Source: a virus (lineage: Duplodnaviria; Caudoviricetes). From it: 32,115 nucleotides of DNA. The stretch covers positions 1 through 32,115 of the IMG/VR virus record IMGVR_UViG_3300020175_001501. The stretch is one strand, 5' to 3'. The translations under genes and the position numbers were made by a program. The stretch's first letter is position 1; every line of letters begins with the position of its first letter. Below, in pieces: positions 1 to 32,115 of this stretch. Under the pieces are notes generated by a model that did not search any database, was not told where the DNA came from, and saw only the letters and a program-made list of their open reading frames with translations.

Positions 1-690
1 ATTTAATAAATCCATACCTTTTAATGCATCAACAGTAGCATCAAATTTTTTAAACATATATTCTTCATCTTGTCTAAATCCTAATTTAAACTCAACCCAA
101 CTACCACTTTCAAATGAAACTAAAACTGTTGAAAATGAACGATTACTTATATATCCAGTTCCTGTTTGCACCTTAGCATTTGGATATAATTTTGAATACT
201 TATCAAGAGTATAATCTAATATTTGATTTTTCTTAGTATAATTATCAAATCTCCATTGTTGATCTTCATTAAATTCATTTAATTTAACTAATAATGTGGA
301 TGGTTTATAAGCTCTATATTGTGGAGTTATCATACTACATTCTAATTTATCACCTTCTCTACCAACACTTGATTTTGTAGTTACTAATTGACCATTATAA
401 AATCTCTTATGTACTAAATAAACACCACCACTTACAGTGTTAACTGTTACTTCTGCATTAAATTTATTATCACCCCACCCAAATGATCTTTCAGTTGTAC
501 TAACTCCTATTTCAAAATTTCTTTTAAAATTAACATCTTCTTCAAAACCAGCATCAGTAAGCAAATCTATCATTTTCTTTATACTTGCTACTCTATCAAC
601 TACTTGTTGATTTTGTCTTTCAACAAATGAATTAACATCTGATTGTTGTTCTGTGTTTAATACTTGGAATAATTCTAATTGCTCTAACAT
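1..690 (-). CDS. hypothetical protein, 3'-truncated by the window edge (>=230 aa, MLEQLELFQVLNTEQQSDV...)
   Basis: Not in the ORF track. ATG at 690 is preceded by AATAAAGGTT, the same leader as ORF 790..1041. The frame stays open to position 1 and has its own promoter at 742..773. Confidence 0.85.
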   Translation of the reverse strand, partial: MLEQLELFQVLNTEQQSDVNSFVERQNQQVVDRVASIKKMIDLLTDAGFEEDVNFKRNFEIGVSTTERSFGWGDNKFNAEVTVNTVSGGVYLVHKRFYNGQLVTTKSSVGREGDKLECSMITPQYRAYKPSTLLVKLNEFNEDQQWRFDNYTKKNQILDYTLDKYSKLYPNAKVQTGTGYISNRSFSTVLVSFESGSWVEFKLGFRQDEEYMFKKFDATVDALKGMDLLN

Positions 691-741
691 AACCTTTATT
701 TGTTTTTAATTAATATTTGGGCTCGCACCCGTTTTACTTTG

Positions 742-773
742 TAAATATACGAACTCTATTTACGGTAGCCAAA
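742..773 (-). promoter_or_regulatory. Bacteroidetes-type sigma promoter (-33/-7)
   Basis: Minus strand TTTG-N20(ending TTCG)-TATATTTA; matches the Bacteroidetes TTTG...TAnnTTTG architecture; one of 12 copies. Confidence 0.8.
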
Positions 774-789
774 TTTTCTTGTGGGAGTC

Positions 790-1041
790 TTATTCAGACT
801 CATAATGCCAAGCCCAATCTTGATCAGCTGAACATTCAATAACAATGTCCTCTGGGTTGTTTAATCTCCAATCTCTAACAACCTCTTCACCATGTTTATT
901 TACTAAAATTTCTTCAATTGCAGCCGCAACTGAATTGCTTTCATAATATTCATCATATGTAATTATGCCATTATTTGCTGCCATAAACATTTCTGAGTCT
1001 TCATTTGATATTTCTTGATATCTTGCTTTTTCATTTACCAT
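790..1041 (-). CDS. hypothetical acidic protein (83 aa)
   Basis: ORF with its own promoter and AATAAAGGTT-ATG leader. Confidence 0.8.
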   Translation of the reverse strand: MVNEKARYQEISNEDSEMFMAANNGIITYDEYYESNSVAAAIEEILVNKHGEEVVRDWRLNNPEDIVIECSADQDWAWHYESE

Positions 1042-1093
1042 AACCTTTATTAATTTTAATTTTGTTTTCCGGCGTTTTGCCTTATTTACGTCG

Positions 1094-1125
1094 TAAATAT
1101 ACGAACCCTCTCTGCGGTAACCAAA
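1094..1125 (-). promoter_or_regulatory. Bacteroidetes-type sigma promoter (-33/-7)
   Basis: TTTG-N20-TATATTTA, near-identical to 742..773. Confidence 0.8.
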
Positions 1126-1128
1126 TTT

Positions 1129-2172
1129 TTACGCGGGAATATTAAAAGACTTTGAAATATCTTCGATTTTATTAATTTTAATTTTAACATTACCTAATTC
1201 AAATTCACCAATAGATCCATTATCTTCAACTATTTGGTTAAGTTTTGTTATATATTCAAAATCAATAGCTGTAAAATTATTACCATCTATAGTAACAACA
1301 ATATCATCACCACCATTAAACCAATCTTTAATAGTATCTAATCTAGGGTTTGAATTATTAATAATTATCTTTTTATTATATACTGGTACTAATATTGGAT
1401 GACCAAAACTATCATTTTGTATCCAACTACCCCACTTTTGGAGATAATGTTTTCTAGCATTTTCCTCAAATTGTTTAAATTCATCATCATTTTTACCAAC
1501 TTCTTTATTCCATCTATGACCTCTACAGGTTAAATGATAAACTAAAGCATCCCTACTTTGAATTAAACCATAACCCTCTATTAACCATCTTTGAAATATA
1601 TCTGAGTCTTCATAAGGAAAAGGTGCAAATTTAGGATCGTGACCACCCATAGCTTGAAAATCTTTTTTATACAAAATCCAAGGGGCAAACATTCCTTTAG
1701 TTATCAAATTATGAGAAAGACTTGATTCTTTTTTAGCAAATTTATAAAACCCTTCTATATCTAACGAATCAAAATCAAGTCCAAAATCTTTAATTATTTT
1801 TTCATGCCCTTCAGGATGTAAGGGAGGTTCTACTCTAGTAGCACAAACTACCATACCTGGTTCTAAATTTTTAATTAAATTTTCAACATAACCGGGGGCT
1901 ATATACATATCTGCATGTAATATTCCTACTATATCATTTTTAGCTTTGTCAATTCCCTTATCATATAAAATAGTATGTCCTACCCTAATATCTTCCCTCC
2001 AAAATATTAAATTTTTATCATCTAATGTTTTTAACCATTCAAAGGTACCATCATCTGATCCATCATCTATTAATATTAACTCTACTTTATCAGTATAATG
2101 TTTTCTTACACTACTATAAGCGTTTTTTAAATGTCTTAAATTATTATAACTAGGTATTACTATACTTATCAT
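1129..2172 (-). CDS. glycosyltransferase family 2 (GT-A)
   Basis: ISIVIPSYN, IDDGSDDGT, HAD (DxD-like), ED motif, VYH. Confidence 0.9.
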   Translation of the reverse strand: MISIVIPSYNNLRHLKNAYSSVRKHYTDKVELILIDDGSDDGTFEWLKTLDDKNLIFWREDIRVGHTILYDKGIDKAKNDIVGILHADMYIAPGYVENLIKNLEPGMVVCATRVEPPLHPEGHEKIIKDFGLDFDSLDIEGFYKFAKKESSLSHNLITKGMFAPWILYKKDFQAMGGHDPKFAPFPYEDSDIFQRWLIEGYGLIQSRDALVYHLTCRGHRWNKEVGKNDDEFKQFEENARKHYLQKWGSWIQNDSFGHPILVPVYNKKIIINNSNPRLDTIKDWFNGGDDIVVTIDGNNFTAIDFEYITKLNQIVEDNGSIGEFELGNVKIKINKIEDISKSFNIPA

Positions 2173-3008
2173 ATTAGTTTATTTATAGGTTGGTTTACAT
2201 ATTGATAATGTAATATTCCACAAGTTGATAAATTTTTAAAACTTGGATCTACTATAGAATTATATATAACCCTCTGAATTAGTAATTTAAATTTGTCTTT
2301 TGGTATCATATCAGACATTTTTAATTTATTTCTAGTGGCCATTTTACCCGTTTCATCTTCACAGCATACAAAATATCCATTTAATTTAGGGTGAAATTTA
2401 TATTCGGGGTCAATTAATTTAATTTTTTTATCATTTTCTTCATAATCTAAATGTTTTTGTTTAACATCTTCTAAATTATATATATAATCTATTTTACTTA
2501 CATCTAAAAAATAAAAGTTAGTTTGAGGAAAAAATGTTTGGTTTGCTATAAGCTCTATATCATTTTCCCATTCTAAACATCTTTGAGCTCCTATACCATT
2601 TGTATAATAAAAATCTGAGTCATTGTTTAATTCTAAATCATATGCTTCTTCCAATATAACAACATGATCCATAGTTTTACATATAAATTTATAATTACGT
2701 GATTTGCATAATTGTATTAATGATTCTTCTTGCTCACATAAAGATCTAACGTTAGTAAAATTAGTTTTATTATGAATATAATCAACACTATTAAAATGAT
2801 TATTAAATAATTCTTCAATTTTATCTTTGTATTCTTCTCTTATTTCTAATGATTTATAATTAACACAAATAATAGTTTTTTTAAATAATTTATTAAAATC
2901 TTTATTTATTGATTGTAAGTGATTAATTCTATCAATATCTTCTTCACCCGCTATATATGCAGGTAAAACAATGGCATCACATTTTTGTATTATTTCTTTA
3001 AACCGCAT
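2169..3008 (-). CDS. hypothetical protein in the glycosylation island (possibly divergent GT-A)
   Basis: 279 aa ORF overlapping both neighbours; no motif I can assign with confidence. Confidence 0.6.
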   Translation of the reverse strand: MRFKEIIQKCDAIVLPAYIAGEEDIDRINHLQSINKDFNKLFKKTIICVNYKSLEIREEYKDKIEELFNNHFNSVDYIHNKTNFTNVRSLCEQEESLIQLCKSRNYKFICKTMDHVVILEEAYDLELNNDSDFYYTNGIGAQRCLEWENDIELIANQTFFPQTNFYFLDVSKIDYIYNLEDVKQKHLDYEENDKKIKLIDPEYKFHPKLNGYFVCCEDETGKMATRNKLKMSDMIPKDKFKLLIQRVIYNSIVDPSFKNLSTCGILHYQYVNQPINKLI

Positions 3009-3829
3009 ATCATTCCATATTGATTAAATTCAGGCATTGAGCCCCATTTTTTAAGCCATTTTTGAGCATTATCTCTTTCAGCTTTAATTTGCCTTTCAGA
3101 TGATTTATTATCATTTTCTTCTAACCTATGACTTCCTCTAGCACCAAAATGGTAAACTAGTGATTTTGTAGTTAAAACAAACCCAAATCCACTTTGTAGC
3201 ATTCTTAAAAATAAATCCATATCATCCCAACTTGCGGGTGCAAATAAAGAATCATTACCTCCTATTTCATCCCAATCTTTTTTTCTAATTAACCCGGATA
3301 CTCCTTCACCTTTAGGTATTTCAAAATCATTTGTATCAGTAAATTCTTTAGCCCATAAATCAAATATTTGATCTTTAAAATCATTATGATAAGCACCAAA
3401 TGTTTCCTTAGGTACTATTACTGTTCCTGGTCTTTGATCTGGGTTGTTAAACATATTAGGTTCAACTCTATGAGAATTAACCCATAATTTTTGGTTTGGA
3501 TATTTTTCAAATACATCCATTAATTTAATATCCCAATCTTTAGTAACATAAAAATCAGAATGTAAAAACATTATAAATTCAGTTTCAACTTTATCAGCAC
3601 AAAAATTCATACCACCACCAATACCTAAAGGTATTTCATTTTTATCTATGTAAACATCTAATTCATATTTATCTTTATTTTCTATTAACCACTTATCCGT
3701 TCCATCATTACAATTTTCAGCATGAATAATAAATGGAGCATCTTTATAATGACTATTTTTTCTAACTGAATCAATAGCTATTTTTAAATAGGGTAAATTA
3801 TTAAAGGTGCTTATACAAAATGTTATCAT
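2990..3829 (-). CDS. glycosyltransferase family 2 (GT-A)
   Basis: ITFCISTFNN, NCNDGT, LHSD, WDDMD, VYHFG; paralogous to 1129..2172 (shared RVEP and FAP motifs). Confidence 0.88.
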   Translation of the reverse strand: MITFCISTFNNLPYLKIAIDSVRKNSHYKDAPFIIHAENCNDGTDKWLIENKDKYELDVYIDKNEIPLGIGGGMNFCADKVETEFIMFLHSDFYVTKDWDIKLMDVFEKYPNQKLWVNSHRVEPNMFNNPDQRPGTVIVPKETFGAYHNDFKDQIFDLWAKEFTDTNDFEIPKGEGVSGLIRKKDWDEIGGNDSLFAPASWDDMDLFLRMLQSGFGFVLTTKSLVYHFGARGSHRLEENDNKSSERQIKAERDNAQKWLKKWGSMPEFNQYGMICGLKK

Positions 3830-3831
3830 AT

Positions 3832-4629
3832 TTAATATTTAATAGGTAAATCACAATTAGACTGCATAACAATCCCCATATATTGTGGTTTTAAATGTTC
3901 TTCTGTCCACCCTAATTGTTTATAAAAACTATATTGTGCTTCATAATGGAAGCATTTAAATAAAGGATCACAGGGCATAAATTTATCTCCTTTAGCTAAT
4001 GTAGCTTCACCATACCAATTTAGTTCATTTGGTCTATCTGCAAATGCTTTTATTATTCCAATTTCCTTGTCTAACCACTCCCAAACTTCAGTATTCCAAA
4101 TAAATGGGTTAGGACCATAATGATATATTTTACCCTCTCTATTAAATACTCCTTTAATAAAATTATAATCTTCTTCATGTGACTCTCTAGGGTTAAAGGG
4201 AAAGCACTCTTTATGATATCTATCAGTCCACTCTAACATATCTCCATGTTGAGTCATAACCATATAAGGTATATCTTCTTTATATAAAAAATCTTTAATA
4301 TAAAAATCTTTAAAGAAATAACAATCACTATCTAAACTTACATAATATTTACTAATTTTTAATTTATAAAAAAATGCTTTTATATATTGTTGATAATGCC
4401 ACCCACTAGGTATTTTATGTTCAAATACACTTTCATCTTCTATTATCTGGGTGTAGTGTGGTAATTTATCTTTAAATAAATTTATATCCTTAGATGGTAC
4501 AGATACATAAAAAGGTATATTATCTTTATTGTATCTTTTAATACTATTAGATAATTCTATAACCCTATTTAGGTCTTTATCATAACTTTTACAATATAAT
4601 ACTATATTTTCCATTATTTTGTTTTCCAA
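3832..4629 (-). CDS. putative nucleotide-diphospho-sugar transferase (DUF6492-like, GT-A fold)
   Basis: GWHYQQYIK followed by LDSD (DxD) motif; island context. Confidence 0.6.
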   Translation of the reverse strand: MENKIMENIVLYCKSYDKDLNRVIELSNSIKRYNKDNIPFYVSVPSKDINLFKDKLPHYTQIIEDESVFEHKIPSGWHYQQYIKAFFYKLKISKYYVSLDSDCYFFKDFYIKDFLYKEDIPYMVMTQHGDMLEWTDRYHKECFPFNPRESHEEDYNFIKGVFNREGKIYHYGPNPFIWNTEVWEWLDKEIGIIKAFADRPNELNWYGEATLAKGDKFMPCDPLFKCFHYEAQYSFYKQLGWTEEHLKPQYMGIVMQSNCDLPIKY

Positions 4630-5639
4630 AAACTATAAATACCTTTATCTAATTCGTAATTTTCCCATACAAATCTTTCTTTCATTGGTTGTTTTTTAGC
4701 CCAATTCCACATTTGTGTTAAACCTTCTTTCATTGAAGTTTTATGTTTAAAACCTAATAAATCAATTGATTTTTGATATGTTGGTATTGAATGTTTTACT
4801 TCATGTCTAGCTTCTAGATATAAAATTGGTATTTCAAAATCAATTTTACCTTCTGTTTCTTGTAATACTTCAACTAAGGTTTCAGCAGCTTGACTTATTG
4901 ATATTTCTTCAATACCTCCTAAATTAATAATTTCTTTACTGGCCTCAGGTCTTACTGCTGAATTCCATAATGGTTCTAATGAATCATCAATAAAACTAAA
5001 AGCTCGTGTTTGTTCACCATCCCCAAATATAGTTAATGGTTGTTCTGTTAAATATTGATACATCCAAATACCAAGCACGTTTCTATATTTGTCCCAGATA
5101 TTTTGTTTAATACCATATACATTGTGAGGTCTAATAATACACCAATCTAAATTATGTTGTTCACCTGCAATTTGGATATCCATTTCACAAGCATATTTTG
5201 CAACTCCATAAGGATCAATTGGTGATTGTTGCTGTCTTTCATCAAATATACCACCACTTCCATGACCATATACAGCTAATGTAGACGTAAATACCAATCT
5301 TTTAACATTATGTTTTATACATTCATTAACTATGAGGGCCGTTGATTTTAAATTATTATCATAGTTGTATCCACGTATAAAAGGCGATAAACCTTCAGCA
5401 GCATATGCTGCAAAATGAAAAACATAGTCTGGTTTATGTGTTTCAAAACAATTTTCAATTGGATGTTCTGTTAGATTCATTTGCCAAAAATTAACTTTCG
5501 GATTAATGTTTTCTTCATAACCACCACTTAAATCATCAATCCCAATAACTTTATATTCTGGTTTGTTTTCTATTATCCAATCAGCTAATCTACTACCTAG
5601 TAATCCAGCTACACCTGTTATTAATACTGTTTTATTCAT
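4614..5639 (-). CDS. NAD-dependent epimerase/dehydratase (extended SDR)
   Basis: TGVAGLLG Rossmann motif, YGVAK catalytic YxxxK, HNVYG, GDGEQTR. Confidence 0.95.
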   Translation of the reverse strand: MNKTVLITGVAGLLGSRLADWIIENKPEYKVIGIDDLSGGYEENINPKVNFWQMNLTEHPIENCFETHKPDYVFHFAAYAAEGLSPFIRGYNYDNNLKSTALIVNECIKHNVKRLVFTSTLAVYGHGSGGIFDERQQQSPIDPYGVAKYACEMDIQIAGEQHNLDWCIIRPHNVYGIKQNIWDKYRNVLGIWMYQYLTEQPLTIFGDGEQTRAFSFIDDSLEPLWNSAVRPEASKEIINLGGIEEISISQAAETLVEVLQETEGKIDFEIPILYLEARHEVKHSIPTYQKSIDLLGFKHKTSMKEGLTQMWNWAKKQPMKERFVWENYELDKGIYSFWKTK

Positions 5640-6582
5640 TTATTCTATTTATTAAATCTTGGGCTACAGCCTTAGTGGTTAAATTTTCTTTAAAGTATTT
5701 AAACATTTCGTCCAATATACGAAAATATTCTTGCTCATCAAAATTATCTTTTAATTTATTTCCTTCTATAATTAACTCTTTTGGAAAATTCCATAAAGTA
5801 TTCTTAGGACAAAATTTTATATCAGGGAAATAGGGTAAACAATAATTACCCATTATTTCATAATGCCTCATACAATCCCACCCTGCTTTTTTTTCTGTAA
5901 TACCGAAATTTGATTTATTATAATCATCATAATATGATCCTTCATCTGTAAATATATAAGTACTTTTATCTCCTGGTATTACAGTTCCTATGTATTGGGT
6001 TTTTGATTTATTTATTTTTGATAAATGCATTTCAGGATAACTAAATGTTATAGGTTTTATATTAGAGGGTAAATTAGTAAAATCTGGTAGTTCTCTTTTA
6101 AAGTATAAATAACCTTCATTAACTACTTCTGAAAGTTGATCATCATCATTTCCATCTAATAATGCTATTTTTTCCTTAGGATAAATTTTACTTACTATAT
6201 TAAATAAATGAGTGCAACGTCTAAAATTACCATAAATAATTAAATCAAATTCTTGGTTTTCTATTTTATCCCTCATTTCATCAAAATACTTTTGGGCTTC
6301 CATTCTATTACCAAAAACTCTTTCATCATAATCTTTATCTAAAAGATAAAAAGAAGTCATTCCTCCCCAAAAATGTCCTTCCATGTTACCACTTCTAAAT
6401 AAATGATCAACAGCTCCATTTTTATTTTCTTTATATAGATGAACGGGTGGTATAAAAGCGGTTACATCTTTACCATATAATTCTTTTAATCCATGAAAGG
6501 TTAAATCATTTAAATAATCACTTATAAAACCTCCACTTTCAAGAGCAATTTGTTCAAAATCTGTTATGTATAATATTTTCAT
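5632..6582 (-). CDS. putative glycosyltransferase (GT-B-like)
   Basis: C-terminal KKAGWDCMRHYEI..CLP segment resembles the GT-B donor-binding region; island context. Confidence 0.55.
   Translation of the reverse strand: MKILYITDFEQIALESGGFISDYLNDLTFHGLKELYGKDVTAFIPPVHLYKENKNGAVDHLFRSGNMEGHFWGGMTSFYLLDKDYDERVFGNRMEAQKYFDEMRDKIENQEFDLIIYGNFRRCTHLFNIVSKIYPKEKIALLDGNDDDQLSEVVNEGYLYFKRELPDFTNLPSNIKPITFSYPEMHLSKINKSKTQYIGTVIPGDKSTYIFTDEGSYYDDYNKSNFGITEKKAGWDCMRHYEIMGNYCLPYFPDIKFCPKNTLWNFPKELIIEGNKLKDNFDEQEYFRILDEMFKYFKENLTTKAVAQDLINRINE
5712..5742 (-). promoter_or_regulatory. internal promoter upstream of the epimerase
   Basis: TTTG-N19-TATATTGG with TTCG before the -7 box, inside the 3' end of the upstream CDS. 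Confidence 0.65.
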
Positions 6583-7187
6583 TTGAATATCTTTTTAAAT
6601 TCTTCTACTGATATTAAATTTAATAATTCTTTTCTATTTTCATCTAAGTATTTATAATTTAAATCTAAATCTATGGGAATTTGAGTTTTATCTTCGTTAT
6701 TAACTATCACACCACAACCACAATCAGTATCAACTACATAACAATCAAATGCAGGGTGTGTTTGTTTAAACTCAACATATGCTTTCCAAACATCACCGTG
6801 CCAGGTAACACATTGTCTAGGAACTAATTGTGATTCATAAGTTAAAGGATTACAATCATGCATCATTATAATACCATTAGGTTGGATATGTTTTAAACTA
6901 TTTTTTATATCTTTTTTTACTTGGTCATAATGGTGTAATCCATCTATAAAAATAAGATCATATTTAATATCATGACCTTTAATAAACTCAAAAAATTCAT
7001 CTGATGTTACAGGATAATTTACTTTTGGGTGAACAATACCTTCATGGCCTGGGTCTACACCATCTTTATGTTCTGCTTTTACATTGCTAATACACTCTCC
7101 AGTAAATACTCCTATTTCTAAATAATTAACAACATTATAAGTATCAACTAAATGGTTTAATAATTCATATCTTTGTATTTCTCTCAT
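6579..7187 (-). CDS. class I SAM-dependent methyltransferase (Methyltransf_24-like, glycan-associated)
   Basis: YLEIGV, DLIFIDGLH, MHD motifs. Confidence 0.88.
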   Translation of the reverse strand: MREIQRYELLNHLVDTYNVVNYLEIGVFTGECISNVKAEHKDGVDPGHEGIVHPKVNYPVTSDEFFEFIKGHDIKYDLIFIDGLHHYDQVKKDIKNSLKHIQPNGIIMMHDCNPLTYESQLVPRQCVTWHGDVWKAYVEFKQTHPAFDCYVVDTDCGCGVIVNNEDKTQIPIDLDLNYKYLDENRKELLNLISVEEFKKIFK

Positions 7188-7807
7188 AAGGTATTATAGT
7201 AATTATTTTGTTTTTCTTGTCTATCAATTCCTTTAGGGTGGTATAATGCTAATTCCTCCATATCAGGAAGTTGAGAGTAAGTTTTATGACCTTCTAATAC
7301 TTCATGTACTTTATTTACCCATTTAATTTTTGGAATATTTTTCCAAACACGCCATTGATAATCAGGCCAATTAACCCAACCTTTAGAATTTACCATCCAT
7401 CCCCATTTTTGGATATGTCCTTCAGTTAATCCTTTTACAGTATTAACTCTAGGAACTAAATATACTTCATTATCTGGGTTAGATTTAATTATTTCTGGTA
7501 GGTTAATGATTAAACTTTCATGTGGGTATTCATCAGCATCAATCTGAAATATATAATCACCAGAACACATTTTAGTTAATTTATTTTTCCAATTAGCAAA
7601 GTGATTTTTAAATGTAGCAGCTTTATATACTACATTATTTTCATCTTTTAATTCAGAGACACGAGACCATACTTCAGGTGAACCATTTTTTTTATCAAAT
7701 AAAACAACAATTTCATCTTCTTTTCTTCTATATTTTAAAAGAAAATTTAATAATTTAGTTATTTCATTTAATTCATTACATACTGTAATTGCATAACTTA
7801 TTTTCAT
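7184..7807 (-). CDS. glycosyltransferase family 2
   Basis: ISYAITVCNE, QIDADE (DxD), WPDYQWR, VHE. Confidence 0.88.
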   Translation of the reverse strand: MKISYAITVCNELNEITKLLNFLLKYRRKEDEIVVLFDKKNGSPEVWSRVSELKDENNVVYKAATFKNHFANWKNKLTKMCSGDYIFQIDADEYPHESLIINLPEIIKSNPDNEVYLVPRVNTVKGLTEGHIQKWGWMVNSKGWVNWPDYQWRVWKNIPKIKWVNKVHEVLEGHKTYSQLPDMEELALYHPKGIDRQEKQNNYYNTL

Positions 7808-7809
7808 AT

Positions 7810-8256
7810 CTATTCTGGTAATACTCCAATATACGAAAGTGCTTCCATAAAATCACGTTCTCCAAATGTTTCCATTGTAGACATATCAGGTTTGTGGGTT
7901 AATTTATTGTCAACCTCTTTTAATTCATCTTCAGTTAAAGGTCTTGCTTTTACTGCTGCCCACTTCCATGTTGATTTATCTTGACCATTAGCAAAAACCA
8001 TTCCTAATTTTTCTTCATTTATAGTAGTAGGTAACCAAATAAGTCCCGTTTTTTCATCTACCCAAGATAAATCTTTATATAATTCAGGTAAAACTTCTAT
8101 TTGTTCTTCAAAAAAATCAGATCCTGGAGTCATTAAAGTGTTAGTCCAAAAACCACATGATAAACTAAAATAATTAGTTATATCTTTAGTAACTTCCATT
8201 TTATAACATAAATCTCCTCCACTTTTGGGGCAATTTATAATTTCATCGTAATCCAT
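7810..8256 (-). CDS. hypothetical protein (148 aa)
   Basis: Well-formed ORF in the operon; Cys residues near the N-terminus. Confidence 0.75.
   Translation of the reverse strand: MDYDEIINCPKSGGDLCYKMEVTKDITNYFSLSCGFWTNTLMTPGSDFFEEQIEVLPELYKDLSWVDEKTGLIWLPTTINEEKLGMVFANGQDKSTWKWAAVKARPLTEDELKEVDNKLTHKPDMSTMETFGERDFMEALSYIGVLPE
7826..7857 (-). promoter_or_regulatory. internal promoter upstream of GT2 7184..7807
   Basis: CGTG-N20-TATATTGG with TTCG. Confidence 0.6.
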
Positions 8257-8258
8257 AT

Positions 8259-9569
8259 TTATACTTTTTTAAGTTGTGGTATTTTTAATTCTGGTAATTT
8301 TAATTTTACTTGGTGTGAAAAATCAGGTAATACATTAGTTAAATGATTATCAATTAATTCACTCATTTTATCTCTACTAAAATTTGTTTTTGCAAAATAA
8401 GCTTGTCTTTTACCTTTACTTAATTTTAATTTATAATCTTTGTAAACACTTCTTAAAGATTCTCTAGCATAAACAGCATCAACTTGAAACCATTGGGCTT
8501 CTTGTTGTAACCAATCATTAGCAGCACTAGGATGAATATTTTCTAATGTACCTTGTACTAAAGTTGTAAATTCGGGATTTAAAAAATCTAAATGACCTGA
8601 CCATCCAGATGCTATAATAGGTTTTCCTGTTAGACTAAATTCTAATAATGGTCTACCATATCCTTCACCTTTAGTAAAACTTACCATAGATTTTATTTTA
8701 GGATGATTATATAAATCATTCATTTCTAAATCACTAAATTCACCATGTAACAAATAAATATTAGGAATTTTATGACCTTTATATTCTCTAATATATCCTT
8801 GTATTTGTTCTAAAATTGCTTCTTTACTAGTATAAGAATTATTACCTTTACTACATTTTAATATAAGAGCAGGCATTGCACTTCTATTTCTAAAGGTATC
8901 AATAAATTCTTTTATTAATACACCTACATTTTTTCTATCATGACCGTGTATTCCTTGCATCCAATGTCCTACAAATAAATAACAAAATTGTTCTTTTATA
9001 CTTGATAAATTAATACCTTCAGATTTTGGTTTAGATATTTTTTTATATAAATCTGTATTTACTCCTTCAAATATTACATTAATAGGTTTTTCTACTTTTA
9101 ATTCTCCTATAACTTGTTTAGAGTTTTTATCTCTTTTCTCAAATTTAACCCCCTCAAACATATTTTTTGCAAATTGAGAAGATACCCAAGTTTCATTCAT
9201 TCTATTTATACCTTCAACCCATTCACCTTTACATGAAGTTGCTTCAATACCAGCAGTACAACCAATATTATATTTTCCTACTGGTCTAAATTCATTAGGT
9301 ATTGTTATTTGCATCCAAATTTCTGGTTGTTTAGTAGCTTGTTTCATAGGATCATGTTTATAATCTAATAAAAATTCCCATTCAGGATGATCTTTACAAA
9401 AACCCCAAGGAGTTTCACCCCATCTTTGAGCTAATAGTATAACTTCGTATTTATCAGATTCTATAATTGATTTAACTACATCTCTACTTCTTGCCCCATA
9501 ACCACTATAAGTATCAAAAGGGCAACTAATTACAAATTGGGGTTTCATTTCTGTTTTTATTTTTTCCAT
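8259..9569 (-). CDS. glycosyltransferase GT4-like (GT-B)
   Basis: SGYG N-terminal loop, RKN, EGYGRPLLE (E-x7-E). Confidence 0.88.
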   Translation of the reverse strand: MEKIKTEMKPQFVISCPFDTYSGYGARSRDVVKSIIESDKYEVILLAQRWGETPWGFCKDHPEWEFLLDYKHDPMKQATKQPEIWMQITIPNEFRPVGKYNIGCTAGIEATSCKGEWVEGINRMNETWVSSQFAKNMFEGVKFEKRDKNSKQVIGELKVEKPINVIFEGVNTDLYKKISKPKSEGINLSSIKEQFCYLFVGHWMQGIHGHDRKNVGVLIKEFIDTFRNRSAMPALILKCSKGNNSYTSKEAILEQIQGYIREYKGHKIPNIYLLHGEFSDLEMNDLYNHPKIKSMVSFTKGEGYGRPLLEFSLTGKPIIASGWSGHLDFLNPEFTTLVQGTLENIHPSAANDWLQQEAQWFQVDAVYARESLRSVYKDYKLKLSKGKRQAYFAKTNFSRDKMSELIDNHLTNVLPDFSHQVKLKLPELKIPQLKKV

Positions 9570-11017
9570 TAGTATATAATTTTATGATTTAAAAAACTTG
9601 GTTTATGGGCAGTAGCATTAATAATTTCATATTTTTCTCTTGGTTTCCAAGTATCAAATAATTCATTAAATGCTTCCATAACTCTATTACCTTGATGTTC
9701 AGATGTAAATCCAGCTTCATCACTAATAGCCCATTCTCTACCTTTTAATCCTCTACTTTTTCTCTCTTTAGGATCCATATTATAAATTTCTCCTATTCTT
9801 TCAGCTACATCTTCAAAGCAACATCTATCATCATAAATGTAAGGTGTTGGAGGTGATCCTTGTATTGATCTTGAAGTTGGATATACTGGAAATGCCCATT
9901 CACCGTGTTTTTTATATGTACCTCTATGATTAGAAGGAACATCCGCACTAGGTGTAAACCATTTTCCATTTTCATCAACAAATCTCATTTGATCTTGCAT
10001 ACCACCTGTAGTATTAGCTATAACAGGAGTTCCTGATAATATAGCTTCAGTTAAAGTTAATCCCCAACCTTCATTAGATGTAATTAAAATTTGGGCATCA
10101 GCTATGTTATACAAATAATTTAACTGTTGAGCTGTTAGTTTACTATGAGAAAAAATAATATTCTCTGAATATTTTTCACCAAATAAAAAGTCATTTACTT
10201 TATATAAATCAGTTCCAGCATCAGTTGATCTTTCAGTATGTAAAATCATTTTACATTTTAAAGCATCTTCGTAAGGAAGTGTATCTAAAAATATTCTAAA
10301 AGCCATTAAACTATCAGGTATTTGTTTTCTTCTAATGTTTCTAGAATTAAAAAATAAGGTAAATTTAGGAGATTGACCTTTAAATATTGCTTGTTTAAAT
10401 TCTAAAAAACTTTTTTCTGATAGTTCTTCTTGAGACATAGGATGATAAATATCGTGGTTTAAACCATGTGGGATGTATTTAAATATCCTTTGTTTATCAT
10501 CATTATCTAATACTAATTTATTGATATTTACTGTTTGTTTTGAAATACCCATTAATAAATCACAAGCTTCATAATATGGTTTATTATACATTGGAGCTGG
10601 GTAATCATCCCATATATTTAAATAAGTTATAGGACAAATTTTTCTAATTTCACTTTCCATATCCCAAATATATCTAAAATACCTTGGATCAGTAATTAAC
10701 ATAATAGCATCTGGTTTTTCAATTTCTAATACTCTACGTAATACTTGAGGATCGCCATAAGCATGTACTGGGTATAAAAATACACTTGCATCTTCTATTT
10801 TTGCATTAAGATTAACATCTTTAGATATATCTAAATGTTTTCCAACTTCAGGGTGTTTTATAGCTCCTGCCATTTGTACCCAATTAAAGTGATGAGCTGT
10901 TTTTATAACTACTTCTTTAGCTACAGTAGCTACTCCAGAATGTACTCTAATATCATCACAGATTAATAGTATTTTCTTCCTTTTGTCTTTAGGAAGATGC
11001 TTAAAACTTTTATTCAT
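9569..11017 (-). CDS. glycosyltransferase GT4-like (GT-B)
   Basis: SGVA, IPHG, RNIRRKQ, EGWGLTLTE (E-x7-E), GGMQD. Confidence 0.9.
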   Translation of the reverse strand: MNKSFKHLPKDKRKKILLICDDIRVHSGVATVAKEVVIKTAHHFNWVQMAGAIKHPEVGKHLDISKDVNLNAKIEDASVFLYPVHAYGDPQVLRRVLEIEKPDAIMLITDPRYFRYIWDMESEIRKICPITYLNIWDDYPAPMYNKPYYEACDLLMGISKQTVNINKLVLDNDDKQRIFKYIPHGLNHDIYHPMSQEELSEKSFLEFKQAIFKGQSPKFTLFFNSRNIRRKQIPDSLMAFRIFLDTLPYEDALKCKMILHTERSTDAGTDLYKVNDFLFGEKYSENIIFSHSKLTAQQLNYLYNIADAQILITSNEGWGLTLTEAILSGTPVIANTTGGMQDQMRFVDENGKWFTPSADVPSNHRGTYKKHGEWAFPVYPTSRSIQGSPPTPYIYDDRCCFEDVAERIGEIYNMDPKERKSRGLKGREWAISDEAGFTSEHQGNRVMEAFNELFDTWKPREKYEIINATAHKPSFLNHKIIY

Positions 11018-11031
11018 AATTTATTTAATTT

Positions 11032-11217
11032 TTATTTTTCTAAATTAGTTTGGTTTGTAATTTTTTTTCTAAAATCTTCATCAGTAAGATACAAAAAGAT
11101 AGATCGATCTGCAAGTTTTTGGAAAGAAAATTTACGTCTAACGCATTCAACTTTAAAATCATTAAAGAGATCCGTTTTTACTTTTACACTAGTTAGTGTC
11201 ATTGGTTTATTAGCCAT
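11032..11217 (-). CDS. small protein, possible ribbon-helix-helix DNA-binding protein
   Basis: LTSVKV strand followed by two predicted helices (LFNDFKVECV, SFQKLADRSIFLYL). Confidence 0.6.
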   Translation of the reverse strand: MANKPMTLTSVKVKTDLFNDFKVECVRRKFSFQKLADRSIFLYLTDEDFRKKITNQTNLEK

Positions 11218-11247
11218 AGTCTTGATTATTTAATTTTATTATTCATA

Positions 11248-11257
11248 TTATACATAT
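11248..11257 (-). promoter_or_regulatory. second intergenic motif ATATGTATAA (putative phage-specific promoter)
   Basis: Identical 10-mer in three intergenic regions (11248, 17811, 31165) that lack the TTCGTATATT promoter. Confidence 0.45.
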
Positions 11258-11265
11258 ATATTTAT

Positions 11266-12219
11266 TTATTGAAATACAACCCCAGCACCACAAAGTTCTT
11301 TATCTTCTTTAAAAGGACAAAAATTACAATTCCACTTACTTACAATTTTTTCATATTTTTGTTCTTTAATTTTACTATTCCTATCAAAAACAGAATGAAT
11401 GAAATCATTAATGGTACTTGTAGCTTGTTTTAATTTTGTTTTGCCTTGAGGAAATACATGATTTTGAAGTCTAGATAATTTATATTCACTATTTTCCCAA
11501 AGTTTTCTTTTAACAATAAAAAATTTAACCTCAATTTTATCAATAGGTATTTCATATTGCTCTGAAAAGTATTGTTTATATAACAATAACTGATATTTTT
11601 TCATATCATCTTTCTTAGCATATTCATTCCACCCATTAGTACTGGTTTTAATGTCTATTATTTCAAATTTATCTATAACTTCATTATATAATACGACATC
11701 TAAATATCCTGTATATAATACGTTATTATACGTTTTATTTGGTGGTATTACTAGTGGTACTTCACAGCCAACTAAATATGTTCCTTTTGTACTAAAATTA
11801 ACATTAATGTCTTTTTTAAATTCTTTAAGTATTAAAGTACCATCTTCAAAAAATTCTCTCATTTCTTCTGCTGATGAAAAATGGGTTTTACTATTAGATT
11901 TATATTGTTTTTGATATTCATCAGAAAATTTATCTTGGAATAATTTTTCTAAGTCAATTTTATTTGCTTTAATTTTTGAATCATTGTATCTAACATCAAG
12001 AAATTCTTGAATTACTTCATGTATTGCTGTTCCAAATACTGTGTGTATAGAAGATGTGAATCTTTTTATTTTATCCTTATATTGTAATTTCCACCTGTGA
12101 GGGCATTGTTTATAAATTGACATTTGAGAATATGATACGTGTTTTTGAAACGCATAATTTATCTCAGGTGGGGGATTATTTTGGATCCTTTTTACAATAT
12201 TTGGGATTTTTCTAGCCAA
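11266..12219 (-). CDS. PD-(D/E)XK exonuclease, Cas4/AddB-like with Fe-S cluster ligands
   Basis: SYS..QCP, GTAIH, E..GYLD..IIDIKT, QL.LY, C-terminal CNFC...C; TTG start. Confidence 0.85.
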   Translation of the reverse strand: MARKIPNIVKRIQNNPPPEINYAFQKHVSYSQMSIYKQCPHRWKLQYKDKIKRFTSSIHTVFGTAIHEVIQEFLDVRYNDSKIKANKIDLEKLFQDKFSDEYQKQYKSNSKTHFSSAEEMREFFEDGTLILKEFKKDINVNFSTKGTYLVGCEVPLVIPPNKTYNNVLYTGYLDVVLYNEVIDKFEIIDIKTSTNGWNEYAKKDDMKKYQLLLYKQYFSEQYEIPIDKIEVKFFIVKRKLWENSEYKLSRLQNHVFPQGKTKLKQATSTINDFIHSVFDRNSKIKEQKYEKIVSKWNCNFCPFKEDKELCGAGVVFQ

Positions 12220-12615
12220 TTATTTTTTCCATTTATCTCTACCTACTAGTAGACCAATTATTCCGTAATTAGCTATATCTATAAAAGTATCTTCCATACC
12301 TTCACCCTTAACAAATGATCTTTTATTAATTAATAAATTTTTTAATCTACTAATTTTATCAGTTAATCTAATAGTTAAACCAGTAAGAGAAAACGCTTTA
12401 TCATCTTTATTATTTAATATATCACCACCTAAAGCGATATTATTTAAACCATAATCCATATGTTTAGCAGCAAACATTTCATACATCTCTTCTGATATTC
12501 TTTTAAATTCTTCAGATAATTCTGGGTATTCGGTCTCAAATATTTCTACAGTATGTGAAGTTTGAACACCTTCTCCAAACCCCTCTTCTTGAAATTTCTT
12601 TATAGAATCACCCAT
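12220..12615 (-). CDS. DUF1599 / nucleotide modification-associated domain 1 protein
   Basis: KHMDYG, RLTDKISRL, EDTFIDIANY motifs. Confidence 0.8.
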   Translation of the reverse strand: MGDSIKKFQEEGFGEGVQTSHTVEIFETEYPELSEEFKRISEEMYEMFAAKHMDYGLNNIALGGDILNNKDDKAFSLTGLTIRLTDKISRLKNLLINKRSFVKGEGMEDTFIDIANYGIIGLLVGRDKWKK

Positions 12616-12839
12616 TATATCACTGATTTTCCTGGTTTAAAGTATTTTTCTAATATTTCTAATCTTTCTTGAGCACCAGCAAAAGTTGATAATGCTTCTT
12701 CAGCATTTTTATAAAAATCTTCTGTTGTATGATCACCAATCCCTACTGGGTTATTTGATAATAGATCAATACTTAATAGTGCTTTTGCTTTATCCGCTGT
12801 TGCAGCTGAATGTAACATTGTGTATAATTTTTCGTTCAT
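12615..12839 (-). CDS. hypothetical phage protein (GIGDH motif)
   Basis: 74 aa ORF with coupled start/stop and an upstream promoter. Confidence 0.75.
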   Translation of the reverse strand: MNEKLYTMLHSAATADKAKALLSIDLLSNNPVGIGDHTTEDFYKNAEEALSTFAGAQERLEILEKYFKPGKSVI

Positions 12840-13249
12840 TTATTTAATTTTTTTATTTCTTTTTTATTTAATCCTATTGATGTTAATATACGAACTATTT
12901 CACCATTATCCAAAATATTTAAATATGTTTTTGCTTCATTTTTTGAGCATTCCCAATAATTACTTAAATAATTTATTAAGTCTTTATTTGGTTGTTTAAT
13001 ACTAGATTTAATATATTTATTCCATTTATTATTTTTAGGAATAAATTCTCTATATATAGTATATATTTCTTTTTTATTTTGAGGTAATATAGTTTGTACT
13101 TCATTGACTATATCAAGAAAGCTAGAATTCATAGACATAAATCTATGAATCATATAGCTATTCCATAACTCCCAATCTTTATCTGAAAAAGAATTAGGAT
13201 CAGCTTTAATGCTGTTTATTTGTTTAAGCCAATCCCAAACATTTTTCAT
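12836..13249 (-). CDS. clamp loader small subunit-like (T4 gp62-like)
   Basis: W.SYMIHRFMS and IPK..KW.KYIK patterns; two genes downstream of the RFC-like ATPase. Confidence 0.65.
   Translation of the reverse strand: MKNVWDWLKQINSIKADPNSFSDKDWELWNSYMIHRFMSMNSSFLDIVNEVQTILPQNKKEIYTIYREFIPKNNKWNKYIKSSIKQPNKDLINYLSNYWECSKNEAKTYLNILDNGEIVRILTSIGLNKKEIKKLNK
12883..12914 (-). promoter_or_regulatory. internal promoter
   Basis: TTTG-N20-TATATTAA with TTCG. Confidence 0.7.
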
Positions 13250-13504
13250 TTACATTGATAGTGTTTCGTCCTTTAATTCTTCTCTTAGTTCTTTTGGTAA
13301 ACCTTCCTTTAAAATTTTACCTGAACTTGGGTCATAAAATACTGGAAGAGGCATTATAGCATCTTCATCTGTACCTGCAACAAATTTAGAAATTTTTCTT
13401 AAAATAACTCCTGATACAAATATATTCTTACCTTCTGAGTTAAGAATTGGAGTAGTTGCTTTTAAATCTACATTTAATTGAGGTTGTTGTTGTGATTGTT
13501 TCAT
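13250..13504 (-). CDS. hypothetical protein (84 aa)
   Basis: ORF between the clamp loader genes, translationally coupled. Confidence 0.75.
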   Translation of the reverse strand: MKQSQQQPQLNVDLKATTPILNSEGKNIFVSGVILRKISKFVAGTDEDAIMPLPVFYDPSSGKILKEGLPKELREELKDETLSM

Positions 13505-14418
13505 TACTTGTTAATTATTAAATTATTTATTAAACTCATTATATTAATTTCTTTATCTATTCTAAAATTAGCCTTATATTGATGGTCATTAATTAGAGCA
13601 GTTGCTGTACCTTCTTTATTGGGTAGAAATTTAACAGCGTTTTCGTATAAAAACCTAAATAATTCATCAAAATCATCAACATTAGCATCTGCTATTATTT
13701 GACGAATCTTGGTAAATGAAGGTTTATTTTGTGATAATTCAGATAATATTTTATCCATATAATTAGATGAAACTAATATTGTTTTATCTAATTTTAATGC
13801 ATTGTTTTGTGTAGATAATTGTATAGTATTAATACATTTACGTAAATCAGGGTAATATTGATTAACTAATGGTACTAAATCTTTTACATTATGCATTATC
13901 ATTTCTTCTTGTAAAATCCAATTTAAGTGTTTAGCAACATCTTTTTTAGTTGGAGGAACAATTTTAAGTACTTGACATCTTGATTGTAAAGGATCAATAA
14001 TACGTTCTACAAAATTACAAGTCATAATAAATCTTGTAGTACGTGAAAATGTTTCAATTATATTTCTAAGTGATGCTTGCGCTTGTATTGTAAGAAAATC
14101 CGCCTCATCCAAGATAACAACTTTAAGGGGTTTAAATGACGCAACAGACGCAAAACCAGAGACTTTATCCCTAATAGTTTCGATCCCACGCTCGTCAGAA
14201 GCGTTAATATAAATGTAATCACAATCTAAGTTTTTAATTATTAATTTTGCTAGTGTAGTTTTACCTGTACCAGCGGGTCCATAAAATATGAAATTTTGTA
14301 TATCATTCTGTTCTAAATATTTTGATATAACAGATTTTATATTTTCATTACCTACATAATTATCTAATTTAGTAGGTCTATATTTTTCTACTAGTAAACT
14401 ATTCTCCGTATTCACCAT
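13504..14418 (-). CDS. clamp loader AAA+ ATPase (RFC small subunit / T4 gp44-like)
   Basis: EKYRP, GPAGTGKTT Walker A, INASDERG, LDEAD Walker B, SRC motif. Confidence 0.95.
   Translation of the reverse strand: MVNTENSLLVEKYRPTKLDNYVGNENIKSVISKYLEQNDIQNFIFYGPAGTGKTTLAKLIIKNLDCDYIYINASDERGIETIRDKVSGFASVASFKPLKVVILDEADFLTIQAQASLRNIIETFSRTTRFIMTCNFVERIIDPLQSRCQVLKIVPPTKKDVAKHLNWILQEEMIMHNVKDLVPLVNQYYPDLRKCINTIQLSTQNNALKLDKTILVSSNYMDKILSELSQNKPSFTKIRQIIADANVDDFDELFRFLYENAVKFLPNKEGTATALINDHQYKANFRIDKEINIMSLINNLIINK
14058..14222 (-). CDS. candidate overprinted +1-frame ORF (54 aa, GTG start) inside the clamp loader gene
   Basis: Open +1 frame coinciding with a patch of atypical codons in the host gene. 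Confidence 0.3.
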   Translation of the reverse strand: MITFILTLLTSVGSKLLGIKSLVLRLLRHLNPLKLLSWMRRIFLQYKRKHHLEI

Positions 14419-14668
14419 AAATTGAGTATCTTTTAATTGGTTCTGGTTTTATTTCTACTTCAGTTGTTGATATTGCATATAACTCACTTTGTAATGGGGC
14501 TAATTTATAATCACCTTTAAAACCAGATTTAACCATATAAGCTTCTAATGCATCTGTTAATGTTGTATGTACCTTACCACCAGGTTCTTCTGTTACTAAT
14601 CTCCATTTATCTCCTGGGGGTACTCTACGAGCTATTAAAATTAAATTTTCTGTTATTTTTGTTTTCAT
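14399..14668 (-). CDS. hypothetical protein (89 aa)
   Basis: ORF directly after a promoter, probably leaderless. Confidence 0.75.
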   Translation of the reverse strand: MKTKITENLILIARRVPPGDKWRLVTEEPGGKVHTTLTDALEAYMVKSGFKGDYKLAPLQSELYAISTTEVEIKPEPIKRYSIYGEYGE

Positions 14669-14672
14669 TCCT

Positions 14673-14704
14673 ATAATATACGAAAATTAAGTGGGGGAGA
14701 CAAG
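14673..14704 (-). promoter_or_regulatory. promoter, 4 nt upstream of ATG 14668
   Basis: CTTG-N20-TATATTAT with TTCG. Confidence 0.7.
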
Positions 14705-14712
14705 CTCCCCCA
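14684..14712 (-). terminator. intrinsic terminator after the groES-groEL-Hc1 block
   Basis: Perfect 8-bp stem TGGGGGAG/CTCCCCCA, 5-nt loop, followed by CTTAATTT; lies just after the stop at 14718. Confidence 0.75.
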
Positions 14713-14717
14713 TTAAA

Positions 14718-14885
14718 TTATTTAGATTCTGCTACAGATGCTTTTTTATAATCTGTAATTACTCTTTTAATAGCTTGGGCTGCTTTTCTTGCAATCCCTT
14801 GACTTTTTTTAGTAGTACCACTATTGTTTTCTGCTAAGATATTGAAATTTTCTTCAATTACCTCAAAAATTTGATCTTTTGTCAT
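14718..14885 (-). CDS. histone H1-like (Hc1-family) small basic protein, 55 aa
   Basis: Not in the ORF track: MTKDQIFEVIEENFNILAENNSGTTKKSQGIARKAAQAIKRVITDYKKASVAESK. The K...ARKAAQ.IK......K pattern resembles Bacteroidetes Hc1-like proteins. Confidence 0.7.
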   Translation of the reverse strand: MTKDQIFEVIEENFNILAENNSGTTKKSQGIARKAAQAIKRVITDYKKASVAESK

Positions 14886-14914
14886 TTTTATTTATTTATT
14901 TATTAATTATTAAT

Positions 14915-16546
14915 TTACATCATTCCCATCATTGATGGGTCCATTGCTGGTTGTTGTTTATCATTGTTTTCATCTAAATCATTTACTACAGTACATTCTG
15001 TTAGTAAAACAGTACCTGCTACAGAAGCAGCATTTTCAAGTGCTAGTCTTGTTACTTTAGTAGGATCAATAATACCTGATTCTTTATAATCAATTACTTC
15101 TCCTTTATTAACATCTATCCCTGACCAATGATTATTACCTGAATCTACTAATTTGTATCTTCCAAATAACCCAGCTTCAACTTTATTGTATCCTGCATTA
15201 AGTAAAATTTGTTCAAATGGTTTACCACATGCTTCATATACAATTTTTGCACCTTCATTATCTATTTTTATACTTTCTCGGGCATAAAGTAAAGCAACAC
15301 CACCTCCTGGTAGGATTCCTTCTTCAATAGCAGCTTTTGTAGCATGTAATGCATCATCAACTCTATCTTTCTTTTCTTTTAACTCAATTTCAGTATTACC
15401 ACCAACATGAATAATAGCTACTCCACCTACAAACTTTGCTAATCTATTTTGTAACTGTTCTGTTTCATAAGGAGTTTGTGCATTATCAACTTGGCTTTGT
15501 AGATTATCAACTCTTTTGCTAATATCCTCTTCTGATCCTTTACCATCAACAATAGTTGTTGTTTCTTTTGTAATAGTAGCAGTACGAGCTTCACCAAACC
15601 AATCCCATGAAAATTTATCTAATTTCATGCCTTTTTGTTTATCAAATACTTGACCACCAGTCATTATAGCAATATCTTCTAATACTAATTTTCTCTTATC
15701 ACCAAATTCAGGTGCTTTAACAGCACATACATTAACAGTACCTCTCATTTTATTTACTATTAAAGTAGCTAATGCTTCATTATCAATATCTTCTGCAATT
15801 ATTAATAGTGATTTTCCTTCACTAGATACTGCTTCTAATATTGGTAATAATTCTTTTACAGAATTTAATTTTTGGTCTGCAATTAATACAACAGGATTTT
15901 CTAATACTGCTGACATTGTACTATTATCAGTAACAAAATAAGGGGATTTAAATCCTCTATCAAATTGCATACCTTCAACAGTTTCTAGATAAGTATCTCC
16001 AGTTTTTGATTCCTCAATATGAACAACACCTTCCATACCAACTTTTTCAAGTGCTGTTGCTATTAAAGTACCTACTTCTATATCATTATTAGCTGATATA
16101 GTTGCGATTTGTTCTAATTGACCTTCAGCTGATATATCTTCAGATATATTTTTTCTTAAAGTTTTAATTACTTCTTTAACTGCTTTATCAATATTACGTT
16201 TAATTTGTACAGCATTTTCATTTTTAGATAGATTGTCTAATCCTAAATTAATCATTTCTCTAGCTAATAATGTTGATGTAGTTGTACCATCCCCAGCTTT
16301 ATCTGCTGTTTGTACTGCTGCTTGTTTTACTAATTGAACCCCTAATTCTTCAGTTGGGTTTTTTAATGAGATGGATTTTGCTACTGTAACACCATCTTTT
16401 GTACTAGAAGGTATACCATCATCTCCTGCAATTACAACATTTCTTCCATTTGGGCCTAAAGTTGAAACAACAGCATCTGCTAGTATATTTATCCCTTTTA
16501 CAAGATCATTTCTAGATTCATCGCTAAATTGTATTTTTTTACTCAT
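14915..16546 (-). CDS. groEL: chaperonin GroEL
   Basis: TLGPNGRNV, TKDGVTVA, GDGTTT, EGMQFDRG, GIIDPTKV, Met-rich tail. Confidence 0.98.
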   Translation of the reverse strand: MSKKIQFSDESRNDLVKGINILADAVVSTLGPNGRNVVIAGDDGIPSSTKDGVTVAKSISLKNPTEELGVQLVKQAAVQTADKAGDGTTTSTLLAREMINLGLDNLSKNENAVQIKRNIDKAVKEVIKTLRKNISEDISAEGQLEQIATISANNDIEVGTLIATALEKVGMEGVVHIEESKTGDTYLETVEGMQFDRGFKSPYFVTDNSTMSAVLENPVVLIADQKLNSVKELLPILEAVSSEGKSLLIIAEDIDNEALATLIVNKMRGTVNVCAVKAPEFGDKRKLVLEDIAIMTGGQVFDKQKGMKLDKFSWDWFGEARTATITKETTTIVDGKGSEEDISKRVDNLQSQVDNAQTPYETEQLQNRLAKFVGGVAIIHVGGNTEIELKEKKDRVDDALHATKAAIEEGILPGGGVALLYARESIKIDNEGAKIVYEACGKPFEQILLNAGYNKVEAGLFGRYKLVDSGNNHWSGIDVNKGEVIDYKESGIIDPTKVTRLALENAASVAGTVLLTECTVVNDLDENNDKQQPAMDPSMMGMM

Positions 16547-16550
16547 TTTT

Positions 16551-16925
16551 TTATTTATTATTAATTTCAGTTAAATTTTTCTTATCTTCATTAGTTACCT
16601 CAGTTTCATCTAAAATATCAGATACATTTATCTCTGTAGCTACTTTAGCTAATACTTGATTTTCAGGTCCTACATAATATTCTTCACCATTAAATGGTAA
16701 TTTAGTAAAACCTTGAGTTGGTAAAACTACTTTATCTCCTACCTTTAAATGCATAGGAATTAGGTCACCATTTAGAGTATATCTACCCGTTCCGATAGCT
16801 ACAATTTCTCCAAATTCATTTTTTTCTTTACCCATATCAGGTACAATAATGTTACCGTGGATTTCTTCTTCGTTTTCAATAGGTTTAACGATAACCGCAT
16901 CAAATAGTGCTTCTAATTTATTCAT
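16551..16925 (-). CDS. groES: co-chaperonin GroES with acidic C-terminal extension
   Basis: LFDAVIVKP, GNIIVPD, GEIVAIGTG, LKVGDKV; start placed at ATG 16925 (MNKLEAL). Confidence 0.92.
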   Translation of the reverse strand: MNKLEALFDAVIVKPIENEEEIHGNIIVPDMGKEKNEFGEIVAIGTGRYTLNGDLIPMHLKVGDKVVLPTQGFTKLPFNGEEYYVGPENQVLAKVATEINVSDILDETEVTNEDKKNLTEINNK

Positions 16926-17226
16926 GATTAATATGATTTTTAATGTTATTTTCAATTGTTTTAAAACGATCTAAAAAATCGTTAAGGTTGGTATAATGTT
17001 CTTTAGTATGTAACTGTTCTTCACTTATTCTTTTTAATGCTTGTTCAAATTTTGCATGAAAGGTTAATGATTTTGAATAAGTTTTACTTTTTCCTGTAGA
17101 TCTAAAATGGTTTTTATCAGATGTTACTTTAATGTTAACTGTATAACAGTTTTCATCTTTAGTGATAAAATAAGGTTCCATCCATGGATCTTCAATAAGG
17201 GTTAGGGATTTAGGTTTTCTTGCCAT
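16918..17226 (-). CDS. hypothetical protein (102 aa)
   Basis: Start placed at ATG 17226 (MARKPKS), downstream of promoter 17253..17284. Confidence 0.75.
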   Translation of the reverse strand: MARKPKSLTLIEDPWMEPYFITKDENCYTVNIKVTSDKNHFRSTGKSKTYSKSLTFHAKFEQALKRISEEQLHTKEHYTNLNDFLDRFKTIENNIKNHINHE

Positions 17227-17252
17227 ATAACTTTTTATTATTAATATTGACG

Positions 17253-17284
17253 TCAATATACGAAAAAAATGTGGCTAGGACACG
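17253..17284 (-). promoter_or_regulatory. promoter for the ORF102-groES-groEL-Hc1 operon
   Basis: CGTG-N20-TATATTGA with TTCG; overlaps a 16-bp palindrome. Confidence 0.7.
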
Positions 17285-17291
17285 TTTTTTT
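17263..17291 (-). terminator. possible weak terminator after the sHSP gene
   Basis: A7-C-GTG-loop-CAC-A-T7 inverted repeat; the GC core is short. Confidence 0.35.
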
Positions 17292-17302
17292 ACAATTACT
17301 GT

Positions 17303-17725
17303 TTATTTAATTTTAATAGATTTTGGCTTAGCTTCCTCAGCTAAAGGTATAAAAATATCTAATAATCCATTTGTTAAAGATGCATCAATTTGTCCTAAAT
17401 CAAATTTAGGTGCAATTTTATATCTTAAATCAAATGATTTTTTAGATAAACCATTATGGATAGTTCCTTCATGGAATTTTTCTTCTTTTGGTTTTTTATA
17501 ACTTATTTTTAAAATATCTCCTTCAATATCGAGGATAACGTCTTTTTTAGTTAACCCAGTACAGGCAACTTCAAAATAAAGACCTTTATCATCAAAGTAA
17601 ATATTAAGGGGATGTGGTTGTTTTGAATTTAATGCTGGTGCAAACTGCGATTCAGCATTGAAGTGATTCCTAAATAGGATGTCGAAAGGACTAATATGTC
17701 TTTCTAAGATTTCTAATGTACTCAT
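17303..17725 (-). CDS. small heat-shock protein (Hsp20/IbpA-like)
   Basis: HPLNI, EVACTG, HNGLSKKSF, ASLTNGLLDI, PKSIKIK. Confidence 0.92.
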   Translation of the reverse strand: MSTLEILERHISPFDILFRNHFNAESQFAPALNSKQPHPLNIYFDDKGLYFEVACTGLTKKDVILDIEGDILKISYKKPKEEKFHEGTIHNGLSKKSFDLRYKIAPKFDLGQIDASLTNGLLDIFIPLAEEAKPKSIKIK

Positions 17726-17810
17726 ATCATTTTTGTTTTATGGAGCCGAAGCTTCCGATTAATTAATTATTTAAAAATATAACTTGTGCCCTAGCTACAA
17801 TGTTATTTTG

Positions 17811-17820
17811 TTATACATAT
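17811..17820 (-). promoter_or_regulatory. second intergenic motif ATATGTATAA
   Basis: Same 10-mer as 11248 and 31165, upstream of the sHSP leader. Confidence 0.45.
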
Positions 17821-17831
17821 ATAAATTTTTT

Positions 17832-18563
17832 TTACTGTTCATTTCTTACTAAAAAATATTCACTTGTTATGCCTAATCCTTCAGAAGTAAATTTTAAATT
17901 TATATAACCTTCTTGTGTTAATTTTAATACTCCCCCATCCATATCTTTATTAGAAGATAATATATCTTTAAAAATATTTGAATTAAAAGGTATTGATAAA
18001 TCATCTTCAAATTTACCTGGTGTTTGGTAAGTAATTTTATTAGCATAATTAGCATCATCTCCAAATAAAAATTCACACATTTTTACACCATCAATACTTT
18101 TAGTTGTTTTTACTAACATATGATCTACTTCAGATAAAGCATTTTTAGCTTTTATTAAAGAATCAATATCATCTATAGATAAATTAGTTTCAAGATTATA
18201 ACCATCTTCAGGATCTTCTAACCATGTATTACTACCAATTACTAGTATATCAGCTAATGAATAAGATAAATCAAAGTTTGAATCTGATATGTTAATTTTA
18301 GTGTATATTTTATGGGTTTTTTCAGGTTGGATTAATAAATCTCCATTAGTAATAGATATTAATTTATTTAATTTATCAGTATCAAAGATTCCTAATTCAC
18401 AATCTTCAAATGGAAAATTATTTAAATGTATTTTACATATTTTACCTTTTGATCCAGCATAAATAGTTAAAGTATTATCTTTAATTCTCCATTTAACAGT
18501 ATTATTTAGTCCTTTTAAAAAGTACTTATTAATGACAGATTGTAATGTATTTTTATTTATCAT
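17832..18563 (-). CDS. DNA polymerase sliding clamp (T4 gp45/PCNA-like)
   Basis: 243 aa; LGIFD..KL, Y.LAD..I, G...L.F, EYFLV patterns; directly downstream of the polymerase, with a clamp loader nearby. Confidence 0.75.
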   Translation of the reverse strand: MINKNTLQSVINKYFLKGLNNTVKWRIKDNTLTIYAGSKGKICKIHLNNFPFEDCELGIFDTDKLNKLISITNGDLLIQPEKTHKIYTKINISDSNFDLSYSLADILVIGSNTWLEDPEDGYNLETNLSIDDIDSLIKAKNALSEVDHMLVKTTKSIDGVKMCEFLFGDDANYANKITYQTPGKFEDDLSIPFNSNIFKDILSSNKDMDGGVLKLTQEGYINLKFTSEGLGITSEYFLVRNEQ

Positions 18564-18568
18564 AGGTT

Positions 18569-18599
18569 ATAATATACGAAAGTTATTTTATATTTCAAA
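18569..18599 (-). promoter_or_regulatory. promoter, 5 nt upstream of the clamp ATG
   Basis: TTTG-N19-TATATTAT with TTCG. Confidence 0.75.
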
Positions 18600-19568
18600 G
18601 GAATTTAATGAGTTTACATAAGGGTTTAATGATAAATCCCATTCTAAATCATTAAAAAACCCTTCTAATTTATTTAATAAAATTGAATCAAATACTTTTT
18701 GTCTATCAGCATAATTATCTAAAAATTGTTTTACTTTTTTAGGCATATCATGATCAAAAAAAGCTAATGCTTCTATTTTATATGGATTATCTTTTAAGTA
18801 AATCCATTTTACTTTATCTGCTTGAGTCATTAAGTTATGTTTTTTATCTAATTGCCATAAACTTAATAGATCATTATATCTAATAGCTGCTCTAACAGGT
18901 GCAGGTGCTCCTAAATTTCTTTGTGTTTTGCCTTCCTTTTTCTGACTAAGGGGTCTAAGTATTTCAGTAAACATTTCACCTGCGGCTTTACGTCCAGCAT
19001 ATTTATTTAGTTTTTTAATCATTGTAGGATTTCCTAATTGTGTTAAAGGAATATCCCCATTTAATATTTTTTCTTTAAAAGTTTTAATCTGTTTAGTAAT
19101 ACTTTCTTCTTTAACTCCCTTTAAAGTTTGTTGTAAAATGTTATTGAAAAATTTACCTAAAATTGGTGGGAAATTTGCTTTCATAAACTCTAGACCTTTT
19201 ATATCTAAAGTTTCTTTTGATATACCTTCTGTTTTAGTAATCCATTGTGCATAACGTCTTGTAGCCCTAAAATAAGCTGCACGTATTACACATTCAGTTT
19301 TCATTTTTAGCCTATTTTCTCTAATTACCCCAAAACTTTTAATAACTAATCTTTTATAGTCTTCATTAATAACATCTTCAGTTATTTCAGCTAATTTTTC
19401 TGTAATATTATCTTTTTCAATATCACTAAATTTTTTATCAAAATCAGGGTAAATATGTTTTAATACAGGACCTCCGTGAAAATAATTTGAATCTGTGTCA
19501 ACATAAGCACATAAATTCTTATCATCTTTATTACAAATCCACCAAGGAGTATCTTCTAAATGTCTCAT
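18588..19568 (-). CDS. polB: family B DNA polymerase, C-terminal subunit (motif C palm + thumb)
   Basis: AYVDTDS (motif C), K.E, RRYA, IKGLE. Confidence 0.9.
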   Translation of the reverse strand: MRHLEDTPWWICNKDDKNLCAYVDTDSNYFHGGPVLKHIYPDFDKKFSDIEKDNITEKLAEITEDVINEDYKRLVIKSFGVIRENRLKMKTECVIRAAYFRATRRYAQWITKTEGISKETLDIKGLEFMKANFPPILGKFFNNILQQTLKGVKEESITKQIKTFKEKILNGDIPLTQLGNPTMIKKLNKYAGRKAAGEMFTEILRPLSQKKEGKTQRNLGAPAPVRAAIRYNDLLSLWQLDKKHNLMTQADKVKWIYLKDNPYKIEALAFFDHDMPKKVKQFLDNYADRQKVFDSILLNKLEGFFNDLEWDLSLNPYVNSLNSFEI

Positions 19569-19951
19569 TAATATTTTTCGTATGATTTTTCTTCAACTAA
19601 ACCTGATTCTGTTAAAATGTTTATTTCTTTTTTAACATCACATCTTTTATCATTAGTAATGTACACAGATCTTGCTAATTCTACAAATTTTTCACTAAAA
19701 TCTTTACTTCTTTCACATTCTCTAATGTCATCTTCAATAGTCCATAATTGACCATTAATTTTAGATAAATTTAAATATAATTCTTGAATTTCTGGTCCAT
19801 ATTTGTCAAATAAATCATGTACAAATGGATTTAGTTCATTAAATTCATTATTAATATTGACTAATTTATCTTCATCTGTTATATTTAACATTTTTAATTC
19901 TAGAATTGATATTTTATCTAGTAGTTCTCCGTTTGATATTTCTATTTTCAT
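19568..19951 (-). CDS. DUF6165-like coiled-coil protein
   Basis: ISNGELLDKISILELK, LWTIEDDIR, LARSVYITNDKR, VEEKSY. Confidence 0.75.
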   Translation of the reverse strand: MKIEISNGELLDKISILELKMLNITDEDKLVNINNEFNELNPFVHDLFDKYGPEIQELYLNLSKINGQLWTIEDDIRECERSKDFSEKFVELARSVYITNDKRCDVKKEINILTESGLVEEKSYEKY

Positions 19952-20148
19952 TTGTTTGTTAGTGTTATTTGAAAAGTTATTTTATTAATTGTAAATCTAA
20001 ATACTCCTTGTTTTAGACATTTTTTAAACATAATTTCTTGTGACTCACTCCAAGACTCACTTAATTTTATTAATTCTTCTTTTTCAATTAATTTACCATT
20101 AGCTTTAATTAGCATATTTTGTCTAATTGATTGTTTTTTTAATGTCAT
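19948..20148 (-). CDS. hypothetical protein (66 aa)
   Basis: ATGA-coupled at both ends. Confidence 0.7.
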   Translation of the reverse strand: MTLKKQSIRQNMLIKANGKLIEKEELIKLSESWSESQEIMFKKCLKQGVFRFTINKITFQITLTNK

Positions 20149-21914
20149 ATTTCTAATTTTATTTCGTCCCTTAATACTTTATTTAAAAAGGTATTAGCAC
20201 ATAATGCACTTTCCTGTATAATTCTTTGTCCTGTTAGTGTAATAGCTTGGCTAATTAAAAAATCAGGTAATCCATATCTAAATGTTGGTAAAGCTGTAGC
20301 TCCATATAGTGAATTAAGTAAGATTTTCATTGTATACTGCATTAAATAATAATATTCACCTTCTTCTTTATTACCCGCTTTATAAGCATCCTTCATTTTG
20401 TTTTTATATACAACTCTTTCATCAAACCAAGTATTTAATATAGTTGATAAAACTGATTCTTTATCCTGTCTAAAAAATGCTCCATTAGCTGATACAGATA
20501 ATTTATTATCTTCTATATATTTAATTAATTTAGGTGGTTTAATAAAAGTTTGTTGACCTTTTATATTTCTAATTTCAATTTGCCTATTAGAATCCATTTC
20601 TTTTAAATCGTTAATAGCCAATCTACTATTACGTCTATCTTCATCTTTGATGTAACCGACTAAAGTTTCTCTACCTATGTTAAGTGACATTATTATACAT
20701 GGATATAGTGAAACTAAATCCAAATCAAACATATGATCATATAATCCAGCTTTAGGGCAAAATAAATAACCCCCAGCATATGTTTCTTTTTTACCTAATG
20801 GTTGTTTACCCTGATATGGTCTAGCAGGTGGGATAATATTTTGGGATAATAAATAAGCAGATATAGCTCCATCTTGAGTTACACTGTTTGAATAAACTTC
20901 ACTGTAATTGTGTTTGCCTTTATGTGCTAAGTTTTTTGTTAATGCTATATAATCTAACTTTTCATCTAATAATTTAAGTATTTCAACATCACGAAAATTA
21001 TATTCTATAAATTTATGCAAATCAGTTTCAAATAATTGATCTAAATTACCTTCATATTCAATTTTTTTAACACCAGCATATTTTTCACCAATAGCATCTA
21101 GTTTATAACTTGGTTCATCTTTCCAACTATATTTTTTATGTAAACGAATATAATCTAAAGATTCAATACCTACAATATCTACAAATTGATCTCTTTTAGT
21201 CCAACTAGAAACCCATTTACCTGTTTCTCTATGTTTCCACCAAGATGCTTTTTCAGTCTTAATCTGACCTGTAGGAGACAACATTTCAGCATAATCTTTA
21301 CCTAAAACCTTACATATTCTATAATATAAATAAGGAATATCAAAATAATCTGAATTATAACCAATTAAAATATCAGGATAATTAGTAATAAACATTTCAA
21401 TAAATTTACCAAGTAATTCTTTTTCGGTTTTACAGGGTATTATTTTTTTCTTTCTTTGTTTATCCCAAGTAGTAGTAGGTATTAAACCCTTTTTATCCCA
21501 TACTAAAATAGCCCATTCATCATCTTTTTTATCCCACCAAGCAATAGAAGTAATAGGCATAGGTGCATTTTCAATATATTCTTTAGTTAAAGCCCCTCCT
21601 ATTTCACACTCAATATCAAAAAACATTTCTCTATGGCCTGTAGAAGGGGTATCATTAGTTCCATATTTTTCAATTAAAAATTTCTGGTGAGGTTTTATAT
21701 CATGGTAATGTAGACCATGATCTTTTCTATTATAATCAGATGTTTTTCGTAACTTTTCACCTTCTAAACCAGTAAATTCACCATTAGGATCTTCAATATA
21801 TGAAGTATTTAACCATTCAAAAGAATTATAACCACCTTCATCCCATAAATTAATTTTATAGAGATTACTATCATATTTACCTATTCTTGTTGCATAACAT
21901 TTAATATAACTCAT
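20145..21914 (-). CDS. polB: family B DNA polymerase, N-terminal subunit (3'-5' exonuclease, motifs A and B)
   Basis: FDIE (ExoI), GYNSDYFD (ExoII), YNFRD (ExoIII), DLVSLYP (motif A), KILLNSLYG (motif B); ends before motif C. Confidence 0.93.
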   Translation of the reverse strand: MSYIKCYATRIGKYDSNLYKINLWDEGGYNSFEWLNTSYIEDPNGEFTGLEGEKLRKTSDYNRKDHGLHYHDIKPHQKFLIEKYGTNDTPSTGHREMFFDIECEIGGALTKEYIENAPMPITSIAWWDKKDDEWAILVWDKKGLIPTTTWDKQRKKKIIPCKTEKELLGKFIEMFITNYPDILIGYNSDYFDIPYLYYRICKVLGKDYAEMLSPTGQIKTEKASWWKHRETGKWVSSWTKRDQFVDIVGIESLDYIRLHKKYSWKDEPSYKLDAIGEKYAGVKKIEYEGNLDQLFETDLHKFIEYNFRDVEILKLLDEKLDYIALTKNLAHKGKHNYSEVYSNSVTQDGAISAYLLSQNIIPPARPYQGKQPLGKKETYAGGYLFCPKAGLYDHMFDLDLVSLYPCIIMSLNIGRETLVGYIKDEDRRNSRLAINDLKEMDSNRQIEIRNIKGQQTFIKPPKLIKYIEDNKLSVSANGAFFRQDKESVLSTILNTWFDERVVYKNKMKDAYKAGNKEEGEYYYLMQYTMKILLNSLYGATALPTFRYGLPDFLISQAITLTGQRIIQESALCANTFLNKVLRDEIKLEI

Positions 21915-22478
21915 TTATATAATGGTTTCAACTTTATAAAACTTAGCTAACTCTTCAGTTTTAAAAAATTGGGATAAATCTGGTCTAAAATAATTAATTG
22001 ATTTCATTACTTTTCTATCTCTTGATCTATAGACAATATACCTTCCTTTCGCAATCTTCTCAAAATGACAGGCCTCACCTTGTTCCTTACTTCTTTGGCT
22101 GACGGTCTGTATGGCTTCTTCTTCAGTTTTACAAGCTTTTGACATATTGCTTGCTTGTACTTCTTGATAGGCAGGCCATATCTTGCTTTTAAGGCCATGT
22201 AACATAGTACCGTTCCCAAGGGAAACATAAGTAATATCGCACAAAGCGTCCAAAACTTCCACAATGTCGCCTCGTTCGCAAGCTTCTTTATACTCTTCAA
22301 GTTCTTCGAGGATAAAATCATAGACAAATTGCCATTCTTTTTTAGCAGGGATTGTTGGTTCATAATTGTTGGGTTTATTAAAAGTGTTATTAAATCTTTC
22401 AACTTCATCAACAAAAGGGACAAGACCATTTGCTTCTGGGTCAAATACTTGGAAATCTAATTTTAATTGTTTACTCAT
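21915..22478 (-). CDS. all-alpha NTP pyrophosphohydrolase (MazG/PRA-PH/DR2231-like)
   Basis: EELEE, EVLDALCDITY, EV.ASNMSK, KVMKS. Confidence 0.85.
   Translation of the reverse strand: MSKQLKLDFQVFDPEANGLVPFVDEVERFNNTFNKPNNYEPTIPAKKEWQFVYDFILEELEEYKEACERGDIVEVLDALCDITYVSLGNGTMLHGLKSKIWPAYQEVQASNMSKACKTEEEAIQTVSQRSKEQGEACHFEKIAKGRYIVYRSRDRKVMKSINYFRPDLSQFFKTEELAKFYKVETII
22007..22429 (-). CDS. candidate overprinted +1-frame membrane protein nested in the MazG-like gene
   Basis: +1 frame open for about 145 codons (TTG 22444, first ATG 22429); hydrophobic segment followed by a basic tail; host codons avoid +1 stops. Confidence 0.5.
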   Translation of the reverse strand: MVLSLLLMKLKDLITLLINPTIMNQQSLLKKNGNLSMILSSKNLKSIKKLANEATLWKFWTLCAILLMFPLGTVLCYMALKARYGLPIKKYKQAICQKLVKLKKKPYRPSAKEVRNKVRPVILRRLRKEGILSIDQEIEK

Positions 22479-23070
22479 TATCTTTTTTATTTATTTTATT
22501 TTGGAACTTCATAAATGATCCTTCTTTATCATTTGTTAAACCTCCTACTGTATTTATTTTATCATCTTCTTCTGACCAAGGTCCTGGTTCGTCTGCTCTT
22601 TCCAAAAAATTTACAACATCAGGATCATTTACCCAATAAGCTTCAGCCGCATTAGGATCATCTATCTCGTCTTCTTTTGCTAAATAATCTTGTATAGCTT
22701 TACTATCACTTCTTTCCCAAGGATATACAATCCACTCATCACTAACTTCTTTAGCCCATAAAGTAGGAACAAAAGAGGAGGTATGAGGTTTATAATGTAA
22801 TACAGCATGATATAACCCAGGAGCTTTTTCTAACGTTTTTCCTGAATCACAAATATCATCTATTACTAAAGTATTTGTAAATACATTATTAACATAGGGT
22901 AAATTTAGTTTATGTGATATAATTACTGCAGGTATCAAACCTCCTCTTGCTAAACCGGTTACTGATTCTATTTGTGGGCATTCTAACATTATTTTTTTGC
23001 TTAAAAGATCTGTTAGTTGTTGTATATCATCCCAACTCAAATGTATTTTGTTATCTATTGTTACTGCCAT
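22471..23070 (-). CDS. type I purine phosphoribosyltransferase (Gpt-like) with acidic C-terminal extension
   Basis: LSWDD, ARGGLIPA, VIDDICDSGKT (PRPP loop), WIVYPWE. Confidence 0.9.
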   Translation of the reverse strand: MAVTIDNKIHLSWDDIQQLTDLLSKKIMLECPQIESVTGLARGGLIPAVIISHKLNLPYVNNVFTNTLVIDDICDSGKTLEKAPGLYHAVLHYKPHTSSFVPTLWAKEVSDEWIVYPWERSDSKAIQDYLAKEDEIDDPNAAEAYWVNDPDVVNFLERADEPGPWSEEDDKINTVGGLTNDKEGSFMKFQNKINKKDNE

Positions 23071-23762
23071 TATATATTATGTCCTCCGTTATTGATCTTT
23101 AAAGAATCAAAGAATTCCTTTCTTGCTAAATTAGTATTTTGTCTAAATACTCCTGATGCTTTTGTAGTTACCATTGCAGCACCTTGGTGCTTAACTCCCC
23201 TACAACTTACACAATTATGTGTACCTACAATAGTAACAATAACACCTCTATTACCTTCTGTAATTTTAGATACTGCATTATGAATTGCAGACGTTAATTG
23301 TTCTTGTATTGCACCCCTTCTACCAAATAATTCAACAATTCTATTTAATTTACTCAAACCAATTACTTGACCATTTTCTCCTGGTATGTAACCAATATGA
23401 ACTACCCCTCCAATTGTTTGGTGGTGATGTGAACACATTGAAGTTAATGGTATATTACGTTCTATAACTATACCATCATAACCATCTGATGGGAATGATG
23501 TAATTGGAGACATCGCTGTGTATCTACCAGCCCATAAATCATTTACATATGCTTTAGCTACACGTCTTGGTGTATCATTTGAATTAGGATCATTTTTCCA
23601 ATCACAATCTAATGCAGTTAGAAATTCTCCATAAGCTTTAGTAGCTTTTTTTATCATTTCTTCCTTTTGTTTATCATTTAAAGGAAAATTGGTTGCAACC
23701 CCATTTGCAAAACCTTTTTGTACAACTTCTAAATCTTTATGAATGTTTTTATGTTTGCTCAT
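23070..23762 (-). CDS. folE: GTP cyclohydrolase I
   Basis: TPRRVAK, SMCSHH, GLSKLNR, QEQLT, HNCVSCRG. Confidence 0.95.
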   Translation of the reverse strand: MSKHKNIHKDLEVVQKGFANGVATNFPLNDKQKEEMIKKATKAYGEFLTALDCDWKNDPNSNDTPRRVAKAYVNDLWAGRYTAMSPITSFPSDGYDGIVIERNIPLTSMCSHHHQTIGGVVHIGYIPGENGQVIGLSKLNRIVELFGRRGAIQEQLTSAIHNAVSKITEGNRGVIVTIVGTHNCVSCRGVKHQGAAMVTTKASGVFRQNTNLARKEFFDSLKINNGGHNI

Positions 23763-23886
23763 TTATATAAATTTTTAGTTTATCAATTAATACTAATACA
23801 TCGTCTGGGTCCATTGTTATAGCACAGCATGTATTTACATTTTCTTCTATATCCTCCAATATACGAAGGGCTTCTTGCTTATCCAA
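23749..23886 (-). CDS. possible small protein (45 aa, TTG start: (M)DKQEALRILEDIEENVNTCCAITMDPDDVLVLIDKLKIYINEQT)
   Basis: Not in the ORF track; fills the queE-folE gap and overlaps the folE start. Confidence 0.5.
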   Translation of the reverse strand: MDKQEALRILEDIEENVNTCCAITMDPDDVLVLIDKLKIYINEQT

Positions 23887-23887
23887 A
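23856..23887 (-). promoter_or_regulatory. promoter upstream of folE-PRTase-MazG-polB
   Basis: TTTG-N20-TATATTGG with TTCG. Confidence 0.7.
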
Positions 23888-23890
23888 TCT

Positions 23891-24673
23891 TTATACACAC
23901 CTCTCGGTATTAAATGCGATAATGTGTGAACGACCTGTAAATCTCCAACCTCTGTCTCTTACAAAATTCATTACTTCAGGGTATGATTCCATTAAAGATT
24001 CCCTAGTATCCCCAGCAGGCATAGCCCAAACTTTATTATCTGGTATACTACATTCTTTTATAAATGTTTCTACCTCTTCTATCATAGATAAATTCTTATC
24101 CAATACAGGTTTAATATGGTAATCAGAATGATATTCAATAGATTGTTTTATTGCTTCATAATTTAATCTTAATCTATTATGTGTTTTTATCATTTTTTCG
24201 TCCACATCTTTTCCTTGAGGAGTAACAGCACCCAAAACGGGAACGCTATTACTGAACTTAGGAGAAATGCTAAGAAGATTAATGGGATAATCAGTAGGGA
24301 GGAAATGAGATCCCTCAGTTTCAATAGTAATAAAAATGTTTCTTTCATGAGCAAAATGAGTTAATTCATTTACTAGTTTAGGATGCATAGTAGGTGAACC
24401 CCCAGTTAGCATCATTTCTTTAATATGAGGATGTTGATCGTAGGCATCTATAATATCTTGAAAAGAATATGTTCCTTTTTCTGGGTGGATACTTGTGTAC
24501 CAACTATCACACCATCCTCCTTCACCAAAGAAACATCTGTGAGTACAGCCTGTTGTTCTAACTACAATAGTAGGATAACCTTGTCTACTACCTTCTGATT
24601 GTACGGCTGTGTATACTTCTAATACGGGGAGGGTTTTATTATAGTCCTCTATTCTTTTTAACTGTTTGTGCAT
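23891..24673 (-). CDS. queE: 7-carboxy-7-deazaguanine synthase (radical SAM)
   Basis: E.Y..VQSEG...G.P...VRT.GC, CTHRC...WCDS, LTGG.P, IETEG, SISPK. Confidence 0.92.
   Translation of the reverse strand: MHKQLKRIEDYNKTLPVLEVYTAVQSEGSRQGYPTIVVRTTGCTHRCFFGEGGWCDSWYTSIHPEKGTYSFQDIIDAYDQHPHIKEMMLTGGSPTMHPKLVNELTHFAHERNIFITIETEGSHFLPTDYPINLLSISPKFSNSVPVLGAVTPQGKDVDEKMIKTHNRLRLNYEAIKQSIEYHSDYHIKPVLDKNLSMIEEVETFIKECSIPDNKVWAMPAGDTRESLMESYPEVMNFVRDRGWRFTGRSHIIAFNTERCV
24190..24348 (-). CDS. candidate overprinted +1-frame membrane peptide (52 aa) inside queE
   Basis: ATG-started MKETFLLLLKLRDLISSLLIIPLIFLAFLLSSVIAFPFWVLLLLKEKMWTKK; atypical host codons over this span. Confidence 0.4.
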   Translation of the reverse strand: MKETFLLLLKLRDLISSLLIIPLIFLAFLLSSVIAFPFWVLLLLKEKMWTKK

Positions 24674-24717
24674 ATGTTCATTTTTTTAAGTGGTTTTTCA
24701 TTCACTGTTATAACTTA

Positions 24718-25182
24718 TTATTCGCTGTAATAGGCAGCATTTTTTCCATGTTCCATGAATTTAACTTTAGTGACTCTGACTCTATTATCAGTTTCAGTTT
24801 TTACAAATTCATTTATATTACGATAAATATATTCAGCAAACTTCTCTGCACCAGTAGCTTCAATTACTCTTACTTGAGCTACTCCTGCTTTATCCATTTG
24901 TTGAAATGCTTTAAGATTAGGATCATCTTCTGCTACTATCAAAGTATGATCAAACATATAATCCATCCAAGCTTTAGGTTGTTTACCATCAATTAAGGTT
25001 TTGGCACGTTTCATTCCACCAAAATCCCAAACCCAATTTCTATCATCTAATTCACCCTCAAAGTAAACTTTAAATGATATACCATAACCATGTACAAATC
25101 TACAGTGTGTTGTTTCAGCTTTCCATTGACGAAACACTGTACTAAATCCGTCAAAAACTTTACTTGATTGAAATTTACCCAT
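24718..25182 (-). CDS. queD: 6-carboxy-5,6,7,8-tetrahydropterin synthase
   Basis: HCRFVHGY, WVWDFG, FDHT, GAEKFA, EH..N.A; que cluster context. Confidence 0.9.
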   Translation of the reverse strand: MGKFQSSKVFDGFSTVFRQWKAETTHCRFVHGYGISFKVYFEGELDDRNWVWDFGGMKRAKTLIDGKQPKAWMDYMFDHTLIVAEDDPNLKAFQQMDKAGVAQVRVIEATGAEKFAEYIYRNINEFVKTETDNRVRVTKVKFMEHGKNAAYYSE

Positions 25183-25420
25183 TATAAAAATTTAAAATTT
25201 GTTGTTCTGTTTGTAACCCAACTAACCTATTTTTTTCTGATCCATTTTCTAATAATACTAAAGTTGGGATGTTTCTTACACTATGTTTAACTGATAATTC
25301 ATTATCATTATCTACGTCTATTTTTTCGTAATTAATTTTATTACCTAAAGATTCTATAATAGGACCTAAGGTTTTACATGGACCACACCATGATGCACTA
25401 AAATAAAGTATTTTTTTCAT
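25175..25420 (-). CDS. trxA: thioredoxin
   Basis: WCGPC active site, VRNIPT. Confidence 0.93.
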   Translation of the reverse strand: MKKILYFSASWCGPCKTLGPIIESLGNKINYEKIDVDNDNELSVKHSVRNIPTLVLLENGSEKNRLVGLQTEQQILNFYNG

Positions 25421-25435
25421 ATTTTTTATTTATTG

Positions 25436-25636
25436 TTATACTAATTCTTCTATTATTCCTATTACTTCACTTAATATAAGTAAAGCTGTTGCAGTAACCA
25501 AACTAAAAGGGATAAAGAAATACCCTATTATTCGAACACCAGATTTAAAAAAACTTATTTGTTGATGTAATTTTGGATCTGGTAGTTTATCTATTTTTGA
25601 TTCTGTTATATAATCTTCTCCTTTATAATTTTTCAT
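25436..25636 (-). CDS. small membrane protein
   Basis: Hydrophobic C-terminal half. Confidence 0.7.
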   Translation of the reverse strand: MKNYKGEDYITESKIDKLPDPKLHQQISFFKSGVRIIGYFFIPFSLVTATALLILSEVIGIIEELV

Positions 25637-25640
25637 AATT

Positions 25641-26465
25641 TTATTTTTCCCATTTTTCTAATAAAGTTATTACGTTCTCTCTTGCTACTTCCCAAGTAAC
25701 TGGTCCTGTTTCATCTGCATAATCTATAGGATCAGGTCTTCCTAATTTTATAAATGCTTCAATACGTTCTACTGATGAAGCTGATTTATAATCTGAATAC
25801 CATTTCCAAGCATTTGTTTCTGGTCTGTGGTAATGTTTAATTGGTTTATATGATGTGTGTGTTCTTTTATATACTTCATCAAATTCAATATCTAAAACAC
25901 CACATAAATATTCTCCATCTTGTAAAATACCAAATTTATCAGTATCTAAATAAGGGGTAAAATATCCTACTCTTTCATGATCCCAATTTCCTTCTCTAAA
26001 TGCTTTATCATCTGCATCTCTAAATTCTTGTCTACAATCAGGATAAACAGCATGATCACCTGCGTGAATACCCAGGGCAATATTACAATTTTCTTCTGTT
26101 TTATTTGCTATAGATAAAGCTACTGCTTGTGTAATAGAAGCAAATATTTTATTTCTATTAGGTACAACTGTTTCTTTCATATTATCTTGTTCATAATGTC
26201 CTTCAGGTACATCATCTCCACCTTCAACTAGAGCTGAATCTAGTAAACCTACTAACCCGTCTAATTTAATTTGTTTATAATTTACTTTATGACCTTTATC
26301 TGATAGGAAATTAATTAGAGATTGAGCTTTTTCTAATTCTACTTTGTGTTTTTGACCATAGTCAAATGAAATACCTGTTACAGTATCATATTCACTGATA
26401 GCTCTTAACAATAGGGTGCTACTATCCATTCCACCACTTAACGAAACTACTACATGTTTTGCCAT
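25641..26465 (-). CDS. queC: 7-cyano-7-deazaguanine synthase
   Basis: SGGMDS PP-loop, FDYGQKH, VPNRN, YPDCR. Confidence 0.93.
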   Translation of the reverse strand: MAKHVVVSLSGGMDSSTLLLRAISEYDTVTGISFDYGQKHKVELEKAQSLINFLSDKGHKVNYKQIKLDGLVGLLDSALVEGGDDVPEGHYEQDNMKETVVPNRNKIFASITQAVALSIANKTEENCNIALGIHAGDHAVYPDCRQEFRDADDKAFREGNWDHERVGYFTPYLDTDKFGILQDGEYLCGVLDIEFDEVYKRTHTSYKPIKHYHRPETNAWKWYSDYKSASSVERIEAFIKLGRPDPIDYADETGPVTWEVARENVITLLEKWEK

Positions 26466-26467
26466 AT

Positions 26468-26656
26468 TTATTTAAATTTAATTTTTTGCCAGGTATTATG
26501 CGTATAGGCTAACGCTTGTTTAAATTTGCATTTTATATATAATCCAATATACGAAAAAATTGTTGTGATTCCAAACCCTCCTAAAATAAGAGTCCAAATA
26601 TTTGGGTGATAGTGCTCTCCACAAAGCCCTAGTGCATGTCTTATAAATTCTGCCAT
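26468..26656 (-). CDS. small putative membrane protein (62 aa)
   Basis: GLCGEHYHP motif followed by a hydrophobic segment; contains the queC promoter. Confidence 0.65.
   Translation of the reverse strand: MAEFIRHALGLCGEHYHPNIWTLILGGFGITTIFSYIGLYIKCKFKQALAYTHNTWQKIKFK
26544..26575 (-). promoter_or_regulatory. internal promoter upstream of queC
   Basis: TTTG-N20-TATATTGG with TTCG. Confidence 0.7.
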
Positions 26657-26663
26657 ATTATTA

Positions 26664-26861
26664 TTAGTCTTCTTCTACAAATTCTACGTCTCCGTAATCA
26701 TCAATTGGTTTATCTCTTACTAAGTCCCAATCTGCATCATCTATAATTTCTTGTTGGAGATCTTCATCACCTGTTTTCCACTTTGCTACTTCATCTTCTG
26801 TTAAGATATATTCTTCCCATCTGAAGTTTGCGTAATTTACTGTTCTTGTTAGTTTTGCCAT
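26664..26861 (-). CDS. small acidic hypothetical protein
   Basis: 65 aa, strongly D/E-rich. Confidence 0.7.
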   Translation of the reverse strand: MAKLTRTVNYANFRWEEYILTEDEVAKWKTGDEDLQQEIIDDADWDLVRDKPIDDYGDVEFVEED

Positions 26862-26864
26862 AAC

Positions 26865-27056
26865 TTATTTATTAAAAATTTCTTGTACTCTAAAATATTC
26901 ATCTAAAAATTCTCTAGTATATAAAAATACTTCTTGATTATTAAATTCTAATAATCTTTTTTTATAAGGTTGTTTTTTAAGTATAGCATAAGCATTAACT
27001 TTTAATCCTGTGCCATTTTTGTCTGCATGACCTGTGTAATCATAAAGTGATATCAT
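26865..27056 (-). CDS. hypothetical protein (63 aa)
   Basis: ORF coupled (ATGA) to the TGT-like gene. Confidence 0.7.
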   Translation of the reverse strand: MISLYDYTGHADKNGTGLKVNAYAILKKQPYKKRLLEFNNQEVFLYTREFLDEYFRVQEIFNK

Positions 27057-27853
27057 AATTGTTTTTGTTTTAAATTATTAATTATTCTAAATTGTGTTGT
27101 ATTATGTATTATGTCTTCATATTGAATGTCTTCAAATTTAACATCAAAATGATCATTCATATTTGCTTTTGGTTTATTATCTAAGCCATGATCTTTATAT
27201 CTTATACCTTCTAATGCTGCCATTACAGGATTAGAGGTATCAATTGATTCTATTCTTAGATTATTATCATACCATCCAAATTCTTGTGGTATTGAACATC
27301 CTAATAAATGGAATTTAACATCTTTTAAATGTTTTAAATTTAATAATCCCTGTACAAATCTTATTCTACCTAATGCTTTACCCATGTCTTCATTTGAATG
27401 AGGAAAAAACTCATTATACCAGGTAGCACCATAAGAAACACATAATTTTTCATAACCTAAATTTTGTAATAGATTAGCACATAAATATGCTTGATTTTTA
27501 TCTTCACCTTGGATTACTGCTGTAATTTTAGTTTTTTTAGGATATTTAAATTGTTTCCAATATTTGGCTTGAGCTGCTGTTTGACCACATTGCATCCAAA
27601 CATCAGGTACAATAAATTCATCAGGTTTTAATTCATCAATCCAATGTAATAATCTTTGACTATTATATGCTTTTCCTAATTCATGAAGTGAATTGTCCAT
27701 AATAACATATCTACCTTTGTCTCTGGCATCTATAAAATACTGTTTATATTCTTCATCTTGATCTAATAAATGAGGTAAACAATAATCATAATCATTAAAC
27801 TCAGGTGATGCTGTTAGAAGACATCTTGGTACTTCGTGGCTAATTTTAGGCAT
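27053..27853 (-). CDS. divergent TGT-fold transglycosylase (DpdA-like candidate)
   Basis: Ordered motifs IMDNS, PDV, AVIQG, HLLG, SIDTS parallel the TGT/DpdA DSG, D, VQG, H.LG, S.DSS motifs; upstream of the que cluster. Confidence 0.7.
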   Translation of the reverse strand: MPKISHEVPRCLLTASPEFNDYDYCLPHLLDQDEEYKQYFIDARDKGRYVIMDNSLHELGKAYNSQRLLHWIDELKPDEFIVPDVWMQCGQTAAQAKYWKQFKYPKKTKITAVIQGEDKNQAYLCANLLQNLGYEKLCVSYGATWYNEFFPHSNEDMGKALGRIRFVQGLLNLKHLKDVKFHLLGCSIPQEFGWYDNNLRIESIDTSNPVMAALEGIRYKDHGLDNKPKANMNDHFDVKFEDIQYEDIIHNTTQFRIINNLKQKQL

Positions 27854-28331
27854 ATTTTCTATTTATTTTAATTTTTCTTCTGTATTTATCTTCTATAATA
27901 TAATAAAGATCTATTAGTTCTCCACTACATTTTAAACATTCTTCAATAACTTTTTCTTTTGTAATATCAAAATATTTTTCAAAATGTTTGTATAATGATT
28001 CTAATTTACTATTTTCATCTTTTTCAAAATCTTCAAGTAATCTTTTTCTACGAGCTTTTAAAAGTCTTACTTTTTCACTAGTATGGTCAAGTTCGCCTTT
28101 TTGTTCTATTTGTAATTCATCTAACATATGTTCACATAAATATGCTTGTAATTGATAACTTGATAAATCAAAATCACCATTAAGTATTTTATCCCTAAAA
28201 TCAGCTTTATTTGGAAGTGGTTTGTTTTTTTCATCATACCATCTCCACCACATAAATCTATTATAGTTTAATTTTCTATAATTAGATAGTTGTTTTTTTA
28301 TAGTTGATTTAGGTATACTAGGATTAAACAT
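27846..28331 (-). CDS. hypothetical protein (161 aa)
   Basis: ORF in the operon. Confidence 0.75.
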   Translation of the reverse strand: MFNPSIPKSTIKKQLSNYRKLNYNRFMWWRWYDEKNKPLPNKADFRDKILNGDFDLSSYQLQAYLCEHMLDELQIEQKGELDHTSEKVRLLKARRKRLLEDFEKDENSKLESLYKHFEKYFDITKEKVIEECLKCSGELIDLYYIIEDKYRRKIKINRKYA

Positions 28332-28465
28332 TAATAATTACCTGTTATTATTGCTCCAAATAATAATAAACCATATCCAAATGCAAATATTGCAAGTAAA
28401 GCCATAAAATCTACTATAATTGGTAGTGGGTCTTTTTTGAATTCTCTAATAAGTTCTTTGATCAT
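28331..28465 (-). CDS. small membrane protein (44 aa, MIKELIREFKKDPLPIIVDFMALLAIFAFGYGLLLFGAIITGNY)
   Basis: Not in the ORF track; follows promoter 28490..28521; TAATG coupling to the next gene. Confidence 0.7.
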   Translation of the reverse strand: MIKELIREFKKDPLPIIVDFMALLAIFAFGYGLLLFGAIITGNY

Positions 28466-28489
28466 AACCGTTTTTTAATTAATATTACC

Positions 28490-28521
28490 TAAATATACGA
28501 ACTCTATTTTAAGTAGCCAAA
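28490..28521 (-). promoter_or_regulatory. promoter, near-identical to 742..773
   Basis: TTTGGCTACTTAAAATAGAGTTCGTATATTTA versus TTTGGCTACCGTAAATAGAGTTCGTATATTTA. Confidence 0.8.
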
Positions 28522-28722
28522 TTATTTGCGCGAAGTTTTTAACCAATCTAACCAAAATCCTATTGCTACTATTACATTTAGCCCAATAGAAGATGCAATT
28601 TCTAATAAATCATGGAAATCATGTATAGATAAATGAATATGACCTACAACCCAAAAAGGTATAGCTAATTGTTGGCTAATCCAAATTAATAAAAATTTAA
28701 TAAATTTTAGTAGTTTCGTCAT
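28522..28722 (-). CDS. small membrane protein (66 aa)
   Basis: Two hydrophobic segments around a His-rich GHIHLSIH loop. Confidence 0.7.
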   Translation of the reverse strand: MTKLLKFIKFLLIWISQQLAIPFWVVGHIHLSIHDFHDLLEIASSIGLNVIVAIGFWLDWLKTSRK

Positions 28723-29971
28723 TTAAATCATTGTAACCTTCTATTTGAGACGATAAATGTATGTATTCTAATTTTAGATTTTCTAATCTTTTAGGAGAAT
28801 CATCAAAAGTACCTGCTACTCTTGGGTCTTCAAACATATCTATTTGTTCTTTAACATCTATAATTTCTTTTTTTAGTAATTCTAATTTATCTAATTTACC
28901 ATCTTTATTTAAATCATATTGTTCTAAATCTTTTGAATTTACCCAAACTAAATCTTCAGGTAAATCAGCACTATCCATTTCTGCTACTTTTTCATAATGT
29001 TCCCCTGTATTACCATTTTGGCCTATAATGTTTATTCTTTCTTCAGCTTCATCTTCTTTAAAATCTGATATAGGGTATGATTTATTAAATTCCATCCCTT
29101 CAGGAACAGACATTTTTACTTCAACTTCTTCTCCATATAGATTATCTCTATATTTTTTAGAAGGATAAGCTTGTGCAAAAGCAAAATTAGCAGCTACAAC
29201 TAATGAAATTGCTAATGGATCAAATACAAAAATTATAATAAGTAATAGTATATTAATAATTTTATCCATAGGTATACCGGTTAAACCCGATAAATACTGC
29301 AGAGGTCCTAATTCTGCAGCGATTTCATTGTTACTTTCTAGTTCTAATATAGATAATTGATATTTTTGAAGTGAATCTGCTGCTATTGTTCGTTTTTCAT
29401 ATACATTTTTACGATTTTCTTCTTCAGTTTCAATACGTTTTTGTGATAGTCTTAATTCTGTTGTAGAAATAGTTTGTCTAAACCCAGTAGATGATGTTGT
29501 ATCTTTAACCTGGATTGAACTTGCTTTAGCATTTGATAAAATTGATATATTTTTTGATATTCTTTCTAATTCTTTATCAAATCTAATTACATCTTCTTCG
29601 TAAAATGATTTTTTATTTTCTAAAAATTTAATTTCATTTTCAGTCATACTTAATTTACTATAAGTATCTTGATAAGCTGCACTTAAAAACCCATAAATAC
29701 CCATACTAGTAATTAATACTAATACTATAGTTGCTATAGATAAATAAATTCTTAATGTTTTATTAATTGTATCCCAATATTGATATAAAAGTGAAGCTGT
29801 AACTAATTTAGCAAATTCTAATGAACCTGCCATTATAATAACTTGAAATTGTGCTCCAGCAAATAACTTGCTTAATCCATAAACTGAATAGAATGCCGCA
29901 GATGCACTTACTGATAAAGCAGAAAATGCAATGAGAAATGGAAACATTCCTTTTTTAATATTCTTAAACAT
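28697..29971 (-). CDS. multi-pass membrane protein with a long coiled coil (424 aa)
   Basis: Three N-terminal hydrophobic segments, coiled coil, ELGPL..L motif, IFVFDPLA segment; start placed at ATG 29971 downstream of the promoter. Confidence 0.8.
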   Translation of the reverse strand: MFKNIKKGMFPFLIAFSALSVSASAAFYSVYGLSKLFAGAQFQVIIMAGSLEFAKLVTASLLYQYWDTINKTLRIYLSIATIVLVLITSMGIYGFLSAAYQDTYSKLSMTENEIKFLENKKSFYEEDVIRFDKELERISKNISILSNAKASSIQVKDTTSSTGFRQTISTTELRLSQKRIETEEENRKNVYEKRTIAADSLQKYQLSILELESNNEIAAELGPLQYLSGLTGIPMDKIINILLLIIIFVFDPLAISLVVAANFAFAQAYPSKKYRDNLYGEEVEVKMSVPEGMEFNKSYPISDFKEDEAEERINIIGQNGNTGEHYEKVAEMDSADLPEDLVWVNSKDLEQYDLNKDGKLDKLELLKKEIIDVKEQIDMFEDPRVAGTFDDSPKRLENLKLEYIHLSSQIEGYNDLNDETTKIY

Positions 29972-29981
29972 AGTTCTAATT

Positions 29982-30455
29982 TTAGACGGTGTCGTAGTCA
30001 ATATACGAAATTTCTACCTCATCTCCACGCTCTAATGCTTCTGCTATTGAAGGATAGATTCTTTTATAGGCATCATTAGAACCTCCTATAAAACCACTTT
30101 TAGATTTTGTAATATTTTGTTGTTGAGTATCTCCTACTAATAAACAACCATTAGTATGTTCATCTGTATTTCCAGTATGAATTAAAATATATTCAAAACC
30201 TGGTACATCTCTTACCCATAACATTCCTTTATGCATAGAACCATATTTTTTAGTATATCTTGCATCAAATCCACCTATAGTTCTTAATGTAATTTTGTAA
30301 GTACCTGATGGTACTCTAGTTTCTCCCATTACTTTAGTATCTCTATGTTCATCTTCTAAGGTATAACATAAAAATTTTCTATTTGTTGTTACATCAAATA
30401 ATAACCCATTTGTACTATCTTTTTGTGAACTTACTCTTAAAACTTCTAATTTCAT
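29982..30455 (-). CDS. DUF5675-like protein (L,D-transpeptidase-like; candidate endolysin)
   Basis: CYTLE, P.G.Y, ILIH.GN....T.GCLLVG. Confidence 0.75.
   Translation of the reverse strand: MKLEVLRVSSQKDSTNGLLFDVTTNRKFLCYTLEDEHRDTKVMGETRVPSGTYKITLRTIGGFDARYTKKYGSMHKGMLWVRDVPGFEYILIHTGNTDEHTNGCLLVGDTQQQNITKSKSGFIGGSNDAYKRIYPSIAEALERGDEVEISYIDYDTV
29998..30029 (-). promoter_or_regulatory. internal promoter
   Basis: CGTG-N20-TATATTGA with TTCG. Confidence 0.65.
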
Positions 30456-30550
30456 TTTTTCATGTGTTTTGTTAAATTAGGATACATTTCATATAATGCA
30501 TCCGAAATCCATTTATCAATTTTTTTTATTATATTTTTTAATTTTATCAT
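30452..30550 (-). CDS. possible small protein (32 aa, MIKLKNIIKK...)
   Basis: ATG 30550 lies after the terminator; ATGA coupling to the DUF5675-like gene. Confidence 0.45.
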   Translation of the reverse strand: MIKLKNIIKKIDKWISDALYEMYPNLTKHMKK

Positions 30551-30555
30551 AGAAT

Positions 30556-30585
30556 AAAAATTCCCGCACCTTGCGGTACGGGAAT
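30556..30585 (-). terminator. intrinsic terminator
   Basis: Minus strand ATTCCCGTACC-GCAA-GGTGCGGGAAT followed by a T run: 11-bp stem with a GNRA loop. Confidence 0.85.
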
Positions 30586-30602
30586 AAATATTGGGATTTT
30601 CT

Positions 30603-30833
30603 TTATTTTTTAAGAATACCCATAAGAATGAAAGCACCTACTAATCCAAGTAAACCTTCAGCACTTAATGAGCCTAAAAGTCCCATGATGTTTGATACTA
30701 CAGTCATGTTCCCAAAAAATGGGATTCCTGCTCCTCCAAATAGTACTTCTAATACTACACCAAGAGCAATTACTGAAATTCCTATTTCAGTCAGTTTATT
30801 GGCCCAAGAGCCAATCTTTGATAAAATTTCCAT
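30603..30833 (-). CDS. small hydrophobic membrane protein (76 aa)
   Basis: Gly-rich hydrophobic segments; followed by a strong terminator. Confidence 0.8.
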   Translation of the reverse strand: MEILSKIGSWANKLTEIGISVIALGVVLEVLFGGAGIPFFGNMTVVSNIMGLLGSLSAEGLLGLVGAFILMGILKK

Positions 30834-30871
30834 ATAATAAAATTTTAGTTAATAAATACGATAACTAGCAA

Positions 30872-31108
30872 CTATTGGTCTTCGTTCTTTTTTCCGAAGA
30901 TTTTGCCTACCTCAGCGATTCCGAATGAACCGAGGGTTACGATTACAAAAGAATTATAAATGTAATCTTGTATTTGAAGTTCTTTTCCGTAAATACCTGT
31001 TACAATATCTACTACAGCGAATATAATCATTACTATAAATGATATAAATCCTACTACGTTTTTTTCATTAATATTATTGTCGTCTTTAAACAAATTTGCT
31101 AACGCCAT
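30872..31108 (-). CDS. two-TM membrane protein (holin-like topology)
   Basis: Two hydrophobic segments and a charged C-terminus. Confidence 0.7.
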   Translation of the reverse strand: MALANLFKDDNNINEKNVVGFISFIVMIIFAVVDIVTGIYGKELQIQDYIYNSFVIVTLGSFGIAEVGKIFGKKNEDQ

Positions 31109-31164
31109 ATCTTAGTTTTTAAAGTGAGTGAAAACTATTATGGAACCTTTTTGATTATGTATGA

Positions 31165-31174
31165 TTATACATAT
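31165..31174 (-). promoter_or_regulatory. second intergenic motif ATATGTATAA
   Basis: Same 10-mer as 11248 and 17811. Confidence 0.45.
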
Positions 31175-31183
31175 TGAAAATAA

Positions 31184-31513
31184 TTAAAAATCACTAAGGA
31201 TTATTTCATCAATTTCTTCCTGTATTTCTTCTTTAGTAGCAAGCATTTTAAAACTTAAATCAGCTTGCCATCTTTTAAGTTCTTCACCATCTTTTAATAT
31301 AATTATTGTAGGTACTACTACAACTTTATGTTTTTGTTGAAGTTTTGGATTTTCCATTATATCAACATATACTATATCACAGTCTGATAATTCCCCTACC
31401 CATTCTGCTTTATTTGGTTCATTCCACCCCGCATTAAAATGTATTGTTGTTATTTGAGAAAATACATTAGTATTAAATAATAAAACAATTAAAGTTATTA
31501 CTAATTTTTTCAT
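31184..31513 (-). CDS. exported thioredoxin-fold protein lacking CxxC
   Basis: Signal peptide MKKLVITLIVLLFNTNVFS-Q; HFNAGWN in place of F.A.WC; VVVVPT cis-Pro loop. Confidence 0.75.
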   Translation of the reverse strand: MKKLVITLIVLLFNTNVFSQITTIHFNAGWNEPNKAEWVGELSDCDIVYVDIMENPKLQQKHKVVVVPTIIILKDGEELKRWQADLSFKMLATKEEIQEEIDEIILSDF

Positions 31514-31518
31514 AATAA

Positions 31519-31803
31519 TTATCTTAGTTTGTCAATCTTGTCTTCCATCCTAACTAAACGTTCTTTTAATTCATTAACGTCTTCTTGGGTTGACATAATA
31601 GTTTGACGGATTAATTGATCTTTCATATCATATTCCATTCTAGTTACATCTGGGGGTAATGGGTTTGGTAATTCTTTTGCTTCTGCAATATCAGCTTGTA
31701 GTGTAAACCACATACCTACTAAAGTTGCTATTAAAAATGCTATACCTCCTAATGTTTTTACACTTATTTGTACGTTAGTGTCTTCGCTTAATTCTTTTGC
31801 CAT
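31519..31803 (-). CDS. single-TM coiled-coil protein
   Basis: One hydrophobic segment and a C-terminal heptad region. Confidence 0.75.
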   Translation of the reverse strand: MAKELSEDTNVQISVKTLGGIAFLIATLVGMWFTLQADIAEAKELPNPLPPDVTRMEYDMKDQLIRQTIMSTQEDVNELKERLVRMEDKIDKLR

Positions 31804-31806
31804 TTA

Positions 31807-32115
31807 TTAAAATATTACATAGTTTATACCAATAGAAAAATCATGCCATCTTCTATTCCAGTATTTATTATATTTACCTTCTGCAAACACCCCTAAATGT
31901 TTGTCAAATTTATACCCAAATATTAATCCCCCATTATAATCAAGCCACTGTCCACCCTGGTATTTATGGTAAGAATATGGTTGGTCAGTGTCAATATGAT
32001 AAGGCATTATATTACCCCATGAATGTATCCAAAATTCTTTTTCATAGTGGTAATAATCAAATCCTGCTACAAAAGAATATTCTAATTTCATTCCTAATTC
32101 ATTTCTTTTTTTTTC
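31807..32115 (-). CDS. C-terminal part of an outer-membrane beta-barrel-like protein (5'-truncated by the window edge)
   Basis: Frame is open to the window end; alternating aromatic strands (GLIFGYKF, LGVFAEGKY, FSIGINYVIF) and a terminal Phe. Confidence 0.65.
   Translation of the reverse strand, partial: EKKRNELGMKLEYSFVAGFDYYHYEKEFWIHSWGNIMPYHIDTDQPYSYHKYQGGQWLDYNGGLIFGYKFDKHLGVFAEGKYNKYWNRRWHDFSIGINYVIF

Follow-up and report, generated by a model that had tools for sequence, protein, structure and literature searches.

Stop codons in the +1 reading frame are under specific purifying selection inside three enzyme genes of a marine large phage group: a MazG-like gene, queE and, in relatives of the phage analysed here, one allele (B) of the clamp-loader gene. 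Taking codon patterns and predicted products together, we lean towards the view that these enzyme-nested +1 frames are translated into small basic membrane proteins that would act on the host in the replication phase. The window is a stretch of 32,115 nucleotides (IMG/VR record IMGVR_UViG_3300020175_001501, positions 1 to 32,115). The relatives are a Flavobacteria-type dsDNA group with contigs of up to 191 kb, which marks the phage as a large dsDNA phage. All 51 called genes of the window lie on the minus strand, and most of them have a GC3 of about 0.08–0.17.

The initial annotation had described three +1 stop-free runs in patches of altered codon use, and our analysis recovered all of them, each with locally raised GC3: 149 codons in the MazG-like gene (22456–22010), 55 in the clamp loader (14225–14061) and 56 in queE (24360–24193). 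The early +1 stops reported for folE, sHSP and DUF1599 were also found, at 24, 25 and 33 codons. The runs of the window alone were compared with 3000 permutations of each of two nulls, genome codon use and within-gene synonymous permutation, over the 51 genes. By this measure the claim of unusual +1 length was borne out for MazG (0/3000 with genome codon use, 1/3000 within the gene and 0–1/3000 window-wide) and not for the clamp loader (p = 0.016–0.055 among 51 genes) or queE (p = 0.07–0.14 among 51 genes). The whole window holds nine +1 runs of at least 50 codons against 5.5–6.0 expected (p = 0.06–0.10), and chance runs of comparable length, unnoticed in the initial annotation, occur in GroEL (59 codons), the glycosyltransferase (59) and the nuclease (56).

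Comparison with relatives revealed that the MazG-like gene, the clamp loader and queE rank at the top of 38 testable genes in avoidance of +1 stops, with 0.50 stops per copy observed against 7.20 expected (n = 118), 1.48 against 5.85 (n = 93) and 1.19 against 3.72 (n = 106), respectively; in the flanks of the three patches the +1 stops are near expectation. Only about half of the copies are fully open for the clamp loader and for queE. The layer comprises these three genes and, among the relatives, a fourth one that is shortened in the window; it is recurrent, and the earlier description of a systematic set was too strong.

The tree test counted, by parsimony, gains of A over other synonymous changes at sites where the gain makes a +1 stop and at sites where it is harmless. 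The ratio was 6/48 at stop-making sites against 24/29 at harmless sites in MazG (p = 9e-5), 13/56 against 40/33 in queE (p = 1e-5) and 3/32 against 6/9 in clamp allele B, where p = 0.015 is nominal and fails correction over 24 segments, and where the choice of clade B and of the patch limits was post hoc, made with the data already seen. None of the 18 flank, control and extra-candidate segments showed a significant deficit, and six were significantly opposite. Plain synonymous diversity (pS) is an uninformative measure here because it is capped by the AT bias. Antisense and +2 frames were rejected as a cause: they are not open, and the in-register antisense frame keeps 1.8–2.5 stops per copy, its losses being a by-product. 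The long runs in GroEL, the glycosyltransferase and the nuclease have no conserved signal among relatives. GroEL residues 336–375, open in 41% of copies, failed the tree test, as did the 61-aa gene at 11032–11217, sHSP and queC 215–265; additional GroEL loci were used in a six-frame search only.

The MazG-like gene (21915..22478, minus strand, GC3 0.27) encodes a MazG-like/PRA-PH nucleotide pyrophosphohydrolase of 187 aa (PF01503, E = 3e-10; phrog_671, E = 1e-28), and the frame nested in it (22007..22363, minus strand) codes for 118 aa from an ATG. Its conservation, its codon use and the tree test indicate that it is almost certainly a real gene. Host residues 39–146 are stop-free in +1 in 105 of 118 distinct homologues. 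The nested ATG is present in 104 of these 105 open copies, and is gone in five of the six copies with at least six stops; full fixation is not peculiar to it, however, four of 64 comparable sites, this one among them, being fully fixed. The start is likely this ATG at 22363 and not the TTG at 22444, since 89 of the 105 open copies have a stop upstream of the ATG, at host residue 26. Within the patch, the use of NTA before purine versus pyrimidine is 0.05/0.54 for Leu, 0.02/0.62 for Ile and 0.06/0.42 for Val, which differs from the controls. Rare codons fixed in 94 open copies (GTG 84, TGC 90, GGG 86, TCC 80 and GCC 82) preserve Trp, Ala, Gly, Pro and Pro, respectively, in the +1 frame, and TTA/CTA and TTG/CTG, which are silent in both frames, vary among open copies.

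The nested frame has a narrower distribution than MazG and is absent in the most distant relatives. The four copies at 58–66% identity contain 6–10 stops in it; in the midpoint-rooted tree the deepest split sets two of them apart, and a further closed pair branches close to the base. The MazG frame survives in 77 of 80 metagenome loci (one ends with its contig and two were not inspected), and both acidic motifs are retained in 79 of these 80 copies; the loci were chosen by the +1 protein and were used solely to check MazG-frame survival. Assembled contigs from RNA libraries cover positions 21500–25000, a coverage that carries no information on frame, strand or level.

A 74-aa database protein, P0060, is homologous to the MazG-nested product, with a score of 45.8 bits against a maximum of 24.2 among 5000 block shuffles, and retains the pattern W-x-F-W, P-x-G-T, L-K-A-R-Y. 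It conflicts with MazG coding at 25 of 60 invariant MazG middle bases and, as judged from its sequence, is no longer compatible with a MazG reading in the second frame. P0060 has one cluster mate; searches of viral, metagenome and genome contigs did not recover its locus, and in the ESM Atlas it gave only hypothetical clusters scoring below 0.9. No free-standing copy was found in 318 loci, and none for the queE product.

The queE gene (23891..24673, minus strand) encodes a QueE radical-SAM enzyme of 260 aa (PF04055; phrog_2076, E = 1.5e-49) and contains a +1 ORF (24190..24348, minus strand) for a very hydrophobic product of 52 aa with an ATG start. Openness and the tree test suggest that this ORF is probably a real gene. 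Residues 105–160 are fully open in 50 of 106 copies, against an expectation of 0.7%. The nested ATG is found in 88 of 96 copies, which is unexceptional against controls (0.967, rank 16 of 64), and the products range from 38 to 63 aa. An alignment of the +1 products searched against called proteins gave no match among 284 candidates.

The clamp-loader gene (13504..14418, minus strand; AAA+ ATPase, 304 aa; phrog_168, E = 1e-74) is a recombination mosaic among relatives, as indicated by segment identities and trees. Its nested ORF in the window (14058..14222, minus strand), which we call allele A, codes for 54 aa with an Arg-rich end and has a GTG start only. This allele occurs in 10 copies, its patch has a GC3 of 0.42 versus 0.05–0.08 on either side, and it differs from its sister group by 23 synonymous differences, all AT-to-GC. 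Allele B, found in 29 copies among the relatives, has an ATG at host residue 46 and codes for 85–86 aa. The tree test on all clamp copies pooled gave p = 1. The expectation that the frames would be conserved in related phages held strongly for MazG and well for queE and allele B; allele A is too little diverged for the tree test to speak either way (3/9 versus 1/2 events, p = 1). On these sequences allele B is better supported than the allele of the window: B is likely to be a real gene, with slightly less assurance than the queE frame, and for A the chances appear even.

The initial annotation had cautioned that hydrophobicity is a default property of such +1 frames, and the data agree with this. 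The best 19-residue hydropathy of the three window products (2.25, 1.86 and 2.83) is largely expected from the frame, and the excess for queE, 0.49, lies inside the control range (maximum 0.64). The +1 C-termini show an Arg excess (0.27/0.03, 0.10/0.03 and 0.13/0.05; about 1:1 in controls). The MazG product has a basic N-terminal part, a charge-free hydrophobic segment at about residues 37–58 with Pro-x-Gly-Thr, and a very basic C-terminal part; residues 37–58 are uncharged in 66 of 75 aligned products, with basic flanks (+6 and +15), and the helix of the predicted structure breaks at residue 47 (pTM 0.24). Pfam and PHROG returned no family for the three window products. For the MazG product, the ESM Atlas gave no usable match and a Foldseek search of the low-pTM model against the PDB gave none.

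In the explanation that we favour, the frames would have originated by overprinting inside existing enzyme genes, where T-rich third codon positions would give a leucine-rich +1 frame. A few synonymous changes would suffice to remove the +1 stops, after which selection would maintain the open frame. Internal initiation would then yield small basic proteins predicted to reside in the host inner membrane; that of MazG may form a helical hairpin with a break at Pro-x-Gly and both basic ends inside. The gene content suggests that they would act on the host early or in the middle of infection, during replication and before lysis, possibly in host takeover or exclusion. A further, more tentative reading, to which we give somewhat less than even weight, is that in a widespread group of large phages the catalytic cores of replication and nucleotide enzymes are a nursery of new membrane proteins, whose alleles sweep, with some lost and at least one emancipated. 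Rival alleles of one gene would then spread between genomes by intragenic recombination, and a single phage population would display de novo genes at every stage, from birth through spread to loss or emancipation.

It could be argued that the MazG-nested gene alone is real and that recombining GC3-rich tracts lacking TTA, ATA and GTA opened the clamp and queE frames passively. The p-values of both frames are non-significant in the single sequence, the clamp gene is mosaic throughout (labels change 8 times on the patch tree and 24 times on the flank tree), NTA is scarce before pyrimidines as well in the clamp patch (Leu 0.12), and allele A has no ATG and an uninformative tree test. We nevertheless consider this unlikely. 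In queE and clamp B, NTA gains are depleted where they make stops and not where they are harmless; between allele A and its AT-rich sister group only two host residues change, and the synonymous changes comprise 23 from AT to GC and none from A/T to A/T, a misfit for an alien donor; and NCG codons, which encode Arg in the +1 frame, make up most codons at 4/14 and 6/22 sites versus 7/792 elsewhere. A constraint at the nucleotide level (RNA structure or a DNA site) with no second protein is the least probable alternative and is largely refuted for MazG, where doubly synonymous sites are free to vary and P0060 provides a protein-level homologue free of the host frame. CpG observed/expected is raised in the MazG (0.80) and clamp (0.93) patches versus 0.34–0.68 elsewhere, and clamp B has a slightly stronger fold than its permutations (mean z −1.17), but MazG (0.34 and −0.11), queE (0.13) and clamp A (−0.49, with a window z of 0.21) have folding z values close to zero, and Rfam gave no match. 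Slippage or frameshifting at the A-run near residues 45–47, producing a fusion in which the N-terminal part of MazG continues in the +1 frame, would agree with database proteins P0006, P0018, P0028, P0032 and P0033, which are joined in this way near the A-run, and with the 5' limit of the open frame, which no stop-capable site fixes across residues 27–56. It is very improbable, since the run varies in length from 2 to 8 and reaches 8 in just 33 of 105 open copies, other fusions change frame at different points, as indel errors would, and the ATG upstream of the run is kept in 104 of 105 copies.

The products may also be real and serve lysis or its timing, like phiX174 E or the leviviral Sgl proteins, through inhibition of a cell-wall enzyme or by making the membrane leaky. 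Nested phage genes of both kinds are already known (PMC8227390, PMC7693330). E is described as a wholly nested de novo gene in D, and as in our frames third-position T of the host becomes second-position T and gives a Leu-rich segment, in E a membrane segment (PMC8227390) and in our products a putative one. Among leviviral sgl genes, 21 of 33 active ones are reported in the +1 frame of rep, some genomes having two, and they share with our frames repeated independent births of small membrane proteins, predicted ones in our case, the +1 register of an essential enzyme and being missed by annotation (PMC7693330). The basic-hydrophobic-basic anatomy of the products would also fit. The sgl genes described belong to ssRNA phages and lie mostly in less conserved parts of Rep (PMC7693330), unlike our frames, which run through catalytic cores, namely the acidic motifs of MazG and the DEAD/Walker B region of the clamp loader, in a group with its own holin. 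Unlike phiX174, this is a large dsDNA phage with several nested frames in replication enzymes. The closest cultured relative by MazG-like protein (75%), Flavobacterium phage vB_FspM_immuto (Immutovirus, MW353176), carries an annotated holin and a putative chitinase, both elsewhere in its genome, and no lysis family in Pfam or PHROG matched the window products, the 75 copies giving scattered weak matches only. A lysis function as a whole is improbable. Of the three roles proposed initially, lysis timing, superinfection exclusion and anti-defence, lysis timing looks the least likely from these sequences, because the host genes belong to DNA metabolism and the holin of the cultured relative is annotated separately.

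In the dsDNA phage lambda, Rz1 is a lipoprotein gene nested in +1 inside Rz, the gene of its partner spanin. Here the host genes are unrelated enzymes (pyrophosphohydrolase, QueE and clamp loader), none of them an i-spanin, and the hydrophobic segment of the MazG product begins after residue 32. The long nested genes known so far come chiefly from very small, size-limited phages. Literature searches, judged by titles and the openings of abstracts in mostly non-subscription journals, brought up no account of genes nested in MazG, queE or the clamp loader of these phages. Most annotated overlaps in DNA viruses are short, with a reported median of 15.6 nt (PMC8903798). If our reading is correct, gene callers overlook part of the membrane-protein repertoire of this large phage, and "synonymous" positions of such core genes cannot be taken as neutral. 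Natural controls exist in the relatives that have or lack a given frame. The best case is carried by phage immuto, which infects Flavobacterium sp. LMO8: an intact and unannotated 118-aa +1 frame in its MazG gene, immuto35A_62, together with an unannotated +1 frame of about 50 codons in queE, offering a direct test of de novo birth and product function. It has a family A polymerase and is absent from the best 12 clamp-loader matches listed (all below 40% identity), so it allows a test of only two of the three frames.

A fourth candidate lies outside the range covered by the initial annotation, as a +1 ORF (29452..29532, minus strand) in a membrane-protein gene (28697–30001). It has 26 codons in the window and about 45–62 codons from an ATG in most relatives; 18 of 21 copies are open over a stretch that begins no later than host residue 138 and ends at 202–219, and 18 of 21 have the ATG at host residue 157. 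NTA occurs at 4/119 sites before purine and 59/122 before pyrimidine, versus about 62% and 56–63% in the flanks. A Bacteroidetes-type A(-3) start rule was not demonstrable for the called genes of the window. The motif TTCGTATAT at 23859..23867 (minus strand), upstream of folE-PRTase-MazG-polB, resembles a promoter and may act as one. It has 12 copies in the window against 0.37 expected, all 12 on the coding strand and none within the three patches, and the copy at 14676–14684 precedes the clamp-loader unit.

Open +1 frames lie inside three minus-strand genes, encoding a MazG-like pyrophosphohydrolase (21915-22478; nested frame 22007-22363, 118 aa), QueE (23891-24673; 24190-24348) and a clamp loader (13504-14418; 14058-14222). 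The initial annotation had proposed them as a systematic hidden layer of small membrane proteins, and the three runs are indeed present, spanning 149, 56 and 55 codons, respectively. Run length was compared with chance under three nulls (3000 draws each, 51 genes). In this check, of which the synonymous-permutation form had been proposed together with the claim, the MazG run was matched in 0, 1 and 0 of 3000 draws, whereas the clamp loader (p=0.016, 0.055 and 0.029) and queE (p=0.073, 0.069 and 0.137) did not stand out among the 51 genes. Equally long +1 runs occur in GroEL, a glycosyltransferase and the nuclease, and the window contains nine runs of at least 50 codons against 5.5-6.0 expected. 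MazG is the sole frame that stands on single-sequence evidence.

The host proteins served as queries for the loci of relatives; of 553, 594 and 592 confirmed matches, the top 80 were taken in each case. Among the best 80 MazG matches the +1 frame is open over 120-149 codons in 78 loci, and the other two have a GC3 of 0.12 and many +1 stops. Observed versus expected +1 stops per distinct copy were 0.50/7.20 for MazG (n=118), 1.48/5.85 for the clamp loader (n=93) and 1.19/3.72 for queE (n=106), with near-expected numbers in the flanks of the three patches; 105, 51 and 50 of these copies, respectively, are entirely open. When copies were thinned to <95% nucleotide identity, these genes were the top three for +1 stop avoidance among 27 genes, and they also led the 38 genes with at least 10 copies (of 51 in the window). 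The layer of nested genes is thus recurrent, with three top-ranked of 38 testable genes, but not systematic: one is near-certain and two are probable to possible.

Codon choice in the MazG patch depends on the base that follows: TTA/CTA, ATA and GTA are rare ahead of a purine (0.05, 0.02 and 0.06) but not ahead of a pyrimidine (0.54, 0.62 and 0.42). Kinship was allowed for by counting parsimony events on trees, with gains of A set against other synonymous changes at stop-making and harmless sites. The ratios were 6/48 versus 24/29 for MazG (p=9e-5), 13/56 versus 40/33 for queE (p=1e-5) and 3/32 versus 6/9 for allele B of the clamp loader, one of its two open versions (p=0.015); patch limits and clade B were fixed after inspection of the data, which makes these p-values nominal. 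After correction for 24 segments, MazG and queE remain significant and clamp B does not. Allele A, the version carried by the window, gave p=1 together with its sisters, as did all clamp copies pooled. The predicted conservation in related phages holds for MazG, queE and, nominally, clamp B; allele A is too little diverged for its result to be informative. In the 18 other segments this test revealed no significant deficit of stop-making changes, and six lean the opposite way. RNA structure does not account for the patches, judging by folding comparison and Rfam. Unusual codon choice is also strongly conserved in the 5' part of the sHSP gene (17303-17725) and around residues 410-450 of the polymerase gene at 20145-21914; these segments have no open alternative sense frame, which suggests a nucleotide-level element.

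The MazG-embedded gene is near-certainly real. Its ATG at 22363 (host Tyr39) is kept in 104 of 105 open copies, although 4 of 64 comparable sites are likewise fully fixed, which limits the weight of this conservation; the two preceding Asn codons are T-ending in only about 69%, and the ATG is lost in five of six copies with at least six stops. Among 94 open copies, rare codons are almost fixed where the +1 residue is preserved (GTG 84, TGC 90, GGG 86, TCC 80, GCC 82), whereas sites at which a change is silent in both frames are variable; this points to constraint on the +1 protein. The MazG frame itself is intact in relatives and the +1 frame is closed in the most distant copies, which would fit the enzyme being the older of the two frames. 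The 118-aa frame is also present, without annotation, in the cultured Flavobacterium phage vB_FspM_immuto (MW353176). When 1.84 billion proteins were searched with a profile, 28 matched, and most of the 25 newly listed ones were judged by eye to be embedded frames or frameshift chimeras. One database protein, P0060 (74 aa), stands apart: it scores 45.8 bits, and none of 5000 block shuffles exceeded 24.2. It retains the aromatic, Pro-x-Gly-Thr and basic pattern, yet at 25 of 60 MazG codons whose middle base is invariant it is incompatible with that base, compared with 0-1 of 51 in three embedded homologues and 7 of 51 in a chimera. P0060 has probably become independent of MazG; a search of viral, metagenome and genome contigs did not recover its DNA.

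The queE and clamp frames are two further candidate nested genes at a probable-to-possible level. The queE frame starts at ATG 24348 (minus strand) and encodes 52 aa in the window and 38-63 aa in relatives; the frame is selected against stops but its product is loosely conserved (53% mean column identity), with no called homologue and no free-standing copy among the candidate proteins aligned and the loci searched. The clamp-loader gene is a mosaic: each of the two open alleles forms its own cluster in the tree of the patch, whereas both are dispersed in the tree of the flanks (8 versus 24 label changes), and recombination was seen in other segments of the gene as well. Allele B, present in 29 copies, begins with an ATG and continues for 85-86 codons; its stop-capable sites are filled by several different non-stop codons. 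In allele A (10 copies, the window's among them) the frame is open across host residues 65-119, with only a GTG as start and a patch GC3 of 0.42 versus 0.05-0.08 alongside. Compared with its AT-rich sister group, allele A shows 23 synonymous changes, all of them AT-to-GC, and two altered host residues. NCG codons, read as Arg in +1, are the dominant choice at 4 of 14 allele A sites and 6 of 22 allele B sites, versus 7 of 792 elsewhere. This pattern suggests a clamp frame built or decaying in place rather than imported, the direction being unrooted. A near relative of the window by its clamp loader (L020/L024; 89%) shares allele A and has a closed MazG +1 frame, offering a ready natural control.

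A fourth +1 frame that avoids stops (29452-29532, minus strand) lies in the membrane-protein gene at 28697-30001; 18 of 21 copies keep it open, and it is shortened in the window, possibly by recent loss. In the 61-aa gene at 11032-11217 the +1 frame stays open for 45 codons, a length with p=0.003 when genome codon use is the null; its residues 27-58 lack +1 stops in 26 of 33 copies, a short stretch for which the tree test was not significant. Across residues 336-375 of GroEL (14915-16546) the +1 frame is open in 41% of 68 copies, where 1% would be expected. An ATG lies near residue 334, and the tree test was not significant; this is possibly a lineage-limited fifth case.

In 66 of 75 copies the MazG +1 product contains a segment free of charged residues, with net charge +6 before and +15 after it; Pro48, Gly50 and Thr51 are kept in 66, 68 and 71 copies. 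Its model, of low global confidence (pLDDT 69, pTM 0.24), consists of helix interrupted at residue 47, and a structure search found no PDB match; the product may cross the membrane as a hairpin whose two basic ends lie on the inner side. As had been cautioned, hydrophobicity is mostly inherited from the frame, and arginine is the clearer signal beyond the frame default. Since no promoter-like motif falls inside a patch (0 of the 12 copies of TTCGTATAT), translation of the nested frames would start internally on the mRNA of the operon. Lambda Rz1, embedded in Rz, is one known nested +1 gene. Others with Leu-rich membrane segments are described for phiX174 (PMC8227390) and leviviruses (PMC7693330), sharing with the window candidates a nested +1 frame; most annotated overlaps in DNA viruses are described as short (PMC8903798). 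Searched titles and abstract openings yielded no paper on these MazG, queE or clamp frames. Timing of lysis is a less favoured role, because the host genes serve replication and nucleotide metabolism and immuto has its own annotated holin. The favoured, predicted role falls in the replication phase, when the products would act on the host membrane or one of its proteins in takeover, exclusion or counter-defence.

The window is part of a large phage, AT-rich, with all 51 called genes on the minus strand, including glycosyltransferases, a PD-(D/E)XK nuclease, clamp loader, GroEL/GroES, sHSP, a split family B polymerase, the MazG-like pyrophosphohydrolase, folE, queE, queD and queC. The closest cultured match of the MazG-like protein is from immuto (75%), and the sequencing runs containing window DNA are marine. 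The motif TTCGTATAT occurs 12 times between 745 and 30009, always on the coding minus strand, versus 0.37 expected, often with TTTG about 16-18 bases upstream; it resembles the Bacteroidetes housekeeping promoter, and a flavobacterial host is therefore probable. Several copies fall within the 3' ends of upstream genes. The polymerase (18588-21914) is divided into two genes (589 and 326 aa) with two small genes between them. The 7-deazaguanine set (21915-27853) comprises folE, queE, queD, queC and a 266-aa phrog_19058 gene, and a PRTase and the MazG-like gene sit with it, as in immuto.

Follow-up and report, generated by a model that had tools for sequence, protein, structure and literature searches.

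In phage phiX174, gene E lies in the +1 frame of gene D, and in phage lambda Rz1 is nested in Rz, likewise in the +1 frame. The nested phage genes that we found in the literature are lysis genes of tiny genomes or spanin pairs. Overprinting itself is well known, and viral genes that arose de novo in this way are described as more narrowly distributed than the ancestral frame, unusual in their codon usage and quicker to diverge (Sabath et al. 2012, PMC3494269).

Here we analyse a 32,115-nucleotide stretch of DNA (hereafter the window), a 32-kb AT-rich phage fragment whose minus strand carries nearly all genes, in which a MazG-like enzyme gene appears to enclose a second gene in its +1 frame. 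The arrangement resembles that of phiX174 E and the single-gene lysis genes of ssRNA phages in that a small gene sits out of frame in an older one (PMC5039524; 10.1101/2023.10.16.562596), and, like E, the nested product would have one hydrophobic helix with a Pro and W-x-x-W and a domain after the helix (PMC5039524). It differs from E in belonging to a tailed phage of ~160-177 kb with no evident space limit and in having a metabolic enzyme as its outer gene; the nested product lacks RWxxW, its helix is internal and it shares no sequence similarity with E. The locus is like lambda Rz/Rz1 in that one gene lies wholly within another in the genome of a tailed dsDNA phage, but its outer gene is an enzyme rather than an i-spanin and lies outside a lysis cassette, and the nested product, whose helix starts at residue 35, has no N-terminal lipobox signal. 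We therefore rejected an Rz1-type embedded o-spanin, given the missing lipoprotein signal and an outer gene that belongs to PF01503.

Results

The nested frame lies in a MazG-like gene beside a 7-deazaguanine cluster

The features on which the analysis turns are as follows.

20145..21914, minus strand: family-B DNA polymerase (PolB), N-terminal part, downstream of the host gene (PF00136, PF03104)
21915..22478, minus strand: host gene, a MazG-like/PRA-PH NTP pyrophosphohydrolase of 187 aa (PF01503, phrog_671)
22007..22363, minus strand: putative nested +1 gene, ATG 22363 to TAA 22007, 118 aa (conserved ATG, stop avoidance)
22364..22444, minus strand: open extension up to a TTG, lineage-specific; holds an A-rich, SD-less stretch before the ATG
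22190..22261, minus strand: nested residues 35-58, W[KR]FW...P-x-G-T...L, predicted Pro-kinked membrane helix
22121..22174, minus strand: nested residues 64-81, basic, likely amphipathic helix
22471..23762, minus strand: phosphoribosyltransferase-like gene and FolE, upstream of the host gene (Pfam and PHROG matches)
22471-26465, minus strand: 7-deazaguanine cluster of QueC, QueD, QueE and FolE, with the phosphoribosyltransferase-like gene, adjoining the MazG-like gene
27053-27853 and 27846-28331: two unassigned genes beyond the 7-deazaguanine cluster

The host protein matches PF01503 (E = 3e-10) and phrog_671 (E = 1e-28), in agreement with its initial annotation as MazG-like, and it returned no PDB sequence match at E <= 0.001. 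Six acidic residues, E58, E59, E62, E74, D77 and D81, which we take to be the metal-binding motif of the MazG-like/PRA-PH family, occur in every one of 67 open alleles (defined below). Judged by family profile and acidic residues together, the host frame is an all-alpha MazG-like/PRA-PH pyrophosphohydrolase, and it is widespread.

Elsewhere in the window, the family-B polymerase is apparently split into two minus-strand parts (20145-21914, 589 aa; 18588-19568, 326 aa) separated by two small genes (66 aa and a 127-aa DUF6165 protein). The window also encodes a chaperonin (Cpn60) with an Hsp20 (14915-17725, minus strand), a clamp-loader-like ATPase (13504-14418) and a block of glycosyltransferase, epimerase and methyltransferase genes (1129-11017). 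A scan for sigma-70 promoters found 16 sites against 15.1 expected, which is chance level. Contigs from RNA runs cover the gene, although strand and frame are unreadable from contigs.

The +1 frame is open far beyond expectation

The +1 frame of the 187-aa gene is stop-free for 149 codons, while among 49 other genes tested in the window the best such run reaches 59 codons. The preliminary description had reported this openness over most of the gene, and its TTG-initiated ORF is present at 22007..22444 on the minus strand (145 aa), as is every atypical codon pair that it cited. Recoding the protein with genome codon usage never attained 149 codons (0/20,000 runs; maximum 84), nor did codon shuffling (0/20,000; maximum 142). 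Permuting synonymous codons within the gene, the check suggested at the outset, attained it in 5/20,000 runs and uniform synonymous usage in 38/20,000. This last figure, together with a host-gene GC3 of 0.27 against ~0.13 for the window, is what favors the reading that there is no gene at all, the frame having been left open by higher GC, motif avoidance, RNA structure or an antisense gene.

We turned to homologues for comparison. Among the best 80 of 553 viral loci, which were examined first, 78 had a +1 frame open for 120-149 codons. Further scans that took closed and divergent alleles as seeds, together with three genome contigs and the phage immuto, brought the set to 199 loci, which, minus 60 duplicates plus the window, gave 140 distinct alleles. 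These divide into 108 that are open over host codons 39-139, 30 that are closed (1-9 stops) and 2 that are truncated, proportions that mirror the choice of queries and not natural frequency. Given its own protein and the codon usage of closed alleles, 6.1 stops are expected per open allele, with P(none) <= 0.0009 for each, figures to be read in light of the open alleles being mutually related. Clustering at 85% nucleotide identity gives 33 clusters, 13 of which hold open alleles, and the open alleles diverge to 66%.

Stops return at the borders of the overlap. Across the 67 open alleles collected first, a +1 stop is used at 206/309 possible sites over host codons 1-38, at 0/855 over codons 39-146, at 8/926 over codons 39-156 and at 224/349 in the downstream part. 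GC3 follows the same borders, being 0.35 within the overlap and 0.20 outside it in open alleles, as against 0.18 and 0.19 in closed ones, and the +2 and antisense frames retain stops (means 10.3 and 2.1-5.6). The suspicion that similarly biased homologues would carry +1 stops was not borne out, as closed homologues have background GC3, and recent acquisition of the whole gene from a foreign source of higher GC was rejected because GC3 is raised solely inside the overlap. An antisense gene was rejected as the cause because the antisense frames keep their stops.

Two alleles depart from this division. L112 (host gene near 3001) has an open +1 frame and the full motif with ATA in place of ATG, while its host protein groups with closed alleles, and it may be a recombinant or an intermediate. 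L165 (host gene near 3001) has a single +1 stop and no ATG over codons 39-139 and is possibly a decaying or incipient allele.

Selection acts on the +1 protein

We next counted changes between paired alleles, using 54 disjoint open pairs and 14 closed ones. Among host-silent changes in open pairs, those radical in the +1 frame were found at 245/4852 opportunities and conservative ones at 264/2498 (odds ratio 0.45, nominal p = 9e-18), compared with odds ratios of 0.82 in closed pairs (p = 0.2) and 1.17 outside the ORF (p = 0.3); since the sites are not independent, these p-values should be read as nominal. Stop-making changes occurred at 0/542 opportunities in open alleles versus 15/146 in closed ones. 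Host-changing transversions were sevenfold commoner if silent in +1 (46/3037 vs 31/14554), an effect absent in closed alleles. Transitions silent in both frames were found at 36/176 sites versus 387/4172 for those silent in the host only, so the constraint is not on the nucleotides themselves. RNA structure was likewise rejected as the cause of the open frame: none of 22 predicted pairs was compensatory, folding gave z = +0.97 and there was no Rfam match. Motif avoidance was rejected on the selection, GC3 and frame comparisons taken together.

The absence of a gene is thus largely refuted, and we consider it most improbable: the high GC3 is found inside the overlap only, the other frames keep their stops, no RNA-structure signal appears and doubly silent sites vary freely. 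The initial reading was of a real overprinted membrane protein gene. Its first half stands on conservation, co-occurrence of the ATG, stop avoidance and amino-acid selection, all of which indicate that the +1 frame is almost certainly a real overprinted gene; its membrane half has more moderate backing, as described below.

The nested gene probably starts at an internal ATG

The length of 145 codons first given to the nested gene is probably wrong. Its TTG at 22444 is not conserved among homologues; downstream of it, 67 open alleles show +1 stops at host codon 26 (57 alleles) and at codon 23 (24 alleles), and we therefore rejected it as the start of the family. An ATG at 22363, formed by host TAT-G at codon 39, is present in 107/108 open versus 5/30 closed alleles. 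The TAT at host Y39 occurs in 108/108 open alleles, compared with 111/204 Tyr codons outside the ORF. From this ATG the product measures 103-129 aa among open alleles, and 118 aa in 61/108 of them and in the window.

The region of the ATG is less folded in open than in closed alleles (-2.4 vs -4.9 kcal/mol), and AAA stands at -13..-11 in 107/107 open alleles and also in 24/30 closed ones. A start-context matrix built from 45 window starts, 5 of which have an SD-like word, did not single out the ATG, with 30% of 816 background ATGs scoring at least equally, and it scored open and closed alleles alike. The TTG scores above the ATG in this matrix, so the nested product may have an N-terminal extension in the window lineage.

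We also considered that the +1 frame might be entered from the host frame by ribosomal or transcriptional slippage, yielding a fusion protein. Of the 70 database proteins that match either frame, 40 match both, several with a junction near an A-run (host codons 46-48). Junctions fall at scattered positions, and some of the proteins change frame a second time. This is the pattern expected of indel errors, and we read the two-frame proteins as such errors. Gene callers, moreover, report the +1 frame mainly where the host frame is broken; the A-run is merely A6 in the window; and the ATG tracks the open frame, which is open upstream of the run too. Slippage is accordingly very unlikely, and a conserved slippage site was rejected on the short run, the scattered junctions and the open frame upstream.

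The predicted product has a conserved hydrophobic span

With initiation at the internal ATG, the first 33 residues of the nested product are polar and basic, followed by W[KR]FW and a 22-residue hydrophobic span with P-x-G-[TM]. Of the 108 open alleles, 95 have W[KR]FW, 102 have PxG[TM] and 106 have L[KR]x[RK][YF]G; 13 lack W-x-x-W, and P48, 10 residues past the second Trp, is kept in 102. The basic helix after the span has conserved I66, Y69, I73, L77 and L80, of which L77 occurs in 107/108 open vs 12/30 closed alleles and L80 in 99/108 vs 10/30. The mean hydrophobic moment of residues 64-81 is 0.39 in open and 0.25 in closed alleles, with 0.29 for the window's own. Cysteines lie at 41, 54 and 74, and none aligns with a Cys of P0058, the candidate relative discussed below. 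An AF2 model of the product is all-helix, with four helices and a break at 47, at low confidence (pTM 0.25).

The hydrophobic span overlies the catalytic helices of the host, where most host third positions are near-fixed. The maximum KD19 of the window product is 2.25, and closed alleles attain up to 2.23; equal hydrophobicity arose in 922/5,000 stop-free genome-codon recodings, and against the host-frame null the span has P = 0.18 under genome codon usage and 0.004 under uniform usage. The 27 K+R of the product compare with 26.7 expected from the host frame, 20 of them after the helix and 6 before. The TM-like segment and the K/R-rich tail that were pointed out originally are thus both present, but under genome codon usage neither clearly exceeds what the host frame alone would give. 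Key residues are another matter, as recodings rarely give both Trp (1%) or Pro48 (2%). On this evidence and that from P0058, the nested product is probably a membrane protein. Searches of Pfam, PHROGs, NCBIfam, PDB sequences and the Atlas returned nothing above noise and named no target.

A membrane protein in a phage invites comparison with lysis, whether by inhibition of cell-wall synthesis (phiX174 E), regulation of a holin or cationic disruption of the outer membrane (phiKT gp28). The out-of-frame embedded layout is that of single-gene lysis genes (10.1101/2023.10.16.562596), the single helix with its conserved Pro and W-x-x-W recalls the Pro21 kink and RWxxW of E (PMC5039524), and cationic helices recall phiKT gp28 (10.1101/515445). 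We nevertheless regard lysis as a rather unlikely role, since RWxxW is found in 0/108 alleles, ~33 residues precede the nested helix where that of E is N-terminal, the gene sits in a nucleotide/replication operon, close relatives lack it and no solved structure matches in sequence. In the parts of the annotation of immuto, a cultured carrier, that were covered (58 and 34 of 243 features), no holin or spanin is named, too partial a record to weigh.

The protein p16.7 of phi29 is a membrane anchor for phage DNA, and the nested product could similarly tether phage DNA or the replication or DNA-modification machinery through its basic tail. A helix with a strongly basic helical tail behind it would suit such an anchor, as would placement between the Que/FolE genes and PolB, and selection reaches into the tail (radical 51/1582 vs conservative 113/1046). 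Its K/R content, on the other hand, is imposed by the host frame, the tail varies in length (product 103-129 aa) and is reduced to ~29 residues in P0058, and the nested gene is dispensable in close relatives. We hold the anchor to be about as improbable as lysis.

Open and closed alleles alternate at one locus

The nested frame is younger than the host frame because distant relatives are closed: five full-length alleles at 52-58% identity and L193 are closed in +1, as are the distant homologues of phages PTm1 and JQ and of two jumbo phages, with 10-14 stops each. Mean pairwise identity is 65% for the nested protein vs 85% for the host protein. In its narrower distribution, atypical codons and faster divergence the younger frame is like the de novo genes of Sabath et al. 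2012 (PMC3494269); it is unlike those described there in residing in a large tailed phage, in having closed alleles at the same locus and in having a candidate stand-alone copy.

Open and closed alleles share the same gene neighbourhood, PolB following the host gene in 64/107 open and 15/30 closed loci, and they are interleaved on trees of FolE (70 open, 20 closed) and PolB (72 open, 23 closed). For the closed allele L020, the tree places the PolB as sister to that of the window's group (support 1.0). We infer from the interleaving either allele exchange or repeated loss; trees of the host protein are weakly supported with a very long outgroup branch, and gains and losses are not countable on them. 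Because closed alleles share the neighbourhood and interleave in this way, the pattern suggests an accessory role for the nested gene. L020 and L024 each pair a closed MazG-like allele with a PolB near-sister to the window's, which points to exchange of alleles between phage backbones.

The same comparison bears on whether the product is a partner or regulator of the enclosing enzyme, either inhibiting the MazG-like hydrolase or tethering it to the membrane. Co-inheritance is obligate and co-transcription expected for genes so placed, and the products of nested Rz/Rz1 form a complex (PMC5295617). The enzyme persists alone, however, in 30 alleles and in 4/4 distant phage homologues, and P0058 is apparently apart from the enzyme frame, making a partnership unlikely.

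A search of 50,697 phage records yielded a single cultured carrier, Flavobacterium phage vB_FspM_immuto (Immutovirus; 4 records). Its unannotated nested ORF of 117 aa is 55.5% identical to that of the window over the full length and lies in the orthologous host gene, immuto26A_63, whose protein is 75% identical to that of the window, within a 7-deazaguanine cluster; immuto differs in having a family-A polymerase where the window has the split family-B one. Since this sole cultured carrier grows on Flavobacterium sp. LMO8, the host of the window's phage group is likely a Flavobacterium-like bacterium. Across the alleles collected, a large group of aquatic phages appears to maintain the open, selected 118-codon frame. 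A second nested +1 ATG ORF in immuto (L280:10131-10406; immuto 100131-100406), Q/H/T-rich and 91 aa long within the tail spike gene, is probably a shadow of a repetitive protein.

P0058 is a candidate copy freed from the overlap

A profile search of 1.84 billion representative proteins returned 26, including P0058, a 74-aa protein (E = 2.6e-7, hhalign probability 98) that lies on a 78-kb contig, has another record on a 4-kb one and stands for a single cluster. P0058 retains AKKExSWRFW, LPFGT, LKARY and IxKYK, and in its other frame it is unable to encode 20/36 conserved host residues, D77 and D81 included, all 36 of which are encoded by each of five nested alleles tested. It scores 44.9 bits against the open-allele profile, where the best of 2,000 segment-preserving shuffles reaches 15.5, and 11.8 bits against the shadow of closed alleles, close to what the best shuffle attains. 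Because the motifs are kept, the host residues unencodable and the profile score far above shuffles, P0058 is likely a descendant of the selected +1 protein released from the overlap. Its helix is more hydrophobic than the nested form (KD19 2.70) and its tail basic, with ~29 residues; free of the host frame, it would be the best support for a membrane role.

Searches for the DNA of P0058 went through 52 viral and 588 metagenome candidates and found no relative, and motif scans gave 2 and 73 loci, all at chance level (best 18 bits). Its Atlas matches were all under 0.9, further searches found no other stand-alone relative, and no second copy was present in 5 phage records or the fetched loci.

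Discussion

The open frame, its conserved ATG, the avoidance of stops, purifying selection on the +1 protein, its younger age and its presence in a cultured phage are established. They argue for a real, unannotated overprinted gene that is shorter than first read and that probably encodes a membrane protein. How it works is more tentative. A +1 frame overprinted on the older MazG-like enzyme gene would be translated by SD-less initiation at the internal ATG of an operon mRNA shared with FolE, the phosphoribosyltransferase-like gene and PolB. The 118-aa product would be a single-helix inner-membrane protein with its basic tail inside, and the face formed by W-x-x-W and P-x-G-T could be a binding surface. 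Through it the product might bind a host membrane protein while phage DNA is being replicated, and so work as an accessory effector of the host takeover or exclusion type. Taken whole, this mechanism is conceivable but doubtful, the target and effect being its least certain part.

In a wider view, to which we give not quite even chances, a membrane effector was born de novo over the active-site helices of an enzyme, spread among a large family of aquatic phages as a swappable allele and later escaped as the free-standing P0058. If so, the closed, nested and freed states of an overprinted gene, and with them its whole life cycle, would all exist in nature, and the product would represent a new family of phage membrane proteins that a cultured phage would make open to testing. 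A selected 118-codon gene within a metabolic enzyme of a ~160-kb phage would mean that annotation misses protein families in large phages, and would also show overprinting to be more than a response to scarce space. Gene birth by overprinting becomes directly testable here because the nested gene can be silenced without altering the enzyme, and the closed alleles, the candidate freed copy and the cultured carrier immuto all bear on such tests.

The gene pair and the protein family are apparently new, neither being found in the largely open-access literature searched, outside which a virion or infection proteome of immuto may exist; the word 'overlap' is absent from the main text of the preprint on immuto DNA modification. 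Within the putative family, one divergent open group (L159-L162, L197) retains the ATG and lacks W-x-x-W, with R and/or E in the span and a KD19 of 1.47-1.74, and may represent a second function or a separate origin.
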